Source: a virus | DNA length: 64,000 nucleotides | Strand: one strand, 5' to 3' | IMG/VR virus record: IMGVR_UViG_3300036852_000134 | Location: 18,865-82,864 of that record | Part shown: piece by piece, positions 1 to 64,000 of the stretch | How positions within the stretch are numbered: the stretch's first letter is position 1 | How the letters are laid out: every line of letters starts with the position of its first letter | Notes under the pieces: generated by a model | Databases searched by the model: none | Seen by the model: the letters and a program-made list of their open reading frames with translations, nothing else | What the model was told of the DNA's origin: nothing | Made by a program: the position numbers and the translations under genes

Positions 1-34
1 TGATGAGAAAGCGGCGGCGTCCTAATTCAAGCAT
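1..34 (-). CDS. Partial ORF (N-terminus MLELGRRRFLI...), runs off the window; RRxFL twin-arginine-like motif
   Basis: ATG at 34 preceded by AAGGTG, 9 nt after the stop of 44..715. Confidence 0.45.
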   Translation of the reverse strand, partial: MLELGRRRFLI

Positions 35-43
35 TGCGCACCT

Positions 44-715
44 TCACTGCCACCACGGGGGCGGAGATAGAATTTCGGTGCGGCAATCTATGCTTGTTCG
101 CGCGGGCTCACAAGGCGGACGGTTGGCAAACGCGAGGAGCTGGGCTCTGGCGTCTTCAATTGGCTGGGTTGTATCGATCTCGATGACCGGAACACCTCGC
201 TCATTCAGGACTTTCTTGGCAATTTCAATGGCAGGCATCATCAAGCCCACCATCCTTGACCTGTCCTCGAACCTGGTCTCGCGCACCAGCCGGCGGGCTG
301 CGTTGCGCTCCTCAACGATGTGCTGCGGGCACTTGGTGAAGGCCACACCGATAGACACCGGCATCAGCTCGAAGTAGTGGCGGAGCTCGTTGAGGTCCTT
401 GCCCATGTCGTTCAGGCGCCAGCCGAAGCCTAGGCCGCGCTGGACGAGGCCGGTCTGGATGTAGGGGCTTTGGCCTTCCATCCGGGCTACGGTGGCCATC
501 TTGCGCACCGAGCGGTTGACCATGCGCAGGGCGGCGCCGAATGTGGCGTGCGGCTTGATGAGGTGGAAGAGGCGCGTGCACTCGTTGCAGAAGTCGAGCC
601 AAGAGGCCGGGGGTAGGCGGTTCTCAATGGTGATGGCGTGCGGGCCGTAGAGCGGGTCGCAGAGTGTTGACTTGCCACTCCCCGGCGGGCCGGCGCAGTC
701 CAGCCAAGCGGTCAC
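44..715 (-). CDS. P-loop kinase (nucleotide/sugar kinase-like)
   Basis: N-terminal Walker A GPPGSGKST; overlaps the stop of the upstream gene. Confidence 0.7.
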   Translation of the reverse strand: MTAWLDCAGPPGSGKSTLCDPLYGPHAITIENRLPPASWLDFCNECTRLFHLIKPHATFGAALRMVNRSVRKMATVARMEGQSPYIQTGLVQRGLGFGWRLNDMGKDLNELRHYFELMPVSIGVAFTKCPQHIVEERNAARRLVRETRFEDRSRMVGLMMPAIEIAKKVLNERGVPVIEIDTTQPIEDARAQLLAFANRPPCEPARTSIDCRTEILSPPPWWQ

Positions 716-1143
716 GCTGCCACCACCGTTCCGCCGAGCCCGCCGATCCCCTGCGTGTCATCGGCCCATGTGATGGTCTTCATATCGCCGTCGATGCCGC
801 GGTGGTCGTAGAGGGTGTCTCTTACGTCCTTGGGCATGATGCGGTCGCCGTTGTTGCGGCGGGCGTAGCCTTCGTGATCCACGTAGAAGTTGTGGGGGTT
901 GGGCTTTGACTTGCGGGAAGGGAGGGTGGAGACGTTTGAGGCCGGCGGCGCGGCGCCGCGCCGCCGCGGAGCGTCGGCTGCCGTCAGGCGGGCCGCAGCA
1001 TCGCCACCGTACAACGTGCCGAACGCCAGCGCCATGAGGTTAAGCCAGGCGATCTGCTTCTCGACAGGCCACTCTGTGTCACTGGGCGGCAGCTTCTTGA
1101 TCAGCGCCTCAATGAGGGGATCGGCGGATTTCGGACGGGCCAT
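712..1143 (-). CDS. Hypothetical protein (MARPKSADPLIEAL...)
   Basis: ATG overlaps the TGA of the methyltransferase; the longer track ORF extends into that gene. Confidence 0.7.
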   Translation of the reverse strand: MARPKSADPLIEALIKKLPPSDTEWPVEKQIAWLNLMALAFGTLYGGDAAARLTAADAPRRRGAAPPASNVSTLPSRKSKPNPHNFYVDHEGYARRNNGDRIMPKDVRDTLYDHRGIDGDMKTITWADDTQGIGGLGGTVVAA

Positions 1144-1814
1144 CAGGCTGCCTCCGGACGCAATTCTACGATCCGGTAGTCCTCGTGATACCCGGCCTGA
1201 TCTCGTGCGACCGTCCAACCCTGGAGCGCGCTGGCTATCAGGGCGTGGCTCACAGCGAACGGGTGGTTGCGAACCCGAGCCGTGAACACGATCCGCTGCC
1301 TCGCCAGTCGTTGCATCTCCTGCAACATGCGGACGATGCCCTCGGGGCCGTGCTGCTGGATGATCCAGCGGGTGATGCGGCAGTTTACGGTTGCATCCAC
1401 ACACTTGCCTGGGAACTTGGACGCGAGCAGGTCACCATGGAACAGCGCCCAGCGCGCGAGCGGCCCCTTCTCCGTGGCGATGGCCTCAGTGGGGTTATTC
1501 ACCTTCCTGCCGGCGAGAGCCAGCATGTCGGCGGAGATGTCAACGCCACGGACGACGAAGCCCTTGCGGTCGTAGAAGTCGAAGAAGCGGCCAGTGCCGC
1601 AGGGGGCGTCGATGACCCAGGAACCGCTGGGCATGTCGTCGAGGAAGCCCTCAATGATCTTCTGCTCGGCGATCCACTTGGGGGACTGCTCGCGCTTGGC
1701 GTCGTAGCCAGTGGCGACTTGGCCGGTGTACTTCAAGGCGCCACCCTGCTGGGGAGCCGGCTGCTGCGGCTGCGACCCGGCGGGGGGGAGGTATTCCATG
1801 AGGGGGTTGGGCAT
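1143..1814 (-). CDS. Class I SAM-dependent methyltransferase
   Basis: VIDAPCGTGRF motif I, GVDISADML, GDLL. Confidence 0.85.
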   Translation of the reverse strand: MPNPLMEYLPPAGSQPQQPAPQQGGALKYTGQVATGYDAKREQSPKWIAEQKIIEGFLDDMPSGSWVIDAPCGTGRFFDFYDRKGFVVRGVDISADMLALAGRKVNNPTEAIATEKGPLARWALFHGDLLASKFPGKCVDATVNCRITRWIIQQHGPEGIVRMLQEMQRLARQRIVFTARVRNHPFAVSHALIASALQGWTVARDQAGYHEDYRIVELRPEAA

Positions 1815-1817
1815 GCG

Positions 1818-2609
1818 TCAGCGCTCGTTTTGGATGATCTCATAGACCTGCCGGTCCGTTATGTGGAACTGCCCGGCGATCACAGTCTTTGGAATCTTGG
1901 TAGCATGCAACCGCATGATCTCGCGATTTCGGGCTTCACGCGCCAATGCCTCTGCACTGCAACCCGTCTCTGATAATGCGTTTTCGAGCGACCACCCGTG
2001 TTCCACGAGGCGTTGCCGTACTTTGTGATATGAGACCGTTGTTCCAGACAACTCCCCCGCCTTCTTGAGCGGCATCTGCTGTCCACCATATTCCACGACG
2101 CGACAACTGCGACGGTTCAGTGCCTGCTCCTTAGCGGTAGCCCACCTGCAATTACCGGGCTCGTAATTGCCGTCATTGTTGACGCGGTCGATGGTGAGCT
2201 TGTCAGGACACTCGCCCATGTCCTCTAGGAAGTTCTCGAACTTCTTCCAGCGCTCGCATACGGTGATGCCGCGGCCGCCATAAGCTGCATACTCAGCCAC
2301 TCGGTCATTTGAGCACCGCTGGCACATGGCTTCCCATGCACGATAAGCCCGTGATCGCCCCTTTCGGATCGATGACTGCCCGTGCGTCGTGAACCTCTTC
2401 GATGTACTCTCTTTCTGATAGCAGCCACAGCTGCTGATTTGGCCCTTGCGCAAGTTCTGGCTCAGAGCGGTCGTCTCTTGACCGCAATCGCAGCGACATA
2501 GATAGCGCATCTTCTGTTGGCCGGATGGGAATATATGGAGGCCTACTTCTGATATCACTATGAGCCGGCCGAACCGGTGACCGATGATGGGGATCGTAAC
2601 GCCTCTCAT
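1818..2609 (-). CDS. HNH-like homing endonuclease with C-terminal HTH
   Basis: RFGRLIV, CRCDCG, SCGC, YGGRGITVCERW, TIDRVNNDGNYEPGNCRWAT; ATGA overlap at 2606-2609. Confidence 0.85.
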   Translation of the reverse strand: MRGVTIPIIGHRFGRLIVISEVGLHIFPSGQQKMRYLCRCDCGQETTALSQNLRKGQISSCGCYQKESTSKRFTTHGQSSIRKGRSRAYRAWEAMCQRCSNDRVAEYAAYGGRGITVCERWKKFENFLEDMGECPDKLTIDRVNNDGNYEPGNCRWATAKEQALNRRSCRVVEYGGQQMPLKKAGELSGTTVSYHKVRQRLVEHGWSLENALSETGCSAEALAREARNREIMRLHATKIPKTVIAGQFHITDRQVYEIIQNER

Positions 2610-3325
2610 TTGTAAAACCTGGATACCCACGGGTGGTCTATCTGAACCTGCGGCTGGCTCGGCTCACGCGCACCAGGGAAGCTGACGATGCAGGCGTTCT
2701 CGGGAAGCTCAGAGCCGACGCCCTTGCTACCCAATCTGCCTGCACCATAGATACCCCAGTTCGCGTCGAAATGCGCCTCGTTCCATTCGAGGCGCTCGGA
2801 TATCCACGCTTGCTCTTTGCCGCCAAACCTCCAGTTGAACCAGCGGTCGGTTTGGCCTGGGATGAAATCGTCCCACAACTCCTGGCGGACGCCGGCTGAG
2901 AACAGCTGCACGCTCGACTGGTAGAAGGCGCGGCCCGGCAATCCGAAGTTGGGATTTCTCCAAAACACCGCCGGCTCCGTCCTAGCGGCGATGTGGTCGA
3001 GGCTTCCCGTGATGACCACGTCGAGGTCGAGGCTAAGGATGCGCTCCCCAAGATTGGCTCGCGCCCATTCCCCGTTGTGTTGCATCAGCCTTATGCAGAC
3101 CGTGCCGGGGACGTGCCTGCGCCAGTCGAGGGGGACACAGTCGATGCCGTCGATCTTGTCGTCAGTGACGCACACGAAGCGATGAGGCAGGCTCAGATGG
3201 CGCGCCACCATCGATTTCAGAATGTGAACGTGCTCGTGACGAAACGTGTAGCCGCGGCGCTGGCTGTCGCGGGCTGGATCAGACCAGAAGTAGGTGCAGA
3301 CGACCAATTCCATGGAGCTACTCAA
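2606..3325 (-). CDS. GT-A fold glycosyltransferase
   Basis: RFVCVTDD, DxD motif LSLDLDVVITGSLD, SSV, QAWI, IVSFPG. Confidence 0.8.
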   Translation of the reverse strand: MSSSMELVVCTYFWSDPARDSQRRGYTFRHEHVHILKSMVARHLSLPHRFVCVTDDKIDGIDCVPLDWRRHVPGTVCIRLMQHNGEWARANLGERILSLDLDVVITGSLDHIAARTEPAVFWRNPNFGLPGRAFYQSSVQLFSAGVRQELWDDFIPGQTDRWFNWRFGGKEQAWISERLEWNEAHFDANWGIYGAGRLGSKGVGSELPENACIVSFPGAREPSQPQVQIDHPWVSRFYK

Positions 3326-3635
3326 GGCCTAGTTCCTGGCTCACTGCAGTAAGCTCGTCCAACGCCCTTGCGCGATCAGTTACGACGCCAAAAGCTTCCA
3401 GCTCCATCTCCGTCCACTTGACCGCGGTGAACGGCCCCACGACATAGAGCCCCTTGTCGGTCTGCGGTATGCACCAGTAGCAGTCGTGGGCCGGCACATA
3501 TCCAGCACGCCAGTTCGCCTTGTTGGCTATGAGCTTGGCGTAGAAGTCCTCGCCCATCTCTCTGATGTAGAGGGAGAGGCGGGACTCCGCGAGGTCGCGG
3601 AGCTTGGAGTGGAAGGCTTCGGTTTTAGCGACCAC
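3318..3635 (-). CDS. Hypothetical protein
   Basis: ORF in operon context, overlapping the GT start. Confidence 0.55.
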   Translation of the reverse strand: MVAKTEAFHSKLRDLAESRLSLYIREMGEDFYAKLIANKANWRAGYVPAHDCYWCIPQTDKGLYVVGPFTAVKWTEMELEAFGVVTDRARALDELTAVSQELGLE

Positions 3636-3752
3636 TTCTTAGTTCCAGACTTTGGATGCGCTGCTCAAGCCGCCTAATGCGGCTAGTCAGATAGCCTATG
3701 ACGAAAAATGCCATGGCCAGGAAACCATAGATGGCGACTGCATCCCACTTGG

Positions 3753-4817
3753 TCATGCGGCCTCGCGTTTCTCAACGAGGCCGATTATATCAACTACCTG
3801 CTGCGCTGCCACTGTGGCACAGCCTAGTTTCCCACTGAATATCCGGATGATGTTGTCGCCGATCAACTCGACTAAGGTTGGACGCCCATCGTCCGCATCT
3901 CGACCGGGAAGCACGGCGCGAACCGTCCACATAGACCCCACGAATTCAGCATCCCTGAGACCCGGAATGAATTTCACCCCAGCCTCGATGAAATCCTGGA
4001 CCCTTGTGTGCGCAGGGTTAACCACCAGCCCGCAATTCAGGTAGCCCCTCAGTTGCCGAGGAATCGCTGGCCGGAGCCCGACGTTTGCATGGTGGATGGC
4101 ATGCTTCACATGCCCCATGACATGCAGGTCGGTATTCCCGTAAGGGTCTAGGCAGCAGAACTCCCCGTCCATGACGACGATGCCGATGCCGCGGAACTTG
4201 GAAGGCATCCGCAGCAAGGGCTTCTCGACCACCTCGAACTGAAACGGCTCCACTCTTGCACCGAGGTCGAAAGCAACCGCGTTGGTGGAAGCGTAGGCGG
4301 CGACAACGATTGCATCGAACTTTGAACGCAAGGATCGTGTTGCCGACTTCAGGTGGACCGTTACACCGGACTCTTGCAGGCGCTGCGCAACGATTGCACG
4401 CAAGCGTTGGAGGTCGAGCCGCGCCTCGTCCACCGAGAGCACCACGTTGACAGCATCCGCGTTGATCATCGTCGGGCTGGCGTCCACGAAGGACAACCCG
4501 TGACGCATGCAGAAGGCGACATACTCCAGGCCTGAAACCTTGCTGCCTTCCTTGGCGATGGCGTAGTAGTGGCGGCCACCGTCGATGATGGCGTCACCGT
4601 ACTCAGCACGGAAAGAGGTGAGAGCGGCCTGGCATTCAGCGACGGTGGCCGCGCTCCTTGGGTAGTGGAATCCCTCATGGGTTCTGGCCTGGTTCACTGC
4701 CGATGCCGCGCCCATGACCTCATTGGGCTCGTAGAGGTGAACATCATGGCCAGCGCGAGCGAGATGGACGGCGGCGGTGCATCCAAAGAGGCCGCCCCCA
4801 GCAACACAGACCCGCAT
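3753..4817 (-). CDS. FAD-dependent oxidoreductase (DAO/glycine-oxidase-like)
   Basis: N-terminal Rossmann motif VCVAGGGLFGCTAA..L...GHDVHLYE; C-terminal FSGK; TGATG coupling at 4817. Confidence 0.85.
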   Translation of the reverse strand: MRVCVAGGGLFGCTAAVHLARAGHDVHLYEPNEVMGAASAVNQARTHEGFHYPRSAATVAECQAALTSFRAEYGDAIIDGGRHYYAIAKEGSKVSGLEYVAFCMRHGLSFVDASPTMINADAVNVVLSVDEARLDLQRLRAIVAQRLQESGVTVHLKSATRSLRSKFDAIVVAAYASTNAVAFDLGARVEPFQFEVVEKPLLRMPSKFRGIGIVVMDGEFCCLDPYGNTDLHVMGHVKHAIHHANVGLRPAIPRQLRGYLNCGLVVNPAHTRVQDFIEAGVKFIPGLRDAEFVGSMWTVRAVLPGRDADDGRPTLVELIGDNIIRIFSGKLGCATVAAQQVVDIIGLVEKREAA

Positions 4818-5518
4818 CACCACTTCCACTGCGGCATGTCGAACAGGCAACTCTCACGGTTGGCGACCACCTTGATGCCGCGCTTCATCGCCTCATGGAT
4901 GAAATACTGGATGCCGGGGCGCTGGTAGACGTACTCATTCTCAGCAGCCTGCATGATGCCCCACAGGCCGATCATTGGAATGCCATCAGTCTCTGCGTCC
5001 ACGATCGACTTCGCGAACATATAGGCGATGCTGCTGGTGAACTGGCACGGATCGAAGATGCCGTCATGGTTCGGGATCTCGGCGATCCTTTCGCCAACAA
5101 TGGCCCCATCTGGTCCCTGGACCTTCACCTTCTGGAGCGTGGACGTGCCCCTGAGTTCCTTCTCGGGATAGAGCCGACCGCCCTTGAAGGACTTAAGCGC
5201 CTTCTGGTCTCGCAGCCACACGAACGGCTGCTCACTCAGATACTTGAGGTATGGGAAGGGCCGGCTCGGGTCCTCCAAGGGAAGGTGGACTTCGAAGACC
5301 TCGTCAACGCGCGGCAGCGCCGTCGCGTACTTGCTCATTCCGTATGGCGTATTATCCGGAGAGCACGCCAGAATCTTCCAGCTCGCGTCTCCGTAGGGAG
5401 CAGCATCCTTAGTCGTCGGATTGCTGCCGACAATGGCCAAGCCACGAACGGCTGTCTTGGGTGCGGCCGGGAGGACATCCCCACCGGCCGCCTTGGTCTC
5501 TATGAGATCATCAAGCAT
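4817..5518 (-). CDS. Putative Maf/GT29 (sialyltransferase-like) fold transferase
   Basis: LAIVGSNPT..., TSSIAYM.AKSI, IGLWGI, EY.YQRP pattern resembling the IVG.GPS / I.L.G.D motifs of GT29/Maf-type enzymes. Confidence 0.5.
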   Translation of the reverse strand: MLDDLIETKAAGGDVLPAAPKTAVRGLAIVGSNPTTKDAAPYGDASWKILACSPDNTPYGMSKYATALPRVDEVFEVHLPLEDPSRPFPYLKYLSEQPFVWLRDQKALKSFKGGRLYPEKELRGTSTLQKVKVQGPDGAIVGERIAEIPNHDGIFDPCQFTSSIAYMFAKSIVDAETDGIPMIGLWGIMQAAENEYVYQRPGIQYFIHEAMKRGIKVVANRESCLFDMPQWKW

Positions 5519-6384
5519 CAGAGGCCCGTATCCCTCGGAGCTGACACGTTGACCCAGTCGATATCGAGAAGGCTGGCGCCCCCAGTGTCGTACCCATAGA
5601 TGCACGGAGTAAGCGCGGTGGAACTATTGCAAGGATCGCTGATGATCCCCTTAGGAACGCCGTCCACGTAGAACGTGACCGTTCCGCCCGTGTCGGAGCT
5701 GCTGCGGTGCAGCTCGGCTTCCAGGGTCACATAGGTGTTGTCGGTGGGGGTCACAGTCGTCAACTGCACCGATTGCAGTGTGTCGCCATCGACGGCAAAG
5801 CCGTGCCATCCCGTGGAGCCGCCGAGGTTCCAGCCGATGCCAAAGGCATTGGTCGCGGCTGCGCCGTCAGCGCTGCCTCCAGTGTCGAATACCGGCATCT
5901 CGGCCGAAGTCGTATCGGTGAAGCCGACGAAGACGCCGTGCTCGCCGCCCGTGTAGATGGACTTCTTGATGCGCGCGCCAAAGCGCAGTCGGCCGGAATG
6001 GGCGCCAGGACCCTGGTTGGGTTTCCAGGACAGCTGAGGACCGACCATGCCGAATGTGGTACCCGCGACAGTTGTCGTGGTCGTGCTCTGCGACGGTGTG
6101 AACCTGAACACACCATTCGTGCCGGCGGTAATGAGACCCGTCGTACCAGTATCACCTTTGCGGGTGATGAAATACTGACCGGCGGTTCCGGTGTCGCCGA
6201 GCAGATCGGCGCCGACACTTGCATAGAAGTCATCGAAGATGGCGGTGGTGTCAGGAGCGCCAGGCATGACGACTGCGGGCTTGCCATCACCGCCTGCGAC
6301 GAAGCCGTACGGAGCCAGGACCTGGTCGTCATTGGTGAGGCCTAGCGCCCGTCGATGGATGCCCTTGAGCATGGACTTAGACAT
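5518..6384 (-). CDS. Putative virion structural protein (beta-rich, lectin-like), six DTG motifs
   Basis: G/T/S-rich beta pattern with FDDF, VTFYVDG and LDIDWV; located in the late operon. Confidence 0.7.
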   Translation of the reverse strand: MSKSMLKGIHRRALGLTNDDQVLAPYGFVAGGDGKPAVVMPGAPDTTAIFDDFYASVGADLLGDTGTAGQYFITRKGDTGTTGLITAGTNGVFRFTPSQSTTTTTVAGTTFGMVGPQLSWKPNQGPGAHSGRLRFGARIKKSIYTGGEHGVFVGFTDTTSAEMPVFDTGGSADGAAATNAFGIGWNLGGSTGWHGFAVDGDTLQSVQLTTVTPTDNTYVTLEAELHRSSSDTGGTVTFYVDGVPKGIISDPCNSSTALTPCIYGYDTGGASLLDIDWVNVSAPRDTGL

Positions 6385-6470
6385 TGCGGGGATTCCCTTG
6401 CTTAGTGCTTAGTGCTGTGGGAGGTTGCGGGTACGCATACTCACGGCTCACAGGAGCCGGATTCAGTTGC

Positions 6471-6629
6471 CTAGTGCTTGGTTCTGGACGTCGTGCGGTC
6501 GGCCGGCAGTGGCAGAACGCCGTCGAGGGCGCAGCGTCCGGTGCGCAGCAGGGAGCGCTCGGGCTGGCCACGGCCGTGCTGAGCGCCGCCGATGTGGAGG
6601 CGGTCGTTGACGATCTCCAGCATGGTCAT
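6471..6629 (-). CDS. Small hypothetical protein (MTMLEIVNDRLHIGG...)
   Basis: GGACAAGG upstream of the ATG. Confidence 0.35.
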   Translation of the reverse strand: MTMLEIVNDRLHIGGAQHGRGQPERSLLRTGRCALDGVLPLPADRTTSRTKH

Positions 6630-6681
6630 GCGGGCCTTGTCCGTGCTAGCTGAATGTTGAGACACCGGGGGAAGAACTACG

Positions 6682-7596
6682 ATGCGAGATCTGCCCAGGC
6701 TATCCGACGAGCAACGCTCCGACCTCGCCAATGCTCTTCGGCGCACTTACTTCACGGCGTTCGGGCTCACGTACCTCGGATCGCCAGCGTTCGCTGGCGA
6801 CCTCGCCGACCACGTGGACGGTCGGTACCGACACTTCGCGGGAGACGTGGTGCCGTGGCTGCAGCGTCACCTCGCGGGCCTTGCCACCCATTCCGTCGCG
6901 GAGGTCGGCTCCGGCACCGGATCGTCCACGGCGGCGCTCGCGCCGCACGTGCGCGAGATCAGCACGTTCGAGATCGAAGAGAACTCAATCGCAGCCGCCA
7001 AGGCGCGCGCCGAGATCCTCGGCTACCGCAACGTCACGCATTGCCGCAGCCTGTTTACTGCCGACGAGGCGATGCGGATTGGCGTCGTCGATGGGGTGAT
7101 GCTGGCTGCAGTTCTTGAGCACTGCACGTTCGATGAGTGCATCGGCCTGCTCCGCGCCTCATGGGAAGCGCTCAAGCCGGGTGGATGGCTATGTGTGGTT
7201 GATACGCCGAACCGCCTCTGTCCGGTCGACTACCACACCTCGTTCCTGCCGTTCTACTCCATGCTGCCGATCGAGGTCCGCATCGCCTACGCTTGCCGCT
7301 CGCCGCGCCCCGAGTTCGGGCAGACGTTCCCCGGTGAGGATGACGCGATGCGCATGACCCGCTGGGGGTGCGGCATCTCCTACCACGAGTTCGAACTCGG
7401 CATTGGCCCTGACGTGCACAGCATGGTCATCGCCGATGGTTGGGAGCGCGAGATAGAGGCCGCGATCGGCATCCTTCCCGAGGACGCCGCGGCCGAAGGG
7501 CAGATCAAGGCGTTCGCACCGAATGTAAACCGCGCCTTCGCCAGACGGACGTTTTACTTTGTACTGCGGAAGCCACTCACGCCGCCTCGTACATGA
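6682..7596 (+). CDS. Class I SAM methyltransferase, opposite to the late operon (moron-like)
   Basis: VAEVGSGTGSST, AAVLEHC, LKPGGWLCVVDTPNR. Confidence 0.85.
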   Translation: MRDLPRLSDEQRSDLANALRRTYFTAFGLTYLGSPAFAGDLADHVDGRYRHFAGDVVPWLQRHLAGLATHSVAEVGSGTGSSTAALAPHVREISTFEIEENSIAAAKARAEILGYRNVTHCRSLFTADEAMRIGVVDGVMLAAVLEHCTFDECIGLLRASWEALKPGGWLCVVDTPNRLCPVDYHTSFLPFYSMLPIEVRIAYACRSPRPEFGQTFPGEDDAMRMTRWGCGISYHEFELGIGPDVHSMVIADGWEREIEAAIGILPEDAAAEGQIKAFAPNVNRAFARRTFYFVLRKPLTPPRT

Positions 7597-10500
7597 AGTT
7601 GACGAACACCGTCTCGCCGTCTGCGATTGGCGTGTTGTTGTCGTAGTCGAGGCAGCCACCCAGCGTCGTGCTCATCGCAAAGGCGTGCTGCATGTTGCCG
7701 GCATTGAACGACCTGCCCACGCCGTAGGCCACATTCGACCCAGCTTGCGCCGTCACGGGAAGCGTAAACTGCAGGATGCCGGCGCCGGTGCCGGCGGTGG
7801 TGATGGTGATGGTCACCGTGCCCATGATCATCTTGCCGATCTGCAGAAAGCGGCCTGCTCCACTGGCCGACGTGAGAGTTCCAGTCTGGGCGCTAATCGT
7901 TGGCGTGAACGCGCTCCAGGCTGCAGCGGCGATGCCTCCATATGGCAGGCCTGTGCAATTGGTGAGCGTACCGCTGGATGGCGTTCCAAGAGCCGGCGTC
8001 GTCAGCGTCGGCGAGGTTAACGTCTTGTTGGTCAGCGTCTGGCCGCCACCTACCGTCACCACCGATGTGGCGTCGGCCCCCGCATTGGTGACGCGCAGAT
8101 CGCCAGTGCCGACCGTCAGAATGCCGGAGGTGTGCGTGGCAACCCAGTTGCCGTTGGCAAAGTTGAACGTGCCGCCGGTCGCCAGGTGCAGGTCCGCCCA
8201 GCCAAGAGCCGTCGTGCCGAGCGCACTGCCGTCGTTGGTGACAGGGGACCACGCGCTGTCAGTCAGGACGACGCGAGCCGTACCGGCGGTGCGGAACCGT
8301 ACCGGCTGGGCTGCCGTCACCGTCCCGATCTCCAGCACAGCTGCGGTCGTCTGGAAGAAGTGGGTGCCTCCGAATGATCCTAACTTGGTGATGCTGCCAG
8401 ACTGCCCCTGTAGCCCCAGGAGATCGGTATCCGATGCGGTGTTGGCGACATGCAGCTTCGCCTGCGTCAGATCGGTGGAGCCTATTGCGACGGCACCACC
8501 ACGGGCGTAGATGCCAGCTGACGCCATGACGCTGTTGGTGCCGGCGAAGTCGAGGCAGCCCGCATTGGCGATCGACGTCGGCGAGGTAACGGCGCCGTTG
8601 GCGTTGACATTGACTAGACTTACAGGGCCGTTCACGTTCGCATCGGTTACGATGCCATGCTGCTGTGACGGTATCCCCTGCACGTCAATGGTTAGGATCT
8701 GAGCCGTAGCACCAGACAGAGCCGGCGATGGCGCAGGGAAGATCACCATCGCCGTATTCGAATTGACCTTCTGAACGTGATAGTAGGCGCCGCCTGCCTT
8801 GATCCAGGCCGCGCCCCTGATCTCGGTCGTGAAGGCCGTGCCGGAGCCGGTGACGGTGTTGCCTGAGGTTGAGATCGTTCCTGTCAGGCTGGTCAGGTTG
8901 CCGGTCTCCGAGAACGTCACGGAGCCAGTGGTCTCGACTGTAGCCTCGTCGAGATTCAGCGCGACAACCCGCGCCGTAACGTCGCCTGAGCCGGTAGCGT
9001 TTACGAGCAACAGGTACTGACCGACTGCAACCTGATCCGGGTCGATCAGCGCAATGTTGAAGCGGCTGGAAACAGTCGAGCCAGGGTTGAACGATGCCCC
9101 GTCTGTTTTGGTGAAAGTCTGCGTATCGCCCGCATATATGTTGCTGATCGATACGCGATCTATGCCGCCCCCAGACGCATCCTCTATCATAGCGACACCG
9201 GCCCGGAATGTCGCACCGAGCGAGGTGTCCCAGCCGTTGTCCGAGTAGACGCCGCCGTTGACCTGGACCTGCGTTCCGGCCTCTATGATGAACCCGTCGA
9301 AGCCGTTGAATCGCGCCTGGCAATTATTGAGGATGACGTTCTCGACGCGAGGCCGCGGCTGGCCAGGGAACCAGGCGGAATTGGTCTGGAACTCGCGCGT
9401 CTGGAACCCGTAAAAGCGGTTGGCGTTGGCAATGACGTTGTCGAACTGAATGTTCGGGCTGGCGGTCAAGGCGCCGATCTCGCAGGCGACAACGGAGCCG
9501 TTGGATACCAGCACCTGCTTGGAGGGCGCGTTCGCCCGCGTGTCGAACTCGACGGCGTCGCCGTCGTTCTGGAACACGCCAGCAGAGATTAATCCAAGGC
9601 CGTAACCGTCGCTCGACGCGTGCGTCTTGAAGTCGCCGTTTATCGTGAACCCATCGAGCGTGCAATCAAGGGCGGTCGAGAACTCAATCCCCCAGAACAC
9701 GTTCTGGAAGTGGAAGTCGGAGAACGAGGTGTTCTCTGCATTCGAGATTTGCGCGCCGTAGTTGCGCGTCTCGCTGCCGTCGTAGCCATCGAGGAACAGG
9801 CCGCTGATCTTGCAGTGGAACACACGCTCTATAGCGAAGGCGATCGGCCATGGATCAGTGCCCAACGCATCCGGCGTATACCCATCCACCCTAATATTGT
9901 CTATCGTGCAGCGTTCGAGCTGGCGGAATTCGAACGCATGCTGGTACATCGCCGTACCGTTGTTCGAGATGCTTTCGGCAAAGATGTCGCGGCACGTAGA
10001 GTTGTTCGTGAACTGGAATAGTACCGCCTTGCCACTGCTGGTGATGTGCAGGTCGCTGACATGATGGCCATCTCCGCTGGCCACCCACACCGCCCAGTTC
10101 ACATGATTGCGGAACTTGACATCGCGCACCGTGATGCTGTCGGCAGTCTCAATGTAGATGCCGGGCCATTGGAAGTTGACGTTCGTGTAGGACGCGGCAA
10201 GCGAACTGCGGTTTCCATCAACGATGCCGCCTTCGAATGTTGAGCCTTCCGACCCAGTCGTGAACGAGAGCAGCTTGGAATGTGCGCCGTCGGTTGCTGT
10301 GCGTCTCTTAATCACCGCCTCCGGGTGCATGATGATATGCACCGGGGTGGAGATCGTGATCGGGTCAATGAGATAGGTTCCCTCCGGCACGAACACGATG
10401 CCACCGGCATTGAAGGCGGTGGACAGAGCGGAGGTATCGTTAGTAACGCCGTCTCCAGCCGCGCCACCCAACGTGTTGGCCTGTAGAAACGGCAGATCAC

Positions 10501-10600
10501 TGAGTTGCAGCTTGCGCGAATTACTCCCGACGACGCCGTAGATATAGTCGGAGAGGCTCGGCGTGCTGGATGTGAGGTTTGATAGCGTCTTGTCGGCCAT
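7577..10600 (-). CDS. Tailspike/receptor-binding protein: pectate-lyase-like beta-helix plus fibre-like C-terminal modules
   Basis: GAAGDGVTNDTSAL...VFVPEGTYLI, beta-helix rungs, LTNKTLTSPTLTTPALGTP, W..FTPT..G.F.QIGK. Confidence 0.85.
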   Translation of the reverse strand: MADKTLSNLTSSTPSLSDYIYGVVGSNSRKLQLSDLPFLQANTLGGAAGDGVTNDTSALSTAFNAGGIVFVPEGTYLIDPITISTPVHIIMHPEAVIKRRTATDGAHSKLLSFTTGSEGSTFEGGIVDGNRSSLAASYTNVNFQWPGIYIETADSITVRDVKFRNHVNWAVWVASGDGHHVSDLHITSSGKAVLFQFTNNSTCRDIFAESISNNGTAMYQHAFEFRQLERCTIDNIRVDGYTPDALGTDPWPIAFAIERVFHCKISGLFLDGYDGSETRNYGAQISNAENTSFSDFHFQNVFWGIEFSTALDCTLDGFTINGDFKTHASSDGYGLGLISAGVFQNDGDAVEFDTRANAPSKQVLVSNGSVVACEIGALTASPNIQFDNVIANANRFYGFQTREFQTNSAWFPGQPRPRVENVILNNCQARFNGFDGFIIEAGTQVQVNGGVYSDNGWDTSLGATFRAGVAMIEDASGGGIDRVSISNIYAGDTQTFTKTDGASFNPGSTVSSRFNIALIDPDQVAVGQYLLLVNATGSGDVTARVVALNLDEATVETTGSVTFSETGNLTSLTGTISTSGNTVTGSGTAFTTEIRGAAWIKAGGAYYHVQKVNSNTAMVIFPAPSPALSGATAQILTIDVQGIPSQQHGIVTDANVNGPVSLVNVNANGAVTSPTSIANAGCLDFAGTNSVMASAGIYARGGAVAIGSTDLTQAKLHVANTASDTDLLGLQGQSGSITKLGSFGGTHFFQTTAAVLEIGTVTAAQPVRFRTAGTARVVLTDSAWSPVTNDGSALGTTALGWADLHLATGGTFNFANGNWVATHTSGILTVGTGDLRVTNAGADATSVVTVGGGQTLTNKTLTSPTLTTPALGTPSSGTLTNCTGLPYGGIAAAAWSAFTPTISAQTGTLTSASGAGRFLQIGKMIMGTVTITITTAGTGAGILQFTLPVTAQAGSNVAYGVGRSFNAGNMQHAFAMSTTLGGCLDYDNNTPIADGETVFVNFMYEAA

Positions 10601-10872
10601 CAGAACGTCACTCTCTTGGTGATGATCGTTGCATCTGTCAGCGACACTTCATCGCCTTCGAGCAGCAGGTGTCCGTCTTCATCGCCCTCAAGCAGGAGCG
10701 CATCGGCGCCTCCGGTCTGCATGTCGCCTTCGAGCAGTAGAAATGAGATTCCAGATATGCCTGTCGTCTCAGCGATACGCTTGGTTTGTCCGCCAGCTGG
10801 CGTTCCCTGCACGCGCGCGGTCTGTCCACCGGATGCTGCACCTGATACCCGCTTGGTGGTGGTCGTGGCCAC
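10600..10872 (-). CDS. Small virion-associated protein with LLLEGD x3 and TKR(V/I) x3 repeats
   Basis: Internal repeats; GTG 1 nt after the upstream TGA; stop overlaps the tailspike ATG. Confidence 0.65.
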   Translation of the reverse strand: MATTTTKRVSGAASGGQTARVQGTPAGGQTKRIAETTGISGISFLLLEGDMQTGGADALLLEGDEDGHLLLEGDEVSLTDATIITKRVTF

Positions 10873-10873
10873 G

Positions 10874-11266
10874 TCAGCTCTTGATCCAGATGTAAAGTCT
10901 TCCACCGGTGAGCACGACGCCGGTATCGGCTGGCGCCACCCTGATCTTCAGGCGATCGCCAGCGAGAACCACGGGCACATAGCCCGTATCCGAAGCGTTC
11001 CCCGCGCCAGTAACGAAGCTCACGGCCTGCCGCGTTGCGCGCACGAACTGCGTGGCTAAGTTTGCCGCCGCTGCGTCATAGATCAGCCAGCCCACCCCCG
11101 TATCGAGCGTGTCAGGCAGCACGGAGACCTGGAGCGTGGCAACCTGGCCGGTGTCGGTGGAATGCCACCAGCGCAGCTGCTGGATTTCGCCCATCATATG
11201 CGGGCCAGTATCCTGGAAGGTGACACCTCCAGAGACGTTCACGTCGAAACGCTGACGGGTGATCAT
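10874..11266 (-). CDS. Putative small virion protein, five DTG motifs
   Basis: 130-aa beta-rich ORF in the late operon. Confidence 0.7.
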   Translation of the reverse strand: MITRQRFDVNVSGGVTFQDTGPHMMGEIQQLRWWHSTDTGQVATLQVSVLPDTLDTGVGWLIYDAAAANLATQFVRATRQAVSFVTGAGNASDTGYVPVVLAGDRLKIRVAPADTGVVLTGGRLYIWIKS

Positions 11267-11267
11267 G

Positions 11268-11360
11268 TCATTTCTTCTTGGGCTTGGGCTTCGGGGTTGA
11301 CTTCACAGCCTTCACAGGCTTCTTACTGGCGTAGTGGGTGACGGGTGCGGATTCAGCCAT
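11268..11360 (-). CDS. 30-aa basic peptide MAESAPVTHYASKKPVKAVKSTPKPKPKKK
   Basis: AGGAAAGAG upstream; fills the gap exactly, 1 nt before the next ATG. Confidence 0.55.
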   Translation of the reverse strand: MAESAPVTHYASKKPVKAVKSTPKPKPKKK

Positions 11361-11371
11361 TGATCTCTTTC

Positions 11372-11560
11372 CTACTGTCTCGCGATCTTTTCAATGTGCG
11401 ACGCAGGGTGCAGGCGCAGGAGCGCACAGGACCCGTCGTCACGCTGGACGCCGAACTGTCGGGCTTGCTCGCGGTCTTCCACGGGGTCGCCAGATTCATC
11501 GAACATGGCGATCACGGTGACGATCTCACCGGAGGCGAGCTCAATTAGGAAGGGTGCCAG
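11372..11560 (-). CDS. Small hypothetical protein with probable non-ATG start (…IELASGEIVTVIAMFDESGDPVEDRE…)
   Basis: Protein-like frame filling the gap; only CTG/ATT are available upstream of the conserved-looking part. Confidence 0.5.
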   Translation of the reverse strand: MAPFLIELASGEIVTVIAMFDESGDPVEDREQARQFGVQRDDGSCALLRLHPASHIEKIARQ

Positions 11561-12219
11561 TCTGGTCTTTCTTTCGGGTCAGCGTAGGTGCCGTTGAGCG
11601 GGGTGGGTTGGTGAACTGATGGGGAATCCCCATTGCTTTCACCATTGCGCCGGAACAGATGCTGGTTGCCTTCCGCCCGCGCCTCGTAGTGCAGGCTCTC
11701 GAAGTCCGGCCGCTCAGTCATGACATCCCAGAAGGCTGGATCGGACCAGAGGATGCGGTTACTTGGGAACGCGCCGATGTGGCCGTTCTCAAGTCGGCAG
11801 AGGTGCAAGGTCTTGGACTGCGAGCTATCCTCGGAGAGCCCTGAACCTATGAACGCGATCGACCGGATGTACTGACCTTTTACCCGATCGGGTAAGATCT
11901 CGACCGCGCCGAGTTTCAGGAAGTCGAACTCATCAACCGAGAACTGGTCAGATTGGCAATCCCAGGGCTGTAGGTAGGTCATGTCGTCCGGCATCGGACA
12001 AGGCTTGTCCACCAGGGCCTGGATCGGCACGTGCCAGAGGGCACCGCCGAGCGGGTCGAGGCAACTCACATAGAACCAGAGGCTGTTCCCCGGCTTGCAG
12101 GTGACGGCATGAGCGATGACTTGGACGAACTCGCCCTGGTAGCGCCGGCAGTCGGTCATGAACTCGCGCCTTAGGAGGCAGCGGAAGTACGGCTTGATGC
12201 TGCCGAAGATGTAGGACAT
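11545..12219 (-). CDS. Conserved phage hypothetical protein
   Basis: VPIQAL, LQPWDC and LENGHIGAFPSNRILW motifs recalled from a widespread phage family. Confidence 0.7.
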   Translation of the reverse strand: MSYIFGSIKPYFRCLLRREFMTDCRRYQGEFVQVIAHAVTCKPGNSLWFYVSCLDPLGGALWHVPIQALVDKPCPMPDDMTYLQPWDCQSDQFSVDEFDFLKLGAVEILPDRVKGQYIRSIAFIGSGLSEDSSQSKTLHLCRLENGHIGAFPSNRILWSDPAFWDVMTERPDFESLHYEARAEGNQHLFRRNGESNGDSPSVHQPTPLNGTYADPKERPDWHPS

Positions 12220-12297
12220 TGTCCCTTTTCTGACAGTCAGTAACGATATTGTTACTTCCCGCGATCACTTTGTGACTTGATCCGACGTAGAACCGCC

Positions 12298-12325
12298 TTG
12301 CAGCGGCAGCCAGCCGTGCTATTAT
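12298..12325 (+). promoter_or_regulatory. Sigma70-like promoter for the 12550..13296 moron
   Basis: TTGCAG-16-TATTAT with extended -10 TG. Confidence 0.5.
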
Positions 12326-12549
12326 GTCCAATACGGACGGTCTCTCAGACCATCCGCCTCCCCCAAAAATCTGACACGAAGCGCGAAGGGCACCAGCCCG
12401 ACACGGTACGCGCGGAGCCGCAAGGCCTGTGATCGAGGTGAGAAGGGGGAGACCGGCGGAAACGGAACGACATCCGCCGGATGTTGCCGGAGGAGCGAGA
12501 GCCAACTCGCTCAACTCCGGCTAGCTCTAACGCAACTTGGAGATGCGTT

Positions 12550-13296
12550 ATGGCCTACTTCTTCTACCTCTTTCGCCGTCTCGTTGCAATCGCCCTTGGG
12601 CTGGCACTGACCGGTTACTCGGCTTGGTGCAGCTGGACGCATCAGGGAGACCTGATCGGCCCGCTTGCAGCGATCTCGGCAGCCGCGCTGCTCGCGTTCT
12701 GCGAGTATGCGTGGCGCGACCGTCGCTACGTTCACTTCGGGCTGCTTGGGCTGCTCGGACTGGCGGCGGCAGCAATCTCCGGCTCGATCGTGCTTGAGCG
12801 GGTTTCCCACACGCAGGAAGCCAGTTCGCAAAAGGCGCGGTCGGCCAATCTGCCTCGGACCGAAGCCCAAAAGGCTCTCACTGAGGCGTCAGCCGAGCTC
12901 AAGGCGGCGCAAGCCGAGACGAGCAAAGCATGCAGCTCCGGGCGTGGCCCTGTGTGTAAGGGTCTGGAGCAGCGGGAGGACGCGGCGCGGAAGCGCGTCG
13001 AAGATGCCCGCTCCAAGCTGGTTGGACTTGGTGCAGAAACCGCCGTAGACCCAGCGGCTGGCGTCCTGGGTGCACACGCTGAAACGCTCCGACTGGCTAC
13101 GCTGCTAGGCCTGCCTCTCTGGCTTGAATTGGCAGCTCCCGCCGTCCTCGCTTACGGATTCGCGCCGGCTCCCCGCAAGGTGGAGACGCCGAGGAAGAAG
13201 AGAAGGCGGCGTAAGGTGAAGCGGACCAAACCCGCACCGCCATCTAAGGCGAAGCGCCCGCACGGCGCCCAGTTGAGGGTGGTGTCTTCTCGCTAA
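12550..13296 (+). CDS. Multi-pass membrane protein with periplasmic coiled coil and basic tail (moron)
   Basis: Three N-terminal hydrophobic segments, CSSGRGPVC, a C-terminal TM segment and a K/R tail; GGAG RBS. Confidence 0.75.
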   Translation: MAYFFYLFRRLVAIALGLALTGYSAWCSWTHQGDLIGPLAAISAAALLAFCEYAWRDRRYVHFGLLGLLGLAAAAISGSIVLERVSHTQEASSQKARSANLPRTEAQKALTEASAELKAAQAETSKACSSGRGPVCKGLEQREDAARKRVEDARSKLVGLGAETAVDPAAGVLGAHAETLRLATLLGLPLWLELAAPAVLAYGFAPAPRKVETPRKKRRRRKVKRTKPAPPSKAKRPHGAQLRVVSSR

Positions 13297-13299
13297 CCC

Positions 13300-13328
13300 A
13301 AGCCCCGCTTCGGCGGGGCTTTTTTATT
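13300..13328. terminator. Rho-independent terminator between convergent genes
   Basis: AAGCCCCGC-TTCG-GCGGGGCTT followed by a T-run. Confidence 0.9.
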
Positions 13329-13593
13329 TGTGCCGCCGCTTGATCGTAGGCTCTCGGCAGAGCCGCCTGATCGTCTCCATCAGGCTTGTATACACTCCAC
13401 CATTTCGCAGAAGATGGAGGCGAAATTCAGCAACCGACTGGAAGTGGTCACGCCACAGTTTCGGAGGCTGCTCTTGCCTTCCTTTCTCAAGATCTTCGAG
13501 CTGTTGCTGCACATACCGATTGCGGAGTACGTATGCTGCATCGGCAGTGCGTAAGATCTCTGGAATTGATATCCGCTTAGGGATGATGCTCAC
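13324..13593 (-). CDS. Hypothetical protein
   Basis: 89-aa ORF ending at the terminator. Confidence 0.5.
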   Translation of the reverse strand: MSIIPKRISIPEILRTADAAYVLRNRYVQQQLEDLEKGRQEQPPKLWRDHFQSVAEFRLHLLRNGGVYTSLMETIRRLCREPTIKRRHK

Positions 13594-13681
13594 AGCACCG
13601 AAACCGTTCCTGGGCTGACACTGCCTTATTGCAACCTAAGTGCGACCACAATTAATGCCACGTTCTACTTGTTCTGCTTGG

Positions 13682-13837
13682 TCATCCGCCAGTCTGCCGC
13701 AATGTTTGCACGACCCAACCGCCGACGATGACGATCGCTGCAATCATTGCAAGCACCCGGTCAAACCAGCGCGGCCGTTTCGGACAGCTCGCGGCCACAT
13801 GCTTGTCTGAGAGACAAAGTGTGCAGAGCATCGTCAT
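13682..13837 (-). CDS. CCHC zinc-knuckle microprotein with C-terminal TM helix
   Basis: MTMLCTLCLSDKHVAASCPKRPRWFDRVLAMIAAIVIVGGWVVQ...; exact CX2CX4HX4C; AGGAG RBS. Confidence 0.65.
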   Translation of the reverse strand: MTMLCTLCLSDKHVAASCPKRPRWFDRVLAMIAAIVIVGGWVVQTLRQTGG

Positions 13838-13919
13838 TGCTCCTGGGGCTTTCCGCGTTCCTCCATTGGCCGTACCGCCTCTTTGCTCGTGATCGAGACT
13901 GGGTGTGTGCGGTCGTGGG

Positions 13920-14291
13920 CGATTGGGAGGAAAGCGAGAAGGGGAGCGGGGAGCCTAGCCTTTCGGCACCAGGACAGCACGTCTAGCTTAGCCATCCTGG
14001 CATTGGCCCCCGCATAACCCCAAGCAGAGGCCTTACGGCGGGTCCGCTGGGGAAAAGAGGCCGACCCCAACGAGGGGGCCGGGGACCTACGGCATGCCGT
14101 AGGCGGGGATAGGCTGAGCGGGCCGTGACCCGCTCAGTTGCTGCGGAAGACGGAACTGCCGCAGCGGGGAGGATTGCTCAAGGACCTAGGCAAAGCGCTC
14201 ATTGAGCCAAGCCTTGAGGGGTAGGTAGGGTGAACGACCTCGCGGCGCCGCGCAGATCACCCACCGTAGTCTGGCGCACGTCTACGCCAGA
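13920..14291 (-). ncRNA. Candidate structured RNA: nine tandem hairpins with C/U-rich linkers
   Basis: Stems visible by eye; G-U pairs and GAAA/GUAA tetraloops form on the minus strand only. Confidence 0.55.
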
Positions 14292-14305
14292 ATTCCAATA
14301 TACCT

Positions 14306-14491
14306 CTATTGAAGCCGCGAGAAAATCTCGAAAGCCTTGGCGTCCACCGCCTTGACCCAGCGCTCGTATGCTTTGCGATCGTCGGGGACGCGGACCAGAT
14401 CCGGGAGGAGCTCGCAAAGGGCGAGCCTCAGAGCCTGCTCCTGGCGCTGTTCGTCGGCCAGGATGATCTGATCTTCAAGCTCTTCGTGCAT
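14306..14491 (-). CDS. Small hypothetical protein
   Basis: 61-aa helical ORF, first after the late promoter. Confidence 0.5.
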   Translation of the reverse strand: MHEELEDQIILADEQRQEQALRLALCELLPDLVRVPDDRKAYERWVKAVDAKAFEIFSRLQ

Positions 14492-14624
14492 GAAAAGAAG
14501 GGCCGTGCCCTACCTCTTTTGCGGCTGCAGAGAACGGCCCGGAATTGAAGGAGGGTGCCCCGAAATGCAAAGCGCCGCCAGCGAGTTGCTGAGCGGCGCG
14601 GACAAATCGGGATCGTGGGAAAAA

Positions 14625-14653
14625 CATATACCCAGTTCGCGCGGCATAGTCAA
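14625..14653 (-). promoter_or_regulatory. Late (pR'-like) promoter
   Basis: TTGACT-17-TATATG just downstream of the last early gene. Confidence 0.7.
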
Positions 14654-14699
14654 CGCCAGAAGTCAAGTGCAATTGCGTTTGTCTCCGCGACAAAACGCC

Positions 14700-15356
14700 T
14701 CAGTCGTCGCCGAGCCTGAAGAACAATCGCAGGCGCCGCGCAACTTGCACAATCTCCTGCGTGCCGGCAGCAGACGCCGCGCTTGTTTCCGACCGATACG
14801 TGCTCAGGAACGCCCCGATCTTGTTCATGCTCCAGGCTTGATCGTCCCCCAGCAGGACGGGCTCCAGCGCCTGCCTGGCAGCTTCATCGCAAACCCACCG
14901 GCCGGATCGATCCTTTACACCGAAGGCGGCCATACGGGCTGCGTCGAAAATCCTTCTTGCCTGCAGCCGCTCGTCCGATGTGATGGACTTGCCCCAACTG
15001 GGCGCGGATCCGCCGCCATCGCCGTAGCGACCGACGCCAATGCTTGGCCCATCAGCCACGAAAGAGACCACCGCATAATACTGGATCGCGGTGCGCATGT
15101 TCGGCGTGATTCGGGGCGGCTCGGGATCCTTGCCCTTCCGCTCCTTCGACTTCGCGAGTTCCTCGATGCGAGGAACGATGGCGTGCGGCGATGCGAGGTG
15201 TGCCGCCATGCGAGACAACTCAACGCTGATCTTGCGGATCCGCTCTGGCGTCGGCGGCATCGCCGGATCCCCACGCCAGTTGAAGGGCTGGTCGGCGCCG
15301 CCGAGTTCGCGCTTGACGATCTTGTTGAGTGTGACTTCCCCTGCATCTCTCGTCAT
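14700..15356 (-). CDS. Putative late-transcription regulator (Q-position, DUF6456/GafA-like C-terminus)
   Basis: Last gene before the late promoter; ARRIFDAAR..AFG...LEPVL...ARRLRLFF. Confidence 0.5.
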   Translation of the reverse strand: MTRDAGEVTLNKIVKRELGGADQPFNWRGDPAMPPTPERIRKISVELSRMAAHLASPHAIVPRIEELAKSKERKGKDPEPPRITPNMRTAIQYYAVVSFVADGPSIGVGRYGDGGGSAPSWGKSITSDERLQARRIFDAARMAAFGVKDRSGRWVCDEAARQALEPVLLGDDQAWSMNKIGAFLSTYRSETSAASAAGTQEIVQVARRLRLFFRLGDD

Positions 15357-15397
15357 TCAGTCGAACCTCGCGATAGCCAAGTTTCGGCACGCGCACA

Positions 15398-15892
15398 TCA
15401 AGCCATCCTGCCCAATATTTCAAGCAGCCGATGCGACCAATTTCTACCACTCCATATCGCATAAATAGTTGAAGTCGCCACCCCATACAGCCTTGCATAA
15501 GTCCGAGCTGGAAGCAGTTTCCTACGTATCTCCGCAACTGCCACTTCTGAGAGAAGTGCTCGACCGTTCCTCTCACGTGGCGATGCGCAGAGATGTGCTC
15601 GCCCCTTCGCTTGGTGGTCGCGTCTATTGTCGAGGTTTGTGCCGAGGAACAGGTGATCAGGGTTCACGCAAGTCGGCGTGTCGCACTTGTGGAGGACGTG
15701 CAAACCACCCGCATCCCCGCGATACAGCTGCCAACTTACGCGATGTGCTTGCCGCGATACCCTTCTACCTATGCTGATGCGCCCGTATCCTTGGCGATCT
15801 CCATAGAGAAGCCAAAGCCAACACCCAGTATTCGGTTCAGGAGAAACCGCTTTCTCGAACCGCTGCCTAACTGTCTTAGAGAAAAACATCAT
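15398..15892 (-). CDS. HNH homing endonuclease (HNH_3 type)
   Basis: GCWLW, GYG, AHRVSW, VLHKCDTPTCVNPDHLFLGTNLDN. Confidence 0.9.
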   Translation of the reverse strand: MMFFSKTVRQRFEKAVSPEPNTGCWLWLLYGDRQGYGRISIGRRVSRQAHRVSWQLYRGDAGGLHVLHKCDTPTCVNPDHLFLGTNLDNRRDHQAKGRAHLCASPRERNGRALLSEVAVAEIRRKLLPARTYARLYGVATSTIYAIWSGRNWSHRLLEILGRMA

Positions 15893-16380
15893 TCCGCAGC
15901 TTCCCTCACCGCCTGGATCCCAAGGGCTTCTGAGATGTTGACGACCTGGATCTCGCCGCCCGAGTAAATGTCGATCTTGCACGCGATCTCAACGGCATGC
16001 CGCGCTGTCGCGTCGGCGACGAGAAGGCCGTAGATGTGCTGACCACCGGTCCCGAAGGCTTGGGGCAGCAGGAACTCCGTCGGGTAGGGCAATTGGGAGG
16101 CGATATAGACCTGCCGATGCGCCTCGATGACGATAAGCGTCCAGCTTGGCTGCTCACCGCCTGGCGGCACGTTCTTCGGGTCTGCCCCACCCTCATACCA
16201 CTCGATCAGCGCCTGCCTCATGGCCGGCGTGCCGGCCATGGTGAAGATGCGGGCGGGCCGGTCCCCGATCGCCTCGCGCACCACGATCTTCTTGAAGTTG
16301 GTGCGGTGCCGGATATCACCGATGCAGGAGAGCCCGTCCGCTGCAATGGTGCCGAACTTGTCTATCGCGATCGTCGTCAT
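15889..16380 (-). CDS. Ntn-hydrolase (HslV/proteasome-beta-like) protein
   Basis: MTTIA...AADG, FGTGG, AVEIACKIDIYSGG. Confidence 0.75.
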   Translation of the reverse strand: MTTIAIDKFGTIAADGLSCIGDIRHRTNFKKIVVREAIGDRPARIFTMAGTPAMRQALIEWYEGGADPKNVPPGGEQPSWTLIVIEAHRQVYIASQLPYPTEFLLPQAFGTGGQHIYGLLVADATARHAVEIACKIDIYSGGEIQVVNISEALGIQAVREAAE

Positions 16381-16709
16381 GCCCCCACCTCTTTCGCCAG
16401 CGTATCCAGCAGCATTCCGAGCGCTCCTTCTGGGTTTCCTTCTGCCGTTCTTGGCAGCGCAGTCCTGATTGCTTCGACTGGCGCTCCGTATTGGAGTGCG
16501 AAGGACAGGACGATGGCTGCCTCTTGAGCCTGGATACTCACGTCGGTTCCCGCGCGGCCGGAGGTGAGGAAGACCTCGGCTAGGCGATCATCCGGGAACC
16601 TGCTGATCGACGCCGTGTAGGGGATGGAGTTGGTGCCGGAACGGGCGTAGGTCCTGAACTCCATCGTCTCGGAGCCGCGGCGGTTTTGGAGTCTGGTTCT
16701 GTTGCTCAT
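16377..16709 (-). CDS. TSCPD-domain protein (stand-alone NrdJ C-terminal-like)
   Basis: RTRLQNRR, EVFL..GRAGTD, AIVLSFALQYGAP. Confidence 0.7.
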   Translation of the reverse strand: MSNRTRLQNRRGSETMEFRTYARSGTNSIPYTASISRFPDDRLAEVFLTSGRAGTDVSIQAQEAAIVLSFALQYGAPVEAIRTALPRTAEGNPEGALGMLLDTLAKEVGA

Positions 16710-16740
16710 TCTGCCTTCCCGGGTGTCTTGTTGCGGGCCA

Positions 16741-17226
16741 TCAGTCGGCCTTTCTGAGGCCGGTCCCAGCCAATGCCAGCTCGATGCCCTGAGCCATCTG
16801 CTGCGTCTTGTGCCAGAGCATCAGCGCGACGGCGTCGGAGAGCGCGTTATGCGGATGCTCAGGCTTGGGCTCACCATCTGGTGTGTTGATGAGTTTCATC
16901 GTGCATGGGACCATGAAGCTGGACGAATAGTCCGGCCCGCACATCAGGTGCATGAGGTGCTCAAAGTCGGCGGGCCAATCCGCCCAGATGGTACAATCTG
17001 GCCGGGCGCTGATGTACTCGTTGAGAGAAAACCGCAGCACGTTATGGTCGCCCTGGATCGTCGGCTTCATGGCGTAGAGCTTCGGCGCCACATGCTCAGC
17101 GACCCACTCGTTGCCGCAATAGGCATCGAATATGCCGTACCACTGAGAGCCGTCGTCTCCGACCAGAGCAAGTGAGACGAGGTTGCCACCGTGGCCATCG
17201 AACTCCGAGTCGAGATAGAGATTCAT
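16741..17226 (-). CDS. DEDDh 3'-5' exonuclease-like protein
   Basis: LYLDSEF...VSLALV, DWPAD, HNALSDA. Confidence 0.8.
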   Translation of the reverse strand: MNLYLDSEFDGHGGNLVSLALVGDDGSQWYGIFDAYCGNEWVAEHVAPKLYAMKPTIQGDHNVLRFSLNEYISARPDCTIWADWPADFEHLMHLMCGPDYSSSFMVPCTMKLINTPDGEPKPEHPHNALSDAVALMLWHKTQQMAQGIELALAGTGLRKAD

Positions 17227-17229
17227 GGG

Positions 17230-17763
17230 TCAATCCTCCTCCTTGTTGAGCGCTCGCGCCTCGACACGACAGGGCCGGGCTGTAATGTGACACCTGACGT
17301 GCCCAACCCCGATGAAGTCCTGGATCTTGCTACCCACCGTGTCCGGAACTCCGGCTTGGGCGCAGGCGATGGTGGCGTCCTTGGCGTTGTCGATGCCGAG
17401 GTAGCGGTCGCCGAAGTGGAAGGCGACCTCGGCCTGCCAGGCGAGTAGAGCTCTACCCTTGGCGCTCTCCTCGGTTTGGGCCGCGCCTCCGGTGGCGGAG
17501 ATCAGGCGATGGCACGTCGGGTCGCTGGGGACCACGTAGCGATGGTGGCGCGCATGGTGCTTCCGCCAGCGCCAGCGATCGCAGCCCTCAGCACGATATC
17601 TTCCGCCGCAGAAGTAGTGCTTGTAATACAAGTCGTTTTTGTACCACTTGTAGGTGAATGGCTCCGGCTCCGAGGCTCCGGCCCGCAACGGCCACAACGC
17701 CCACGCCACCGCCACCACAAGGAAGGTGGCGAAAGTCCATCGGAACATTCTATCCTGCGTCAT
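17230..17763 (-). CDS. Exported Cys-rich hypothetical protein
   Basis: N-terminal TM/signal segment and several Cys. Confidence 0.6.
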   Translation of the reverse strand: MTQDRMFRWTFATFLVVAVAWALWPLRAGASEPEPFTYKWYKNDLYYKHYFCGGRYRAEGCDRWRWRKHHARHHRYVVPSDPTCHRLISATGGAAQTEESAKGRALLAWQAEVAFHFGDRYLGIDNAKDATIACAQAGVPDTVGSKIQDFIGVGHVRCHITARPCRVEARALNKEED

Positions 17764-17794
17764 GGCGCACCTTCGGTTTTGACGCGCACTCTGG

Positions 17795-18796
17795 TTATTC
17801 CGCAGCCTCTGTGATGGCGGCGAATAGATCAGCTGGTTTCGATTGCGTCTCGACTGATTTCAGATTGGCGACCGCCTGTCGAAAGTAGCTCGCTTTGAGT
17901 TCCGCACCGATCGCCTTTCGGCCCATCTCCACTGCGCAATAAGGCTCAGACCCGATGCCCGCGAATGGGCTGTAGACCGTATCGCCTGGATTGCTCCACA
18001 GATCGATGCAACGGCGGATTACGGTGAGCTGCAGTGGCGATATATGGCGCTCATCATCTTGCTCTCTCGCCATGCTGCGCGAGAGCACGTCGGACTGATT
18101 GATGTCGAGCCAAATGGGCTCTGCGTAGCGCTGCCAAACCGCGACAGAGTACCAGTTGTCGCCAGGATAGTTCTTGGTCTGCATCCGGCCCGTCTCCGTG
18201 ACCAACGGCCCGCTAGGCGCCGCCTCGCTCCCGTAGTAGGCGTCGAAGGCGCCGGCGATGGGCTCAGGGTTGTCGCCCGGCTTGCGCATCGTCACGATGT
18301 AGTCTGCGACCGCCATGCGGGAGAGCGCCGAGTCCTTGCAAACCTGCTTGTGCAAGAGGCCGATGGACTTGGAACGCTGCATCGCGGCAACCGGGTCTTT
18401 CCTGATGCAGACCTCGCTGTGGTATATCCAGCCCGCGGCCTGGAACGCGCGGATGATCTCGCCGCGGAAGTCCCGCAACCCAATGAACCCGTCGCGTGTT
18501 TTGGACGTGGGCAGCTGCATGCAGTGCGTCGAGCACAGCCGGCCCGGCATTGTCGCTCGGAACAGTTCCCGGATCAGGAATCCGTAGTGCTCCCAGAACG
18601 TCCCACTGTTCGTGCAATTCGACATATCGCGCGGATGGTCCGAGAACGTGTAGAGGCTCTCGAACGGGGGCGAGTAGACCGTGTAATGGAGCTTCCCATC
18701 GGGGAGCCCGCGCGTCACGTCCACACAATCCCCGTTGTAGAGAACGAAGTTCTTCCCGATGGCTTGGTCTACGATTTTAACGGAATGATATTCCAC
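17795..18796 (-). CDS. DNA N4-C/N6-A methyltransferase (beta class)
   Basis: GDCVD, SPPF catalytic motif, HISPLQL, VYSPFAGIGSE, GAELKASYF. Confidence 0.9.
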   Translation of the reverse strand: MEYHSVKIVDQAIGKNFVLYNGDCVDVTRGLPDGKLHYTVYSPPFESLYTFSDHPRDMSNCTNSGTFWEHYGFLIRELFRATMPGRLCSTHCMQLPTSKTRDGFIGLRDFRGEIIRAFQAAGWIYHSEVCIRKDPVAAMQRSKSIGLLHKQVCKDSALSRMAVADYIVTMRKPGDNPEPIAGAFDAYYGSEAAPSGPLVTETGRMQTKNYPGDNWYSVAVWQRYAEPIWLDINQSDVLSRSMAREQDDERHISPLQLTVIRRCIDLWSNPGDTVYSPFAGIGSEPYCAVEMGRKAIGAELKASYFRQAVANLKSVETQSKPADLFAAITEAAE

Positions 18797-19223
18797 GGCG
18801 CACCTCGCTCATACGATTGATCCTGCCGTCTGCTGTCATGTGGCAACGACGGCATAGGAACTTGATATTTTCCGGGTTGTTGTTTGCGGTATCGCCGTCG
18901 ACGTGATGTCGTTCCGGTCTCTTAGACGAACCACAGGACCCACACGGCTTCTTATCCGGGAACCATCTCAACGCTCGCGAACGCCCGCTGCGCTCACTCA
19001 CATCATCGCCTTTCCATTTATGGTGGCGATCCCGCGACTTGGCTTCGCCGATCTTTCTCAAGTGCTCCGGCGATTTTGGGCCGCGACCAAATGTTGAAAG
19101 CCTGCACTCCTGAGAGCAATATTGCGGTCCACGACGAGACGGCCGAACGTACCGTTCAAACGACCGGCCGCAGCACACACAGCTTCCGCTCCAATTTGGC
19201 GTGGCTTCGTGCTTCACAACCAT
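18777..19223 (-). CDS. HNH homing endonuclease
   Basis: CxxCG..F, YCSQEC, CGSCG, HHVDGDTANNNPENIKFLCRRCH. Confidence 0.85.
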   Translation of the reverse strand: MVVKHEATPNWSGSCVCCGRSFERYVRPSRRGPQYCSQECRLSTFGRGPKSPEHLRKIGEAKSRDRHHKWKGDDVSERSGRSRALRWFPDKKPCGSCGSSKRPERHHVDGDTANNNPENIKFLCRRCHMTADGRINRMSEVRRGISFR

Positions 19224-19711
19224 GCTGGCAACTCCATGCTGCGTTTCGGCTCATAGGTGGAAGTCGAGACACGCCCACCGCGAACTTCAACGCGGCACAG
19301 ATCGATCATGTGGGCTGCCATGGCTTCGGCCATGGCCTCGTACTTGCGCTCTTTGTCCTGGAGGTTCTTGACCACCGCGCCCTCGATTTCCGAGGCGACC
19401 ATGTAGACGTTGACCTCGCGGGCCTGCCCGAAGCGCCAGCAGCGGCGGACGGCTTGGAACACCCCCTCAAAGGAGTCGTTCAGCCCGCAGAACACCATTC
19501 TGTTGGCGACCTGCCAATTGAGACCGCGACCAAAAATCGAAACCTTTGTGATCATGATAGGAACGTCCGTCGTGCGCCATTCGCGCTCCTTGCGTATCTT
19601 GTCTTCGTGGCTGTCTGCGCCACGGATCGACACGCAACGCCCTTTAAATGCTTCCTCAAGAGCATCTTGCTCAGCGTTGAGGGTGCACCATATGACCCAC
19701 TTCTCACGCAT
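19214..19711 (-). CDS. SNF2-type helicase, C-terminal half
   Basis: KWVIWC.LN.EQD, ITKVSIFGRGLNWQ, FQAVRRCWRFGQ (motif VI). Confidence 0.85.
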   Translation of the reverse strand: MREKWVIWCTLNAEQDALEEAFKGRCVSIRGADSHEDKIRKEREWRTTDVPIMITKVSIFGRGLNWQVANRMVFCGLNDSFEGVFQAVRRCWRFGQAREVNVYMVASEIEGAVVKNLQDKERKYEAMAEAMAAHMIDLCRVEVRGGRVSTSTYEPKRSMELPAWL

Positions 19712-20162
19712 CCGCGTTCTCTCTTTCCTTGATGCGCCGAACAATGTCAGCCTTATCAAGATAAAGCGCAGCTTGCCGCAAGCGAGCAGCATCATCCTTG
19801 AAAGATCCAAGGGCTTGGTTGCATCTTAGGCACAGAATGCCGCGCACGGTATTTGTGGAGTGGCAATGGTCGATGACCGGGAAGACATTCGGGTCAGACA
19901 TGTCATCGTAACCGCATATTGCGCACTTGCCGCCCTGCTTGGTGAAGATTGCGTCGAACTCTTGCGTGCTAAGACCGTAGACGCGAGCTATTCTACGCCA
20001 TCTCAACCTACTTCTTATTATGTCTCGATTTTTCTTTCTCCACTCAGCATCTGTTGCTTTGCGACGATCATCGGTCGGATAACGCGAGCGTCTCCGTGAG
20101 ACAATGTCGTCTCTGTTTTGCCTATAGTATTCCCGCATGTACGGCGCTTTATCTATGGCCAT
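19704..20162 (-). CDS. Endonuclease VII-type homing endonuclease inserted in the helicase gene
   Basis: YGLS..EF...F.KQGGKCAIC, IDHCH...VRGILCLRCNQALG.FKD; AT-richer DNA. Confidence 0.9.
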   Translation of the reverse strand: MAIDKAPYMREYYRQNRDDIVSRRRSRYPTDDRRKATDAEWRKKNRDIIRSRLRWRRIARVYGLSTQEFDAIFTKQGGKCAICGYDDMSDPNVFPVIDHCHSTNTVRGILCLRCNQALGSFKDDAARLRQAALYLDKADIVRRIKERENADA

Positions 20163-21060
20163 CAATTATCCCTTTCACCGCTTCGACGCGTTCTTTTATT
20201 GTATCACGCCTTGCGCCTAATCGTTCAGAAAGCGTAGAAGCTTCCGTGGGGAAAAGCATTCCATTAACGTGCGTGTTCTCCACTTGGACCGTGACCTGGT
20301 GCATGGTGAGCGGCGGCAGATCGTATCCGGAATCTTCGTACCCAAGTTCGCGCGGATGCCGGATCATGACGGCCCATGACGCAACCCAGCGCCAGAAGTC
20401 ATCTTGGGCGTGGCCTTTGAGGCGCCATTCCTCCCCGTTCACATCAGCCCGCACGGCGCCGTCATGGACGAAGAACATCGCCAGCATTTCCTTGGCCGAC
20501 ATGACGCCAAGGAACTCGGCATGCTGGCCAAGTTCGGTCCAGTCGTTCGGCGCTGGCGTGGCGGAGCCGCACAGCAGATACGGAGTAGACCGGCAAGCCT
20601 CAGTCAGATCGCGCCGAGTCTTGCTGTCCTGGTCCTTGATGATGCCGCTTTCATCAAGGATGATGCCGGCGAACTTGGAGATATCGAACTTGTCGCGGCG
20701 GTCGTAGTTCGTGACGACGATAGGCGTCTTGGCGGCGCTCTGATCGGCCGCGTAGGCGACGCCCTTGATGCCGAACTTGGCGGCCTCATTGACGGTCTGC
20801 TCCGCGACCGCGAGCGGGGTGAACAGAAGGACTTGAGCCTTGGTGCGCCTGACGACCTGCTGCCCCCAGGCGAGTTCCATAATGGTCTTACCGAGCCCCG
20901 TGCCGGCAAAGATCGCGGCGCGCCCGCGGCGACAAGCCCAAGTCGTGATGTCTCGCTGGAACGGCTTCAACGCCGCCGGCAGCCTACCCGGATCAAAGCC
21001 GGACGGCGGCACTGCTACGACCTTGCGGGCAAGGAAGCCCTCATACTCGGTGTCAAGCAT
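20149..21060 (-). CDS. SNF2-type helicase, N-terminal half
   Basis: LKPFQ, AIFAGTGLGKT, ILDESG, SATPAPND. Confidence 0.9.
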   Translation of the reverse strand: MLDTEYEGFLARKVVAVPPSGFDPGRLPAALKPFQRDITTWACRRGRAAIFAGTGLGKTIMELAWGQQVVRRTKAQVLLFTPLAVAEQTVNEAAKFGIKGVAYAADQSAAKTPIVVTNYDRRDKFDISKFAGIILDESGIIKDQDSKTRRDLTEACRSTPYLLCGSATPAPNDWTELGQHAEFLGVMSAKEMLAMFFVHDGAVRADVNGEEWRLKGHAQDDFWRWVASWAVMIRHPRELGYEDSGYDLPPLTMHQVTVQVENTHVNGMLFPTEASTLSERLGARRDTIKERVEAVKGIIDGHR

Positions 21061-21248
21061 TACGCCGCCTCCCCCATCTTCCCAGCCTCAGATGCAGCAC
21101 GGGCGGAGGCCGCTTTGGCCATTTTCTGGCGCTTTAGGGTCCTCGCGGCCTTGATCGCGGCCGCCCGGCGGATCTGCGCCTTTGTTTTGATTGTAGGAAA
21201 CTTGACCCACGGGAAACGTTGTATGAGCACCGACAGCTTCTGGCTCAT
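21060..21248 (-). CDS. Small basic hypothetical protein
   Basis: Coupled on both sides. Confidence 0.55.
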   Translation of the reverse strand: MSQKLSVLIQRFPWVKFPTIKTKAQIRRAAAIKAARTLKRQKMAKAASARAASEAGKMGEAA

Positions 21249-21580
21249 GATACGCTCTCCGGCCCCAAATTCGGCTCTGGGAGCCTTTCGGCATTAGCGG
21301 CATCGGAGATGGCGGCGGAGGAGAGAACGGGCGCCACGGGCGAAATTTGGGGGGTTCCTGCGCGATCTAAGACGGCAGCCGACTGCTTGCACCCGGCGCT
21401 GGCTAAATCGACCACACAAGCTTCCACCCTGCTCAGGGTCTCGCCGATGCTGCGCCCGTGGGCGAATAGGCCCTTGATGTCCGTGGACTCCGCCATAAAG
21501 AGGCCGCACGCATGGCGCGTCACCTTCACGGTGAGCACGCGCTCCCAGCCTGCTGGCTCCTGTTCCTTCGCTTCGCTCAT
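21245..21580 (-). CDS. HicB-like (DUF1902-like) protein
   Basis: GLFMAESTDIKGLFAHGRSIGE. Confidence 0.6.
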   Translation of the reverse strand: MSEAKEQEPAGWERVLTVKVTRHACGLFMAESTDIKGLFAHGRSIGETLSRVEACVVDLASAGCKQSAAVLDRAGTPQISPVAPVLSSAAISDAANAERLPEPNLGPESVS

Positions 21581-21756
21581 CAGTGCAACCCCACGCTCAT
21601 CTTGACCTGCTCAGGCATGGCCTCGTGGATGAAGTTCAACCAGCGCTCGGCGTCTTCGGCTCTCCGCCGCTGCCGGCGAGCTTCTGCGAGAGCGGCATCC
21701 AGCCGTTGCTGGAGGTTCGCCACCATCGCGTCTCTCGGAGTTCTGAGCTTCGTCAT
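21580..21756 (-). CDS. Small coiled-coil hypothetical protein (MTKLRTPRD...)
   Basis: ATGA coupling. Confidence 0.55.
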   Translation of the reverse strand: MTKLRTPRDAMVANLQQRLDAALAEARRQRRRAEDAERWLNFIHEAMPEQVKMSVGLH

Positions 21757-22145
21757 GCCGCCACCAGCCTCTCTAACGAACGCTCGACTCTGTGCCGCGC
21801 GTGGGGCGAGGTCGGCTCGACCAGAATTTCCTCGGCAGCTTCCCGCAACTCGTCCCAGCGCCACGCCCATCCATTCGGTAATTCTCGATGGCGGTATCGG
21901 TAGCGCGGGCGCTTCCGAGGTGGTGCAAGCCGCGCAACGCGGTAGCCCTTGGCGTGCAGCCGCCGGAGTCTCGCTGCCATGGCCCAGCGGATCAGACTCA
22001 CAAGCGAGCGCCGCATCCACCCCAGGATCGCCAAGATCACGCTGGCGGCGAAGTTGATGGCGAGCACGAGCAGCGTGATCTTGAGCCAGAGCCCGAAGAA
22101 CGTCTCCCCATCGATGAGCAGGAAATGTTCGCCGACGTGGATCAT
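21753..22145 (-). CDS. Membrane hypothetical protein
   Basis: One long hydrophobic segment; coupled. Confidence 0.6.
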   Translation of the reverse strand: MIHVGEHFLLIDGETFFGLWLKITLLVLAINFAASVILAILGWMRRSLVSLIRWAMAARLRRLHAKGYRVARLAPPRKRPRYRYRHRELPNGWAWRWDELREAAEEILVEPTSPHARHRVERSLERLVAA

Positions 22146-22786
22146 CTCCCCAGCACCTCCGCCCGGAGTTTCTCGCGCTTGGCGAGCATGGAGGAGCCGA
22201 GACCCTGGAGCGCCTCGGCGAACGCCATCGGCTTGACGACCCCGTCAGCGTCGATCACTTCCCCGCGCAAGGTGGAGCGGTAGTCCTCGTCGAACTCGCG
22301 GGCGCTGCGCTTGCACTGGTCGATCTCGCGGCCGGTCGGCATCCGCCGGTTCTTCCGACAAAAGTTCCAGAGAGCCATGACCCAACAGGGATCGTCCTGG
22401 GCTGCCTGCCTACCCATGGCGGAGTGGACGAGTTCATGGGCGAGTTTCTGGCGCTCCTTGGACCAGTCGTCGCTGGCGTCCTCGCGGAGAGCTGGCAGGA
22501 CTTGCTGGCGCTCATCCGCCGCGACCCAGCGCTTGGCCTCTGCACAGAAAGCGGCGCATTCGCCCGGAGTAGGGGTGCTCCTGTCCTTGCTCGACGTGCT
22601 CTTGCGACTGCGCACCAGTTCTGTAAACGCGCGGTCAAGCACAGCCGGCGAGTAGCCGTCCAGCTCGCGGGTCATGATGGCCGACCAGGTTATCTCCTGG
22701 TCCTTGTCCCATTCCCGAAACGGCGGGTAGAGCTGAAGGCAGGTGTCCACGAAATCCGAGACTGAGTTGATGATCTTACTGCTCAT
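22142..22786 (-). CDS. Putative helicase loader (P-position replication protein)
   Basis: Directly follows the initiator; W...ELDGYS...L.RAF...TPTPGE pattern. Confidence 0.5.
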   Translation of the reverse strand: MSSKIINSVSDFVDTCLQLYPPFREWDKDQEITWSAIMTRELDGYSPAVLDRAFTELVRSRKSTSSKDRSTPTPGECAAFCAEAKRWVAADERQQVLPALREDASDDWSKERQKLAHELVHSAMGRQAAQDDPCWVMALWNFCRKNRRMPTGREIDQCKRSAREFDEDYRSTLRGEVIDADGVVKPMAFAEALQGLGSSMLAKREKLRAEVLGR

Positions 22787-23754
22787 GAGTGCCCGCTCCA
22801 CTTCTGCTTTTCGGCCCTGAGCTTTGCCTGAGCCTCTTCGACGTAGCCGCGGATGCGCTCCCGCCGGGTTGGTTGGGCGTCTTTGGCTGGCGCCGCAGCG
22901 CTCTTAGGCTCGGCCTTCATGCGCTGGGCGATCTTCGCCCAAGCCTGCAGAGGCTTGGCAACAAGGCCGCCGGTCACCAGATCGGTTTTCAGTTTGTGGT
23001 AACTCTGCGCGGTCACGTCCTGACCGAACGTTCGCACCGTACTCGCCAGCCACTGCCGAGCGTTGGCCTTCGTGGCGGGAGGTTCCAGCCACTGCTGGAT
23101 GTCGCCAATCATCAACTCAGCTGAGCCATTCAAGCCAGCCAGCTCGCCAGCAGGCTCATCGTTGGTTTCTGGGCGCAGACTGCTAGCTAGCCTTCTAGCT
23201 AGCTCTTCAGAAGTAATTATCTCCGAAGGAGATTCCTTATTCCCGTGCGAAGTTATATCCACGCGCGCAGGCGTATGCGCGGGCGCGTCTTGCGCAAGTT
23301 CGTCCGTAATTTCTACGGCAGCCACAGCCGTAATTTGCTCCTCTGATCCGTAGTCCTTACTGGCTTCGTCCGTAACTTTTACGGCTGGCGCCTCCGTAAT
23401 TGTTACGTTCTGTTCTTTGCGGAACTTGTTCGGATTGCGCTGGAGCAGATCAGTAAAAGTTACGGGCGTCTCCTTGAAGGCAGGAGATACCTCTATCGTC
23501 GTCACGCGACCAATTGTGATCCGCTTGACGATCACCCACCCCTGCTCGGACAGGTAGCGCTTCCATTTGTTGTAGGTCTTATCGGCGACGCCCTTGGTGT
23601 CCATGCCGACGAGCACCGCCAGTTCCTCGTTGGAGGTGGCTTTGAAGGCGACGGCATAGATCGCCAGCGCGCGGGCCTGGTACGGCACGGCGCTCTCCGA
23701 CATGCGGTAGAGCCATTCGGCTAGGGAGATGCGGAGTTCGTTGCTCTTGGTCAT
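22783..23754 (-). CDS. Replication initiator (O-like)
   Basis: N-terminal winged-HTH-like region, central low-complexity region with iterons, position in operon. Confidence 0.7.
   Translation of the reverse strand: MTKSNELRISLAEWLYRMSESAVPYQARALAIYAVAFKATSNEELAVLVGMDTKGVADKTYNKWKRYLSEQGWVIVKRITIGRVTTIEVSPAFKETPVTFTDLLQRNPNKFRKEQNVTITEAPAVKVTDEASKDYGSEEQITAVAAVEITDELAQDAPAHTPARVDITSHGNKESPSEIITSEELARRLASSLRPETNDEPAGELAGLNGSAELMIGDIQQWLEPPATKANARQWLASTVRTFGQDVTAQSYHKLKTDLVTGGLVAKPLQAWAKIAQRMKAEPKSAAAPAKDAQPTRRERIRGYVEEAQAKLRAEKQKWSGHS
23304..23466. repeat. Replication-origin iterons, consensus CCGTAA-N3-TTACGG
   Basis: Copies start at 23304, 23328, 23348, 23370, 23394 and ~23451 inside the initiator gene. 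Confidence 0.75.
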
Positions 23755-24212
23755 TTCGCACCACCCCATTCCTCTGGAGTGCGTGCGTACTTACTCCAAT
23801 TGCATCGCCCACAAGCTGGCGTCAGGTTCTCAACGTCATCGGTGCCACCTTGAGCATGGGGGATGACGTGGTCGATCTGGTAGCCGTTCCAAGCCGTACG
23901 GTCGAATGGGTTCAGCTGCTCGTTGCAGTAGGTGCAGAATCCGTTCGTCTTCTTCCAGACCTCCCAAGCGAACTGATCTGTTACCCTCCCCCGTTGTCCT
24001 ACTGCTGGCTGCTCCAATCCCAGGAGCGCAGCCATGCCAGAGCACTTCTCTTTCGCCTTGATGTCCCTGCTCTTGACGATGTCCAAAATCGCCGCCAGCT
24101 TTGCTTCGTCACCCTGTGGATTGTGCGGGGATATCTTGACTTCTGTGCGGCTTTCATATACCACGGCATCACCTTTGTATGGGTCGGACTTCGCAGGTCT
24201 ACTCATCACCAC
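23751..24212 (-). CDS. HNH endonuclease
   Basis: CTYC, IDHVIPHAQGGTDDVENLTPACGRCNWSK. Confidence 0.85.
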   Translation of the reverse strand: MVMSRPAKSDPYKGDAVVYESRTEVKISPHNPQGDEAKLAAILDIVKSRDIKAKEKCSGMAALLGLEQPAVGQRGRVTDQFAWEVWKKTNGFCTYCNEQLNPFDRTAWNGYQIDHVIPHAQGGTDDVENLTPACGRCNWSKYARTPEEWGGAK

Positions 24213-24281
24213 GCTCAGGCTGGCACCCCGAGCGACACTCTCCAGAAGGCTCCTACCGGCAAGTGGGAGCCTTCAATCATT

Positions 24282-24506
24282 TCAGGCCTCTCGATCCTCC
24301 CTATCCTCCCTCCTGGACCAGGCGAGCGCGTAGGCGCAGACGGCGACAATCCCGCAGCAGATGAGGTTGACGAGGCCCCACTTGAGATACTCCGGCCATA
24401 GGTCGAAGCCGGTGATGTCCCTGTAGGTGATGATGGCGACGGCGCCGTAGGTGGCGAGAAGGATGCCGCCTAGGAAGGCGATGTCCTTGAGGTGGCGGAG
24501 GGTCAT
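24282..24506 (-). CDS. Small two-TM membrane protein
   Basis: Two hydrophobic segments. Confidence 0.6.
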   Translation of the reverse strand: MTLRHLKDIAFLGGILLATYGAVAIITYRDITGFDLWPEYLKWGLVNLICCGIVAVCAYALAWSRREDREDREA

Positions 24507-24721
24507 GACGTGCCCCTGTGCGTGTCTACTGTGATGCAGGTCTCAGCACGCTCACGGAGCCACTGGGCGGTGGCGCGCGGGGAGCCTCTGCGATCATCCC
24601 GGCCATTGGCGAAGCCGTGCCGGTAGCTGTAGCTGCGGTTGGCGGACGGCTCCGGCGCGTCACGGTCGTACCCGTCCATGAACCCCTGCATCATCTCGTC
24701 TTCGGCCTCCTTGCGGGTCAT
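24503..24721 (-). CDS. Hypothetical protein
   Basis: GFMDG...NRSYSYRHGFANGRDD; coupled. Confidence 0.6.
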   Translation of the reverse strand: MTRKEAEDEMMQGFMDGYDRDAPEPSANRSYSYRHGFANGRDDRRGSPRATAQWLRERAETCITVDTHRGTS

Positions 24722-24812
24722 GACCTTCCCCTGATTTTGGCGACCAAGCTTCGGAGCCAGAATGCAAGCCGATCAAGATAGGGATCGAGGGGACGGGGCT
24801 TGAGGTAGTGGG

Positions 24813-25034
24813 TCATGCGGCCTGCTCCTGCGCTGGAGAGGCTTCCTCGGATGGCGTCGGATCCAGAAGGTCGGCTGCGCGCTCGAACTCCGCAGCCCTG
24901 TCTAAGTAGCCTGCTGCGTCGCTTCTGGCCTCAGCTACGCGCTGCCCCCACATCTCAGCGTCCCTATCCCTATCAACGGCCGCGCTGCGGAATGCGGCTG
25001 CTCTCTCCCTCAGATGCTTCGACGCTTGGTTCAT
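24813..25034 (-). CDS. Hypothetical protein
   Basis: AAAGGGAAAG RBS; helical ORF. Confidence 0.6.
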   Translation of the reverse strand: MNQASKHLRERAAAFRSAAVDRDRDAEMWGQRVAEARSDAAGYLDRAAEFERAADLLDPTPSEEASPAQEQAA

Positions 25035-25142
25035 TGTCTTTCCCTTTCGCTTCAGGCGTCAGTGGAGCGGAGATGGACGAAGGCGGGTGCTGCAAAGCCC
25101 TAAACACCGCCCTCTAGTGCCCATCTCCGCACCGCTGAAGCC

Positions 25143-25307
25143 TCAATTCGGCTTGACTTGATATTCTTCGGTCGAGCCGTCTGGATTGACTTTGAGGTGA
25201 CGACACTTCGGGCAACCGGCCTCTGCGGCTTGGACGGCTGCATCGCCTTCCAGGTCGCATTCTGGCGGCCCAGCACAGACGATTACTTCCGGTCTCTCGT
25301 TGTTCAT
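25143..25307 (-). CDS. 54-aa Cys-containing protein (MNNERPEVIVCAGPPECDLEG...GCPKC...)
   Basis: GGGGA RBS; four Cys; below the ORF-track cutoff. Confidence 0.5.
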   Translation of the reverse strand: MNNERPEVIVCAGPPECDLEGDAAVQAAEAGCPKCRHLKVNPDGSTEEYQVKPN

Positions 25308-25491
25308 TGGCGCTATCCCCGGCAGTGCCGGCTCAACTCCGTAGAGTTGAACCGGCTACCGTCCTTTGTGGTGAACACGGTGCTTACTCACACGCTACCT
25401 ACGGACCCCATTCTCATTCAGCCGGCACACTGGCGCGTCCGCACTCATCCAGACTAGGACCCGGCCAGCACCCATTGAGTGCGCCGGCAGA

Positions 25492-26598
25492 TCAGACCAG
25501 AGCGTGAAGGCCTCCATTCCTCCGCGGCGTGTAAGTGAGGGAGTTGGCGCGACCCTTGCGGTCGGCCTTCACCTTCCCCCTTCCCTTGAGCCTCTGGATG
25601 TCGCGAGAAACCTTGGCCTCTGAAACGCGCAGGGCGTCAGCGATGACCCTTTGGCTGGTCACGCTCGGGTTGGTTGCAAGGAACTCCTCGACGGAGGCGT
25701 ACTTGGGTTGCAGGGTCAATGGAACGGTAGGCCTCGGGGCGGGCGCCGGTACTCGCGGCGGATCGCTACTCACTTTGTGCAAAGGTTCCGGGGCTGCCTG
25801 CAACTGTGGGGGAGCCGCGATCTTTGCAGGGAGATCGACAACGTTTTCACCCCTCGGTGCAATCGTTGCAGGCTGCGATTTGTCTTTGCCGCCAGAGCCT
25901 TCCGGAGAGCCTGCAAGCTTCCGCCCGTTCGGGGCCGTCGGTTCCGGGTTCCATGAAAGCAAGAAGCCTGCACCGGGGAAGCCTATCATTTTCAGGAAGA
26001 TGATCAGGATTGCAAAGTAGGCCGAGCGGATCTGCTGGACCGTTTCAAGGCTCACTCCCAACTTCGATGCAATGATTTCAGCTCCGGCGTCGGGGGCGAC
26101 GATGACTTTCACCTCAGCATCGCGGAAGGATTTGATCGCCTCCTGCGAGCCGTAGATGAAATCCTCACGTGCCGCGCTCGTCTTTGCCTTGCCGGCAAAG
26201 GTTGCCATCTTGCCGACGCTGTCCCTTGCAAGCTTGTCGGCATCTGCGATGCGCTCATTGGTGGTGGCGCGCGTCTTGCTCGCTGAGATCGCCTCGGTTG
26301 CCTGGAAGCTGTAGACGGAGTTGGCGGACCAACCCGCGCTAGCCACTAGCGCTATCCCAAAGATGAAGGCCCAACCCCACCGGCGATTCCCAGCGCAGAC
26401 GCCGGCCGCGAGCCCGCAGAACAGCAAGCCCATCACGTCGATGGAGACAGAGCCGACGCTGTTGATGATCTTGCCGGCGACAGTCACGCCTTGGTGGCCG
26501 CCCTGGAACCAATTCGTCACACCAGTCAAGATCAGGAGGGCGATGCTGCCGGCCAGCACCCCCCAGCCGCAAATCCTGAATTTCAAAGTCTGCGACAT
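25492..26598 (-). CDS. Multi-pass membrane protein with C-terminal winged HTH
   Basis: Four TM segments, Pro-rich linker, SQRVIADALRVSEAKVSRDIQRLK. Confidence 0.75.
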   Translation of the reverse strand: MSQTLKFRICGWGVLAGSIALLILTGVTNWFQGGHQGVTVAGKIINSVGSVSIDVMGLLFCGLAAGVCAGNRRWGWAFIFGIALVASAGWSANSVYSFQATEAISASKTRATTNERIADADKLARDSVGKMATFAGKAKTSAAREDFIYGSQEAIKSFRDAEVKVIVAPDAGAEIIASKLGVSLETVQQIRSAYFAILIIFLKMIGFPGAGFLLSWNPEPTAPNGRKLAGSPEGSGGKDKSQPATIAPRGENVVDLPAKIAAPPQLQAAPEPLHKVSSDPPRVPAPAPRPTVPLTLQPKYASVEEFLATNPSVTSQRVIADALRVSEAKVSRDIQRLKGRGKVKADRKGRANSLTYTPRRNGGLHALV

Positions 26599-26658
26599 GC
26601 GCTGCACCTATGCTTGTTCTTGAACCTGTGGGGACGCAACGCACTCGACTTGGAAGGC

Positions 26659-27207
26659 TCACGCTGCCTCCAACTCTCTCTCGACAACTGGGGCAGGCGC
26701 GGAGACTGCTGGTGGCGTGCGCGGGCGCACGGGGGTGTACGCACGGGCGTGATGGCCGGCGCAGTAGGCCGACACCGGGATGCCCGGAAGCCCCATGCGG
26801 TCTAGGCCGCAGAATAGAGGCTCATGCGCGCCGACCGCTGCGGGGTCGCCAACTGGCCATTTGCAGTGCTTGAGATCCAGGTCGGCAAAGCTGATACGGG
26901 CCTTGTCGTCTGCCGCAGGCATGGGGAGTGGCGCCGGTTCCATCGGTGGACTGCGCACCATGTTGGGGGACGTGACGAAAACGAAGGGCTTACCCTTGCT
27001 TTTCGGCTTGGGCTGCCCCTTGGGTGGGACGCGGCGGCTGTATTTGATGCGTGACTTGGTGGCGCGGCCGGCGAGACCGAGGCGGTGGATCTTGCCAATC
27101 ACGCCGTTGCGCGTCACGCCGCCCAGCCGGCCAGCGATCTGGCTGCAGCTGAAGCCGTCGGCCCAGAGGCGCTTCAGGGCGGCGGTGCGCTCGTCATTCC
27201 ACCTCAT
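26659..27207 (-). CDS. gcrA: GcrA cell-cycle regulator homologue
   Basis: MRWNDER...LKRLWADG.S.SQIA..LGGVTRNGVIGKIHRLGL; CKWPVGDP..FCG..YC..H..RAY. Confidence 0.92.
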   Translation of the reverse strand: MRWNDERTAALKRLWADGFSCSQIAGRLGGVTRNGVIGKIHRLGLAGRATKSRIKYSRRVPPKGQPKPKSKGKPFVFVTSPNMVRSPPMEPAPLPMPAADDKARISFADLDLKHCKWPVGDPAAVGAHEPLFCGLDRMGLPGIPVSAYCAGHHARAYTPVRPRTPPAVSAPAPVVERELEAA

Positions 27208-27545
27208 GACGCGCGAGCCTCCGCGCGGCGCTCGCAGTAGGCGCGCTGCGACTGCCTCCTGCGCTCGATGAATTCCGGGTCTGCCCGGTTCCGCTCACGG
27301 TACGCCCTGACTATTCGCTTCTTGCGTTCGCGGAACTCCGGGTCGTTGCGGTAGCGCTCAACCTTGTATTTCCTATCCCGCGCGACGTCGCACGGCAGCT
27401 GCATCGGGTTGCCGCTAGGGCTTGTGTGCTGCCGCACCCGGTGAACGTAGGCGTAACTGAACCCGGTAAGCCGCACGATCTCAGCGTTGCTGAGGTGCAG
27501 GAGCTTCCGGATCTGATCTGCTTTGCTGAGTTGCGTCGCCATCAC
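27204..27545 (-). CDS. HTH-containing protein
   Basis: SNAEIVRLTGFSYAYVHRVR. Confidence 0.6.
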   Translation of the reverse strand: MMATQLSKADQIRKLLHLSNAEIVRLTGFSYAYVHRVRQHTSPSGNPMQLPCDVARDRKYKVERYRNDPEFRERKKRIVRAYRERNRADPEFIERRRQSQRAYCERRAEARAS

Positions 27546-27587
27546 GATGCCCTAATCTGTCTCGATACTGACGCAACGCGGGGTCCG

Positions 27588-27621
27588 AAAGTGGGGAGAG
27601 CCTTTTGAACTCTCCCCCAAA
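27588..27621 (-). terminator. Possible terminator (tR-like) in the cro-distal intergenic region
   Basis: GGGGAGAG/CTCTCCCC stem followed by ACTTT on the minus strand. Confidence 0.4.
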
Positions 27622-28159
27622 CGCAGTTAGGCGGCGCGGACTGATTAGCTGGCGAACGATATGTCCACCCTCTCGGGCAGCCCTGCAGTACCAACCAGCG
27701 GCATCAGTCCTTCTCTTGAGGTGCGACCGCCACCGAACATGGCCGCCCCATGGGAGAGGTACGCAGGGACCACGCCTTGCGGCGCCGCGATTTCGACGGG
27801 CAGCTCAGCGGAGATCAACCCGCCTATCGGCTTGGCCTAGGTTCGGAGGCATCGTTGCCGGGCCGCCCCAGCTCATCCCCCTCGGTCTAGGCTTCGTCGC
27901 CCGTCGAAATCGCGCCGACGCCAGGAAACTCAAACGCGACTTATGCTGACGTACTTGTCCACAACCGTTGTGCGCTGCCGATCAGAACCTTGACCGTCAT
28001 ACCCCCGTCACATTCCGCCTTGACGCTGCATCTTTACTGTGCACAGTGCTTGCGCAGAGCTTCTGCGTGCGGGACGCTCAGGGGTGGGCAACAACAAACA
28101 ACGTCGGCGCACTCGACATACGCGGGTAACTCGGGATGCAACTGACACTGAGAGACTAC

Positions 28160-28447
28160 TTACGCAGCCGCGCGCTCGGATTGACGCTTAGGGCGCGGCT
28201 TCTGGCCTTGCTTACGTAGAGTTTCGTTGGCCTTGTGCAGGTCGCTCTCCGTGACTTCACAGGCCGACATAACGAAGCTCCAGTGCCGCTCAGGAATGCC
28301 AATCTCGAACCACGAGTAGATCGACTTCTCGGCGACCGCCTGGTCTGGCCGTAGCTTCCTGCTGCGCACGAGTTCCCTCATGTGAGCATGCAGCCCCTTC
28401 GGGCCGCCTGCTCTCTGGATGATCTCGCGAACGTCGAGGGTGCTCAT
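28160..28447 (-). CDS. cro: Cro-like repressor
   Basis: Divergent from cI; IIQRAGG, KSIYSW..GIPERHW. Confidence 0.75.
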   Translation of the reverse strand: MSTLDVREIIQRAGGPKGLHAHMRELVRSRKLRPDQAVAEKSIYSWFEIGIPERHWSFVMSACEVTESDLHKANETLRKQGQKPRPKRQSERAAA

Positions 28448-28454
28448 GCTTGTC

Positions 28455-28499
28455 ACCATAATCTGAGATTTTCGGAATTGCAAGCCGAGAAAATTGGAA
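28455..28499 (-). promoter_or_regulatory. pR promoter and OR operators
   Basis: TTGCAA-17-TATGGT (28483-28455); imperfect 17-bp palindromes at 28461-28477 and 28483-28499. Confidence 0.7.
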
Positions 28500-28535
28500 G
28501 CATGGTGTCACGGTTAGCGGCTAAAGTCCGAACCC

Positions 28536-29159
28536 ATGAAATGGTGGGAACGACTAGGCCGCGTGGTGGAAGCACGCAAACTGTCCGTCGAGGAAATCTC
28601 GGCGCGCTCGGGCGTGCCTGTGAAGAGTGTGTACGGGTACATCAATGGTGACGTTGAGAATCCGCGTGGGGATGTCATCAAGAGACTGGCGGAAGCTATT
28701 GGTATGTCTGAGCAGGAGCTGCGCTACGGAAGTGGTCCCCAACACCTAGTCACAGCTAAACGCATCCCGTTGTTGGATATGCACAAATTGGGCAAGCTTA
28801 AGGTTGGAGAGAACCCTCTGTCACAGTGGGACGGGGTCTCTACGGCCGAAGTTCCTGTAGAGATTCCAGAGGGTTGCTTCGCCGTTCTCCTGGCTGACGA
28901 GAGCATGGAGCCAGAGTTCAAGAAGGGCTCAGTCATCATCTGCGACCCGAACGCGCCCATCATTCCAGGCAAGTACGTCGTCGTCGTCATGCCCGATAGC
29001 GAGGATGCCTTGTTCGGCCGGTTCAGGCCTGTGGGCTACAAGGATCTCCGGCGCTTTACGCTCATCCGAACCGGTGAGGACTATCCCGAGATCGAGTTCG
29101 GCGCGAAGGTGAAGGGTTTCATCATCGCCCGCGCCATCAAGCACGTCCGGGACATCTAA
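28536..29159 (+). CDS. cI: CI-like repressor (XRE HTH + S24-like domain)
   Basis: HTH SVEEISARSGVPVKSVYGYING; ESMEPEF..G..IICDP. Confidence 0.9.
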   Translation: MKWWERLGRVVEARKLSVEEISARSGVPVKSVYGYINGDVENPRGDVIKRLAEAIGMSEQELRYGSGPQHLVTAKRIPLLDMHKLGKLKVGENPLSQWDGVSTAEVPVEIPEGCFAVLLADESMEPEFKKGSVIICDPNAPIIPGKYVVVVMPDSEDALFGRFRPVGYKDLRRFTLIRTGEDYPEIEFGAKVKGFIIARAIKHVRDI

Positions 29160-29225
29160 ACCACCCTTACAACTTGTGCTGACAACCGTGGCCACAAAGC
29201 CACGGCTGACTTGCTGCGACGGGCG

Positions 29226-29284
29226 TTCTGAGTTTTTCGGAAGATTTTTATTGACGGTTCCCGGAAATTCGGAAATATTCAGAA
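29226..29284 (+). promoter_or_regulatory. pL promoter and OL operators
   Basis: TTGACG-17-AATATT; operators TTCTGAGTTTTTCGGAA, TTCCCGGAAATTCGGAA and TTCGGAAATATTCAGAA match OR. Confidence 0.7.
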
Positions 29285-29444
29285 CAACACCGACACGGGT
29301 GTTCGGCTTCCACGCCGCTGACCGCAGGCTTCCCAGAGCGCCCTGCTCACTTGCGGCGCGGTCAGAGGGGTGAGGCGGCCCGCAGTCCCCTCCGCTAGCA
29401 GCGGCCCGTGTCGGTGCCGCCTTGGTTGAGGATGGAGAGATTGC

Positions 29445-29657
29445 ATGCCACTCGACACCAGCTTTGAGACCTACGCGCCTCGTTTCGAGAAGTCGTCCGA
29501 CCTCCTCTACTACCAGCTCAAGCTGGTCGAGTGCCGCCTCTCCGGAGATCGCCGCAACGTCCCCTGGTTCCTGCGCTGCGCCGCTAGCTACCGCGAGCGC
29601 GACGTGCACTCCGAGCCTCACGACCATGGTGATTGGCTCGATCGGTGCGGATGGTGA
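29445..29657 (+). CDS. Hypothetical protein
   Basis: GGAGA RBS; first gene of the pL operon. Confidence 0.6.
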   Translation: MPLDTSFETYAPRFEKSSDLLYYQLKLVECRLSGDRRNVPWFLRCAASYRERDVHSEPHDHGDWLDRCGW

Positions 29658-29662
29658 GCGCC

Positions 29663-29860
29663 ATGACCGTCTCCTTCTCCAAGACATTCCCCGACTACCG
29701 CGCTGCCGCCATGTGGTGCACCGCCCACGACTTTGATGGCGCTGTGATCGCTGACGCCCCCAACGGCGGCGTGATCGTCACCCTGTACGACGCCAACGCG
29801 ATTGCCGCCATTGAGGCGGAGACGCAGGCGAGAGCCAAGATGACACCGGAGGCTGCGTAA
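29663..29860 (+). CDS. Hypothetical protein
   Basis: Operon context. Confidence 0.55.
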   Translation: MTVSFSKTFPDYRAAAMWCTAHDFDGAVIADAPNGGVIVTLYDANAIAAIEAETQARAKMTPEAA

Positions 29861-29861
29861 A

Positions 29862-30263
29862 ATGTCGCTCACAGTTGAAAGCTGGATCGAGGCGCTGGAG
29901 AGCGGGAAGTATGGGCAGGCGACTGGTCATCTTCGTGATGACGACGGCTTTTGCTGCCTAGGCGTTGCTTGCGATCTTGCTGACCCGAAGGGATGGGAGC
30001 CACACGGAGAATTCAGTTTCACGCATCATGACTCAGCAAGTTTCCTGCCCGACGACGTGCGCCTTTCCGTTGGGCTGGACACCGAATGCGGCGGGTTCGA
30101 TTTCGAGAGCCTTCCGCAGGAACTCAGGCGCGAGATTTGCAACTACACTCGTTATGGAGCTAGCGCGCTCTCGACGCTCAACGACCGCGGTGTTCCCTTC
30201 CCCCTCATCGCCAAGGTGATCCGCGCCCGCCCGAAGGGCTTGTTCCGGGAGGAAACCCCATGA
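29862..30263 (+). CDS. Conserved phage hypothetical protein
   Basis: WIEALESGKYGQ..G.L....GFCCLGVAC; LND.G..F..IA..I. Confidence 0.75.
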   Translation: MSLTVESWIEALESGKYGQATGHLRDDDGFCCLGVACDLADPKGWEPHGEFSFTHHDSASFLPDDVRLSVGLDTECGGFDFESLPQELRREICNYTRYGASALSTLNDRGVPFPLIAKVIRARPKGLFREETP

Positions 30264-30610
30264 CCGTCACCACATCCTCCGAGTATTGGACCACCGACAT
30301 TGATCAGGTCCGGCAGACCCTGCGAAACATCGAGAACCTAAAGCTGACTCTCCGGGTCGCGCCGCCCCGCCTCACCCATACCGACATCCTGATCCGTGAG
30401 GTCCAAGATCTGGACCGGGCGCTGGAACAGGTTCGGACGCTCACTCACATCTTCGCCCTGACCATCTGCACCAGCTGCGTGGTCGGAGGCAGCATCGTCG
30501 GCGCCTTCACCCAAATTCCGACCCTGAATGTGGCGACGGCCATTGGGCTGATCACATCCGGCATCGTCGCCCTCTGGGCCTGCATCACCTTCTCGCTTCG
30601 CAACGCGTAG
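30260..30610 (+). CDS. Membrane hypothetical protein
   Basis: Two C-terminal TM segments. Confidence 0.6.
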   Translation: MTVTTSSEYWTTDIDQVRQTLRNIENLKLTLRVAPPRLTHTDILIREVQDLDRALEQVRTLTHIFALTICTSCVVGGSIVGAFTQIPTLNVATAIGLITSGIVALWACITFSLRNA

Positions 30611-30619
30611 GAGTCACCC

Positions 30620-31069
30620 GTGACCGAAGCTGCGGCCATGTTCGATAAGAACTCGATAGAGCAAGCGGCCAAGTACCCAGGGCTTGGCCCGGCCTACTTC
30701 GAGGCTCGCGTCATCGTCGAACGCCAGATGGCGAAATTCGAGGCGGAGCATTTCGAGCCGCTCCTCAAGAAGTTCACTGACGCCTTTCGCGAGAAGCTGT
30801 GGGACGACGTGCGCGACCACATGCTCGGCGACACCGAGATGAACCTGCAAAGCCACATCTACCACATGGTGGACTCCTGCATGCACGCGATCCTAGCCGG
30901 CGAACAGTGGGCAATCGAGCGGTACGCGCTGCAGAAGTACGACGCCAGGAAGGCGCGCGAGGCCATAGCCAAGCACATCCCGGCCGAATTACAGAACGCC
31001 CGGATCGCCGACATGGAGGAGGAGATTGCGCGCCTCCGCCGTGACCTAGAATTCTACCACCGCCGCTGA
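30620..31069 (+). CDS. Hypothetical protein
   Basis: AGGAG RBS. Confidence 0.7.
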   Translation: MTEAAAMFDKNSIEQAAKYPGLGPAYFEARVIVERQMAKFEAEHFEPLLKKFTDAFREKLWDDVRDHMLGDTEMNLQSHIYHMVDSCMHAILAGEQWAIERYALQKYDARKAREAIAKHIPAELQNARIADMEEEIARLRRDLEFYHRR

Positions 31070-31089
31070 TCAGTCCAAGGAGTTCCCCC

Positions 31090-31311
31090 ATGTCCCAAGA
31101 CACGCAGTGCTACGACACGCCGGAGCGCATCAAAGCGAAGCGCAAGGTCTACCTGATCCCATGGGAGGTAACAGGGTTCGTGGAGGTTGTCGCCTTAAGC
31201 GCTCTGGATGCCGAGGCGATAGCCGAAGCGTGGACGCCAGAAGCGCTCATCGCCACCGGCAATTACGAGTTCGAGACCCTGCCTCCGATGGAGAAGGGTC
31301 AAGTGCAGTGA
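31090..31311 (+). CDS. Hypothetical protein
   Basis: AAGGAG RBS. Confidence 0.6.
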   Translation: MSQDTQCYDTPERIKAKRKVYLIPWEVTGFVEVVALSALDAEAIAEAWTPEALIATGNYEFETLPPMEKGQVQ

Positions 31312-31643
31312 CCATCTCCATCACCCTCACCCACTACGACCTCGGCCCGCTCAAGGTCCAGATCTGGGAAGAGGCGACGTGGCGCATGCGCCGCCGCATC
31401 TGGACGTGTCCCGATGATCCTGAGCTTGGGTCATTCGAGAACGGCGACTTCGAGGAAGCGCCCGTCACCATTGAGACGCTGTTGCTCGCGGCCCGCAACG
31501 ATCAGATCGCGAGCGCAACTACCCTCCCCCACAAGGGGGAGGGTCCCCCTCCCTTGTGGGGGGAGCTGAGCTTCCAAAGAGGGCGTTTGGAAGATGCGGC
31601 GGACCCCAGCGGCAGCGAATTCCTCCTCGCTGCCGCTGGGTGA
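31308..31643 (+). CDS. Hypothetical protein (MTISITLTHYDLGP...) whose 3' end runs through palindromic repeats
   Basis: GTGA coupling. Confidence 0.5.
   Translation: MTISITLTHYDLGPLKVQIWEEATWRMRRRIWTCPDDPELGSFENGDFEEAPVTIETLLLAARNDQIASATTLPHKGEGPPPLWGELSFQRGRLEDAADPSGSEFLLAAAG
31522..31565. repeat. Rhizobial REP/RIME-like palindromic element, two head-to-head units
   Basis: CCCTCCCCCACAAGGGGGAGGG followed by TCCCCCTCCCTTGTGGGGGGAG. Confidence 0.5.
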
Positions 31644-31749
31644 TGAAATTCAGGGTTGCCCGGCAACGGGCGAAACGGAGGCGGTTCGGTTGGCGCCCGC
31701 ACCCCGGCTGGACCGCCTCCGGTCTCAACACGAGAGGAAATTGAGTGAG

Positions 31750-31980
31750 ATGGCTGACGAGTTTCCTGACGAGACGGTGTTGCCGGACGATTACCCGATC
31801 TATGGCGACTACCTCTACGTGACCGACGGCAAGCTCTATCGCTCTGACTGGCACGGCATCACTGTCCGTCAGTTGAAGCGCCACGAAGGCTTCACGGAGG
31901 TCCGCCGCTGCAACATCGAGGCGAGACGAGAGGAGCACGAGAAACGGAAGGCTACGCAAGCGAACGGGGCTACGCCGTGA
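31750..31980 (+). CDS. Hypothetical protein
   Basis: GAGAGG RBS. Confidence 0.6.
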   Translation: MADEFPDETVLPDDYPIYGDYLYVTDGKLYRSDWHGITVRQLKRHEGFTEVRRCNIEARREEHEKRKATQANGATP

Positions 31981-32234
31981 CCGATCTCTCTCCCCGCGTC
32001 CTTCCGTTCCCCAAGCAGCACCGCAAGGCAGACTGCCAAGGCGAGGTCCGCAAGGTCTCCCTCAGGTCCCCCACCATGAGTCAGCTTCTCCAGTCCATAG
32101 GCGTGGACCCCGCTAAGTGGTGGATCGAGAACGGGACGGCAATGGTCAACCAAGGTCTCAAGGACATCGCAGCGAATGCCGACCGCGCCCATGTGCGCGA
32201 GCTGCTGCTGATGAAATTGGAGGAGTTCAAGTGA
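31977..32234 (+). CDS. Hypothetical protein
   Basis: Coupled. Confidence 0.55.
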   Translation: MTDLSPRVLPFPKQHRKADCQGEVRKVSLRSPTMSQLLQSIGVDPAKWWIENGTAMVNQGLKDIAANADRAHVRELLLMKLEEFK

Positions 32235-32422
32235 TGGCCGAACCAGCACCCGAGCCCAAAGGCGTAGGGCCTCACTCCACCACCGAAGAAATCGAGGCCG
32301 CCATCGTCAGCATTTCAGAGGCGATGAAGGGGCCAATGCCGAACACGGAGCGCATGCTGCTGCACGAGGACCGCAAGGAAATGCGGGCTGAACTGGCGCG
32401 GCGCAAGGAGCGTAAGCCATGA
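32234..32422 (+). CDS. Hypothetical protein
   Basis: TGATG coupling; GGAGGAG RBS. Confidence 0.55.
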   Translation: MAEPAPEPKGVGPHSTTEEIEAAIVSISEAMKGPMPNTERMLLHEDRKEMRAELARRKERKP

Positions 32423-33258
32423 CCCAACCAGTACCCGAGATCCAAGGCGAAGTTTTGGCGCCAGCGGCCAGGACGCGGAAGCGCGGGAATGGCAAGGCAC
32501 TCGCTGTGGCAACTGAGGCTCCGCCGCCCGCGCCTGTCTCGGAGTCAGCGGCGTTTGCCGCCCTATTCGAGCGCTTGGCGCGCGACCCCGCAATTGACCC
32601 CGCCCGTATCCAGCAGTTCCTCCAGATGAAGCGGGAGGAGGAAGACCGCCAGGCGCAGCGGGCCTTCAACGCATCGATGGCCGCCGCACAAGCCGAACTG
32701 ATCCCGGTGGCGCGCAACCGTCCGAATGATCAGACACACTCCAAGTATGCCGACCTGGCCGCCATTGCGGAGGCCGCCATGCCCATCATCCACAGTCACG
32801 GCTTTGGGCTCGGGTTCAGCGAGTTCCAGTCCCACAAGGAAGGGCATATGGGCGTCGCCTGCAAGGTCTCCCATGCCGGGGGCTTCAGCGAGCGCTACGA
32901 GTTCCATGTGCCGATGGACGGCGCCGGCCTTCGCGGCAATGCCAACAAGACCGCGACACACGCCTACGGGTCTACGTTCAGCTACGGGCGCCGCTATGCT
33001 ACGTGCGGTGTGTTCAACATCGCGACCAAGGACGACAACGACGGCAACGCCCCAAAAGAAAAAGCCCCGGCAGAGCGCATCACGGCAGAACAGCTCGCCA
33101 ACTTGAATGCGCTCCTGCAGAAGACCCAAGAGCCGGCCGCGAGCGTTCAGATCACCCTTCAACGCTTCAAGGTTGACAGTCTGACCGACCTGACTCCGAA
33201 GCAGTACGACCTGTGCGTCAAGAAGCTCAACGAGGCGATAGGGGCGCACAATGACTGA
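32419..33258 (+). CDS. erf: ERF-family ssDNA-annealing recombinase
   Basis: SKYADL, HGFG, H.GG, GSTFSYGRRYA..GVFNI...DDNDG. Confidence 0.9.
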   Translation: MTQPVPEIQGEVLAPAARTRKRGNGKALAVATEAPPPAPVSESAAFAALFERLARDPAIDPARIQQFLQMKREEEDRQAQRAFNASMAAAQAELIPVARNRPNDQTHSKYADLAAIAEAAMPIIHSHGFGLGFSEFQSHKEGHMGVACKVSHAGGFSERYEFHVPMDGAGLRGNANKTATHAYGSTFSYGRRYATCGVFNIATKDDNDGNAPKEKAPAERITAEQLANLNALLQKTQEPAASVQITLQRFKVDSLTDLTPKQYDLCVKKLNEAIGAHND

Positions 33259-33898
33259 AGAATTGCAGCAGGGCTCGGCAGAGTGGATTGCAGCTCGGCT
33301 AGGCAAGGTCACGGCATCGCGCATTTCAGACGTGATGGCAAAGACCAAGAGCGGCGCACCGAGTGAGATGCGTGCCAACTACATGGCCGATCTCATCACG
33401 GAAAGGCTAACCGGGAAGCAGGCCGAGCGGTATGTCAGCGCCGCGATGCAGTGGGGCACGGACACCGAGGCCGCAGCTCGCGCCTCCTACCAATTCGAGG
33501 CTGGCGTTCTGGTGCAGACTGTCGGCTTCGTGGACCACCCGCGCATCTCGATGTCCGGCGCCAGCCCCGATGGATACGTCGGCTCCGAGGGGCTGATTGA
33601 GGCGAAGTGCCCAGAGACGAAGACCCACATCAACACCTTGCTGGGCGCCTCCGTTGACGGCCGCTACGTCAAGCAGATCCAGTGGCAGCTTGGGACGACA
33701 GGCCGGAAGTGGTGCGACTTCATCTCATTCGACCCCAGGATGCCAGAGTCCATGCAGATCCACATCACCCGCGTCCACCGCGACGACAAGCTGATCACCG
33801 AGCTTGAAGCCCAGGTGCGCGAGTTCCTGTCCGAGCTGGACGCGAAGCTTGCAGCGCTCACGTCTCGGTACGGCACTCCTGTTCGCGAGGCCGCCTGA
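33251..33898 (+). CDS. YqaJ/lambda-exonuclease family protein
   Basis: QGSAEW..ARLGKVTAS, MQWG..TE, GASPDG, IEAKCP, Y..QIQWQL. Confidence 0.92.
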   Translation: MTEELQQGSAEWIAARLGKVTASRISDVMAKTKSGAPSEMRANYMADLITERLTGKQAERYVSAAMQWGTDTEAAARASYQFEAGVLVQTVGFVDHPRISMSGASPDGYVGSEGLIEAKCPETKTHINTLLGASVDGRYVKQIQWQLGTTGRKWCDFISFDPRMPESMQIHITRVHRDDKLITELEAQVREFLSELDAKLAALTSRYGTPVREAA

Positions 33899-34107
33899 TG
33901 CCCGCCATAGCCGAAGCCCTGAAGCGCGGGCAAGAGACCTACATCTGCGCCGAGTGCGCCTACAAGGCCGGCGGGGTTTGGCCGCGAGGGCACGTCGCCA
34001 CCTTTAGCGCAGGCCAATGCGCAGAGTGCGAGGAGGAGAAGTCAACCTGCGCCCTGTCCGATTGGAATTGGCCGGGGCGGAGGACGACGCTGGAGCGGGA
34101 AGTGTGA
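33898..34107 (+). CDS. Small zinc-finger-like protein
   Basis: Two CAEC motifs. Confidence 0.6.
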   Translation: MPAIAEALKRGQETYICAECAYKAGGVWPRGHVATFSAGQCAECEEEKSTCALSDWNWPGRRTTLEREV

Positions 34108-34274
34108 TGGCCAAGCCCGCGCCAACGAACCTGGATCTCTGGTTCGAGGTCATGAAGCTGGCGAAGCGCGGGCTCGGGTACGAGGACTGCATCGTGAAAC
34201 TCAAGATGCCGCGTGATCCAGAGACGCGCGATTGGGTGAGGCGCATCGTGCTGAACAAGGGATGGGAGAAGTGA
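34107..34274 (+). CDS. Hypothetical protein
   Basis: TGATG coupling. Confidence 0.5.
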   Translation: MAKPAPTNLDLWFEVMKLAKRGLGYEDCIVKLKMPRDPETRDWVRRIVLNKGWEK

Positions 34275-34771
34275 GTAACTCAGACCACGCGCTCGCCAAG
34301 TCCAGAGCCCCGCAGGGCCGCGGTGACGGGCAAACGTGCCCGCATTGCAAGCAGCCATGGCAGCACCGCAGCGACGCCGATCACCGCATGTTCTGGAGCA
34401 TTCTGGAACTCGCCTACCAGAACTGGCCCGAACATGAATTTCAGCCTCTCGGCAAGATGCACCTCTATGGGTGGCTCTTAATTGAGTCCGGATGGCACGA
34501 ACCGCCGATCGAAATCGAGAGCCGCAACAAGGATTTCATCCGGGATATCGTTATGTCGTTATTTCCCGCACTGAAATCCAAGATCCACTGCATCAGGTTT
34601 TCACCGACTGCGAAAGGCGTGCGCGTCTTGATCCCCAAGAGCCTAGATTACAAGACAGCAGGAAAGCGGCAGTTTCAGGACGTGCGTGCAAAGGTTTACG
34701 AGGTGATTGAAAGCGTCCTGCAAGTTCCAGTGGAGACGCTGAAACGGGAGTCGCGGCAGGAAGCCGCTTAA
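34271..34771 (+). CDS. NinB/DUF1367-like protein
   Basis: RSDADHRMFW...AYQNWPE.HEFQP; PKSLDY. Confidence 0.6.
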   Translation: MSNSDHALAKSRAPQGRGDGQTCPHCKQPWQHRSDADHRMFWSILELAYQNWPEHEFQPLGKMHLYGWLLIESGWHEPPIEIESRNKDFIRDIVMSLFPALKSKIHCIRFSPTAKGVRVLIPKSLDYKTAGKRQFQDVRAKVYEVIESVLQVPVETLKRESRQEAA

Positions 34772-34782
34772 CGGAGGACATC

Positions 34783-35217
34783 ATGAAAATCCAAGGCATA
34801 GACGTGATCGACGCCAACGAGGAAATCGAGGTCACGATCACGCCGAACGATATCAAGCTCGGCAAGAAGAAGAGCGCCCACGAGTGCGCCGCCGCTCGCG
34901 CCCTTTGCCGGGAGCATCACGCGGAAGCGGCAACCGTCCACCTCAGCCGCGCCTATATCAAGAAGAACGGCAAATGGTGGCGATACAGCGTTCCGCCAAT
35001 GCTTCGTTCTGAGGTTGTGGCATTCGACCGTGGCGGAAACTTCGCGCCCGGAGATTACACGCTAAAGACCGTGCAGCCGACGGTTCGGCTCGACGCTCCG
35101 GTCAAGAGGAAATGGAAGAAACCGGCTAGTTCCAGGCCTCAAAATGGCAACCGCCCGAAGAAGCCCTATCACGTCGTGACTGGCGTTCGGGGCCAGATGG
35201 TCCCGGATTGGGAGTGA
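34783..35217 (+). CDS. Hypothetical protein
   Basis: GGAGG RBS. Confidence 0.7.
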   Translation: MKIQGIDVIDANEEIEVTITPNDIKLGKKKSAHECAAARALCREHHAEAATVHLSRAYIKKNGKWWRYSVPPMLRSEVVAFDRGGNFAPGDYTLKTVQPTVRLDAPVKRKWKKPASSRPQNGNRPKKPYHVVTGVRGQMVPDWE

Positions 35218-35218
35218 C

Positions 35219-35596
35219 ATGACCGCTCCCCATCCTTGGCGCCACGAGCCGCGCAAGCGGCTCACAGACCAGCAGCGCGCGGAGATATTCTTGGAGCGTG
35301 GCGGGAAATGCCACCGCTGCGAGCGCAAGCTGAGGTCCGGCGACCGCTGGCAATTGGACCACATCATCGCCCTTGAGAATGGCGGCAAGGATGAGCCTGC
35401 CAATCTCGCTCCGTGCTGTGACTGGTGCCACAAGGGGAAGACGGCTGAGGATCATGGGAAGGCTGCCAAGGGGCGAGCTGTGGCGACCTCCTGCATCATT
35501 CCCACGAGCCAGAGGCAGAAGAAGGGTCGGCCGATGGCCGGCTCGAAAGCTTCCGGCTGGCGCAAGCGCATGGATGGAACGGTGGAACGACGTTGA
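35219..35596 (+). CDS. HNH endonuclease
   Basis: CHRC, WQLDHIIALENGG.D...NLAPCCDWCHKGKT..D. Confidence 0.88.
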   Translation: MTAPHPWRHEPRKRLTDQQRAEIFLERGGKCHRCERKLRSGDRWQLDHIIALENGGKDEPANLAPCCDWCHKGKTAEDHGKAAKGRAVATSCIIPTSQRQKKGRPMAGSKASGWRKRMDGTVERR

Positions 35597-35805
35597 TGCA
35601 ACCAGGGAAATCGCGCCGCAAGAACGCAAGAGTAAAATTGCCGATCCGGCATGCGCACGAACTGGAGGCGACGCTTCACAACGTGCGGGAGTTCTGTGGG
35701 ATGCACGGAGCCGGCGAGGAGCTGATGTCGCACATTCGCTCTTGCGAGCAGAACGTCAAACGGGCTGTCGCGGATCGAGACCGTGTGATCGGGAAGTCAG
35801 ATTGA
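35593..35805 (+). CDS. Hypothetical protein
   Basis: Coupled. Confidence 0.5.
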   Translation: MMQPGKSRRKNARVKLPIRHAHELEATLHNVREFCGMHGAGEELMSHIRSCEQNVKRAVADRDRVIGKSD

Positions 35806-35907
35806 GTTTCCTCTGACGCGGGGCAGAGGGGAAGGCGGCCGGCGCCGCTGGGTATCACAGAGGCCAATGTGATGGCGTCGGCCGCCTGAATTACATGGAG
35901 AGGGAAG

Positions 35908-36108
35908 ATGGGCGAGACCGTAACGATCAGTCTCAAAGAGGATCGCAAGTGCGCCGAGTGCGGCAAGGGCTGGGCGGCCCAAAGCGGCCTCTGCCTCAAG
36001 TGCGTCCACAAGGCCATGACGTTCACCAAGGCTATGAAGTCGGAGCTTGGGCGTGCTCTGCAGGCGCGCTACCGCAAGATATTCGGTAAGGCAGAGCGGG
36101 GAGGCTGA
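35908..36108 (+). CDS. Small zinc-finger-like protein
   Basis: CAECG...CLKC. Confidence 0.55.
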   Translation: MGETVTISLKEDRKCAECGKGWAAQSGLCLKCVHKAMTFTKAMKSELGRALQARYRKIFGKAERGG

Positions 36109-36117
36109 GCTAGGGCC

Positions 36118-36459
36118 ATGGCCGAACCTGCCACTCTGATGACGGAGGCCGACTTGGCAACGCTGCTCAACTGCAGCCGCCAAAAGGTACGTCGCCTCCC
36201 GATCCGAGGTGTCTACCTCAAGCCGGACCGAAAGCGCGACAGGCGCTATAACCGGGAGGATGTGAACAAGTACCTGCGTAGCATCGGGATCAAGCCATGT
36301 CCATCGGAAGGCCCAAAAACTCGCCGTTCTATCACTACGACTTCCGCATTCGCGGACACCGATTTCGCGGGAGCACTGGAGAGGCTACCGAGCGCCAGGC
36401 GAAAGCCTTCGAGCGATCAGAGAAAGAGCGCCGACGTGCTGAAATTAGAGCCGGCATAA
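36118..36459 (+). CDS. xis: Excisionase (HTH) overlapping int
   Basis: LMTEADLATLLNCS...RRYNREDV..YL; overlaps the integrase 5' end. Confidence 0.7.
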   Translation: MAEPATLMTEADLATLLNCSRQKVRRLPIRGVYLKPDRKRDRRYNREDVNKYLRSIGIKPCPSEGPKTRRSITTTSAFADTDFAGALERLPSARRKPSSDQRKSADVLKLEPA

Positions 36460-37352
36460 CACAGGCGAATACCCCCACCATTGCTGGCGTGTTCGTTAGG
36501 TACTGGGAGGCTGAGGGCCACAAGAAGGGTTGGGCCTACGGCATACAGAAGCACATGCAAGGCATGCTGGCATTCTTCGGGAAGGATCGGTTGTTCGGGG
36601 AACTCGGCAACGCCGATGTGGCGTCTATGCTTGAAGCCTATGAGGCATCCACCGAGCGTAATAACCGTGGCGGGAAAACGACGCGTCCCGGTAAACCGAC
36701 GCCGAGCACAGCCAATAGACGTCTCGCCGTGCTGCGTCGAATATATAATAAGGCGCGTATCGAATGGGAGTTGTCGGTCAAAACCATAAACTGGAAAGCG
36801 CACACACGCGCAGAACCGAAAGAGCGCGTGCGTCACATCACGGTCGAGCAGGCCAAGACGCTACTGGATCGTCTGCCAAACCACATCATGATCATGGTGG
36901 CCTGGTCGCTGGCGACGGGCTGCAGGTTGAACGAGACAGAGACCTTGACGTGGGTGCGCGTCAACTTCGAGACGGTTCAGGCTGAGGTGCTGACCAAGGG
37001 CGGCGGAACAAGGTTCGTGACGTTGGGGCCTGATGCGCTCGCCGTGCTCGCCCTATGTGATCGCAACCGGGGCCACGTGTTCGACCGCACCAACCGACGC
37101 AAGCTGTGGGAGGCGGCAGTGAAGGCGGCAGGGCTAGAGGACTTCCGCTGGCACGATTTGCGCCACTGCTTCGCGGTGTGGGTCGGTAACGCCGGAGCTG
37201 ACATCGCGGTCGTGCAGCAGCTCCTTGGTCACAGCAAGATCGAGACGACGCTGCGCTATAGGAAGGTCATCACGGCGGAGAGGGCACGGGCGGTGCAGAA
37301 CCTGCCGACACTGATCGAAGGGACTGTGGTGCCGATGAAGGTCAAGCAATGA
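36297..37352 (+). CDS. int: Tyrosine integrase
   Basis: TGCRLNE, TKGG, WHDLRH, LLGHSKIETTLRY. Confidence 0.95.
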   Translation: MSIGRPKNSPFYHYDFRIRGHRFRGSTGEATERQAKAFERSEKERRRAEIRAGITQANTPTIAGVFVRYWEAEGHKKGWAYGIQKHMQGMLAFFGKDRLFGELGNADVASMLEAYEASTERNNRGGKTTRPGKPTPSTANRRLAVLRRIYNKARIEWELSVKTINWKAHTRAEPKERVRHITVEQAKTLLDRLPNHIMIMVAWSLATGCRLNETETLTWVRVNFETVQAEVLTKGGGTRFVTLGPDALAVLALCDRNRGHVFDRTNRRKLWEAAVKAAGLEDFRWHDLRHCFAVWVGNAGADIAVVQQLLGHSKIETTLRYRKVITAERARAVQNLPTLIEGTVVPMKVKQ

Positions 37353-37361
37353 AGGAGCCTC

Positions 37362-37583
37362 ATGACCGATAACACAAAACAGGCCAATGGCCGACATGAC
37401 TACCTAATGCAGTTCTTTGCCTATGCGCATCTCCCGCCGCATCTTCAGGAGATCAGCAAGCCGTTCGGAGAATTGGCGCAGCAGCTTGTTGATACGCTGC
37501 CGTCCAACCCCGAGCGCTCGGCAGGCCTGCGCAAACTGCTGGAGGCCAAAGACTGCTTCGTGCGCGCGAAGCTGTTCAAATGA
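37362..37583 (+). CDS. Conserved small phage helical-hairpin protein (possibly Acb2/Tad1-hairpin-like)
   Basis: FFAYAHLPPHLQ..SKPF..LA......P..PE.S.GLRKLLEAKDC.VRA. Confidence 0.7.
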   Translation: MTDNTKQANGRHDYLMQFFAYAHLPPHLQEISKPFGELAQQLVDTLPSNPERSAGLRKLLEAKDCFVRAKLFK

Positions 37584-37587
37584 GGAA

Positions 37588-38433
37588 ATGTCAGCTGTGA
37601 CGCCTCATGGCATTCAGGACGATATGGCCAAGCTGCGAACCTTGTTCGGCGAGAATCTGTTCGACAGATTCTCGCCCGAGGCGTGGCAACTGGCGGAGCA
37701 CATGCTGGAGCGGTCCGTGGTGTTTGAGTACGGGCCGGCGACGCCATCGGTTGAGCACACCCAGTTCGGCAGCGACCTTTTCGACAAGCAGCTCTTCCGG
37801 CTCCCATTCAAGGCGGTGTTCTACATCGCCAACGCCATCCCCAAGAGCGCGATACTCGCCTACGAGGCCGAGGAAGATGACGGCTACAAGCTTTGCATGA
37901 TCACGTTCGGGCCTGTCGGCATCCAAGGTCACGACACGTTCTTGGTGGCGCCGCTTCTGACGGCGCGCATGCGCTGGGATGCGGAGAAGGGTGGCTGGAT
38001 CGACTGGAAGTCATGCACAGCCGGTCAGAGCCATCACTCGCGCAAGACTGGGCGCAAGTGGGAAGAGGAAGACTACGAGGCCGCCATCGACCGCGTGATA
38101 AACTTCACGATGGGCGCAACCGCACTGCTGATGTCCAAAGAAGTGACGACGGATGTCGTGCCCGCACCTGATAGGCTGAACAAGCAGAGAGAGGCGAAGG
38201 GCCGGCTACCGATCCGGGAGAGGCGCGTCATCCGCATCCGGCCAGAGTACAAGGTGGCACACGCTAGATCGGCGGAGGGCTTTAATAGCCGCTCCTCGCC
38301 TCGCATGCATTGGCGGCGAGGTCACTTCCGTCGCGTTCGAGAGGATTTGGTAATACCGATCGCACCCATGTTGATCAATGCGACGGAAGACGCCAAGCCG
38401 CTGGCGAAGAAATACGTGTTCTCGCAACCATAG
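37588..38433 (+). CDS. Conserved phage hypothetical protein
   Basis: C-terminal SPRMHWRRGHFRR motif. Confidence 0.75.
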   Translation: MSAVTPHGIQDDMAKLRTLFGENLFDRFSPEAWQLAEHMLERSVVFEYGPATPSVEHTQFGSDLFDKQLFRLPFKAVFYIANAIPKSAILAYEAEEDDGYKLCMITFGPVGIQGHDTFLVAPLLTARMRWDAEKGGWIDWKSCTAGQSHHSRKTGRKWEEEDYEAAIDRVINFTMGATALLMSKEVTTDVVPAPDRLNKQREAKGRLPIRERRVIRIRPEYKVAHARSAEGFNSRSSPRMHWRRGHFRRVREDLVIPIAPMLINATEDAKPLAKKYVFSQP

Positions 38434-38540
38434 TGAGGCCAACCAACCGACGCACGGATTTACCTCATAAGTACCCGCAGCGTTTCGTCTAGCTAGATAA
38501 GCACCAGTATTTACTAGCGTTTCTGAAGCAGGCCACAGGT

Positions 38541-38579
38541 TCCACAATCTAGCGCTCTAACCAGCTGAGCTAAGGCGGC
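38541..38579 (-). other. attP core: 5' half of tRNA-His(GUG), truncated at the anticodon loop
   Basis: GCCGCCTTAGCTCAGCTGGTTAGAGCGCTAGA-TTGTGGA with no 3' half; AT-rich flank; ~1.2 kb from int. Confidence 0.85.
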
Positions 38580-38670
38580 TTACCAATGAAATCAGGGGGT
38601 TCCTACCACGACATGGCCCGCAACGTCCATGCCCAGATTCGCGCAGACGTATCGAGAACGGCTGCAGAGA

Positions 38671-38692
38671 GTCACCGCACAAGTTACCGCAC
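38671..38692. repeat. Possible integrase arm-type direct repeat
   Basis: GTCACCGCAC-AA-GTTACCGCAC ~90 bp from the core; weaker matches at ~38459-38481. Confidence 0.45.
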
Positions 38693-38769
38693 CTGGTTCA
38701 CGGTTTGATCCGAGTTGTATCGTCAGGCGCTCCTGCCTGACGGGGGATAAGGGAAATTGGAGGAGGAAG

Positions 38770-38985
38770 ATGAGCGAGCTGCACCACATGGACGAGCGAC
38801 GATACATCGTTGAAGAGCCGGTGGGCCGTGTCCGGTGGGTCGAGCGTGATGGTTACCGCGTCCTGCAGCAACGCTGGGCAGTCAAGGAGTACGACGCCAA
38901 GCACAACTGCATCGGCGTGACCGGCGAATGGAAGGACGTACCGGTTGAGGCCGACGAAGACTACCACCCTGGGGATCATCCATGA
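38770..38985 (+). CDS. Hypothetical protein
   Basis: GGAGGAGG RBS; VLQQRW...EWKDVP. Confidence 0.65.
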   Translation: MSELHHMDERRYIVEEPVGRVRWVERDGYRVLQQRWAVKEYDAKHNCIGVTGEWKDVPVEADEDYHPGDHP

Positions 38986-39362
38986 CCCCCACATCAGAAC
39001 CATCTCCACCGGGAGAGACGGAAAACATCGAAGCCGATATCACGGAGAGACTCCAGCGTGCGGCTCCGTTCATGCGTGCGACGGGCAACGCGGGAATCGT
39101 CGGACAGCACGCGAACACATGCGAGGAAGCGGCGTCAGTAATTGACGACCTGCGCCGCCAGAAGACCGGCCTAGAGGCTCTCCTAGTCGATGCGCAGGAG
39201 GAGATCGCAGCGGCCGAAATGACAATCGCTGACCTCCAAGTCGCCCGAGAAGAGATGCGCGCCGCGCTACGGCCTTTCGCGAACGAGCACCGATGGGCGA
39301 GCATTGCCCCACGGGCGGCTTTCGCCAGAGCGGCCGAGCTCGTGCCGGAAGAGAACACCTGA
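38982..39362 (+). CDS. Coiled-coil hypothetical protein
   Basis: DITERL.., RAALRPFA. Confidence 0.65.
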   Translation: MTPTSEPSPPGETENIEADITERLQRAAPFMRATGNAGIVGQHANTCEEAASVIDDLRRQKTGLEALLVDAQEEIAAAEMTIADLQVAREEMRAALRPFANEHRWASIAPRAAFARAAELVPEENT

Positions 39363-39422
39363 TTTCGCGTCGAGTCTCCTAGTTGCGTACGTGTCTAAAC
39401 TGAACCAACTCGGAGCATAAAA

Positions 39423-40034
39423 ATGCTACTTAGGGACAAGATCGCCGCCGTGATCGCGGTGGCCATTCTCGCCGTCGGCTATTGCCACGATGCCTTCGCC
39501 GATGGGCCTACCAAGACCGCCTCCATCCTGCCTGAGATCCCCGGCGTAACGGTGAAGGGTGGGTGGACCGGCTGCGGCGTTGGCGTCAGCGGTGCCGGGG
39601 TCATTGGTCAAGCTGACTTTGGCGCTCCCGTCAATATCTCCTCGGAAGGCCAACTCGTCAGCGTCCTGCTCGCATGCGACGTGCAGGCGGGACAGATGGT
39701 GTTCGGCGGAGCCATTGAGCACGGCTGGTTCTTCGGCGATCTGAACAAGATCGGCCTCGATACCGATCTGACAATCCGGGGGCGGGCCGGGTTCCTTATC
39801 GCCCCCAACACGCTCCTGTTCGGTCACGCCGGCTGGTCTCGCGTCGAGACCACGGGCGCCGGCAGCATCGACGGTTGGAAGTTCGGTCCCGGAATCTCCA
39901 TCAAGCTTCCGAACTCCTCTGCGTTCCTCGACTTCCGGTACGACTACGGAGTGTGGGACTCGCCTTTTAGCGGTGTTGATCTGACCTCGCATGCCGCAGT
40001 CGTTTCGCTGACGTTTAAGTTCGGCGCGAAGTAA
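39423..40034 (+). CDS. Outer-membrane 8-stranded beta-barrel (Omp25/RopB-like)
   Basis: Signal peptide, GWTG.GVG, RGRAGF, LL.GHAGW, GW.FG.G, C-terminal LTFKF. Confidence 0.8.
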   Translation: MLLRDKIAAVIAVAILAVGYCHDAFADGPTKTASILPEIPGVTVKGGWTGCGVGVSGAGVIGQADFGAPVNISSEGQLVSVLLACDVQAGQMVFGGAIEHGWFFGDLNKIGLDTDLTIRGRAGFLIAPNTLLFGHAGWSRVETTGAGSIDGWKFGPGISIKLPNSSAFLDFRYDYGVWDSPFSGVDLTSHAAVVSLTFKFGAK

Positions 40035-40063
40035 GCGCGTTTCGCTCTTTCCCATCGTAGACG

Positions 40064-40105
40064 CAACAAAGGCGCCGCCTCACGACCGAGGCGGCGCCTA
40101 TATAT
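40064..40105. terminator. Terminator between the convergent omp gene and the small-gene array
   Basis: AGGCGCCGCCTC/GAGGCGGCGCCT stem; T-rich tail on the minus strand. Confidence 0.75.
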
Positions 40106-40130
40106 AGCAGGATTCCCGGATAACTGCTCC

Positions 40131-40229
40131 TCATCCCTCGTGGCCGATCATCCGCAGCCACTTGCGCAAATCACGCACCAGCCAGAACAGGTGCCACCGC
40201 ACCATCAGTCGAGCCCAAATCCGGCGCAT
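40131..40229 (-). CDS. 32-aa W/R-rich peptide
   Basis: GGGAG RBS; ends with the array junction motif. Confidence 0.5.
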   Translation of the reverse strand: MRRIWARLMVRWHLFWLVRDLRKWLRMIGHEG

Positions 40230-40240
40230 TGGTCGCTCCC

Positions 40241-40444
40241 TCACCTATCCAAGTACTTCCGCAACAGCACCGCCTCATGCTCTGGCAGCGGCGAGAAGAT
40301 GCGCAGCACGTCGGCGCCCCTCATCGCCTTGGACTCATCGACCGGGCGGCAGTCGCATGCCTTGCTGCGGTCCTGCACAAACGGGCACTTCACCGCATGG
40401 CGGAGACCGTCGATCACGTTGTCGGCCATGGCCTCCTTATCCAT
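40241..40444 (-). CDS. Hypothetical protein
   Basis: Array gene; H..KC...CDC. Confidence 0.55.
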   Translation of the reverse strand: MDKEAMADNVIDGLRHAVKCPFVQDRSKACDCRPVDESKAMRGADVLRIFSPLPEHEAVLLRKYLDR

Positions 40445-40655
40445 TCAGCGGATCGTGTCGAACGATGTTACCCGCGTCGTCGTACTGGTCGCCGTGGCTC
40501 GATTGCGTGCGCCCGATAGAAGCGTTCAGCGCATTACTGATGCTCATGAAGCGCCCGCGAAGATAACCGTCCATGGCTGTCCCGAGCGTGGCCGCAATGT
40601 GTGCCGTTTGGTAGACGACACGCTTCAAGCGCTCGACCTCTGCCTTGTCGTCCAT
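40437..40655 (-). CDS. Hypothetical protein
   Basis: TGAGGAGCCATG junction. Confidence 0.6.
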   Translation of the reverse strand: MDDKAEVERLKRVVYQTAHIAATLGTAMDGYLRGRFMSISNALNASIGRTQSSHGDQYDDAGNIVRHDPLNG

Positions 40656-40661
40656 GGCTCC

Positions 40662-40844
40662 TCACCCAACCTTGCGCTTGTCTGCCCGCGCGAAGAACTC
40701 GCGCTCCCACGCATCGAGCGCATCCCGGTACCGCCGATCGGCGTCAAGGAATTGGGACTGCGCCCAGGACAGCCGCTCGCGCGCCTCTTCCATCGCTGCC
40801 TTCGCCCTCTGCACCCGCTCTGCGGTGTAGGTCGATACGCTCAT
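40662..40844 (-). CDS. Coiled-coil hypothetical protein
   Basis: TGAGGAGCCAATG junction. Confidence 0.6.
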   Translation of the reverse strand: MSVSTYTAERVQRAKAAMEEARERLSWAQSQFLDADRRYRDALDAWEREFFARADKRKVG

Positions 40845-41124
40845 TGGCTCCTCATCCCTCTTGGTTCAGTAGCGCCCGTGCTCTCTTCAGCGCGTCGGCA
40901 TGCGAGCCGCAGGAGTACACTACGCCGTCTACAGTGCTGAGGTCGGCGTACATGCACATCGCACGGAGCACCGCGCGCAGGTCATCAACTTCCTGGCGTG
41001 TGGTGTCGAGCGCTTCCTCCATCTTGACGAGGTCGTGACGCGCGGCTGCGAGGGCGACTTCGGCGTCTACCGCCCGCAATGCAAGGCGGGTGCTTCTCTC
41101 TTCCTGGGTCTCGGCCATTGGCTC
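40842..41124. repeat. ~283-bp direct repeat, copy 1
   Basis: Near-identical to 43860..44142 (offset 3018). Confidence 0.95.
40852..41118 (-). CDS. Hypothetical protein (paralogue of 43870..44136)
   Basis: MAETQEERSTR...; four aa differences between copies. Confidence 0.7.
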   Translation of the reverse strand: MAETQEERSTRLALRAVDAEVALAAARHDLVKMEEALDTTRQEVDDLRAVLRAMCMYADLSTVDGVVYSCGSHADALKRARALLNQEG

Positions 41125-41125
41125 G

Positions 41126-41389
41126 CTATCCTTGCTTGAGATTGCCAATCGTTAGGCCGCTCGCGGCCTTCACCGCTTCGAAGATGTGCGTAGCATCATC
41201 GCCTGTCGGCCCATGGTAGCTGTAGGCGCCAGGCACGGTGCAAATGTCCCAACCCTTGATCGCTTCCCAGATCGCCTGCCAGACGGGGTCGGCATGCAGG
41301 CTCTTGATATACTCGGTGGAATACTCCTTGCGGCCCATGGCGCGCTCCGTGCTGGCGACGGCTTCCTGCGGGTTGTCTGTCGGCATCAT
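41126..41389 (-). CDS. Hypothetical protein
   Basis: AIWEAIKGWDI...GPTGDD..HI. Confidence 0.65.
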   Translation of the reverse strand: MMPTDNPQEAVASTERAMGRKEYSTEYIKSLHADPVWQAIWEAIKGWDICTVPGAYSYHGPTGDDATHIFEAVKAASGLTIGNLKQG

Positions 41390-41398
41390 TTGTCTCTC

Positions 41399-41569
41399 CT
41401 ATTCCTTCCTATCGAGTGCAGAGGCAATCACCGTCCAGGCGACAGACGCTGCCAGACCGACGAACAGCCCAAAAGCAATGTGCTTGGCCTCAAAGCCAAA
41501 CCCGCTGAGCAGAGCCACCATCACGGCGCTAGAGCCAACCCCGAGTGTGAACCCAAGTCGCCATTCCAT
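41399..41569 (-). CDS. Small two-TM protein
   Basis: Hydrophobic; TAGGGAG junction. Confidence 0.55.
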   Translation of the reverse strand: MEWRLGFTLGVGSSAVMVALLSGFGFEAKHIAFGLFVGLAASVAWTVIASALDRKE

Positions 41570-41580
41570 CTGCTCGCTCC

Positions 41581-41793
41581 CTACGGACACATGTAGCGGT
41601 CAAAGAACCCGGCGATACCGGTGCGCGGTGGGTCAAGATAGCGAGCCGCATAGGCTCGACTTGCCTCGTTGTAACGCCGCTGCGCATGGATCAGGTCGGA
41701 CTGCGCCTTCGCATAGCGTTCGCTCGCTTGGTCTAACTCCTCCTTGGCTTGGCGGAGGTGCTCATCCGAGCCGGTCGCTACGGGCTTGCTCAT
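41581..41793 (-). CDS. Coiled-coil hypothetical protein
   Basis: TGAGGAG junction. Confidence 0.55.
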   Translation of the reverse strand: MSKPVATGSDEHLRQAKEELDQASERYAKAQSDLIHAQRRYNEASRAYAARYLDPPRTGIAGFFDRYMCP

Positions 41794-41801
41794 GGTGCTC
41801 C

Positions 41802-42059
41802 TCATCTCTTGCCGTTATGACGCACCAGGGCACTGATGGCCGGCAACACGTCCGCCATCACCGCATGCGGGTCTCGATGCGAGAGGATCAGCCCAAGCAC
41901 ATCTGGACTGCTAACCCGCAAGCCGCCGTCCTCCCTGCGCTCGCACACGAGCGTGAACCTCTCCAAAGGCACGGCGCACCCGCACGTCTCCGGGTGCCCA
42001 TAGCAGCTGTGGGGGTGATACGGGCATAGGCAATCAGCTGGCATCCCGGCTCTCCTCAT
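41802..42059 (-). CDS. Cys-rich N-terminus plus HicB-like domain
   Basis: ERREDGGLRVSSPDVLGLILS. Confidence 0.5.
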   Translation of the reverse strand: MRRAGMPADCLCPYHPHSCYGHPETCGCAVPLERFTLVCERREDGGLRVSSPDVLGLILSHRDPHAVMADVLPAISALVRHNGKR

Positions 42060-42061
42060 CC

Positions 42062-42262
42062 TCACAACCCGCCCAGCGCCGCACGGGCGCGCTCAGGTAC
42101 GGCGTGGTCACAGCCCTCCATGCCCCGACAAATCGGGCACGGCAGCCATGGATACCCTGGGATCTTCCTCAACATCTCGGCTACGCGCTCTCGCTGGTCG
42201 GCATCGATCAATGCGATAATCTCGCGCCGAGATGTCTCTTTGAGACCGTCGATCAAACCCAT
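42062..42262 (-). CDS. Hypothetical protein with CPIC..CDH
   Basis: TAGGGAGAGG junction. Confidence 0.55.
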   Translation of the reverse strand: MGLIDGLKETSRREIIALIDADQRERVAEMLRKIPGYPWLPCPICRGMEGCDHAVPERARAALGGL

Positions 42263-42272
42263 CTGCCTCTCC

Positions 42273-42557
42273 CTATCCTATTGGCTCGATACCTGGTTGC
42301 TTGGCGCACCACTCACACCACGCAACGTGCATTTCTAGCGGCACTCGAAACTCAGGCACTCGTATCTCGCCAAGGTGGTCGTGCCCCACAAGGCGACCTG
42401 GCAACCGCTCAACGAGCCCGTGGTTGACGAGCCATTCCAGCGTCGTCTCGTGGCAGGACGGCCGCTGACCCGTCGCGACGGCTTCAAAGGCCCTCACGTG
42501 ACTGCGCCGCCCGCCAGCCTCTAATACCGGATGCCGCATATCAGCGCTCCCAGCCAT
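42273..42557 (-). CDS. Hypothetical protein
   Basis: H.AWCEWC motif. Confidence 0.55.
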   Translation of the reverse strand: MAGSADMRHPVLEAGGRRSHVRAFEAVATGQRPSCHETTLEWLVNHGLVERLPGRLVGHDHLGEIRVPEFRVPLEMHVAWCEWCAKQPGIEPIG

Positions 42558-42574
42558 CGGCTCCAAATCCTTGC

Positions 42575-43561
42575 TCAGGTTTCTGCAAATAGGTCCATCG
42601 TCTCGGTGTCCCGCTGCGATGGCCGCGTCGTCTTGATGCTCGCGTCGTAGTCCTCAAACCGCACGGCCCGATAGAGCCCGGTCACCACCCAGCGCTGAAA
42701 CCGCTTCAGGTCTTTGCGCTGGTGATCGTAGACCATGGGGTAAGGCCGAATGCCCCGCTCGACCATCCGGTGGAAGCGGTGCCAGATGCGGTCCCAGGTC
42801 TCGCGTTTGTCGTAGCCGATCAGCATGTAGGCCATCAGCTGCCTGCCAGGCACGCCGACAGCCTCCAGGGTATCGACGCCGCGGAAGAACACCTCCTCGT
42901 CCTTGAGGTTGTCCCAGGCGGTGTAGAGCCGTCGCCGGCCGAAGCCGTCATCGCGATACTCGATACTGGCGATCGCCGCGGCGACCTCGGGCGTCATGGC
43001 CCGTACGTTGATGCCCTGTGTGAAGGACACCCGGAAACCGCCAGCCCTGATCTCGGCCACGCGTTCACGCCACTCCGGCCCGCCGAAGAAGTCGTTGTCG
43101 AGCAGGTGCAGGTGCTTCGGCCACGGCACGCCACGCCAGATGCCGGCGATGGTGTTCTCGTGCCGCGGCTTGCCCTCCTTGGCCGGTACCACGCAGAACT
43201 TGCAGGCGAGACGGCACCCACGTTGCGTGAAGCCGATGCTGGCGTCGAAATCAGGGTAGAGGCTGTAGTCGAGCGCCTGGCTCTCGCCCACGATCGGATC
43301 GACCGTCGCCGAGCTCGCCGTGCCGGTCCCGCCGATGATGGCATCGGGAAACTCCAGTCGCATGCGCTCAACGCGAGCCTCGGAGAACTTGAAGATCGCG
43401 CTGGCGTAGACGTGCGCGTAGGCCGGCTCGTCGAGATGCCGGTACGGCGTGCGCGTGAAGTGGATATCGTCACCCCGCGCACGATGGAAGCCGGCCAAGC
43501 GCATCAGCGCGAGGTTCGGCAGCTTTCCATCTAGCTGGGTGATGCGCACGGCTGGCACCAA
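42575..43561 (-). CDS. Radical SAM protein
   Basis: TQRGCRLACKFCVVP (CX3CX2C); DGKLPNLALM; LLDNDF. Confidence 0.9.
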   Translation of the reverse strand: MVPAVRITQLDGKLPNLALMRLAGFHRARGDDIHFTRTPYRHLDEPAYAHVYASAIFKFSEARVERMRLEFPDAIIGGTGTASSATVDPIVGESQALDYSLYPDFDASIGFTQRGCRLACKFCVVPAKEGKPRHENTIAGIWRGVPWPKHLHLLDNDFFGGPEWRERVAEIRAGGFRVSFTQGINVRAMTPEVAAAIASIEYRDDGFGRRRLYTAWDNLKDEEVFFRGVDTLEAVGVPGRQLMAYMLIGYDKRETWDRIWHRFHRMVERGIRPYPMVYDHQRKDLKRFQRWVVTGLYRAVRFEDYDASIKTTRPSQRDTETMDLFAET

Positions 43562-43574
43562 CGGGCTCCCTTTC

Positions 43575-43862
43575 CTATGCCTTAGCCGCTGCAGTGCAGT
43601 CGCCCCTGCACTGGCTCAGCACGCGCACGAGAAGCTCGTCCTTCTGCGTCTCCAGTTCCCTGACGCGCGCCTCAAGCTTCTCTATCCGCTCGGCGGCCTC
43701 ATGCTGAATGGGCGGCGCCTCGAACTGACGCCAGCCAAACTCGGGACGCCCATTCGGCAGGTGCGGGCCACTGGCGTACTTGCCGCGCAGACGGTCCACC
43801 AGGCGGTTGCTGACTTGCACGTCTTGCCCGGTGAAGGGATCGTGTACGGTCCTCGTCTCCAT
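43575..43862 (-). CDS. Hypothetical protein
   Basis: LVDRLRG.YA.GP....GRPEFGWRQF...EAAERIEKLE. Confidence 0.65.
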   Translation of the reverse strand: METRTVHDPFTGQDVQVSNRLVDRLRGKYASGPHLPNGRPEFGWRQFEAPPIQHEAAERIEKLEARVRELETQKDELLVRVLSQCRGDCTAAAKA

Positions 43863-44142
43863 CGGCTCCTCATCCCTCTTGGTTCAGTAGCGCCCGTGCT
43901 CTCTTCAGCACGTCGGCGTGCGCGCCGCAGGAGTACACCACGCCGTCTACAGTGCTGAGGTCGGCGTACATGCACATCGCACGGAGCACCGCGCGCAGGT
44001 CATCAACTTCCTGGCGCGTGGTGTCGAGCGCTTCCTCCATCTTGACGAGGTCGTGACGCGCGGCTGCGAGGGCGGCTTCGGCGTCTACCGCCCGCAATGC
44101 AATGCGGGTGCTTCTCTCTTCCTGAGTCTCGGCCATTGGCTC
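43860..44142. repeat. ~283-bp direct repeat, copy 2
   Basis: Near-identical to 40842..41124. Confidence 0.95.
43870..44136 (-). CDS. Hypothetical protein (paralogue of 40852..41118)
   Basis: See repeat. Confidence 0.7.
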   Translation of the reverse strand: MAETQEERSTRIALRAVDAEAALAAARHDLVKMEEALDTTRQEVDDLRAVLRAMCMYADLSTVDGVVYSCGAHADVLKRARALLNQEG

Positions 44143-44403
44143 CTATTCCTTGATCAGTTCGGCGGCGCGGCGAAAGTCCTGCGGCGTGATCTCGCTTGCA
44201 CAGAGAGAGCCGATGACGTTGGCGGTCACTCCCATGCCGAGCAAATCGCGGTATGCCTTCGCGAACGGCCGCAGCGCCGCCTCAAGCTCCACGATCCGAT
44301 CCGCCATCCACACAGCCTTTCGGCCCAACGCCTCAACATCTGCCTTCGTCTCAAGTTGGAGCTTTATGACATCCGCTAACTTCTGCTGTATGTCGTCGGG
44401 CAT
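44143..44403 (-). CDS. Hypothetical protein
   Basis: ELEAALRPFA...DFRRAAEL. Confidence 0.6.
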   Translation of the reverse strand: MPDDIQQKLADVIKLQLETKADVEALGRKAVWMADRIVELEAALRPFAKAYRDLLGMGVTANVIGSLCASEITPQDFRRAAELIKE

Positions 44404-44415
44404 AATCCACCATCC

Positions 44416-44646
44416 TTAGACATCCCAGCCGTGCGACCGTGCGCCGGCCATGTGCCATTCCTTGCGGCCTTTCGGGCCGCGTCCCATCCAATCGCAGAGC
44501 CGGTTCACGAACTCGACCGAGCCGAGCCGCCGCCCCTTCTCTAGGTCGCAGAGATACTGCGGCGTGAAGCCGAGCGCCTTGGCGAAGTCCGTTTGGGACA
44601 TCTCCATCTCGGTGCGCACAGCAATCAGCATCTCGACGAAGGTCAC
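44416..44646 (-). CDS. XRE-family HTH regulator
   Basis: MSQTDFAKALGFTPQYLCDLEKGRR. Confidence 0.85.
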   Translation of the reverse strand: MTFVEMLIAVRTEMEMSQTDFAKALGFTPQYLCDLEKGRRLGSVEFVNRLCDWMGRGPKGRKEWHMAGARSHGWDV

Positions 44647-44655
44647 GACCGCTCC

Positions 44656-44979
44656 TCATGGTTTCTGAGGCAGTTCGGCAAACCTGCCATCGAAGAACTC
44701 CGTTGCGGGCCTGACCCACAAGGTTCCGTCCTGTCCCTCATAGACGACGGCCGGCGTCATGGTCTCCTCGATCACCGCGCGGTGCCGCAGTTGGTAAAGC
44801 CCGTCCGTTTTCCGGTGCTGGTGCGTTGGCTCCCAGTCGGTGTAGGCGCAGTCGGCGCATTGGATGGCGCGCTTGTCGCCCGTGAACGCCTCTTCGCAGA
44901 CACGGCATGAGCACCAGTAGGTGCCCGGCGCCCAGTTCTTGCGCTTCGGCCTGCTGTCCTCTGGCTTGGCCCGCCTCAT
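44656..44979 (-). CDS. Zinc ribbon plus DUF1653-like domain
   Basis: CRVC..CADC; HRKT.GLY...VVYE.QDG.LWVRP..EFFDGRF. Confidence 0.7.
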   Translation of the reverse strand: MRRAKPEDSRPKRKNWAPGTYWCSCRVCEEAFTGDKRAIQCADCAYTDWEPTHQHRKTDGLYQLRHRAVIEETMTPAVVYEGQDGTLWVRPATEFFDGRFAELPQKP

Positions 44980-44988
44980 GGGTGCCTC

Positions 44989-45228
44989 CTAATCCTTGTT
45001 CTCGTAGCGGAGCGGCACCCCAGCGAGCAGGCACACGCCGCGCACGATCCTGATGGCGTCCTTGATGCGGTTTGCCATCTCATCGTCGTAGTCGGCCAAC
45101 TCGCCGTTCGCGATCATCCGATCAAGTTCTCGCCCAACGATGTCGTACTTGTTGAGCTGTGCCAGGCTCTCCAGCGTCAGAGGCTTCTCCGTGGCGTGAA
45201 CCTCAGGTCCGCTCGCTGCGTCTGCCAT
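44989..45228 (-). CDS. Hypothetical protein
   Basis: TGAGGAG junction. Confidence 0.55.
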   Translation of the reverse strand: MADAASGPEVHATEKPLTLESLAQLNKYDIVGRELDRMIANGELADYDDEMANRIKDAIRIVRGVCLLAGVPLRYENKD

Positions 45229-45239
45229 CTTGCTTCTCC

Positions 45240-45446
45240 TCATGGTTGCTTGGCGGGTTCCGCAAGTGCCGCGCGCAACGCAACTTCGGTGATGTCGTCA
45301 AGCATGGCGTCGGCGGCGCTGTCGCTACCTGGAACGAGCCATCCACCTGACCAGCCCTCTGGGTACTCCATGTTGTCGTCCACCAGCTCGGCCTTGATCG
45401 ACTCGCGCACCGCTGTCCACTTCGGATGGTCTCTCAGCTTGGACAT
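45240..45446 (-). CDS. Hypothetical protein
   Basis: TAGGAGG junction. Confidence 0.55.
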   Translation of the reverse strand: MSKLRDHPKWTAVRESIKAELVDDNMEYPEGWSGGWLVPGSDSAADAMLDDITEVALRAALAEPAKQP

Positions 45447-45457
45447 TGCCTTGCCTC

Positions 45458-46126
45458 CTATTCCTTCTCACGCCGTAGCCGGCGCAGCTTCACTCGATTG
45501 TAGCGGACGCGCACGATGGTGGGCGTCTTGCCCCAGCTCGCCGTGATTGTCTTCACCGACTCGCCGGCAGCGTAGCGGCGCTCGAACTCGGCCTTGCGCT
45601 TGGCGGTGAAGAACAGCGGCTTGCCCAAGCGCATGCCCCGCAACTTGGCTTCTGCCATCCCGTCCCGCGTGCGCTCTCGGATCAGGCCGCGCTCGAACTC
45701 CGCCAGTGCTCCCAGCATGTGGAACAGGAACCGCCCGCCCGGCGTGGTGGTGTCTATCTGCTCTGTGGTGCTGCGAAAGCCGACGCCGCGCGCCTCCAGG
45801 TCGCCCACGATCTGCAGCAGCTCCCTGAGCGAGCGGCCCAGCCGATCCAGCTTGTAGACCACCAGCGTGTCGCCGCGCCGGCAGTCGAGCAAAGCGAGAT
45901 CGCGCTGCGGCCGTTTGGCCTTCACACCGCTGACCGTCTCGCTCCAGATTTGGTCCTTGTCCACGCCGGCCCGCACCAGGGCGCTGACCTGCATGGCCAT
46001 GTCCTGGTCCGCGGTCGAGACGCGCGCATATCCGATCAGGCGCCCGACGTACTCTGTCGGCCGCTTCGCACGTTTTTGCTCTCTGACGCGTACCATTCGC
46101 AAGCTTTCCGCAACGACGGAAAGCAA
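45458..46126 (-). CDS. Small serine recombinase (resolvase/invertase); start uncertain
   Basis: IGYARVSTADQ, GDTLVVYKLDRLGRS, ALAEFER.LIRERTR.G. Confidence 0.95.
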   Translation of the reverse strand: MLSVVAESLRMVRVREQKRAKRPTEYVGRLIGYARVSTADQDMAMQVSALVRAGVDKDQIWSETVSGVKAKRPQRDLALLDCRRGDTLVVYKLDRLGRSLRELLQIVGDLEARGVGFRSTTEQIDTTTPGGRFLFHMLGALAEFERGLIRERTRDGMAEAKLRGMRLGKPLFFTAKRKAEFERRYAAGESVKTITASWGKTPTIVRVRYNRVKLRRLRREKE

Positions 46127-46150
46127 GGATATTGCAGCCGCCTATCCTTG

Positions 46151-46360
46151 TCATTTGCGGTCTGCCTTCGCGGGGTGCGCCTCGATGTAGGCCAGGATTG
46201 CTTGCAGCGTGGCCACAGTGCCGGAGCCGTCGCGCACTCTCTTCACCGCTCGCGCGTTCGCGCATGCCAGCAGGCCAAGGCGGGACTCGGCCATACCTGT
46301 CTGCTTCAACCACTTGTCGATCTTGTCGAGTGCCTGCGCCACCAGATCGCCTTCCGACAT
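46151..46360 (-). CDS. Small Cro-like HTH protein
   Basis: IDKWLKQTGMAESRLG..A.AN...V.RVR.G; GGAGGG RBS. Confidence 0.65.
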   Translation of the reverse strand: MSEGDLVAQALDKIDKWLKQTGMAESRLGLLACANARAVKRVRDGSGTVATLQAILAYIEAHPAKADRK

Positions 46361-46426
46361 GCCGCCCTCCCAAGCCCTTGGCGGGCATAGGGTAGGACGC
46401 ACGGATTAACAACTATCGTGGCGGCG

Positions 46427-46470
46427 ACATTGACAGACGTGTTGACAGACGTCAAGCTATACGTATAGAT
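46427..46470. promoter_or_regulatory. Divergent promoter/operator (possible res site)
   Basis: TTGACAGACGT x2, TTGAC-N4-GTCAA, perfect palindrome CTATACGTATAG; TTGACG-17-CAATGT leftward. Confidence 0.55.
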
Positions 46471-46712
46471 GATTGTCGTTGCGACTGTTGAGAAGCCGCG
46501 AATTGGCTAGCTCAGGAGACCGACATGGTGCCGTTGCCCCGCTGTGGTTGCGGTGGGAAAGTGGCCTACCAACGAGCCAGGGAACGCCGCCAGCCATCAG
46601 AGGCGTGACGCCGCGAGAGTGTGGACCGAGCGCAGCATCGGACCGAACTGCGAAGCCCCGGATACCGCTGCGAGTCCGGGGCACCGATTAGCGAAGGAAA
46701 CCGCCCCCGGCA

Positions 46713-47099
46713 ATGACCAAGCCCTACACAGCCGGCCCTTGGCATTGGGTTGACGCCGATGACGACGAGCCGCTCGACATGACTGGGACCGACGATTTCG
46801 GAGCAGCGTCGCTGCGTTCCGTAAAAGAGTACGGAAATAGCGTGCTCACGGGCGAGCCTATCGAGGAGACGCGGACGGATGTCGTAGACGGCAAGAGCTA
46901 TACGTCGTTCGCCCTGCCGAAGTTCATCGCCAACGTAGAGGAGTTGGAGGAGGGCGAGGAGATGGCCGCCAACTACCGACTCCTCATGCTGGCGCCGGAC
47001 CTCGCCGACTACGTGTACGAGCGTGCTGCGGCGGGCGATCCGGTCGCTGACAAGCTAGTCGCAAAAATCGAGGGCCGCGACGGCCCGCCAACACCGTAG
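46713..47099 (+). CDS. Hypothetical phage protein
   Basis: YTAGPW...ANYRL..LAPDL. Confidence 0.7.
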   Translation: MTKPYTAGPWHWVDADDDEPLDMTGTDDFGAASLRSVKEYGNSVLTGEPIEETRTDVVDGKSYTSFALPKFIANVEELEEGEEMAANYRLLMLAPDLADYVYERAAAGDPVADKLVAKIEGRDGPPTP

Positions 47100-47350
47100 G
47101 ATGACCCCCGCAATGTGGAACCGCTTCAGATGGCACCTCGCCTTAGCGATCAGTCGCCTGGGATGGTGGGTGATGCCGGAGCCGCAGCGGTCGCGCTGCT
47201 ACAAGGATTTCAGCGGCGCGCTTGAGCAGATCAAAACACGCGAAGGATGACCACCGCCGATCTAAGCGGCCTTCAGCGCGACGACTGCGATGGCCAACGC
47301 CGCGAGCATAAACGCGATGTCGCAGCATAGCAGCCACCGGCTGCGCCAGG

Positions 47351-47713
47351 CTAGCCGAGCCACCCGAGCCACTTCATCCCACCAATGATGTATGCCGGCC
47401 AGAGCACGACGCGCGACCAGACCAAGATGCGCCAGAGCTTGTGTGCGAGCTCGAACCTTTTTGATAGCTCGTGGAGGCGATCCCAGGTCGCGATGAGACC
47501 AGACCTCTTGGGCGGAGGCGCCGTTGGCTTTCCCATTCGCACTGCCTCCAGGACTTGGCCGGTAAGCACTAGGTGGCGTTCGTGAGTAGCCTGGGAAATC
47601 TCCTGCCCTCGGCGCAGTTCTGTTTGCTGCTTGGAGATCTGCCGCAGGTATCCCATCAGAAACGAGGAAGCCAGATCGCTCGATGTCCCGTCTCGTGATC
47701 CTTGTTGCGCCAT
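47351..47713 (-). CDS. Membrane protein, possible holin/antiholin
   Basis: C-terminal TM segment; distal end of the lysis cluster. Confidence 0.45.
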   Translation of the reverse strand: MAQQGSRDGTSSDLASSFLMGYLRQISKQQTELRRGQEISQATHERHLVLTGQVLEAVRMGKPTAPPPKRSGLIATWDRLHELSKRFELAHKLWRILVWSRVVLWPAYIIGGMKWLGWLG

Positions 47714-47902
47714 TACCTAGGGCTTTCGCTGGCATGTCCGTTCCTCGGTGGCATCGCCACATTCTACGGCTAAGCTCTTGCCTGCCGCTGTCATGGACTT
47801 ATCCTCCATGGCTGTTCGGAAGTGGCTCTCCGGTTCGGTTCCCGCCGGCCGGAGGGCCGCGCTCGTACGCACTGCGACGGAACGGTGTAAATTTTACACC
47901 AT

Positions 47903-48151
47903 TTACTTCTGGGTGATCGTCCTGACGTAGCGCTGAAGCCTCCGTAGCCGGTCCTTCTCAGTCGAGGCGTCTCTGCGAAGTTCGGCGTGCTTCATGACGA
48001 GGTCGTCGCCGGCCTTGAGATCCGAGAGCTTGGCCGGCGGGACCATCAGGGCTTTCGCCGGGGGCTCAAGCTGGGATGGCGAGATCGAACCTGTGCATGC
48101 CGTGAACATGAGCGCGGAACATGCGCAAATTACCACGAAACTTGCTCTCAT
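47903..48151 (-). CDS. o-spanin (Rz1-like lipoprotein)
   Basis: Lipobox FTA-C; Pro-rich PPAKALMVPP. Confidence 0.7.
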   Translation of the reverse strand: MRASFVVICACSALMFTACTGSISPSQLEPPAKALMVPPAKLSDLKAGDDLVMKHAELRRDASTEKDRLRRLQRYVRTITQK

Positions 48152-48243
48152 GGTGGTGGTTTCCTGTGGGTTTTGGATTCAGTCCGAGGGCGGGATGTGG
48201 TAGGGTTCGGAACTAATTGTGAGGAGCCTGCGGGGGAAGTGAG

Positions 48244-48978
48244 ATGGCAAAGGAATACAAGAACGACCCCAAAACGGTCGAAGAAGTGCGACTTGCGGGA
48301 TTGCGCTTCATGCGGAAGCTAACCCTGGATCAATCGCTTGCCGAAGACATCGTGAGCCAGACCATCACGTATTGCCTTGGCCATCACGACCCGACCGTAG
48401 TTTTGCGTTGGCCGTATGTGCGCAAGGCTCTACTGAGCAACTTTCGGGTGCACTACCGCAACAAGCGAGAGCTTGAAGCGGACTTTAGCGCGGATGGCGA
48501 GGCGCACGAGATCGTTGCTGTGACCTACCCAAACCAAGAAATGTGGCTAATTCTCTCCGACATTGAAGTGGGCCTAGCGGCGCTGCCAGAGTCGACGGCT
48601 GCGATCATCAGGCTGGTCGCAGTGGGTTTTGAGAAGGATGAAGTTGCTGCGCAGCTTTGTATCCCGGTCACAGAGGTCACATGGCGGCTGCGAGCCGGCC
48701 GGCGCATCCTGCGCGACAAGGGTTTCTGGAACGACGACAGGGAATACGGGAACATGCATGTAGGCATTCGCCGCCGCGCTCATCGGTGGGCGGCACGCAT
48801 CAAGGTCGATGGCAACACTGTGCACCTTGGGTCGTTCGCAACAGCCGCCGAGGCCGCTAAAGCCTATCAGGAAGCCGTCATAAGGTTTGAGGGACGGGCG
48901 CGACGGGACGGGCGTGGGGTTCCACGCGCGAAGAGGCGGCACGAGAATGACGATATTGGGTTAGCGCTCGCTGCGTGA
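48244..48978 (+). CDS. ECF sigma factor fused to an AP2 DNA-binding domain
   Basis: AEDIVSQT (region 2); LAALPE...EVAAQLCIPVTEVTWRLRAGR (region 4); VGIRR...WAARI.VDG..VHLGSFATAAEAAKAY (AP2). Confidence 0.85.
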   Translation: MAKEYKNDPKTVEEVRLAGLRFMRKLTLDQSLAEDIVSQTITYCLGHHDPTVVLRWPYVRKALLSNFRVHYRNKRELEADFSADGEAHEIVAVTYPNQEMWLILSDIEVGLAALPESTAAIIRLVAVGFEKDEVAAQLCIPVTEVTWRLRAGRRILRDKGFWNDDREYGNMHVGIRRRAHRWAARIKVDGNTVHLGSFATAAEAAKAYQEAVIRFEGRARRDGRGVPRAKRRHENDDIGLALAA

Positions 48979-48983
48979 GCAGC

Positions 48984-49268
48984 CTACTTCACCAGCCCAA
49001 GCCAAACCGCCGTATCCTTGTCCAGAATAAGCGTCTGCTTCAGGTTGGCTTTGACGGTCTCGTCAACGTCCTTGCCGGCCTTATCGTTCGCCGCGATCTC
49101 CGCTTCGTCCTTGCCGCGCTGTTCGACGATGGGGGCGTTCACAGCGGCTAGTTCCGCTGCGTTCTCACCCTTCTCAAAGCGCCGGCCCATGTTGAAGATG
49201 CCAGCGACGATCATGCCGCCGACGACGACAAGTGCGATACCGGCGTAGAGGTTCTTGCCTCCCATCAT
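48984..49268 (-). CDS. i-spanin (Rz-like)
   Basis: N-terminal TM plus helical periplasmic part, directly after the endolysin. Confidence 0.6.
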   Translation of the reverse strand: MMGGKNLYAGIALVVVGGMIVAGIFNMGRRFEKGENAAELAAVNAPIVEQRGKDEAEIAANDKAGKDVDETVKANLKQTLILDKDTAVWLGLVK

Positions 49269-50260
49269 CTTGCGTTCCTCCCCTTCGCCGCGTCGTCGTA
49301 TCTTGCATAGAGTGCGTACAGACAGCCTGCAATTGTGATGGCGAACGCAACCTTTGCAACACTCATACCGAGGCCCGAGAGGACATCCTTGGCCGGCGCG
49401 AGTAGTGCGATCTGATTGGCAGCGATTGCAAAGAAGTCCTGGAACATCGCCAGCAGTCCACCAAGAAGCCCACCCAAGGCACCGAAGACGGTGCGCGAGG
49501 ATTTCATCGTGGCTGCAACAGGGGATGGGGGCGGGACCGTGGTTTTCACGCTCGCTGCAACCGTTTCAGCCTCCTCGGAAGCTTCCGCCGGCAGCGCGTC
49601 CCACCAAATCCCTTGCGCCTTCTTGAACCAGGCTTCCCGATGTTCCATGCCGTTCGGATAGATGCCGGAGTGCGCAGAGCCAGTGTTGATCGCCTTGCTG
49701 ACGCCCATAAGGTCATTGGCGTCGGCCAGCGCGTTGCAGCCCGACTCCTTCCACTCAGCGCACGCGAACCGAAGGGTTGCCTCAGGATCGTCGAGAATGT
49801 CCGGCCGGATCTCGATCTTGAGCCGATCGCAGTACTTCTGGACGGCGTAGCGGCCTGTGGTCTGAATGAACCCACCGCCTCTGAACGCGTAGCCATCGGG
49901 ATGCGGCTTGTCGATCGTGCCCTTGCCGTTGCCCATCCTGCCGCCGTAGGCCCAATCCGCCAGCGCTACAGGGTTGCGCACCAGCTTCTTGAGGTTGGCC
50001 GCGGTCTCCTTCTTGGCGCGCGCCGGCCACACCTCGCCAATGCGCTTCACGGTGGCATAGGTGAGGCTCTCGCGGACGATGGTGCCACCCCCAGTCTCGG
50101 CCCCTACCTGCCCCATGAAGTGGGAGAAGCGCTTGCCGTTATCGAGGATGCCGGCTTCGGCCAGATGCTCCTTGCCGTCCAGCAGCGCCCGGCGATAGAA
50201 GTCCGCCATCTTGGGCGCGAACCGGCGCAGCTCGGCTTCCGAGAAGTCGATGGTGCTCAT
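49265..50260 (-). CDS. GH19 (chitinase-like) endolysin with C-terminal TM segments
   Basis: HFMGQVGAETGG, ESL.Y, YGGRMGN, DGYAFRGGGFIQTTGR, INTG. Confidence 0.88.
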   Translation of the reverse strand: MSTIDFSEAELRRFAPKMADFYRRALLDGKEHLAEAGILDNGKRFSHFMGQVGAETGGGTIVRESLTYATVKRIGEVWPARAKKETAANLKKLVRNPVALADWAYGGRMGNGKGTIDKPHPDGYAFRGGGFIQTTGRYAVQKYCDRLKIEIRPDILDDPEATLRFACAEWKESGCNALADANDLMGVSKAINTGSAHSGIYPNGMEHREAWFKKAQGIWWDALPAEASEEAETVAASVKTTVPPPSPVAATMKSSRTVFGALGGLLGGLLAMFQDFFAIAANQIALLAPAKDVLSGLGMSVAKVAFAITIAGCLYALYARYDDAAKGRNAR

Positions 50261-50294
50261 CGTCTCTCCTTGTCGGGTTTCACGCGGTGGGTAC

Positions 50295-50324
50295 AAGAAA
50301 GCCCGCAGGGGCGCTCCTACGGGC
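50295..50324 (-). terminator. Terminator upstream of the endolysin
   Basis: GCCCGTAGG/CCTGCGGGC stem followed by TTTCTT on the minus strand. Confidence 0.6.
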
Positions 50325-50353
50325 GTGGGATGGGGGAATGTGGGGAAAGGAAC

Positions 50354-50563
50354 CTACCTGAGGTCAGGGTCGGTGAGTGCAGACTCGATCATCCGAACCG
50401 CGATGTTTCGATTGCGCACCTGAGATCGACTGTAGCCCACGGTGGCGGTGATGCCGGTGGGCACGTGCGTCACCTTCACGTCGCATGGCTCAACGCCAAC
50501 GTGCTGGCCGCCGCGATGGTCCCGACGCAAGGTCTCTACCTTTAGGTCTTCGGCCGGTATCAC
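50354..50563 (-). CDS. Minimal GGQ (release-factor catalytic) domain protein
   Basis: DLKVET.R...GGQHV....VKVTHVPTGI...SRSQ.RN..IA. Confidence 0.85.
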   Translation of the reverse strand: MIPAEDLKVETLRRDHRGGQHVGVEPCDVKVTHVPTGITATVGYSRSQVRNRNIAVRMIESALTDPDLR

Positions 50564-50609
50564 CGCGCCTCTCTCCTACCTCTGCGGCTCTCTCAGCCTG
50601 ACTCCAGGC

Positions 50610-50702
50610 CTACCAGAACAAGAAGCTAAGGCCGACTAGAGCGAGCGCTACCCACGCCCATCGCGTCTCGCGGAAGAATTTGATCGTCGCGGCTTCTCTC
50701 AT
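50610..50702 (-). CDS. 30-aa membrane peptide
   Basis: GGGAG RBS; MREAATIKFFRETRWAWVALALVGLSFLFW. Confidence 0.45.
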   Translation of the reverse strand: MREAATIKFFRETRWAWVALALVGLSFLFW

Positions 50703-50711
50703 GGTCGCTCC

Positions 50712-50936
50712 CTACCTCATCGGCTCCCGCAACCGTACAGCCTCGTTGAGAGCGTCAGCAACGCGCTTGGCGTTTTCCTGGGTGAAGCACTCGCAGACGG
50801 CTTCGTACTGCAAATCGCCAGTGCGGGGGTCGCGGTAGTGCTCCCCATGGATGACTACGGGTTCCTCAGTATCGACCACAGTGAAGTCGAAGCAACAGTG
50901 GGCTGACTGGGAGTAGGAGACAACCTTGAACCTCAT
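50712..50936 (-). CDS. Hypothetical protein
   Basis: SQSAHCCF..TVVDT...VCECF...A..VADALN; AAGGAG RBS. Confidence 0.65.
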   Translation of the reverse strand: MRFKVVSYSQSAHCCFDFTVVDTEEPVVIHGEHYRDPRTGDLQYEAVCECFTQENAKRVADALNEAVRLREPMR

Positions 50937-51020
50937 CTCGGCTTGCGCTCCTTGGCGCCTTCCTTGAGTTTGGAGAACTCCAAGCCGAGCCGCACCAGGC
51001 GACACTCACCCTAGCTTGTA

Positions 51021-54000
51021 TCATCGCGGTTCTTGCGTCGTGCCTGGCGGCAAAACTATCGACGGCATGGTGGTTGGATCATCCGGCCGGCGATAGGTTG
51101 GACTTCTGCGATCCCTGAATTTCCTATCCCAAGCCCCTTGCAACCCTAGCATATTCTCTTGCTGGATCATAGCAACAACGCGCCCTTGTATTTCTATCCA
51201 CCTAGCGCGGTCCTGTTGATAATCGCCTATCGGAGCTTCCGTGACATCGTCTTCCAGCCTGTTGCGTGAGAAGCGGCGCAGCAACTCTTCGTACAGGCCA
51301 CTGTGAGACGCCTGGAGTTCACGGTAGAGCGCTGCTGGATCGCGAACGGGACGCCCAGCCCAACCTGGAACGCCCGTGTCGCGCAGGGCATTGTACATCT
51401 CAATGGCGGTGATGCGCTGCATGAGGTTCTCGACCTGAGTGCGAAGCGCAGGCGAGAGAGCGATGGGAGTGCCCCGCGTTCCTGCGTCCATGCTGATTAC
51501 GCCTTGTCCTGCCATCTCGCGCCGCAACTGGAACAGGACGCGGTCGATTTGCTGGGCTCGGTTCAGGGGGTGATGGATGCGATCCCTGGTCGGGAAGTGC
51601 TGCATCAAAACAGAGTAGATGGTCCGGTCCGGCGACAAACCAACAAGGTAAGTGCGCAATGCATCGGCGTTCGCGCCATCACGCATGAGCTGATTATAGC
51701 CCGCAGCAGCCTGAACGTATGGGCTTTGGCCATCTCTCATCAGGCGCCTGACTTCGAGGATAGACTCTGTGCTGCGGTACGGGTCCCAGGTGAAGCGATT
51801 TACCATCGGGCCTATGATCGGCACCTCCCGCCAGTCGTCGGTTCTCGGTCCGCGGCCCAAGTAGTTGGAGAAGAGTTGCACCTCACGACCCCAATAGCCG
51901 AGCTGGGAGTTGAGCGCGTAGTCGATGACAACCGGGGAGGCCTGTATGCCTATTCCGTTCAGCGCCTCTGCCCACTGCCTCGCGAACTCAGATGAGAACG
52001 GGGTATGACGCATGTAGGGCGGCAGTTCACGCAAACCGAACGGAGTGAGTGGGCGCCCCGTTCTTGCATCCACGCCATACCGCAGCGCTTCCCAATCCCG
52101 TAGAACTTGCGGTGTAAGCGGAGGCGTATGAGTAGCGACGATACCGTCTCTGATCTTCTCGGCTGCGCGCGGGTCCCCACGACGCACTAGATCCATCAGA
52201 GCCTCGGTGATGATCGCCGGCATGCCGAACTCGAACCGCTTCAGCCTGACCCATACTCCGAACATCTTGAACACCCAATGAGTGTTCTTCACCTCTCTGT
52301 TGTTGTCGGCGTATTCCTCCGGATCGTCACCGCCACCGTTTAGCATGGAGATCGACGCTCCCATCGCTGCGACGATCGACAGGATGACCCAGGAACGAAT
52401 GCCGCGTCGCATGGTCCGCTCGTCCGCCTTGGAGTACATGCTCTCAAACTCAGTCGGCCCAGGATTGCCGCGACGGCGAAGCATATGGCGGCCCCACATC
52501 TTCAGGGCTTCAATGTCGGTCTTGCCCATCGTCCAGCGTCCGACGGCTGCACCAGTGAGGGCGCCAGCACCCATCGCCCAACCGACCGGACCACCTAAGA
52601 CGGCAGTCGCAGCAGCCGCACCGCCAGCGCCCAACAGCCCGCCTTCAAGCATGGGGATCTGGATAATCCTGCCGCGGTCGCCTTCCACCATCCACGTCTG
52701 CCGGTAAGCCTTAGAGATAGCCTGCACGTTCCCGTTGAAAAAAGCCGTCATCCGCATAATGGCACCTGTCAGGAACCCGCGCCGGTCAAACGGCAGCACA
52801 TCGTTGGCCGTGAACACACCCTCGCGCATGGCGTCAATCAAAGGAAGGTTGGGGTCATATTGCAGAGCGCGGCGCGTGGCGTAGCTAGGAGTGCCTAGAG
52901 CCTGCCTAGTGATGTAATCGGCAACGCCGCGCCGCCCTGCGGTCTCGGTGAACTCTGAGACCTTGGCAAACACGGCTTCGGCGCCGGCTCCGAACAGAAG
53001 GCGCCCAGCCATCATGCCACCGGAGAAGCCGAGCGTGGCGCCCACAACGGGGCCGACAGCTGGCGCTGCGACTACGCCACCAAGACCGCCAGAGAGAGCG
53101 CCGACTGTGCCGCCGATGGCCTTACCAAGACCACGACCGATCCGAGTCGAAAGCGCCTTGTCCGCCTCCTTCAACTGCTGGATGGAGAACATCAGGTCCG
53201 CTCTGATAGCGTGGAGCTCGGCCATGCGGACAGCAAAGTCAGGCGACTTGCGATCGAGCGCCTTCATCCTGCGACGTGCAGTTTTCAGCTGGCCCTCAAG
53301 TCGCGCGATGCTTTCGTCCCCCCGCAGATGGCGTGCCAAGCGCTCGCCGATGGCGCCGCCAATCGAGGCGCCTGCTGCACCACCAAGGGAACCGCCGACC
53401 AAGCCTCCAACAACGGGACCGGCGACTGTGCCGAGCGTGGCGCCAGCGGCAGCACCACCAAGAGACGTTCCGGTTCCTGCCACAGCGCGGATGTCAACGG
53501 TCTGGTAGCCCTTGTTGCGCAGGTCCGAGAGGTCGAGGTTGCGTCGGTTGCCGCTACGTTCGGCAATTGACGCCGTCAACTGGCCGCCGCCGATCAGGCC
53601 AAGCCTGTCCTGCATCTGTGCCACGTCGGACGGCTTGATGCCGAACATCTGCATGAACGCGCGAAACTTCGGATAGCTAGACAGTTCGTGCCAGGCGCCG
53701 CGAGCATGCGTGATGATGGGTGGCGCTCCGGTCAACCACCAGGACATCTGCATGTCGCCAGCGACGTTCCCTAGCATGTAGGCTGGATGCAGGATGACGC
53801 CAGCGCGTAGAACCGCCGCAGGAGCGGCAACCATCTCGACGAGAGCCCCGCTCATGCCACGGCCGAGTGTGTTCATGGCCGCGAGCAGGCGGCGGCCATT
53901 CTCCACGTCGTTGAAGCGGACCAGTTTGCGCTCTCCCTTCTCGAAGAAGGGGAGCAAGATGGCGCCCTTACCTTTGTGTGTCGGGTCGTAGAGGATGTGG

Positions 54001-57000
54001 AGCTCGTTGTCCTGGATGTCGCCTTCCATCTGAAGGGCCATAGCCCGAGCGTCCGCCTCGTCGTATCCAAGATTCTTGATGGCTACGGCGATCTTCTCGA
54101 TCGTGCGCTCATTGAGCGGAAGCGTCTCCTCCTTGGTGATGCGCTCGACCACCTGTCCACCGCCTGGACCTGCGGTGTCGGACAGATTGGCGAATGCCCT
54201 GACCATGTCGTTGCGCTGAATAACCTCGGCAGTCGCATAGGCATCTCGCGCCATAGTGGCGAGCACGTTGACCACGGGGCGCTGAGAGCCCTTGATCTGC
54301 TTGAAACCCCCGAAGGTCCCAAGAGCTGAAACGCCGGGCGGAACAAAGGCACCTTCCTCCGCATCAAACTTGCGGTTGAACGGCGAGTAGAACTCGCGCC
54401 GCTTGGAGTACCTCTGGAACGCCTCATCGGTCATGAGACCGGCCTGCCACTTGAGCGTCAGCAGCCGGTGCAACCACTCACGTGCCATCTGCGACCCGCG
54501 CCTGTATCGCGGGTTGGCCTGCTCGATATCCTGGATCGCCTGCCAGTATTCCGCGAACGGCGTCATGCTGGGCTCGGACTCAAGCGAGGGCGCGCTGTCG
54601 AGCGTGGCCAGCATCTGTGCGATGTCCGGCGAGTTGTAGTATTGGTTGACTAGGGCAGCCCACTGCGCTGCCTCTGGCTTGTTGTGCCGCTTCGCCCACA
54701 GCGCCCAATAGACAATGCCGGTCTGCGCCTCAATGTACCCGCCGAAGCGGTCTAGGTTCTTCTCGGACCACTGGAAGTAACCGGTCCCCCCCATCGCCTC
54801 TTGGATAGCATCGGTCAGGGGCGGACCGCTTGGCGTCAACGAACCGTAGTCCGTCACGCCGTTGACAACCAACTCATGCCCGATTTTGAACGCCTGCGGG
54901 AACATGCGGAAGTGGTAGTGGGGGAGGTCATGTTTCCTGAAGGTGATCGGCCGACCATCGGCGCCGCGGATGTTGTTATCAAACATGATCTGCTGCAGAT
55001 GCTGCTGCATCTTCAGCGCAGGATTGGTGAGGTCCATGACATTGTAGGAGAGCGTGCCTAGCCACTGCTCAACTACCTCGCGCTTGTCGCGAACCTCGTA
55101 GAACTCCTGGATCTGCTGCAGGGTGGTCGGGTCTCTGGTGGACGCAACGTTAGCCGTCAGCCGCTCTGTAGCCGTGGCGAGGCGATACGCCTTGTAGTTC
55201 GCCGACACCACCTCCAGCTGCACCCTCTCCAGATCCTGGAGCATGGCGGGATCTTGGGCGTCGAGGAACTCCTCGAAGCCGACGAATACTCCTGGCATCT
55301 CCCGCTTTACGGTGTCGGGATCGGTGATGTAGCGGCGGAAGAATTCGGCGAAGGCTTGGGAGAGCTGTGCCGGTGGGACGGTGGGTGCCGTCCGAGGCGC
55401 TGGCGTTCCCGTGGGCGAGTAGCGAGCCTGCACGTAGGCCGCGAGACCTGCGGGATCGGCAGGCGCTGCGGTAGAGCCGAGCGGCTGCGTGCCGATGATG
55501 TCGCCGATCAAGGCCTGTGCGACCGTCCGTCCCAGTCGGCGCTCCAGCGTGCGGCTGGCGATGGCGGCTCTTGCAGCGTTGTCGTAGTTCTGGACGGCCT
55601 GCCAGGCTCTGGTGGCTTCTGCGGCCTCTACGAGGGTGCGCTGGGTGTCGGCGTCGAGATCGACGCCTGAGTAGCCGGTGGGGGCGATCTGCGGCAGCGG
55701 CGTGTCGGGAACCGGGGGAACACCCAACTCCTCGGCGTGCTGCTGGAGGAACGCCTGCATGGGGGCGCCGAAGACGCGCTCGATGTGGTTGCCGCCTGCA
55801 CGGGCGATGGCGTCGATGTCGGTGGCGATCCTGACGCGGGCGACGCCGGCATTGGCGTCGTACTGGCTGCGCACCGAACGCTGAGGACGGAAGCCCCACG
55901 TCCTTCCACCCGCCCTGTCCCTCACCCTCATGCCGTAGAGGCCCTGGGTGGTGGTCATACCAAGAGCCGACTTCAAGTCGGAGATGATGTCGGCTAGGCC
56001 CCTTACCTCGCCTTGAGAGGCGGGCGTGGTGGGGAGCATCGGGGCGCCTGACCCAGGTGGCGGATTGCCTGGAGGAGGCTGTCCCTGGAAGGAGGCGAGC
56101 AATACGGGGGAGCCTTCCTGGGAAGGATCGAAGGCGGCATCGACCGAGCGTATATTGGCGGGGTCGAAGACGATTGCGAGGTCACCTTCGATATACCCAT
56201 CGAAGCCTCGGCGCGTCAGTTCGGCATTTACATCCCTACTGGAGACGTAGCCGACACCTCTTTGAGACTTCAAATCTGCCTCAGCTTGGTCATTGTCGGC
56301 TGGCGTCGCAAGGCGCTTTGTGCGAATATACAGAGGCATAACAGAAGGTTCACCGCCAGCACGCGCGGAGATACCAGCATAGCGTGAAGCTTCAGCCAAG
56401 TCCGTGGTCATGTAGATGCCGGAAGATCCCAATCCCGGCTTGAATTGGTCGAACGCAGCCGCCGTCCCGTGGTACCACACCCTACTCGTATCGAACCCCA
56501 TTTCCTCGGCTCTAGCCTTCCTGGCTTCTGGGGACATGTCGAGGGGAGGCGTGGAAGAGAAGGAGGCGAGAGTTTGCCCCGGTAGCTGCCTCGGCTTCGG
56601 CGCCAGCGCCGCCTTGAGCGCGTCCACCATGAACTGCGCATCTTCGGGGTCGGAGAAGCGGGCGCGGTAGGCATTGACCGCCTCCGCCGTGATAGCCTTG
56701 GAGTCGAGCCCGTGGTCCTCGATCACGGCTGCCGCCTTGCGCATGACAGCGAGGGCGACGTTGGCGCGAGTGTCCACGTATCCATGTGGCAACGGGAGAT
56801 CGGAAAGGTAGCGCTGGATAATGGCCGCCACTTCCTGGGGATGATCCTCCATGTCTCGGAACGTGCGGGCGAGGCCATCCAGCGCGGAAGCATCCTCGTA
56901 GGAACCCTCGACGTTGGCGACTGCCTCGGCCGCCAGCGCCTCACGCTCGACATCGAGCGCATCAGCCCGCGCCCCGGTTGCTCTCTCGGCCTCCCGGAAT

Positions 57001-60000
57001 AGGCGCTGGAAGCGCTCCGCCTTGGCCCTGTCCCCGCCGAAGGACTGGACGAGATCATCGAATTCGCGGGCGCGCACATCGGCTGCGGCTTGCGCAAGCT
57101 CTGCCCCGGTTGGCGGGTCGATCTCACCTTGTGCCAGCCGCGCGATGGCGCCTTCCTCGTGGAAGGCAGGCGGCATCCGGCCTTGGAAACCTTGACCAGA
57201 GACCGACGTCAGCGAGTACCTCTCCTCCCTCCTTGCCTCTGTGAAGGCTTCTTGAGGGATGGAGGACTTTAGACGGGAGAGATGGGAAAGGGCGGAGGAG
57301 AGACGCGGGTCCGCGTTTTCTGAGGGTAAGGCGGGCTTGCCAGACTCCAATTCGTCGGTGACGAAAACATCGACGCGATGCGGCTTGCCGTCGACATCAA
57401 GCGACTTGATGCCATCAAAATGAGCAGTTAGTCGATCCCACACTTCTACCAGGGCGGGACCCTGCAAGTTTGTGTCGAAGCGAACAACAAAGTCGTAGTC
57501 GCTCGCCTCCTGGCGCGGTTTCCCAGCGGCGCGGCTGCCGACGAAGTACACATCGTCAATGCGGAACTGGTCGCCAACACTGCTGTTGGCCACGATGTCA
57601 CGCGCTTCGCGGAGTAGGCGCTTCTGAAACTCCGCCACGGCGCCAGTAGAGACCGCCTCCGCAAGCACCGCCTCCGCGAATTCCACCGCCCGTGGCGAAG
57701 CCCACATCCCCCCGAACATTTCACCGGCATTGACGTGGAATTTCACCCGATCAGGTGCAACTTGCAGCCAATACTGGTATCCTTGCGGAGTGAGCCAGCC
57801 CTTGTGGGAGAGAGGCTTGCCAAGATCGTTGGCCTCGATTGCGGCGACGATTGCAGGGATGCTGGAAGCGTCTTCCGCACGGAAGAAGGTCAGCTCCCAG
57901 GAGCCGTCTGGCTGCTCGGAGACGATGAGGGAGGTGGATGGAGCAGAGCGGGCGGATGCAGCCAAGATTTCAGGCAAGTCCATTGAGTCAAGAAGCGGAA
58001 CCGCACGCTGATACGCGAAACGTGGAAGTGCACCCGCGGCGTCGGCTAATTGGAAAGCCTCTCGGCGCTCAACAAATCGACCAGCGCTTGTTGTGAAGCC
58101 ACTATCATACTCATCGGCAATGATGGCGTCCGTGCCTGCTTCGTTGTTCTCTTGTTCAAACACCCTGGAGGCGGCCATAGCGATGTCCGCGTGCGCCTCG
58201 CCGTCCTCAAATATCCGACGGTCGTGACCACGCATACGGATGGCGGCGCGCACAGGAATCTCCGTCGCCGCTGCCGGCTCCAACGCCGAAACCTTCGCCT
58301 CCCTGGCTTCGGCCACACCATACGTCCTCAGCCTCTCCCCGCCTTCCTTTACCTTCTCCGTTACGGTTCCATCGAAGCCGGGGAGGGAGAAGGGGCGGGA
58401 CTCGGGGGAGGGGCGGTCGGAGAACGAGGCAAGGTCTGTTCCCCGAACCCGCTTCACAACGTTCTCGGCTGCCTTCCTAAGAGGTTCAGCATATTGAGCG
58501 GCTACCGTCCCAGCGATCTGTTGCGCCAAGATCGCTGGATTGTCGTAGATGTAGTTCGGCGCTTCGCTTGCAATGGCATTTGCTGCACTGGAGACGTTCT
58601 GCGCTGCCTGAGAGGTGAGAACACGGCGGATCGTGTCCGTGATGTCAGATAACGCCGCAAGATCAGTCCCGCCCTGGAAACTCCTAATAGCCGGGAACAG
58701 CCCTCGTGCCTCCTGCCCTTCCTCTGAGTTGAGGTGGGCTTGTGATGGAGATGGCGGGTTTGGGAAGGGGTCGAAGGTGGGCTCGCGGCGGCCGGCACGG
58801 CTGGCGGTCTCACCTGAAGCCATGCTGCGGAACACATCGTTGTAAGTCTGGAAGCCCAAGCCGTTCAGCGCGTTCCTGATCGCCTCAAAGAACTTGACGA
58901 TGCGCTCGAACCAGGAGTCGATCTTCGTGCCGAAGGAGGTTCCATCCGCCCACAGCTCCGCCAGCCTCGCAACCCGCTCCTGATCGATCAGTTCCTCAAC
59001 GCGCTGGTTGATGTTCCCGGTGAAGCCGGTCTCACGCATCATCTGGCGGTAAACCTGCCGATAGATGGGAACGCCAGGGATCACCTTTCCGGTCGAGTGG
59101 TTGAAGACTGTGATCTGGCTGTCGATGCCGATTTTCTTTGCGCGCTCGACAACAACCTGCCACTCTTGCGGGGTAAGCAGAGTGCCATAGGCGCCGCCGG
59201 GAAGGCGGCCATGTTCGCGTAGGGCGTGGACAACCTCATGAAACCCTTTGACCAACATCGTGCGGTAGGACGTGGCGCCGGCATCGGTGTTCAACGCGAC
59301 CTGGAGAACTCGGTCGAAGACCCGCGATTTACCCTCGGTGAAACCGAAGTTCGCGTAAGCCGACCGCCCTCCGATGTCGATGCGGTCAACAACCCGGACG
59401 GCAATTTCAGGTGGGAGCATTTTACGTGCCCACCGCTCCAGGTGGGCCACGAACTCGGGGAGCCTAGCCGCGAACGCCTCGGTGTATGGGGGCGGATTCT
59501 GGCCTTCTTCAAGCGCCGCCATAACGACGGTCTGCCATGAGTCCTCAACCGTCTCCTGTCGCCCCTTGGCGCCAGAGACACGGAAGCCCTCGAAGCGAAT
59601 GACCGTAGGATGCTCCCGCCTGAACTCTTCCCTCAAGGCTCTGATATCCGAGAGAGACAGCCGCTCTCCTGGGTTGACCTTGATGTAGTTGATATATGCG
59701 GTGTCGTCGGGCGCGCTGGTGCTTTCGACTGCGAAGTCAACGTAGCCGATCTGCTTGCCGCCGCGCTCGATTGCCATCAAGGTGCCGCGGCCGGGCTCGC
59801 TGGCCTTCGGCAGCTGCTCATTGGGGCGGAAGTATCGCAGCGTAGGCGCTTCTCTCCCGTCTTCCGGACCTAACCGGGACCGCTGGGTGCTAAGCGCAAA
59901 AAGCGCCAAGCCCTCCCTCTGGACCTGCTCCCTCACCTTGTCTGTTATGGGGAATACGGTGAAGCCGGAACCCAGGTCTCGCCCATCGACTGGCGACTGG

Positions 60001-63000
60001 ACGTGATCCACCTTCTTCGGCTTGATGGAGGCGTCCATGCCCTTGAGGATCTTGGCAAGCGTCAACGGCGCGATCTTGTCGTAGAACTCCTCGTTGCCTT
60101 CCTCGGAGCCTTGCGGGTTGTAGGAGAGGACGGTGGCCCCTGAAGGGATGGAGATGGAGTCAGCGCCTGAGGCGATAGCCTGACGGATGACGTGCTTCAA
60201 CGTGAAGGTGAGCCAGGCGTCGGTGGTGTTGACGAAGGGATGGGATGGGGTGGCGGCCTGCGCGGTGCGAAGTTCGGCATGAAGAATAAAAGCATCGTTG
60301 TTCAGTGCCGCCCACTTCTTGCCGATCGGATCGCCCCTGTTCGACAGTGCGCGCAACCGATCCTGGGCATCCTCAACGCTCTGCTTGGCGCGATCACCAT
60401 CCGGCAGCGAAGCCATGTACTCATTGCGCGCTGCGAGTTGCGCGTCGTTCGCCTTCTGCCATTTATCTTGCAGTTCCTGTATCTTCCTCTCATCCCGTGC
60501 CCCTGCCGGTATCTCTCCTCTCTGCCTTGCAGAGGAGATGGCGGCGGAGACTTCGGACTTGAGATCTGCGGGCAGGTCGCGGTAACGCTTGGTCTTGGCA
60601 CCTAGCGCAATCGCTTCCAGGTCAAGCTGCGCCGGGAGACTATTTCTTTGATCGTCTAGAAACCCGACCGCTTTGGCGCTCAGTGCCTCCGGCGTCATGC
60701 CGGCACGTTGCCGTATCCTTGGATGCCATGCGTTCTGCGACACGTAGTTGAGCGTGCGCGCCACAACATCTGGGTTCGCATCCTCATCGCGTGCCAGACC
60801 CATTTCCGGACCCAGCGACCGCAGCCAAGTGAGCGGCTCGCCCATGAGATAAGCGTCACGATCCTGGACGGCGGCCTTGTGCCGCTCTTTCAGATTCGCA
60901 ATCCGCGTCTGCGTCTCAGGCTTGGACGGATCGAATAGGGACGTTGCCACCGCATCCCTAGACCGCTTCAGGATCTCCTGTCCCCAGTCGGACTGGACCT
61001 GAGATACCGCAAAGGTGGTCTCATCCCCCAGCTTGTTGAGGGAGGACATGATGTTGGAGATGACGTTGGGCTCGGGGAAGTGGCCGGAGCGGAACATGCC
61101 AACACCTTCGGCCTCTTCAATGCCGCGATCCTGCAGCGCCTCAAGCCTTGCGCGCTCCTCAGCGTTGACGTAGTTGCCCCAGCCACCTCCTGGCGGAATA
61201 TTGTACTTGCGCTTCAGGGATTCGAGGTACTGCTCATAGGTCTGAGTGACCGTCGGCAGGTGCAGCACCGTCTCCCGGTACGTCGGGTTCCCATCGTCCT
61301 TGGCGAGGGAGTGGGAGGACCATTTGGCGGGGCCTTTAGCGTCGTCAGGGACCGTCGGCAATAACCCACGAGCGTCGCGTTCTCCTCGCAAGATGGTGTC
61401 AGGGTCGCCGCCGTATCGCGCCTCCCTCACCTCCACCCTGTTCTCTCTCAGGAAGGAGACGAGATCGTCTCTGGAGACGAACGCTTCCGCGCTTACGAGA
61501 CGCGAGCGGCCACCCGGTCGATACTCCACAATGGACGCGCGAATCTCTGTCGCGCCAGCGTCTATCGCCTTCCGCGTTCTGTGCGCGCCATCGAGGACCT
61601 CCAACTTGTCCTGCCCCGGCATCCGGAGAAGGATCACTGGCGTCGCCGCATTGGCATCCGACGGTCGCAAACCATCGTCAACGGAGCTGTCCAGGTTTAT
61701 GGTGCTCACCGGGACAACATGGACCTGGTGCGGCTTTTCTAGCGCCTTCAGCGCCCGGTAGAACGCTTGCGCATCCGCGTCATTCTCATAGTTGATCGTT
61801 GCATTCGCTACAGTCTTGGAGTCGGAGGCGTCCTCTGGGCTATGCGAAAATTTGGGGACGGACTTGCTCTCAAGGAATTGCGTGAGGCCGAGCGCCTCAA
61901 TCTCGTTCTTTACTCCTGTACCAGCCTTGAGCAGATGCTGGAGAGCCTGTTCAGGAGTGCCCTTCTTCTGCGGCCAGGCCTTGGCGGCTTCGAGCGCCTT
62001 GGAGTGGTAGCCGAGGGCGTCGAACTCTACCGCCTGAGACTGCCCATCCGTTGTGGCAGACTGAAACGATGCGAGGCTTGCCCCGATGCTGGCGTCAACC
62101 GCCTGCCGCTCCAGAAACGCCCGGTGGTCTTCGGATCGCTTCGCGATGGAGGCGAACGCCGTGTCCTTCTTGGCGTTCTTCGCAACCGGCGTTCCTGCAA
62201 TGGCGGCAAGGTCGCGCACGTCGGCTGCCTTGAGGGACTTGTCCGCCTTCGCTCGGTCCAAGACAGCCGCATGCGATGGCAGGCCGAGACGGGACAGCAG
62301 TTCGGTAGCGTAGGCTCTAACTACCTCTGATACCTGCCTTCCCGTCTGCACCTCAAGGGCACGGATGGAGCCGTCAACACGATCCTGGGGGGAGACGGAG
62401 AGATCAGGGCCAGCCGGTGTGATTGGTGCTTGAGGCGTTCGGCGGTAGGCGCCGTCCTTGGTCTGGCGGAGGAGGCCTTCGTTCAGGGCTTCCTGCCGCA
62501 ATACTTCCATCTGCTCGGGCGTCGTTCCGAGACGTGCCTGTATCGTGCCCCAGTTGAGCGGGAAGCGTGAGGCTAGTACGCCTCGGAGCTGCTGTCGCTG
62601 GGCTGTGGTGGGCTCGGTGATGGGCTGGGCTGCTGGCTCTCCATCCCGAGCATCGCTGCGAGATTGCTCAGCCGTTCCTGCTCCTGCGGGTCCTGCTCGC
62701 TCGCTGCCCACGCCAGCAGGTCTTGCACCGCCTGTGCTCGCTGCTCCGGGCTCAGCCGTTGCTGTCGGGGCTGCGGCTGCTGGTCTGGCATCTGCGGTTG
62801 GGGCGGCGGCGCTGGCTCCTCGACCACCGGCATCGGCTGCGGCTGTAGCGCCTGCGGAGGCTCTGGCGGAAGCGGCTGGGGCGCCACCCGGCGCTGGCGC
62901 GGCTGCGGCTTGGCTTGGTCTGCTGGCGGCTGTGACGGCTTGCCCGGCAGTCGCGCCCGTGGCGCGCGCTTGTCGCTCTGCTTCGTAGGCTTCCCAGGCA

Positions 63001-64000
63001 TGCTGCTCTATCGCCTCCGTCGCTGAGACACCGTACCGCGCCATGCGCGCCGCGATGGCCCTGGCATCCTGATCCGCCAGCGCAATGTTGATACCACGGC
63101 CCTGTAGCGCCGTCTCGATTTCACCACGCCACTGCGGTAGGTTCTCCGCAACGACGCGCTCGATCTCGGCCAGTTCGGCCGCCTGCTGACGCTGGGCTTC
63201 GGCTTGGGCTTCTGGTGCTGGCGCGAACCTCTTCGCTATCCCCAGGAGAACCTCGGTCTCTTCCTGAGAGACTGCATCGGGGCGCTCCTGCAGGATGCGC
63301 TCCACGATCTGCCGAGTCTGCTCCCCCACGTCCTGCGGGGCTGGCGCGGCCGAAACGCTCTCAGCCGTGGCTCCCGTAGCCGCTGGCGGCGTTCCTGTCT
63401 CTGGGGCTACGGTGGGAGCCTCAGCCTGTGGCGCCGCTGTAGCAGCCTCTGGCTGTGCTTCTGGAGTGGCTGCCTGCGGAGTGACAGGGAGGTCGAAGCC
63501 GAAGGCGCCAGGCGTAGGTTGCGCTGCAGCCTCGCCCGCAGACGGAGTGGGTGTGGGAGTAGGAGCTGGTGCTGCCTCTGGCGTCGATGGAGCAGACGGA
63601 GTGCCCGCGCGACCAGTACGGCGGCCAAGACCCATCACGCCACGGCCCACTTCACCAGCACCCTGCGCGACAGCGCCGACAGCGCTGCCAACCAACAGAT
63701 TAGGGATTATCTCCTCGGTCAGAACCTGGTTCGGGTTGTAGACCTGCCACGCGATGAGGTTCTGGAGGAACTGCTGGCCGCCTTCCTGGGCGCCTTCGAC
63801 GATGGCCTGACCACCGACGCGAGCGATAGATCGCGCCAATGCGGTTCTCAGTGCGGGGGGGATTGGTAGGGGGAGCCGGCCTAGAAGGGTCTCGACAGGC
63901 AGAATATCCGTCATGCCTGGGCCGATGCCCAGAAGGCCGGCGGCAATGATCTGCTCTTGCGTGAGCCCTGGACGCCCTGCCGCGCGTTCGGCCTGATCGA
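51021..64000 (-). CDS. Giant polyvalent internal virion/ejection protein (>4320 aa, 5'-partial): ParB-like, zincin, nucleotidyltransferase, ART-like and LPD38-like modules
   Basis: Frame stays open from 63914 to the window end (…DQAERAAGRPGLTQEQIIAAGLLGIGPG-M); LDGAHR, HEVVH, GS..DYD, YHGT..GIY.T and SP..IDY motifs. Confidence 0.9.
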   Translation of the reverse strand, partial: DQAERAAGRPGLTQEQIIAAGLLGIGPGMTDILPVETLLGRLPLPIPPALRTALARSIARVGGQAIVEGAQEGGQQFLQNLIAWQVYNPNQVLTEEIIPNLLVGSAVGAVAQGAGEVGRGVMGLGRRTGRAGTPSAPSTPEAAPAPTPTPTPSAGEAAAQPTPGAFGFDLPVTPQAATPEAQPEAATAAPQAEAPTVAPETGTPPAATGATAESVSAAPAPQDVGEQTRQIVERILQERPDAVSQEETEVLLGIAKRFAPAPEAQAEAQRQQAAELAEIERVVAENLPQWRGEIETALQGRGINIALADQDARAIAARMARYGVSATEAIEQHAWEAYEAERQARATGATAGQAVTAASRPSQAAAAPAPGGAPAASARASAGATAAADAGGRGASAAAPTADARPAAAAPTATAEPGAASTGGARPAGVGSERAGPAGAGTAEQSRSDARDGEPAAQPITEPTTAQRQQLRGVLASRFPLNWGTIQARLGTTPEQMEVLRQEALNEGLLRQTKDGAYRRTPQAPITPAGPDLSVSPQDRVDGSIRALEVQTGRQVSEVVRAYATELLSRLGLPSHAAVLDRAKADKSLKAADVRDLAAIAGTPVAKNAKKDTAFASIAKRSEDHRAFLERQAVDASIGASLASFQSATTDGQSQAVEFDALGYHSKALEAAKAWPQKKGTPEQALQHLLKAGTGVKNEIEALGLTQFLESKSVPKFSHSPEDASDSKTVANATINYENDADAQAFYRALKALEKPHQVHVVPVSTINLDSSVDDGLRPSDANAATPVILLRMPGQDKLEVLDGAHRTRKAIDAGATEIRASIVEYRPGGRSRLVSAEAFVSRDDLVSFLRENRVEVREARYGGDPDTILRGERDARGLLPTVPDDAKGPAKWSSHSLAKDDGNPTYRETVLHLPTVTQTYEQYLESLKRKYNIPPGGGWGNYVNAEERARLEALQDRGIEEAEGVGMFRSGHFPEPNVISNIMSSLNKLGDETTFAVSQVQSDWGQEILKRSRDAVATSLFDPSKPETQTRIANLKERHKAAVQDRDAYLMGEPLTWLRSLGPEMGLARDEDANPDVVARTLNYVSQNAWHPRIRQRAGMTPEALSAKAVGFLDDQRNSLPAQLDLEAIALGAKTKRYRDLPADLKSEVSAAISSARQRGEIPAGARDERKIQELQDKWQKANDAQLAARNEYMASLPDGDRAKQSVEDAQDRLRALSNRGDPIGKKWAALNNDAFILHAELRTAQAATPSHPFVNTTDAWLTFTLKHVIRQAIASGADSISIPSGATVLSYNPQGSEEGNEEFYDKIAPLTLAKILKGMDASIKPKKVDHVQSPVDGRDLGSGFTVFPITDKVREQVQREGLALFALSTQRSRLGPEDGREAPTLRYFRPNEQLPKASEPGRGTLMAIERGGKQIGYVDFAVESTSAPDDTAYINYIKVNPGERLSLSDIRALREEFRREHPTVIRFEGFRVSGAKGRQETVEDSWQTVVMAALEEGQNPPPYTEAFAARLPEFVAHLERWARKMLPPEIAVRVVDRIDIGGRSAYANFGFTEGKSRVFDRVLQVALNTDAGATSYRTMLVKGFHEVVHALREHGRLPGGAYGTLLTPQEWQVVVERAKKIGIDSQITVFNHSTGKVIPGVPIYRQVYRQMMRETGFTGNINQRVEELIDQERVARLAELWADGTSFGTKIDSWFERIVKFFEAIRNALNGLGFQTYNDVFRSMASGETASRAGRREPTFDPFPNPPSPSQAHLNSEEGQEARGLFPAIRSFQGGTDLAALSDITDTIRRVLTSQAAQNVSSAANAIASEAPNYIYDNPAILAQQIAGTVAAQYAEPLRKAAENVVKRVRGTDLASFSDRPSPESRPFSLPGFDGTVTEKVKEGGERLRTYGVAEAREAKVSALEPAAATEIPVRAAIRMRGHDRRIFEDGEAHADIAMAASRVFEQENNEAGTDAIIADEYDSGFTTSAGRFVERREAFQLADAAGALPRFAYQRAVPLLDSMDLPEILAASARSAPSTSLIVSEQPDGSWELTFFRAEDASSIPAIVAAIEANDLGKPLSHKGWLTPQGYQYWLQVAPDRVKFHVNAGEMFGGMWASPRAVEFAEAVLAEAVSTGAVAEFQKRLLREARDIVANSSVGDQFRIDDVYFVGSRAAGKPRQEASDYDFVVRFDTNLQGPALVEVWDRLTAHFDGIKSLDVDGKPHRVDVFVTDELESGKPALPSENADPRLSSALSHLSRLKSSIPQEAFTEARREERYSLTSVSGQGFQGRMPPAFHEEGAIARLAQGEIDPPTGAELAQAAADVRAREFDDLVQSFGGDRAKAERFQRLFREAERATGARADALDVEREALAAEAVANVEGSYEDASALDGLARTFRDMEDHPQEVAAIIQRYLSDLPLPHGYVDTRANVALAVMRKAAAVIEDHGLDSKAITAEAVNAYRARFSDPEDAQFMVDALKAALAPKPRQLPGQTLASFSSTPPLDMSPEARKARAEEMGFDTSRVWYHGTAAAFDQFKPGLGSSGIYMTTDLAEASRYAGISARAGGEPSVMPLYIRTKRLATPADNDQAEADLKSQRGVGYVSSRDVNAELTRRGFDGYIEGDLAIVFDPANIRSVDAAFDPSQEGSPVLLASFQGQPPPGNPPPGSGAPMLPTTPASQGEVRGLADIISDLKSALGMTTTQGLYGMRVRDRAGGRTWGFRPQRSVRSQYDANAGVARVRIATDIDAIARAGGNHIERVFGAPMQAFLQQHAEELGVPPVPDTPLPQIAPTGYSGVDLDADTQRTLVEAAEATRAWQAVQNYDNAARAAIASRTLERRLGRTVAQALIGDIIGTQPLGSTAAPADPAGLAAYVQARYSPTGTPAPRTAPTVPPAQLSQAFAEFFRRYITDPDTVKREMPGVFVGFEEFLDAQDPAMLQDLERVQLEVVSANYKAYRLATATERLTANVASTRDPTTLQQIQEFYEVRDKREVVEQWLGTLSYNVMDLTNPALKMQQHLQQIMFDNNIRGADGRPITFRKHDLPHYHFRMFPQAFKIGHELVVNGVTDYGSLTPSGPPLTDAIQEAMGGTGYFQWSEKNLDRFGGYIEAQTGIVYWALWAKRHNKPEAAQWAALVNQYYNSPDIAQMLATLDSAPSLESEPSMTPFAEYWQAIQDIEQANPRYRRGSQMAREWLHRLLTLKWQAGLMTDEAFQRYSKRREFYSPFNRKFDAEEGAFVPPGVSALGTFGGFKQIKGSQRPVVNVLATMARDAYATAEVIQRNDMVRAFANLSDTAGPGGGQVVERITKEETLPLNERTIEKIAVAIKNLGYDEADARAMALQMEGDIQDNELHILYDPTHKGKGAILLPFFEKGERKLVRFNDVENGRRLLAAMNTLGRGMSGALVEMVAAPAAVLRAGVILHPAYMLGNVAGDMQMSWWLTGAPPIITHARGAWHELSSYPKFRAFMQMFGIKPSDVAQMQDRLGLIGGGQLTASIAERSGNRRNLDLSDLRNKGYQTVDIRAVAGTGTSLGGAAAGATLGTVAGPVVGGLVGGSLGGAAGASIGGAIGERLARHLRGDESIARLEGQLKTARRRMKALDRKSPDFAVRMAELHAIRADLMFSIQQLKEADKALSTRIGRGLGKAIGGTVGALSGGLGGVVAAPAVGPVVGATLGFSGGMMAGRLLFGAGAEAVFAKVSEFTETAGRRGVADYITRQALGTPSYATRRALQYDPNLPLIDAMREGVFTANDVLPFDRRGFLTGAIMRMTAFFNGNVQAISKAYRQTWMVEGDRGRIIQIPMLEGGLLGAGGAAAATAVLGGPVGWAMGAGALTGAAVGRWTMGKTDIEALKMWGRHMLRRRGNPGPTEFESMYSKADERTMRRGIRSWVILSIVAAMGASISMLNGGGDDPEEYADNNREVKNTHWVFKMFGVWVRLKRFEFGMPAIITEALMDLVRRGDPRAAEKIRDGIVATHTPPLTPQVLRDWEALRYGVDARTGRPLTPFGLRELPPYMRHTPFSSEFARQWAEALNGIGIQASPVVIDYALNSQLGYWGREVQLFSNYLGRGPRTDDWREVPIIGPMVNRFTWDPYRSTESILEVRRLMRDGQSPYVQAAAGYNQLMRDGANADALRTYLVGLSPDRTIYSVLMQHFPTRDRIHHPLNRAQQIDRVLFQLRREMAGQGVISMDAGTRGTPIALSPALRTQVENLMQRITAIEMYNALRDTGVPGWAGRPVRDPAALYRELQASHSGLYEELLRRFSRNRLEDDVTEAPIGDYQQDRARWIEIQGRVVAMIQQENMLGLQGAWDRKFRDRRSPTYRRPDDPTTMPSIVLPPGTTQEPR

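Follow-up and report, generated by a model that had tools for sequence, protein, structure and literature searches.

The window analyzed here, 64,000 nucleotides of virus record IMGVR_UViG_3300036852_000134 (positions 18,865 to 82,864), comes from a complete phage genome of 82.9 kb, which has terminal repeats. Near its start, the minus strand carries a tailspike gene group and an enzyme block. The tailspike group begins with a 130-aa protein containing five copies of the tripeptide Asp-Thr-Gly (DTG; 10874..11266, −), followed by a 101-aa ORF without DTG (10600..10905, −) and a 1007-aa tailspike with a pectate-lyase-type β-helix, also without DTG (7577..10600, −; PF12708, E 4e-13). Pfam and PHROG searches returned no match for the 130-aa protein, which may be a spike adaptor: its homologues (125–146 aa, 4–6 DTG) lie upstream of a fibre or spike gene in relatives G001–G005. 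The tailspike has no homologue in any compared genome; these have DTG-rich fibres instead (29 DTGs in a 656-aa fibre of G002, 35 in a 911-aa fibre of G027), which suggests that it is a recent swap-in. A 288-aa protein with six DTGs (5518..6384, −) is predicted to adopt a ConA-like lectin/glucanase jelly roll (AF2 pLDDT 84, pTM 0.86), with Foldseek matches to legume lectins, β-glucanases, and SO2946-like phage tail domains. Judging by gene position and fold, the 288-aa and 130-aa proteins would both be virion components.

The enzyme genes are embedded in the late structural operon, where stop codons overlap the starts of following genes. Directly coupled to the 288-aa gene—its ATG overlaps that gene's stop codon (TGATG)—is the gene for a 233-aa protein (4817..5518, −; AF2 pLDDT 91) with a Maf/GT42 sialyltransferase-type fold. 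VIA-align matched it to CstI (2p56, Z 9.3), Maf (5mu5, Z 9.0), MptE (8sd5, Z 8.5), and GT29 enzymes (Z 6–7); the top matches all fall in one superfamily, at a Z of about 9 that is modestly above the background of 7–8, and Pfam gave no match (MptE-like included). Further along the block are an FAD-dependent oxidoreductase of the DAO family (3753..4850, −; PF01266, E 4e-16), a 105-aa ORF without homologues in relatives (3318..3635, −), and a GT-A-type glycosyltransferase (2606..3325, −; phrog_1962, E 2e-11) whose DxD residues, D100 and D102, are invariant among 6 homologues. The next ORF (1818..2630, −) was rejected as a modification enzyme: it encodes an HNH homing endonuclease (phrog_374, E 5e-67) inserted in the block and patchy across relatives. 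The block continues with a conserved-core SAM-dependent methyltransferase (1143..1814, −; PF13649/PF08241); a conserved 143-aa protein (712..1143, −) with no match in family searches, homologues in G001, G003, G004, and G027, and a gene position directly upstream of the ConA-like gene in some relatives; and a conserved-core P-loop NTPase, possibly kinase-like (44..715, −), with an invariant Walker A motif, GPPGSGKS. On the opposite strand, a second SAM methyltransferase (6682..7596, +; PF13649/PF08242) has no homologue in any of 23 compared relatives and is probably genome-specific and outside the DTG system. A search of the phage for sugar-nucleotide synthesis genes found none, including no CMP-sugar synthetase and no nonulosonic-acid pathway.

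A preliminary description of this locus had linked a Maf/GT29-like ORF, an FAD oxidoreductase, a DxD glycosyltransferase, a methyltransferase, and a kinase to DTG-bearing virion proteins. Structural alignment supports the fold of the first, the TGATG coupling is a real overlap, and the glycosyltransferase and core methyltransferase likewise stand. The FAD oxidoreductase, which two complete DTG-rich genomes (G001 and G027) lack, is an accessory part. The kinase is at most a possible one: the P-loop protein matches AAA_33 weakly (E 0.0015, below the Pfam cut-off) and kinase families at E 0.0015 to 0.07.

DTG is concentrated in five late proteins, which together hold 37 copies (20 + 6 + 5 + 3 + 3). 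A gp12-like nozzle outside the window contains 20 (expected 1.0, P 2e-19), the 288-aa protein six (composition expectation 0.47, Poisson P 1e-5), and the 130-aa protein five (expected 0.10, P 9e-8), with 0 of 5000 shuffles reaching the observed count in either of the latter two; a gp11-like nozzle adaptor and a 103-aa protein, both outside the window, hold three each. All other proteins combined (~23,500 residues) contain one, against about 5.6 expected. The capsid, portal, internal proteins, and tailspike have none (0 vs 0.72 expected for the tailspike), and the carriers are confined to the tail side. In an unbiased scan of all tripeptides, DTG ranked first in the 288-aa and 130-aa proteins, and four of the five carriers have it as their leading tripeptide; across the DTG-carrying tail-side proteins of the clade, it is over-represented 13 to 50 times relative to chance. 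Counts and sequence contexts in the 288-aa and 130-aa proteins, and the motif's absence from the tailspike, were as the preliminary description listed them; its picture of two DTG proteins proved too small, since nozzle, adaptor, and 103-aa protein share the pattern. Elsewhere in DTG-rich genomes the motif is depleted, modestly overall (12 observed vs 21.6 expected in non-carrier proteins, P about 0.02) and with 3 against 14.6 expected in the three largest; DTG-poor genomes have 44 against 51 expected.

The excess arises at the peptide level, not the DNA level, as had been proposed. The coding (−) strand contains GAYACNGG 47 times, with 37 of these in frame in the five genes, compared with 13 on the + strand. 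Codon usage for D, T, and G at DTG sites matched the background of the same genes (chi-square p = 1.0, 0.05, and 0.20).

The sites are conserved in position within loops that otherwise vary. DTG columns score 0.87–0.95 for conservation, flanking columns 0.4–0.55, and the alignment as a whole averages 0.6. In the ConA-like protein, which has 176 metagenomic homologues, the sites are kept in 26–39 of 39 aligned sequences. The commonest single-residue variant is DSG, and insertions bring in new DTGs. In line with the placement envisaged earlier, all six DTGs of the predicted jelly roll lie in loops between strands.

Loop placement would also follow if DTG were purely structural—a tight Asx/β-turn, a helix cap, or a Ca2+-binding loop favored by chance in this clade—with the enzyme block acting elsewhere, for example on DNA or on polysaccharide of the host surface. 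D-x-G often forms turns, and ConA-like lectins bind metal through loop Asp residues. Outgroup nozzles have typical turn residues at the DTG positions (e.g., NGS, SGS, and GGS), and the fibres that G001 and G002 encode have short repeats punctuated by DTG. We nonetheless consider this explanation unlikely. The carriers differ in fold, spanning the nozzle and connector (PDB 8ck1), a ConA-like jelly roll, small proteins, and, in relatives, repeat fibres; that one tripeptide was converged on across them argues for recognition in trans, and a structural need would not hold five or more unrelated folds to a single exact tripeptide. It also sits poorly with the absence of DTG from this phage's capsid, portal, internal proteins, and tailspike, and with flanks that contain no Asp-box-like or Ca-loop-like pattern. 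Against DNA as the target stand the lack of a thymidylate-synthase-like gene (pyrimidine hypermodification) and the position of the block among late structural genes.

The trait is all-or-none among 150 nozzle relatives. The uncultured T7-like phages that carry it group in a single clade with good support, corresponding to one change on the tree; 133 of the 150 nozzle representatives have 0–3 DTGs, and in cultured phages nozzles and adaptors carry 0–2. Homologues outside the clade lack DTG at equivalent positions, so the folds can do without it, which is a further point against a structural requirement. All six sites are missing from the ConA-like homologue in G012. These homologues—cultured nozzles and adaptors, about 130 DTG-poor nozzles, and the G012 protein—thus agree with the earlier expectation that phages without the enzyme block would also lack the motif. 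The DTG-rich orthologous set recurs in 12 related records, and in 12 whole DTG-poor genomes no tripeptide is enriched in orthologues of the carriers.

The enzyme genes track this distribution. Genes for the P-loop protein, the methyltransferase, the GT-A glycosyltransferase, and a 164-aa protein are present in 8/8 DTG-rich records covering the region and in 0/12 DTG-poor genomes. The Maf/sialyltransferase-fold gene is present in all seven DTG-rich records that reach its position, always directly downstream of a DTG-rich gene, and weak Maf-like paralogues occur in 4 of the 12 DTG-poor genomes. The co-occurrence of enrichment and enzyme cluster, put forward as a check in the preliminary description, therefore holds as a count, but because the carriers are a single clade, it is co-retention rather than repeated co-occurrence: one event followed by long co-retention, with which any clade-specific gene would correlate equally. 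This single origin of the association is also what a structural role for DTG would allow. The siphovirus TVV-S20 encodes a 36%-identical glycosyltransferase in a similar glycosyltransferase/sialyltransferase-like/methyltransferase block and has no DTG excess.

Because DTG excess is always accompanied by the sugar-transferase-like and methyltransferase block, the motif is probably a tag read by one of those enzymes. Our best explanation is that a phage enzyme reads DTG as a sequon, and we assign this a probability of about 0.5. DTG, with DSG tolerated, would be a short linear tag read in trans on virion tail-end proteins: the nozzle, the adaptor, the ConA-like protein, two small proteins, and, in relatives, fibres. 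The likeliest reader would be the phage's own late-expressed enzyme set, with the 233-aa Maf-like protein as the best candidate. In the scheme we infer for the modification, its acceptor residue, its writing enzyme, and its purpose, the first step would take place in the cytoplasm, where the Maf/sialyltransferase-fold protein would add a first sugar to the Thr hydroxyl; the GT-A transferase would extend it, the methyltransferase would trim or cap it, and the P-loop protein and 164-aa protein might have activating or accessory roles. Given that no sugar-nucleotide synthesis genes were detected in the phage, the donor would be host-supplied. Exposed tail loops would then be densely coated with adducts, perhaps for shielding, stability, or adsorption.

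The same counts bear on a sequon for something other than a sugar, with Thr phosphorylated by the P-loop protein, or Asp or Thr methylated by the conserved methyltransferase, and the glycosyltransferase-like genes acting elsewhere. Both genes are co-retained as strictly as the glycosyltransferase gene, and tolerance of Ser for Thr suits a hydroxyl-directed kinase equally well. A 2026 paper reports methylation of a phage tail protein as important for infectivity (PMC13445384), which favors this alternative. We hold it to be improbable, given the weak kinase matches of the P-loop protein and the fact that the gene translationally coupled to a substrate gene encodes the Maf fold, not the P-loop protein or the methyltransferase.

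The argument from recognition in trans would apply equally if DTG were a docking motif for a nonenzyme partner. Such a partner could be a chaperone for assembly, a decoration protein or lectin-like protein (the ConA-like protein is one candidate), or a component of the host surface bound at low affinity and high avidity during adsorption. The trait is accompanied by a clade-specific ConA-like lectin-fold protein, and the restriction of carriers to the tail side fits as well. Yet a tripeptide with unconstrained flanks is a poor docking site for a protein. The ConA-like protein also carries DTG, and G027, a complete DTG-rich genome, lacks its gene; docking further leaves the conserved glycosyltransferase, methyltransferase, and Maf-like genes without a role. 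Docking therefore strikes us as quite improbable.

If DTG is an enzyme-read sequon, it would resemble several known systems in part. The Bacteroidetes general O-glycosylation sequon, D-(S/T)-(A/I/L/V/M/T), likewise has three residues with Asp first and Ser/Thr second, but the analogy drawn in the preliminary description fails at the third position, where Gly is disallowed. That system is also periplasmic and acts on exported proteins, whereas virion proteins here are cytoplasmic, and no enzymes related to it were identified in the DTG phage. Flagellin O-glycosylation by Maf is closer in fold: the 233-aa protein is similar to the central domain of Maf (5mu5) as well as to GT42 sialyltransferases. 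Maf enzymes are cytoplasmic, act on Ser/Thr of a protein that later polymerizes outside the cell, and commonly have methyltransferase genes as neighbors. The phage protein differs in its size (233 aa vs about 630 aa), in having no Pfam MptE-like match, and in coming from a phage that encodes no nonulosonic-acid pathway; to our knowledge, flagellin glycosylation by Maf follows no strict sequon, whereas a strict tripeptide is implied here.

The substrates belong to a T7-type tail. The main DTG carriers are clear homologues of the gp11 adaptor and gp12 nozzle (phrog_394 and phrog_376; PDB 8ck1, E 5e-20 and 1e-5), and homologues outside the clade have 0–3 DTGs. Among phages, mycobacteriophages glycosylate their virions with glycosyltransferases that they encode (Freeman et al. 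2023, summarized in PMC12619734). There, glycans sit at the C-termini of capsid and tail-tube subunits, whereas the candidate sites here are an exact tripeptide in internal loops of tail-end proteins, with none in the capsid; the candidate enzyme set here is a Maf-fold, GT-A, methyltransferase, and P-loop combination unlike that of the mycobacteriophages. The two cases agree in that phage-encoded glycosyltransferase genes adjoin those for structural proteins, and their products are proposed to modify, in the cytoplasm, virion proteins of the phage itself.

The IMG/VR source record is a complete genome of 82,864 bp with direct terminal repeats, of which the window covers bases 18865–82864, and its late genes occupy the minus strand. 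In the order of transcription, they run from the 130-aa gene, a 101-aa gene, and the gene for a 1007-aa pectate-lyase-type tailspike to the 288-aa gene (window 5518–6384, minus strand) and its adjoining block of enzyme genes, and then to the small and large terminase and a T7-type portal (PF12236). A scaffold-like protein, a 277-aa capsid protein, and 103-aa and 185-aa proteins follow, and the order closes with a gp11-like adaptor (phrog_394, E = 2e-35), a gp12-like nozzle of 1133 aa (phrog_376, E = 3e-114), and internal virion proteins, one with an SLT domain. These family matches identify the adaptor and nozzle as T7-like tail tubular proteins, and the pair also matches a solved tail structure, PDB 8ck1 (8ck1_A, E = 5e-20; 8ck1_E, E = 1e-5). 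The enzyme block is embedded in the late operon, between the tail-side genes and the terminase.

Counts of the tripeptide Asp-Thr-Gly (DTG) were compared with per-protein expectations computed from composition, using Poisson P values. The preliminary description had reported six DTG in the 288-aa protein, five in the 130-aa protein, and none in the tailspike, and these counts were reproduced (0.47 expected, P = 1e-5; 0.10 expected, P = 9e-8; and 0.72 expected, respectively). Extending the count to the full proteome added three carriers encoded outside the window: the nozzle (20 DTG vs. 1.0 expected, P = 2e-19), the adaptor (3 vs. 0.09, P = 1.3e-4), and the 103-aa protein (3 vs. 0.14, P = 4.2e-4). 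The five carriers together hold 37 DTG; the remaining proteins (~23,500 residues, including the capsid protein, portal, tailspike, and a 4297-aa protein) hold one, against ~5.6 expected, and the capsid protein has none. In an unbiased scan of all tripeptides, DTG ranked first in four of the five carriers and third in the remaining one. All 37 of 37 sites have Gly as the last residue, and their flanks follow no pattern. The 4297-aa protein is a single ORF (window 51021–63914, minus strand) with 1 DTG vs. 1.2 expected; it has partial blastp matches in two related genomes, G001 and G027 (216 and 272 bits), where long ORFs (3446 aa in G001) are the candidate location of these matches.

Two general explanations for the excess were set aside. 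Of 47 occurrences of the DNA string GAYACNGG on the minus strand, 37 are in-frame DTG sites; the plus strand has 13 occurrences. Codon choice at the DTG sites does not depart from the background for D, T, and G in these genes. An excess confined to five genes, in frame and on a single strand, with codon choice at background, is not a DNA-level motif, as the preliminary description had proposed in calling it a peptide-level one. A lineage-wide amino-acid bias is likewise rejected, given that the capsid, portal, scaffold, internal proteins, tailspike, and 4297-aa protein have 0–1 DTG each.

The carriers belong to unrelated folds. The 288-aa protein has 176 metagenomic homologues but falls in no named family. 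Its AlphaFold model (pLDDT 84, pTM 0.86) is a ConA-like lectin/glucanase jelly roll. Its Foldseek matches include many legume lectins and beta-glucanases at probability 1.0 (TM 0.45–0.6) and phage proteins in BFVD at TM up to 0.64; it also resembles SO2946-like domains, which occur terminally in phage tail proteins. All six DTGs of the model lie in predicted loops between strands, in keeping with the suggestion that they would occupy turns, and its sole low-confidence stretch comes directly after a DTG. Homologues of the 130-aa protein in related phages have 125–146 aa and 4–6 DTG and are always encoded directly upstream of the fiber or spike gene. From position and fold we infer that the 288-aa and 130-aa proteins are virion components. 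A ConA-like homologue in the DTG-poor genome G012 (L136:4246–5022, plus strand) is encoded between the large terminase and the portal rather than beside a fiber gene, a placement compatible with membership in either the head or the tail. In the nozzle (L002, the part of this genome outside the window, 5489–8890, minus strand), a ~250-residue N-terminal insertion at residues ~100–350 distinguishes the DTG-rich clade from outgroups; it contains 8 of the 20 DTGs and, by eye, looks like a candidate discoidin-type sugar-binding domain. Searches by tblastn against cultured phages with the 288-aa, 130-aa, and P-loop proteins returned no match, and single-sequence pattern scans of a viral contig collection (with the 130-aa protein, P0127, and P0130) found nothing.

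The tag is conserved more strongly than its surroundings. An alignment of 39 homologues (43% mean column identity) keeps individual DTG sites of the 288-aa protein in 26–39 sequences; most relatives have a seventh site, and additional DTGs occur within insertions. Most sites in ten nozzles of the clade (mean pairwise identity 62%) are kept in 9–10 sequences. Column profiles were taken from two alignments, one of 14 nozzles and one of the 39 ConA-like homologues. In both, the commonest residue reaches 0.87–0.95 in each column of the motif, against an alignment mean of 0.6 and values of ~0.4–0.7, mostly under that mean, in the six columns on either side. Single-residue variants are mainly DSG; otherwise the motif is lost whole. 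Such behavior is characteristic of a short linear motif that sits in variable loops and requires a hydroxyl residue at its center.

Homologues elsewhere do without the tag. In three phages known from culture or assembly, DTG counts for the nozzle and adaptor are 0, 0, and 2. A full HMMER search recovered ~7,700 nozzle relatives, the best 150 of which are bimodal, 17 with 7–18 DTG and 133 with 0–3, and the identities of DTG-rich and DTG-poor representatives to the query overlap. A 61-nozzle tree separates the 20 DTG-rich rows from all others at one branch, supported at 100, and one change is therefore enough to explain the trait. At the DTG positions, outgroup nozzles have ordinary loop residues, and in the G012 ConA-like homologue (29% identity) each of the six sites is substituted or deleted. 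Homologues from phages lacking the enzyme block lack the DTGs as well, the outcome that the preliminary description had set against refutation, and the nozzle, adaptor, and ConA-like folds do not need DTG. These homologous folds weigh against reading DTG as a structural or metal-binding turn, which we consider unlikely. Two familiar turns of that kind also fit poorly: The 37 sites show no preference for S at −2 or for T and W at +4 and +5 from Asp, as an Asp-box (S-x-D-x-G-x-T-W) would, and their flanks do not match a Ca-loop repeat.

Twelve DTG-rich records (G000–G005, G022, and G026–G030) were compared with 12 whole DTG-poor genomes. In the regions covered, the same orthologues are enriched in the rich records: the nozzle (10–22 DTG), the adaptor (3), a 90–110-aa protein (3–4), the ConA-like protein (5–10), and the 125–146-aa protein (4–6). 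Three of these genomes add a DTG-rich fiber-like protein, of 656 aa with 29 DTG in G002 (L036:4429–6399, minus strand), 471 aa with 9 in G001 (L030:2449–3864, minus strand), and 911 aa with 35 in G027 (37–2772, plus strand); in G001 and G002 the DTGs fall in short repeats of the form DTG-h-x-x-R-L-x-x-I-Q-x-D-V-DTG. None of the compared genomes encodes a homologue of the DTG-free tailspike found here, a pattern suggestive of a recent swap. No protein of the 12 DTG-poor genomes has a comparable DTG excess, and an unbiased tripeptide scan of the same genomes found none enriched in tail proteins, which rejects a different sequon in these relatives. Prophage relatives found with a nozzle profile in Alphaproteobacteria-type MAGs are all DTG-poor; they make Alphaproteobacteria of soil or freshwater the likely hosts of the clade. 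A ConA-like profile search of genome contigs for prophages found nothing.

Outside the carriers, DTG is scarcer than expected in DTG-rich genomes (12 observed vs. 21.6 expected; 3 vs. 14.6 in the three largest), and the corresponding figures for DTG-poor genomes are 44 vs. 51. No consistent difference of this sort separates the two sets when D, T, and G are put in another order. These counts are a suggestive, not strong, sign that DTG may be avoided in noncarrier proteins.

The enzyme block was counted in rich records that cover the region (n = 8) or reach the Maf-fold gene (n = 7) and in the 12 poor genomes, leaving out the deep-branching DTG-rich nozzle representatives P0124, P0130, P0132, P0134, P0137, and P0138. 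Four genes are present in 8/8 rich records and 0/12 poor genomes: a P-loop protein (window 44–715, minus strand; weak AAA_33 match), a methyltransferase (1143–1814, minus strand; Pfam methyltransferase domains), a GT-A glycosyltransferase (2606–3325, minus strand; phrog_1962, E = 2e-11), and a 164-aa protein without a family match encoded directly left of the window. The 233-aa protein (4817–5518, minus strand), with a Maf/GT42-type fold, is present in 7/7 rich records. The glycosyltransferase has an invariant DxD (D100 and D102) in addition to its phrog_1962 match; it has no Pfam or PDB sequence match, and its ESM Atlas neighbors, GT8 and Nucleotid_trans, are leads only. The glycosyltransferase and methyltransferase named in the preliminary description hold; its FAD oxidoreductase (3753–4850, minus strand) matches PF01266 and is missing from the complete genomes G001 and G027, and its kinase is better called a P-loop protein.

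Two further genes in the region are distributed differently. A homing endonuclease of the HNH type (1818–2630, minus strand; phrog_374), which ends in an HTH domain, is inserted between the glycosyltransferase and methyltransferase genes and is patchy, with copies in G001, G002, G027, and one DTG-poor genome. A second methyltransferase (6682–7596, plus strand; Pfam methyltransferase domains), between the 288-aa gene and the tailspike, is unique to this genome, with no homologue among 23 compared relatives, and is probably a moron.

Co-occurrence of DTG enrichment and enzyme cluster, the test suggested in the preliminary description, is found for the core genes, with one qualification: Because all DTG-rich phages fall in one clade, the tag–enzyme link reflects a single origin and co-retention down to ~40% identity, not repeated co-occurrence. 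The block may instead serve DNA hypermodification, a role that fits poorly with its place in the late operon and with a phage genome that has no thymidylate-synthase-like gene. The glycosyltransferase by itself does not specify or predict the tag. The siphovirus Tetraselmis viridis virus S20 (NC_020840.1, L163 26950–33219), sought as an independent case, has a glycosyltransferase/"sialyltransferase"/methyltransferase block in its structural operon, between capsid and head-closure genes; one of its glycosyltransferases is 36% identical to the one here, and its structural proteins show no excess of DTG or any other tripeptide.

The 233-aa gene always follows a DTG-rich gene. In this genome that neighbor is the 288-aa gene, whose TGA shares bases with the ATG of the 233-aa gene, confirming the TGATG coupling described earlier. 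The AF2 model of the 233-aa protein (pLDDT 91) has the fold of the Maf central domain and the CstI–CstII sialyltransferases: VIA-align places first CstI (2p56, Z 9.3, rmsd 3.7, 158 aligned), then the flagellin glycosyltransferase Maf (5mu5, Z 9.0, rmsd 4.1, 169 aligned) and MptE (8sd5, Z 8.5), with GT29 sialyltransferases at Z 6–7 and thiamine pyrophosphokinases also among the best. All top structural matches belong to one superfamily. Foldseek returned CstII at probability 0.99 (TM 0.41–0.43), and the ESM Atlas gave a lead only (0.83). The Maf/GT29-like assignment accordingly stands as a fold and finds no counterpart in sequence: No Pfam family matched the protein at E up to 1, PF01973 (MptE-like) matched nothing in the whole genome, and profiles of the Maf-like, P-loop, and glycosyltransferase proteins against a solved-structure bank gave nothing useful. 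Invariant residues are G32, S33, E77, H79, Y91, T162–S164, E196, Q200, and R201. The phage genome has no CMP-sugar synthetase gene. Weak matches to Maf-fold paralogues occur in 4/12 DTG-poor genomes (G007, G014, G017, and G020; e.g., L139:6905–7897, minus strand); these are distant and longer (268–410 aa), with a C-terminal extension.

Convergence of at least five unrelated folds on one exact tripeptide, kept as a unit in variable loops, tolerant of Ser for Thr, and absent from homologues elsewhere, from the capsid, and from internal proteins, argues that D-(T/S)-G is recognized in trans. The obvious candidate for a writer would be the late-operon enzyme set, and within it especially the Maf-fold protein, whose gene is coupled to that of a carrier; O-linked modification of Thr would be the most economical chemistry. 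We give this reading, of DTG as a sequon with the late-operon enzymes as putative writer and Thr as the O-linked site, a probability of about 0.5. A fuller scheme is more tentative: a clade-wide cytoplasmic system with a strict D-(T/S)-G sequon, in which the Maf-fold protein would write and the GT-A glycosyltransferase and methyltransferase elaborate, giving a coat restricted to the tail end, with dozens of adducts per subunit and off-target DTGs purged. A reader in trans could instead attach some other group, for example by phosphorylation or methylation, which we regard as distinctly improbable, or be a nonenzymatic partner docking on DTG, for which we see at least as little chance.

If DTG is a sequon, it would be the first one defined for phage virion modification and, with a Maf-fold writer, the first for a Maf-type enzyme. 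It would offer a handle readable from sequence, predicting the phages that coat their tails and the proteins and residues that carry the coat, and would make the function of the coat testable, whether in protection from proteases, from immune recognition by host or animal, or from receptor-mimic decoys, or in adsorption. A three-residue tag with a small 233-aa Maf-fold writer could prove useful for site-directed protein glycosylation and would bear on site selection by Maf enzymes, a question of long standing. Even a structural or docking role would leave an all-or-none, 20-fold tripeptide enrichment across unrelated folds, kept across a clade diverged to ~40% identity, without a ready explanation.

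Our literature searches turned up no account of such a tag in phage proteins. The analogy drawn in the preliminary description to the Bacteroidetes sequon, D-(S/T)-(A/I/L/V/M/T), fails at the third residue, where the invariant Gly of the DTG sites lies outside the allowed set. Mycobacteriophage virions offer a closer comparison: According to a summary of Freeman et al. 2023 (PMC12619734), they are glycosylated by phage-encoded transferases, with glycans at the C-termini of capsid and tail-tube subunits. The genes here are alike in that phage-encoded glycosyltransferases lie beside structural genes; the sites differ, since the capsid protein has none and those of the nozzle, adaptor, ConA-like protein, and small proteins lie in internal loops. 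A strict internal tripeptide confined to tail-end proteins and paired with a Maf-fold enzyme would add a new form to the known kinds of phage virion glycosylation.

Follow-up and report, generated by a model that had tools for sequence, protein, structure and literature searches.

A minus-strand-specific array of nine RNA hairpins with C-rich linkers in a temperate phage, possibly a barrier to late transcription

A gap of 462–466 nt without genes on the minus strand of a soil phage's genome holds nine separate RNA hairpins (H1–H9) with C-rich linkers between them. The gap lies in the 64,000-nt stretch that was analysed here (the window; positions 18,865 to 82,864 of the IMG/VR record IMGVR_UViG_3300036852_000134), and the analysis confirmed that the array is a real, ORF-free element whose structure is specific to coding-strand (minus-strand) RNA. 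As to its role, we tentatively favour, at less than even confidence, a cis-acting transcription barrier in the untranslated middle of the late unit, which would be passed by antitermination. The layout of the region and its structure at the RNA level are observed; from them, we infer a promoter, termination and antitermination.

All nine stems described in an earlier, sequence-only reading of this DNA refold on the minus strand, within 1–5 nt of the positions proposed there (Table 1), and all are well defined in the fold ensemble. Folded as one piece of 381 nt, the minus strand reaches −184.8 kcal/mol (z −6.25), a value matched by none of 100 shuffles, whereas the same 381 nt of the plus strand fold at −166.4 kcal/mol (z −1.52). 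The strand specificity that had been noted from G-U pairing also stands, with 14 such pairs on the minus strand versus 6 on the plus strand; the two strands differ by −18.9 kcal/mol, whereas shuffled sequences and the complements of these give +1.8 ± 5.8 kcal/mol (z −3.6), and none of 120 shuffles attained the observed difference. No other minus-strand window of the 82.9-kb genome is as dense in non-overlapping hairpins as the array, which has 8–9 per 400 nt (mean 4.2–4.9, sd ~0.85), although by GC-corrected minimum free energy (MFE) in 300-nt windows it comes only 7th among 1656. H9 consists of a 9-bp closing stem, an 11-bp arm with a 12-nt loop and a GCC-GAAA-GGC element, and the two GNRA loops of the array, in H8 and H9, both sit on identical GCC/GGC stems. 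Four of the hairpins (H1, H4, H5 and H6) are perfect palindromes as DNA and the replication module adjoins the array, as might be the case for a replication origin, a packaging site or a set of palindromic protein-binding sites. Such a DNA-level element is nevertheless highly improbable: the folding asymmetry, in G-U pairs as in energy, is not expected of duplex DNA sites, there are no iterons or direct repeats and no A+T-rich segment, and terS/terL are 16 kb from the array. Because of this distance, a packaging-related RNA, one of the roles initially suggested, is unlikely as well.

Table 1. Features of the array and its surroundings (positions in the window; free energies and z-scores for the hairpins of the array).
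Feature	Position	Strand	kcal/mol	z	Remarks
218-aa gene	14700–15356	−			last gene of replication/early block; coding-like GC3
Promoter-like site	14626–14654	−			GTTGAC-N17-GTATAT; second TTGACT upstream of it
Leader hairpin L1	14557–14614	−			G+C-rich inner stem GCGCCGC...GCGGCGC, then UUUGCAUUU
Leader hairpin L2	14492–14540	−			hairpin 14540–14500 with UUCUUUUC tail; terminator-like
61-aa gene	14306–14491	−			first gene after promoter-like site; GC by codon position 0.76/0.29/0.74
H1	14270–14291	−	−14.2	−4.95	9 bp, loop GACG
H2	14229–14265	−	−19.8	−2.87	16 bp, 4 G-U pairs
H3	14177–14218	−	−15.4	−1.64	13 bp with bulges, 14-nt loop; weakest of the nine
H4	14140–14165	−	−13.8	−3.85	UCCUCCCCG just before
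H5	14114–14137	−	−18.2	−5.60	10 bp, perfect
H6	14085–14104	−	−12.1	−3.50	perfect 18-nt palindrome with closing G-U; UAUCCCCG before
H7	14061–14082	−	−15.0	−2.71	UCCCCG before, CCUCUUUUCC after
H8	14018–14052	−	−20.0	−3.10	inner GCC-GUAA-GGC
H9	13946–14013	−	−39.4	−4.34	three-way junction
C-rich, G-poor tail	13880–13945	−			UCCCCUUCUCGCUUUCCUCCCAAUCGCCCACGACCGCACACACCC...; ~65 nt after H9
51-aa gene (49 aa from ATG 13831)	13682–13837	−			CX2CX4HX4C zinc-knuckle motif and C-terminal hydrophobic helix
89-aa gene	13324–13593	−			no family match
Canonical intrinsic terminator	13300–13321	+			serves convergent gene 12550–13296; directly past 89-aa gene stop

The region appears to be untranslated: none of the five ORFs (41–79 aa) that overlap it shows the GC3 pattern of a coding sequence or matches a Pfam family. 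Nor is it a CRISPR or a tandem repeat, as had been noted from the differing stems; TRF and a repeat finder detected no tandem or direct repeats, and the array shows no regular spacing of repeats of the kind formed by the units of CRISPR or type III toxin–antitoxin (ToxI-like) systems. No Rfam 15 family matched at gathering thresholds anywhere in the window, the best sub-threshold match inside the array being Hrs13 (20.5 bits versus a threshold of 52). Several other candidates were considered and rejected. ARAGORN found no tRNA or tmRNA remnants, there was no Rfam match to a group I or II intron beside the HNH gene, and the 4297-aa protein had no PHROG match to a virion RNA polymerase that might use N4-like hairpin promoters. 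As a possible antisense target of H1, a 17-nt exact complement is present at 43401–43417, but it is not significant because its length was equalled in 4 of 83 real genome windows.

The phage is temperate, encoding a CI-like repressor and an integrase, and, like those of lambdoid phages, its early, replication and late genes all share one orientation. The 127-nt terminal repeat of the record is an exact overlap, presumably the assembly overlap of a circular contig, and says nothing on physical ends. The sequence-only reading had placed the array at the head of the late operon, which is accurate in that it lies at the boundary of the replication and structural modules, but not in that it comes after one small gene, with the structural genes further off. 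In minus-strand order, the 218-aa gene is followed by a promoter-like site, a leader of ~125 nt containing two terminator-like hairpins, the 61-aa gene, the array, its tail and two small genes. These two genes and a convergent plus-strand gene separate the array from the structural genes, which lie, along with the packaging genes, further downstream, beyond the convergent gene. Given the intervening small genes and the convergent gene with its terminator, control by the array may therefore be limited to the two small genes.

The promoter-like site matches the alphaproteobacterial consensus CTTGAC-N17-CTATAT at 10 of 12 positions, a match of sequence only. Five such 10/12 matches occur on both genome strands, and the one at 14626–14654 is the only intergenic sense-strand site among those checked (all but the one at −46456); a scan for E. 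coli-type promoters missed it. The leader (14485–14622, minus strand) folds at −58 kcal/mol (z −4.73), and its second hairpin, L2, is an intrinsic-terminator-like hairpin with a U-tail before the 61-aa gene, which contains the ribosome site of that gene and ends at its ATG. The 61-aa protein has nine homologues with 61–82% identity. Its stop codon is followed by an orphan AGAGGTA resembling a ribosome site. Strong G+C-rich hairpins are also carried by other intergenic regions of the phage.

According to the barrier reading, which we prefer tentatively, unmodified RNA polymerase would pause or stop within the hairpin array and Rho would then load on the ribosome-free C-rich linkers and tail, whereas polymerase made termination-resistant at the promoter would pass the array; the 218-aa protein is a candidate agent of this conversion. 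An antiterminator RNA had initially been proposed, but because the array is preceded by a promoter-like site, a terminator-like leader and a first gene, it rather appears to be a target of antitermination. Consistent with a barrier are the minus-strand-specific structure, the ORF-free gap, the C/G peak and the UCCCC enrichment (see below), as well as the promoter-like site just behind the 218-aa gene and the terminator-like leader hairpin, the latter likewise found in the related phage L002. Furthermore, a sense-strand hairpin array follows the homologue of the 218-aa gene in another relative, L007, the phage is temperate with a lambdoid-like gene direction, and Q21 is among the top three fold matches of two independent models of the 218-aa protein. 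Against a barrier, seven of the nine hairpins are unlike intrinsic terminators, and L002 has no array at all.

The 218-aa protein represents a small phage-borne family (17 homologues, 46–88% identity; 39 clusters at the 50% level) and has no match in Pfam or PHROG. Its AlphaFold model, built with 46 sequences, has a pLDDT of 80.6. Q21 (6jnx_P) matched models of the protein with Z 4.4 and 4.5, at ranks 1 and 3 among 48,161 chains; AlpA (7xyb_G) matched with Z 3.4 and many sigma region-4 domains with Z 3.5–4.3, all of these being weak matches whose Z stays under 5, a level that the tool labels as possibly a common arrangement. Searches with Foldseek, a PDB sequence profile and Pfam found nothing. 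No hit to PF20057 (DUF6456, GafZ/GafA-type) emerged from the phage genome, even with E values allowed up to 10; as a lead only, 25% of the members of a neighbouring ESM Atlas cluster (score 0.90) carry DUF6456. The 218-aa protein is a candidate late-gene regulator, possibly an antiterminator.

The U counts in the 10 nt after H1–H9 are 2, 2, 2, 1, 2, 0, 5, 3 and 4, and only H7, with its CCUCUUUUCC, resembles an intrinsic terminator, the tail of H9 being weakly U-rich; the array is not one of intrinsic terminators, in which each hairpin would be followed immediately by a U-tract. In the 78-nt window 13895–13972 (the end of H9 and the tail), the C/G ratio is 2.64, versus a genome 99th percentile of 2.14. 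This stretch has the make-up of a putative Rho (rut) site, namely, ~70–80 nt of untranslated, unstructured, C-rich and G-poor RNA with no coding ORF, and the tail resembles, in its sequence, a Rho loading site. The same tail could serve translation control: one arm in its 5′ part (13926–13941) is 81% complementary to 13849–13864 in the purine-rich leader of the next gene, and the fold of 13840–13945 (z −2.25) also covers the GGA of the GGAG at 13843–13840. Here, base pairing between the pyrimidine-rich tail and the leader, including the ribosome site, would keep translation of the 49/51-aa gene low; in line with this, a 10-codon ORF (ATG at 13866) ends in an ATGA overlapping the start of the 51-aa ORF. 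In a related version, the hairpins would keep 3′ exonucleases off the upstream message of the 61-aa gene or decouple the flanking genes in their stoichiometry. However, nine hairpins far exceed what either function needs, the z-score of the tail fold is modest, pyrimidine–purine pairing arises easily by chance and no RNase III-type long duplexes are present; a role in mRNA stability, processing or translation hence seems to us quite unlikely.

The linkers are distinctive in composition. Among the unpaired bases of the array, there are 62 C, 47 A, 46 U and 23 G. TCCCC is present in six copies in the 466-nt gap versus 0.42 ± 0.76 per window genome-wide, a ~14-fold enrichment, and only 5 of 1648 windows across the genome reach six copies; TCCCCG is found four times (~32-fold). 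The initial suggestion that several linkers resemble an anti-Shine-Dalgarno sequence could not be established: none of the 107 ribosome sites of the phage, which are of the GGAG/GAGG/AGGA type, contains CGGGGA, the sequence complementary to the dominant motif UCCCCG, and CCUCC is found in only two linkers. Nevertheless, the placement of the enriched UCCCC(G) in the linkers of a hairpin array could point to one or several stable trans-acting RNAs, perhaps processed from one precursor, with linkers that bind a factor or G-rich RNAs. Candidate partners include Rho, a cold-shock, S1 or KH protein and the product of the next gene, with its CCHC zinc-knuckle motif. The definition of each hairpin in the ensemble and the two GNRA loops on identical stems agree with this possibility, and a transcript of ~235 nt would result if it started at a weak TTTTCT-17-TATATT (14325–14297), just upstream of H1, and ended at the terminator-like tail of H7. 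In addition, a 158-nt contig identical to 14106–14263 was found in an unrelated drinking-water run, but it may be merely the same phage at low depth. We consider a trans-acting RNA unlikely, given that its promoter matches at only 8 of 12 positions, that UCCCCG is not complementary to the ribosome sites of the phage, and that no Rfam match, no homologue in any collection reached and no array in the reachable relatives were found.

Comparison with known RNAs rich in short motifs reveals both likenesses and differences. The array resembles CsrB, RsmY and RsmZ in being non-coding, with many hairpins and a repeated short motif; however, these RNAs present GGA in loops, whereas the phage has UCCCC in linkers, and their Rfam models match only the unrelated terminator at 13300. 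Like the array, Cuckoo/CcsR (alpha-r14) and C-rich-seed sRNAs such as RsaE/RoxS have pyrimidine or C-run motifs, which in these sRNAs base-pair with G-runs of the Shine-Dalgarno type, and they occur in tandem in Alphaproteobacteria; in Cuckoo/CcsR, however, CCUCCUCCC is located in the hairpin loops of homologous repeated units, whereas the units of the phage are unrelated and its motifs lie between the hairpins. With no Rfam match, unrelated units and only two CCUCC, the array does not qualify as a member of alpha-r14. It is very unlikely, though conceivable, that the array is a new phage RNA in which hairpin spacers present six or more single-stranded UCCCC sites to a C-binding host factor, notably as a Rho decoy or trap protecting late transcription, or in which the array modifies RNA polymerase in cis, as does the put RNA of HK022. 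If real, a UCCCC decoy RNA would be a new phage strategy.

The array is at present known from a single genome. Neither blastn and megablast searches of 50,697 phage records nor a scan of IMG/VR for the H5 stem with its loop left free found copies of it, and blastn against 401 genomes of the family of L007's MAG returned only 32-nt G+C-rich matches to H2 at chance level. With the flanking proteins, no match was obtained in IMG/VR (61-, 218- and 89-aa proteins, alignments A1 and A3) or by tblastn against the phage records (61- and 218-aa proteins); HMM A4 recovered only the L007 genome itself from 401 genomes of its family, and HMM A3 recovered none from 401 genomes of its order. The closest relatives are contigs of P0021 (87%, 40.2 kb), P0038 (74%, 61.9 kb) and P0036, which together span 72–87%, and of P0024; P0021 and P0024 are related through the 218-aa protein, P0036 and P0038 through the 61-aa protein. 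One metagenome scan yielded a contig of 1.3 kb that breaks off within the 218-aa gene, and one genome-collection scan yielded L007, in which the array region is replaced. Via the RNase H-like and HslV-like proteins, IMG/VR provided L002–L005, all without the array.

In both L002 and L007, the array is absent from the equivalent position. L002 encodes a 45% homologue of the 61-aa protein directly before terS/terL, which it heads, and a similar hairpin with UCUUUUCG precedes this homologue. In L007, a TTGACA and a non-homologous four-hairpin array (z −4.2 for the sense strand, −2.1 for the antisense strand) come right after the 218-aa homologue. In the source soil run, low-depth variant contigs lose alignment (80% or more) before the array. 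The stretch toward the structural genes is unrelated in both L002, where it comprises 75 nt before terS, and L007, where other genes and an IS fragment occupy 2.4 kb. Such variability from the 218-aa/61-aa gene to the structural genes might indicate a functionless scar, that is, hairpins and terminator remnants piled up at a hypervariable junction through illegitimate recombination or moron insertion. The orphan AGAGGTA, which looks as if a gene once came next, the G+C-rich hairpins in other intergenic regions and the only seventh rank by GC-corrected MFE are compatible with this explanation. We find it doubtful, however, because a scar should have neither an excess of G-U pairs on one strand (z −3.6) nor a motif enriched 14-fold in the linkers alone, nine hairpins packed tightly without interfering with one another would be surprising too, and L007 carries a comparable hairpin array, likewise on the sense strand, in the corresponding position.

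Processive antitermination of late genes, on which the favoured barrier reading draws, is well studied in lambdoid coliphages. At nutR-tR1 of lambda, the boxB hairpin lies between rutA and rutB, which are C-rich, single-stranded Rho-binding segments, and only antitermination-modified polymerase passes this untranslated stretch. The phage region is similar in that C-rich single-stranded segments are parted by hairpins in an untranslated stretch, but where lambda makes do with a single hairpin between two rut halves, the phage has nine hairpins, six UCCCC and a ~65-nt tail, and no boxA, boxB or N-like protein was identified in the phage. A second parallel is the Q/PR′/tR′ system of lambda, together with BrrG of the Bartonella BaGTA, a Q21-like antiterminator whose target is a non-coding leader of 864 bp by which expression is attenuated (10.1101/2024.11.20.624540). 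In these systems, a regulator gene ending the early block is followed at once by a sigma-70-type promoter, a leader with a terminator hairpin and late genes in the same direction; the phage shows a similar order, with a candidate regulator gene, a promoter-like site and a terminator-like leader hairpin. On the other hand, the 218-aa protein gave only weak fold matches (Z 4.5 and 3.4) and no sequence similarity, no Q-binding or pause element is identifiable in the phage, and where lambda has one terminator, the phage has nine hairpins after the first gene.

In alphaproteobacterial gene transfer agents (GTAs), antitermination has only recently been shown and long hairpin-rich non-coding blocks proved to be strong terminators. 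In the Caulobacter crescentus GTA, ~450 bp of G+C-rich imperfect inverted repeats (terGTA) sit right behind the gene that opens the structural cluster; by experiment they terminate transcription strongly, and GafZ enables polymerase to bypass them (PMC11150451). Here, too, a ~450-nt G+C-rich non-coding block of inverted repeats follows the first gene, past a long 5′ leader, and the setting is probably alphaproteobacterial in both cases, termination in the phage being predicted only. By contrast, terGTA consists of three 150-bp direct repeats and the first gene there encodes the large terminase (PMC11150451), whereas the nine hairpins of the phage are unrelated in sequence and form no direct repeats, its first gene encodes the 61-aa protein, and no GafZ/DUF6456 homologue was found. 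If the barrier exists, the array would tie GTA systems to phage ancestors and show that barriers can be built from unrelated hairpins and C-rich linkers, repeats not being needed; it would also draw attention to the uncharacterised 218-aa family as possible new antiterminators.

Of the two small genes past the tail, the 51-aa gene differs from a variant contig mainly at third codon positions, which also hold most of the differences between the 89-aa gene and its 83%-identical variant contig. The match of the 51-aa protein to the Pfam zinc-knuckle family is weak and below the cut-off (E 0.008).

The nine hairpins proposed by the sequence-only reading (H1-H9 in the direction of transcription, 14291-13946) all fold on the minus strand, with boundaries a few bases from those first drawn. 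Each element is dominant in its own ensemble (individual z from -1.6 to -5.6), and the 381-nt stretch as a whole folds better than its shuffled controls, reaching -184.8 kcal/mol and z -6.25 on the minus strand versus only z -1.52 on the plus strand. When shuffles were folded together with their own reverse complements (n = 120), the minus-plus difference of -18.9 kcal/mol (z -3.6) was equalled by none of them. The G-U pairs, initially described as exclusive to the minus strand, are indeed in surplus there (14), but the plus-strand fold still uses 6. Together with the asymmetry, this surplus argues for selection on the coding-strand RNA. The same asymmetry argues against a cluster of palindromes in duplex DNA, so that a DNA-level role appears very improbable. 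The array is also the minus-strand window richest in non-overlapping stable hairpins genome-wide, with 8-9 per 400 nt (genome mean 4.2-4.9, sd about 0.85). When 300-nt windows are ranked on GC-corrected folding energy, the region comes only 7th of 1656, and strong hairpins are present in further intergenic regions of the same phage.

No Rfam family matches the array at gathering or relaxed thresholds, no tRNA or tmRNA was found at this site, and the array contains no detectable tandem or direct repeats, in agreement with the earlier view that it is neither a CRISPR nor a tandem repeat. The region does not look translated either: overlapping ORFs display no coding-like codon-position GC pattern and no Pfam match. 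We regard the array as real and unusual: an RNA feature specific to one strand that belongs to no described family and has so far been seen in one genome only.

The regularity of the pyrimidine linkers goes beyond the original description. The 466-nt gap has six copies of UCCCC where 0.42 would be expected, and four of UCCCCG, an enrichment of about 32-fold; in four cases the linker motif lies directly 5' of a hairpin. The sequence 3' of H9 is C-rich and G-poor, with a C/G ratio of 2.64 in the 78-nt window 13972-13895, which exceeds the 99th percentile for the genome (2.14). Several features would suit a trans-acting RNA or a sponge: the repeated motif, the GNRA loops, the adjoining zinc-knuckle gene, and the stretch from H1 to H7, which may be a unit of its own with a weak promoter at its start and a terminator-like end. 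However, no conserved copy was found in the collections searched, and the supposed likeness of the linkers to anti-Shine-Dalgarno sequence is not borne out, given that UCCCCG is mismatched to the GGAG-type ribosome sites of the phage; we consider such a function unlikely. Control of stability or translation, for which the one favourable sign is that the tail can pair with the purine-rich leader preceding the next gene, is less likely still.

Judged by its sequence, the DNA comes from a phage. The window corresponds to bases 18865-82864 of one contig of 82,864 nt. The contig ends share an exact 127-nt overlap, which we take to mean that the assembly is circularly closed, and among the sequencing runs searched the whole stretch is present in one only, a soil metagenome. 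As in lambdoid phages, early, replication and structural genes share one direction, and the array lies at the boundary of the replication and structural blocks. A 4297-aa ORF (51021-63914, minus strand), whose start is 86 nt away from the end of the contig, matches PHROG proteins of unknown function, but only faintly, and shows no match to the N4-type virion RNA polymerase.

Features of the phage genome around the hairpin array (window coordinates unless the contig is named)
Feature	Position	Strand	Remarks
Terminase small and large subunits	first 19 kb of contig	minus	
Portal	first 19 kb of contig	minus	
Major head protein	first 19 kb of contig	minus	
Podovirus-type tail tubular proteins	first 19 kb of contig	minus	
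CI-like repressor	28536-29159	plus	faces minus-strand early genes
Replication block	inside window		split SNF2-type helicase, methyltransferase, RNase H-like, HslV-like, HNH endonucleases
Integrase and endolysin	inside window		
218-aa gene	14700-15356	minus	last of early block
Promoter-like GTTGAC-N17-GTATAT	14654-14626	minus	fifty bases 3' of 218-aa gene; preceded by a second TTGACT
Leader, about 125 nt after promoter-like site	within 14485-14654	minus	two strong hairpins, z -4.73
Gap with array	462 nt, directly 3' of 61-aa stop	minus	
49/51-aa gene	13682-13837	minus	follows gap; CX2CX4HX4C motif and hydrophobic C-terminus
89-aa gene	after 49/51-aa gene	minus	ends against terminator 13300-13321
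Canonical terminator of convergent gene	13300-13321	plus	
Convergent gene	12550-13296	plus	inside minus-strand block; converges on 89-aa gene
PurM-like/phrog_3704 protein	inside window		
Pectate-lyase-type tail fibre	inside window		

The order of elements at this boundary (a candidate regulator gene, a promoter-like site, a terminator-bearing leader, a first gene, a hairpin-rich non-coding block and then structural genes) has direct experimental precedents. In the Caulobacter gene transfer agent (GTA), imperfect inverted repeats make up a strong terminator passable only for GafZ-modified polymerase (PMC11150451), and in Bartonella the Q21-like BrrG acts at a promoter, which is followed by an 864-bp attenuating leader (10.1101/2024.11.20.624540). 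Given these precedents, a cis-acting barrier to transcription is, tentatively, the likeliest role of the array, and its site suggests transcriptional control of the late genes. Polymerase that is not modified would pause at the hairpins or be released there, and the C-rich linkers and tail, free of ribosomes, could form a Rho loading site, resembling lambda tR1, in which rutA and rutB flank boxB. Counting against a barrier, U-tails are absent from seven of the nine hairpins; it is further weakened by its dependence on a promoter and an antiterminator (the 218-aa protein) that are both candidates. Moreover, given the convergent gene, the array may govern only the 49/51-aa and 89-aa genes.

The predicted promoter agrees at 10 of 12 positions with CTTGAC-N17-CTATAT, the alphaproteobacterial sigma-70 consensus of Sinorhizobium promoters. 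Only five matches at this level occur on the two strands genome-wide, one of them at -46456; the three others that were examined lie antisense within genes. The second leader hairpin carries a UUCUUUUC tail and extends up to the ATG with which the 61-aa gene begins.

The 218-aa protein has no match in Pfam, PHROG or PDB sequences, and the family that a profile search recovered is small, with 39 clusters at the 50% level. Structural modelling with 17 sequences gave a poor result (pLDDT 65.7); a second, confident model, from a 46-sequence alignment, reached pLDDT 80.6 and pTM 0.71. Foldseek returned no match for either. With an exhaustive aligner run against 48,161 chains, the Q21 antiterminator (6jnx_P) ranked first for one model and third for the other (Z 4.4 and 4.5, 111-113 residues, nearly all of Q21 covered), with AlpA (7xyb_G; Z 3.4) and, for residues 125-216, many sigma region-4 domains also among the matches; since these Z values lie below the safe level of the aligner, the resemblance is a weak lead and not an assignment. 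In the ESM Atlas, the neighbours are phage hypothetical proteins, including one cluster with DUF6456 on a quarter of its members, an annotation of GafA homologs (PMC9638019). The PF20057 model found no match in the phage genome.

Downstream of the array, the 49/51-aa product has zinc-knuckle spacing of the retroviral type (C-X2-C-X4-H-X4-C) followed by a C-terminal hydrophobic helix; its Pfam match to the AIR2-like ZnK4 is weak (E 0.008, below the cut-off). A membrane-anchored zinc knuckle is unusual among phage proteins. Both this gene and the 89-aa gene are probably real, because differences in low-depth variant contigs from the soil run fall mostly at third codon positions. The convergent gene, which looks like a moron, has no family match and encodes a membrane/coiled-coil-like product: both its N- and C-terminal segments are hydrophobic, its middle is coiled-coil-like and its tail is very basic. 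Beyond it lie the PurM-like and tail fibre genes, together with the remaining late genes.

The closest relatives of the flanking proteins come from metagenome assemblies only. That of the 218-aa protein is 87% identical and lies on a 40-kb contig; those of the 61-aa protein are 74-77% identical, and one of them is from a 62-kb contig. In the IMG/VR relative L002, the 61-aa gene has a 45% homolog, upstream of which a hairpin plus UCUUUUCG resembles the arrangement in the studied phage; terS/terL follow the homolog after 75 nt and the array is absent, which also counts against a barrier. In L007, a contig binned with a Xanthobacteraceae MAG, the 218-aa gene has a 54% homolog. Behind this homolog come TTGACA and a run of four hairpins unrelated in sequence to the array (z -4.2 sense versus -2.1 antisense), and 2.4 kb of unrelated genes separate these from the PurM-like gene. 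This replacement segment includes a ribbon-helix-helix-like small gene and an 85-aa ORF (11090-11347; ...RYVDEFAFRWDTR...) that, read by eye, may be a transposase remnant, contents that fit an insertion hot spot. None of five related loci contains an array-like window, and alignment (at least 80%) of soil-run variant contigs over the 61-aa and 51-aa genes ends before the array. Such a hypervariable junction could have left the array as a mere scar, but neither the surplus of G-U pairs on one strand nor the enriched motif fits such an origin, and we find it doubtful. A drinking-water metagenome (2024) contains a contig of 158 nt that matches 14106-14263, from the end of H2 through H5, without a difference; the rest of the surrounding 2.1-kb stretch was not found there. 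The contig may stem from the same phage, present at low depth, or represent a conserved element.

The message of a radical SAM gene (42575-43561, minus strand) contains a 17-nt exact complement of H1 (43401-43417), which is probably due to chance, as 4 of 83 real genome windows have matches of equal length. Other sites are strongly structured as well, for instance, 12220-12550, which separates the PurM-like gene from the plus-strand gene. In GC-corrected folding energy, the 300-nt windows at 12437-12936 (plus strand) are among the best five of the genome. The two most stable windows of this size lie at contig 11001-11400, covering the gap from the major head gene to the upstream gene, and at 31437-31836, where hairpins of the CCCUCCCCC/GGGGGAGGG type and a perfect one of 14 bp are found between plus-strand genes.

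Follow-up and report, generated by a model that had tools for sequence, protein, structure and literature searches.

In Aeromonas phage Aeh1 (Crona et al., 2010; PMC3045599), the ribonucleotide reductase gene nrdA is split by the free-standing HNH gene mobE into NrdA-a and NrdA-b, two polypeptides that were shown to reassemble into an active enzyme and whose acquired tails are reported to be essential. A different outcome is represented by the 'ShiLan domain' and by Pacc40 gp60, in which HNH endonuclease genes lie out of frame within phage methylase or helicase-methylase genes whose reading frame is uninterrupted (Arsenault, Gosselin and Gogarten, 2025; PMC11855218). Fractured genes provide another, in which a free-standing endonuclease gene lies between the two parts of a split intein (Dassa et al., 2009; PMC2677866).

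The DNA that we analyzed is a 64,000-nucleotide stretch (hereafter, the window) of a record that represents the whole genome of a soil phage (100% complete, with direct terminal repeats) and carries one copy of a helicase gene, and this helicase is encoded as two cistrons with an endonuclease VII (EndoVII)-family ORF between them (Table 1). Like nrdA/mobE, the locus combines a free-standing His-Me-finger endonuclease gene with a conserved enzyme gene and has no intron or intein, and it would give rise to two separately translated chains, although for the helicase their reassembly is only our proposal. It departs from the Aeh1 case in having as its host gene a predicted SNF2-like motor cut at a domain boundary, an endonuclease of the EndoVII rather than the HNH family, helicase halves that have gained no C- or N-terminal extensions able to serve as interaction domains, and an element that also exists elsewhere in a read-through state that does not break the gene.

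The read-through state is the one that resembles ShiLan: in six relatives of the window (L010, L017, L041, L051, L065 and L078) and in gp71 of phage Malisha, the endonuclease lies in another frame and the open host frame forms a disordered loop, and the helicase and methylase neighborhood is related to that of the ShiLan cases. Unlike those cases, the window has a closed host frame (within the insert, the frame of the N-half meets 13 stops and that of the C-half 6, so that a single indel cannot account for the break) and a gene in two genuinely separate parts, the first closed by a stop and the second opened by a new start; in addition, its endonuclease is EndoVII-like rather than of the HNH/AP2 type, and the site falls between the helicase lobes. 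What the locus shares with fractured genes is a phage DNA-metabolism gene in two parts with an endonuclease gene between them, but it contains no split-intein halves or intein domains, and its helicase residues abut without extra sequence. Out-of-frame EndoVII-like homing endonucleases are also borne by inteins, where, as here, they are out of frame relative to the host gene; in those cases, however, the intein splices and the host genes are those for polymerase, capsid, terminase and thymidylate synthase, whereas the window has a helicase and no intein.

Table 1. Features of the split-helicase locus (window positions).
Feature	Positions	Strand	Description
Helicase N-half	20149-21060	minus	303 aa; SNF2 lobe 1 (motifs I-III) and the following helical region
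EndoVII ORF	19704-20162	minus	152 aa; free-standing gene of the endonuclease VII family (His-Me finger), putative homing endonuclease
Helicase C-half	19214-19711	minus	165 aa; SNF2 lobe 2 (motifs IV-VI), long C-terminal helix, tail
Overlap of N-half stop and EndoVII start	20149-20162	minus	14 nt, ATGGCCATAGATAA
Overlap of EndoVII stop and C-half start	19704-19711	minus	8 nt, ATGCGTGA
Cassette read as imported	19487-20250 (approximate limits)	minus	EndoVII gene with ~33 upstream and ~75 downstream helicase codons
Second endonuclease-like ORF (HNH)	18777-19223	minus	148 aa; between the C-half and the methyltransferase
N6/N4 DNA methyltransferase	17795-18796	minus	Pfam PF01555; phrog_67, phrog_16

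The N-half, the EndoVII ORF and the C-half each occupy a different reading frame. The N-half ends with ERVEAVKGIIDGHR and a stop codon, its final helix directly preceding the position of lobe 2, and the C-half opens at an ATG (19711) as MREKWVIWC, immediately ahead of the first strand of lobe 2. The EndoVII ORF starts at the ATG at 20162, or alternatively at a TTG at 20165, and ends at 19704. Because a Shine-Dalgarno-like GAAAGGGA sits within the N-half tail, 7 nt upstream of the ATGGCCATAGATAA overlap, and purine-rich AAGGAAAGAGAGA precedes the ATGCGTGA overlap, each start codon has a candidate ribosome-binding site, and we infer translational coupling at both overlaps (14 nt and 8 nt). A Logan contig, from a second assembly and probably from the source sample, was identical over 18500-21500 with no gaps or joints, and none of the contigs aligned to the locus was an endonuclease-free variant. 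A scan for promoters and terminators yielded nothing exceeding the shuffle expectation. Downstream, the HNH ORF (phrog_1271, HNH endonuclease, E=6e-12; a weak Pfam HNH_3 match; GC3 of 0.59) shares 10 nt with the C-half and 20 nt with the methyltransferase. The methyltransferase is a conserved downstream partner that directly adjoins the helicase in 135 of about 150 related loci, and in some relatives the two are fused into proteins of 730-800 aa.

The helicase is predicted to be an SNF2/Rad54-like SF2 ATPase with two RecA-like lobes and motifs I-VI. Its N-half matches Pfam DEAD and SNF2-rel_dom and its C-half Helicase_C, a profile search of solved structures returned 1z63 (E=1.1e-13) as well as CHD1L, DDM1 and Sth1, and the top Foldseek matches were Mot1, Sth1, Chd1, ISW1, CSB and RapA (E 1e-15 to 1e-18, TM about 0.6-0.67). 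Homologues are nearly all single proteins of 464-470 aa, compared with 468 aa for the two halves combined (303 + 165), and in the nearest relatives, at 82-87% identity, the protein is uninterrupted and 467-501 aa long. The N-half is 87% identical to the first ~300 residues of one uninterrupted homologue, the 467-aa P0003, and the AlphaFold model of that protein (pTM 0.82) places the break in loop 301-306, which connects helix 288-300 to strand 307-311; this six-residue loop ahead of the first strand of lobe 2 is exactly the boundary between the lobes. Alignment with uninterrupted homologues revealed no residues lost or duplicated at the break. The N-half retains 101 of the 102 family positions conserved at ≥90%, and the C-half retains 45 of 53 conserved positions, its changes being common to other split forms. 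Motif VI is followed by a 36-residue helix (H409-444 in the P0003 model), a candidate for the SNF2-specific brace that links lobe 2 back to lobe 1. One of the closest kin, P0002, is 306 aa long and ends in KPDEP; it may be another interrupted allele or simply reach a contig end. Our metagenome scan returned only uninterrupted or truncated loci, and none of the 82-87% identical relatives. The outline drawn in the earlier note, that of an SNF2-type helicase broken near the RecA-domain junction into two intact-looking halves by an EndoVII ORF that overlaps the stop of one and the ATG of the other, thus holds up, as does its mention of an AT-richer tract in the N-half, which by GC3 proved larger than the note had it.

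The EndoVII ORF matches Pfam PF02945 (Endonuclease_7; E=3.8e-21) and phrog_2914 (E=2e-31), and its CxxC...DHxH...CxxCN motif is intact, with KCAICG...IDHCH...VRGILCLRCNQALG aligning with residues 10-72 of T4 endonuclease VII (1e7d) and with Hpy99I, the best solved-structure match of the ORF. Homologues that are 35-42% identical occupy the same helicase site in 12 other loci, and of about 150 related helicase loci, 13 contain the element, always at the same site, before the WxIWC strand.

The helicase codons on either side of the endonuclease gene share its unusual character, and the resulting cassette of ~760 bp is foreign by both composition and phylogeny. GC3 is 0.40 for N-half codons 261-303, 0.55 for the EndoVII ORF and 0.60-0.69 for C-half codons 1-75, with values across the cassette of 0.33-0.69, versus 0.73-0.81 in the rest of the helicase. 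Identity to P0003, the closest endonuclease-free kin, is 20-42% over C-half residues 16-75 and 73-100% after residue 76. In a tree of the helicase backbone, the window falls in a well-supported clade with the uninterrupted P0003, P0004, P0005 and P0008 (89% identity), whereas in a tree of C-half residues 1-75 it is placed among split forms, in a 98%-supported clade that takes in all of the endonuclease-linked alleles. The read-through state requires a single change on the C-half 1-75 tree and 12 on the backbone tree. Judged by these comparisons, the EndoVII gene and its flanking codons have an ancestry that differs from that of the backbone and that they have in common with other alleles that are split or bear the endonuclease, and the backbone comes from a lineage whose other known members are uninterrupted. 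A cassette foreign in both composition and ancestry indicates homing with co-conversion, and we read it as a co-conversion tract that moved horizontally together with flanking helicase codons. We also infer that the break itself was imported: the donor was split beforehand, and its endonuclease gene and flanking sequence brought the divided form with them. For the anatomy and mobility alone, our confidence in this reading is high.

Our survey of about 150 related helicase loci revealed the element, or its apparent consequences, in three states. In the first, the helicase frame is open through the element, as in the six ShiLan-like loci named above, in L036, and in two cultured Gordonia phages, Malisha, which we examined closely, and Squiddly, judged from search rows. 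The insert in this state is predicted to be disordered (pLDDT 25-35 for residues 304-483). In the second, the gene is split and the element is present (the window, L058, L161 and L162), and in the third, the gene is split and the element is absent (L157 and L158). Among cultured phages we met the read-through form alone and found no split form, and a pattern scan of viral contigs for MREKW-type starts gave no match. Under synonymous permutation, which made the open frame of each locus less improbable than a naive estimate had, the chance of encountering zero stops was 0.005-0.63 in seven loci and 0.93 in L039. Selection for an open frame can therefore be argued only from the set as a whole and from three read-through loci with chances of 0.005-0.04. 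As a set, the open frames go beyond expectation, which suggests an advantage to a covalent tether and a possible cost of being split.

The third state bears on whether homologues might already be two genes without the insert, a prospect raised in the earlier note that is borne out for L157 and L158, which are distant relatives, and not for the closest kin of the window, which are uninterrupted. Because of this difference, and because L157 and L158 group with endonuclease-bearing split lineages, they enrich rather than refute our reading. Their junctions carry either a ATGGATAA overlap or a strong Shine-Dalgarno sequence. We considered whether the N-half tail of L157, which ends in ING and a stop, might be a relic of the EndoVII C terminus of L162, which ends in WING and a stop, and rejected this idea when DNA alignment traced the resemblance to a ATGGATAA repeat at different offsets. 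Stand-alone C-halves (15 compared) were 41-53% identical to that of the window and 163-180 aa long, with the same start residue and with motifs IV-VI kept.

The explanation that we favor begins with predicted EndoVII cleavage of an endonuclease-free allele during co-infection, after which repair from an already-split donor would have co-converted the flanks. Five overlapping cistrons (N-half, EndoVII, C-half, HNH and methyltransferase) would then be co-transcribed and translated by coupling at their overlapping stop and start codons, and the N-half (lobe 1) and C-half (lobe 2) would associate non-covalently to form an active ATPase. The two chains could be held together by the native inter-lobe interface, to which the long C-terminal helix of lobe 2 probably contributes, and also by bound DNA and ATP. 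Loss of the tether would be a small step, since the lobes of relatives are joined by ~180 disordered residues derived from the other frame of the endonuclease gene. A two-chain helicase comparable to Aeh1 NrdA is most likely the state of this enzyme, as suggested indirectly by the conservation of split alleles, including two from which the endonuclease is absent. Taken as one statement, the splitting of an SNF2 helicase by a homing endonuclease, the import of the cassette and the assembly of two chains into an active helicase seem to us probable, a judgment made from sequence and predicted structure.

The cassette might instead have recently broken a dispensable gene, leaving an inactivated helicase whose halves are young pseudogene fragments that have yet to decay. 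The import could be recent, as the backbone is 89% identical to uninterrupted kin, so its intactness alone is no proof that the split helicase works; moreover, the frame has been kept open in many lineages, which implies that a break has a cost, and a search of RNA runs for the window's DNA listed no match. Inactivation is nevertheless unlikely, given that split alleles of the donor type are old and diverse and yet keep the conserved start and all motif residues, and that two of them persist without the endonuclease and with coupling signals intact. In the window itself, the start codon and Shine-Dalgarno sequence are kept at both junctions, and neither half has acquired a stop or frameshift or lost an invariant residue. 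We think it quite unlikely, too, that the EndoVII ORF has lost, or never had, the role of a homing endonuclease and is instead a phage Holliday-junction resolvase or packaging nuclease that merely resides here. PF02945 does include a true resolvase, T4 gp49, and homologues are annotated as resolvases in many phage records, but a resident enzyme of this kind fits poorly with a sporadic distribution that always involves one exact site within a conserved gene, with the foreign composition and the conflict between flank and backbone ancestry, and with the fidelity of the lineage to the helicase site across 35-42% sequence divergence; in Hpy99I, moreover, the same fold is a sequence-specific nuclease. 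A present-day resolvase would be compatible with past mobility.

When an endonuclease gene breaks a phage gene, the rescue usually comes from an intron or intein, and ribosomal bypassing, known from T4 gene 60, offers a further precedent, such that a group I or group II intron, protein trans-splicing or long-range bypassing might restore a single-chain helicase. We regard restoration by any of these routes as very improbable. The entire 437-nt gap encodes a conserved protein and leaves no non-coding space, no Rfam family matched the window at E≤1 or seven related loci at the gathering score, and the fold z-score was -0.53, in agreement with the earlier view that no intron fits. Relative to the two positions that adjoin each other in uninterrupted proteins, the N-half terminates 3 residues away and the C-half begins 4 residues away, so that the two parts of a split intein could not be accommodated, and the Pfam matches included no Hint or intein family. 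Bypassing, which the earlier note had entertained, found no support: the hop would have to span at least 437 nt across a conserved ORF, versus 50 nt for the known bypass, and the C-half is equipped with an ATG and a Shine-Dalgarno sequence of its own, placed where many stand-alone C-halves have theirs. Indeed, the element needs no splicing, as relatives read straight through the insert.

One practical consequence concerns annotation. The read-through form is annotated as a single helicase in Gordonia phage Malisha (GenBank), in a Rhizobium record and in dozens of metagenomic proteins, and the Squiddly annotation, judging from search rows, looks like that of Malisha. In Malisha the endonuclease ORF carries no annotation, as we confirmed in the record.

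Our knowledge of how a free-standing endonuclease can fragment an essential-type enzyme gene, with neither RNA nor protein splicing, comes mainly from one studied case, that of Aeh1 NrdA, and the locus described here would add a second host gene to this rare kind of fragmentation. It contributes a molecular motor cut exactly between its two ATPase lobes, with relatives that span every intermediate: uninterrupted, joined by a disordered tether of ~180 residues, split with the element and split without it. This series makes testable both the importance of the covalent link between RecA lobes for an SF2 motor and the idea that selfish endonucleases cause lasting gene fission. On a broader view, to which we give somewhat less than an even chance, one EndoVII lineage occupies a single inter-lobe site in phage SNF2 helicases in two states, either overprinted with an open disordered tether or splitting the gene with a stop and restart, and its loss from split alleles leaves permanent two-gene motors, in some of which (L157 and L158) lobe 2 has become joined to the methyltransferase downstream, so that homing endonucleases would drive lasting gene fission and domain reshuffling. 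If this is true, the EndoVII lineage would provide a natural series of gene-fission steps, each of them testable.

The helicase of the window is divided between two ORFs, the N-half (lobe 1) and the C-half (lobe 2), with an endonuclease VII-family gene (EndoVII) between them, as the earlier note had claimed. No two of the three ORFs share a frame; the stop of the N-half overlaps the EndoVII start (ATGGCCATAGATAA), the EndoVII stop overlaps the C-half start (ATGCGTGA), and Shine-Dalgarno-like purine runs lie ahead of both of these starts. Pfam assigned the N-half to DEAD/SNF2-related, the insert to Endonuclease_7 (E=3.8e-21), and the C-half to Helicase_C, and the PHROGs assignments agreed. Because the insert contains 13 stops in the N-half frame and 6 in the C-half frame, a one-base assembly error was ruled out as the cause of the split, and a Logan contig that probably derives from the source sample was identical to the window across 18500-21500. 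The parent viral record (82,864 bp, with direct terminal repeats and a completeness rating of 100%) has a single helicase copy and a single EndoVII copy.

Features of the interrupted helicase locus in the window
Feature	Position	Strand	Basis and remarks
Helicase N-half, 303 aa	20149-21060	(-)	ORF listing and direct translation; C-terminus ...ERVEAVKGIIDGHR (stop)
EndoVII ORF, 152 aa	19704-20162	(-)	ORF listing and direct translation
Helicase C-half, 165 aa	19214-19711	(-)	ORF listing and direct translation; N-terminus MREKWVIWC
HNH endonuclease-like ORF	18777-19223	(-)	phrog_1271 at E=6e-12; GC3 0.59

Five cistrons overlap in series (N-half, EndoVII, C-half, HNH, and methyltransferase), the HNH ORF lying between the C-half, with which it shares 10 nt, and the methyltransferase, with which it shares 20 nt. 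Because helicase and methyltransferase are immediate neighbors or form a fusion in 135 of the ~150 related loci that we classified from viral, metagenomic, and genome collections, the HNH ORF has the look of an independent, second insertion; at the same junction, nine further loci carry unrelated inserts of 200-830 nt.

A profile of the family matched SNF2/Rad54 enzymes among solved structures (1z63 at E=1.1e-13), and the AlphaFold model of P0003, the closest uninterrupted relative (pLDDT 82.9, pTM 0.82), had Mot1, Sth1, Chd1, ISW1, CSB, and RapA as its best Foldseek matches. Nearly all of the best 120 homologues were uninterrupted proteins 464-470 aa long, with 82-87% identity for the nearest, and when the window's halves (303+165 = 468) were placed in the family alignment they abutted with residues neither lost nor duplicated. 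The claims that the break lies near the junction of the two RecA domains and that both halves are intact were borne out: on the P0003 model the N-half ends three residues past helix 288-300 and the C-half starts four residues ahead of strand 307-311, the first strand of lobe 2, and the halves keep 101/102 and 45/53 strongly conserved positions, respectively, the eight C-half changes being common to other split alleles. P0002, a 306-aa protein nearly identical to residues 1-306 of P0003, ends (...KPDEP) exactly at the insertion site; it could represent a further interrupted allele or the end of a contig.

In the majority of the related loci the helicase is uninterrupted. EndoVII homologues (35-42% identical, catalytic motif intact) occur at exactly the window's site in 12 others, in more than one state. 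In L010, L017, L041, L051, L065, L078, and the cultured Gordonia phage Malisha (L036), an insert of ~145-190 codons is open in the helicase frame and the endonuclease lies in another frame. Malisha gp71 (OP434458.1 42853-44712), which we checked in detail, is annotated as a single 619-aa 'DNA helicase' and contains at the inter-lobe junction an intact, unannotated EndoVII ORF (179 aa stop to stop) in another frame; search matches point to the same arrangement in gp64 of the cultured phage Squiddly (MN096370.1). L039 is similar, with a TGA (3516-3518) replacing the conserved tryptophan of WLIWC directly past the insert, which could reflect a pseudogene, a sequencing error, or recoding. Under synonymous permutation, the probability that the helicase frame would lack stops was 0.005-0.63 for the seven read-through loci and 0.93 for L039, such that the argument for selection, which may keep this frame open, rests on the whole set together with three low-probability loci. 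In the AlphaFold model of the read-through protein P0245, residues 304-483 had no secondary structure (pLDDT 25-35) and were flanked by a confident lobe on each side. Among the best 120 'longer' matches in protein databases, ~45 were 616-696 aa, and all 11 such proteins that we fetched had an insert at the window's site, one of them an NCBI Rhizobium 'DEAD/DEAH box helicase'.

The gene is split around an endonuclease in the window, L058, L161, and L162, and split without one in L157, where the stop of the N-half and the start of a C-half-methyltransferase fusion overlap (ATGGATAA), and L158, which has a 17-nt spacer with a GGGAGGGG Shine-Dalgarno sequence. In both of the latter (L157 1434-2873, L158 1320-2687) lobe 2 forms an in-frame fusion with the N6/N4 methyltransferase, and thus the motor lobes lie on separate polypeptides, one of them bifunctional. 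Many stand-alone C-halves (163-180 aa, starting M-[R/D/E]-[E/K]-[K/Q]-W-x-I-W-C) were also found, some on contigs of 45-87 kb. L045 (2818-4901) is disrupted in a different way: its lobe 2-methyltransferase fusion starts ~20 residues before the usual site is reached, behind an HNH endonuclease ORF and a further methylase, with no N-half within 3.5 kb upstream. Other family members carry mobile domains or fusions (P0243, P0249, P0252-P0258, P0269-P0271, P0282, P0323), including proteins of 775-1144 aa with intein domains (PF14528, PF14890, PF13403, PF07591) at other sites and helicase-methyltransferase fusions of 730-800 aa. Mobile elements have a hot spot in this gene family.

The AT-richer DNA that had been noticed reaching into the N-half corresponds to a GC3 of 0.40 in N-half codons 261-303, whereas the bulk of the helicase has 0.73-0.81; the EndoVII gene has 0.55 and C-half codons 1-75 have 0.60-0.69. 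Identity to P0003 is similarly mosaic, at 85-100% across most of the N-half and 63-75% in its last 40 residues, and at 20-42% in C-half residues 16-75 and 73-100% from residue 76 on; residues 16-30 match several stand-alone C-halves from other phages at 73% identity. A tree of the backbone (N-half 1-260 plus C-half 76-end) placed the window in a well-supported clade with uninterrupted P0003 (89% identical over the backbone), P0004, P0005, and P0008. In a tree of the flank (C-half residues 1-75), the nearest rows were the split alleles L158 and L157, and a single clade with 98% support took in all endonuclease-linked alleles. Mapped onto the flank tree, the read-through state called for 1 change, against 12 on the backbone tree. 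The GC3 drop, mosaic identity, and discordant trees together are the expected sequence signature of homing with co-conversion, and the putative imported cassette spans roughly 19487-20250.

Could the two halves still yield one chain? That an intron has no room here, as the earlier note held, was upheld: the 437-nt gap is coding throughout, an Rfam search of the window gave no match at E<=1 (nor did seven related loci at the gathering score), and the insert RNA folded no better than shuffled sequence (z = -0.53). An intein was rejected as well, since no intein family was among the window's Pfam matches and the family alignment leaves no room at the broken ends for split-intein halves; the locus is not of the split-intein 'fractured gene' type (PMC2677866). 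Relatives keep a frame open through the same element, which itself therefore needs no splicing. Ribosomal bypassing, which the note had offered as an alternative, is not supported, as ribosomes would have to skip 437 nt or more of conserved coding sequence and the C-half possesses an ATG and a Shine-Dalgarno sequence.

Beyond the anatomy, the mobility signature, and the series of states, all of which are shown, we favor a two-chain helicase, in which the five cistrons would be carried on one transcript, coupled translation would pass ribosomes from cistron to cistron, and lobes 1 and 2 would assemble non-covalently. In the read-through relatives nothing but a long disordered tether links the lobes, so that their meeting must depend on their own interface and on their substrates; that the tether could be lost is therefore plausible. 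Against this reading, the tether is kept in many lineages and the window's halves have no acquired interaction tails. The finding is real and the note's main inference is supported; we consider the structural and evolutionary reading of the locus very likely correct, and a functional two-chain helicase, as predicted from sequence, more likely than not.

The closest mechanistic precedent is Aeromonas phage Aeh1, in which mobE splits nrdA; unlike the window's halves, Aeh1 NrdA has acquired tails that are reported to be essential (PMC3045599). The closest relatives by descent are overprinted elements of the 'ShiLan' type, which was reported from phage methylases in 2025 and which the read-through state matches (PMC11855218). 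Neither a split SNF2 helicase nor the present combination of helicase and endonuclease VII was found described in full-text literature searches. That a free-standing homing endonuclease can fragment a gene is known, and the window adds a further case; the added value of this locus is its allelic series at one site.
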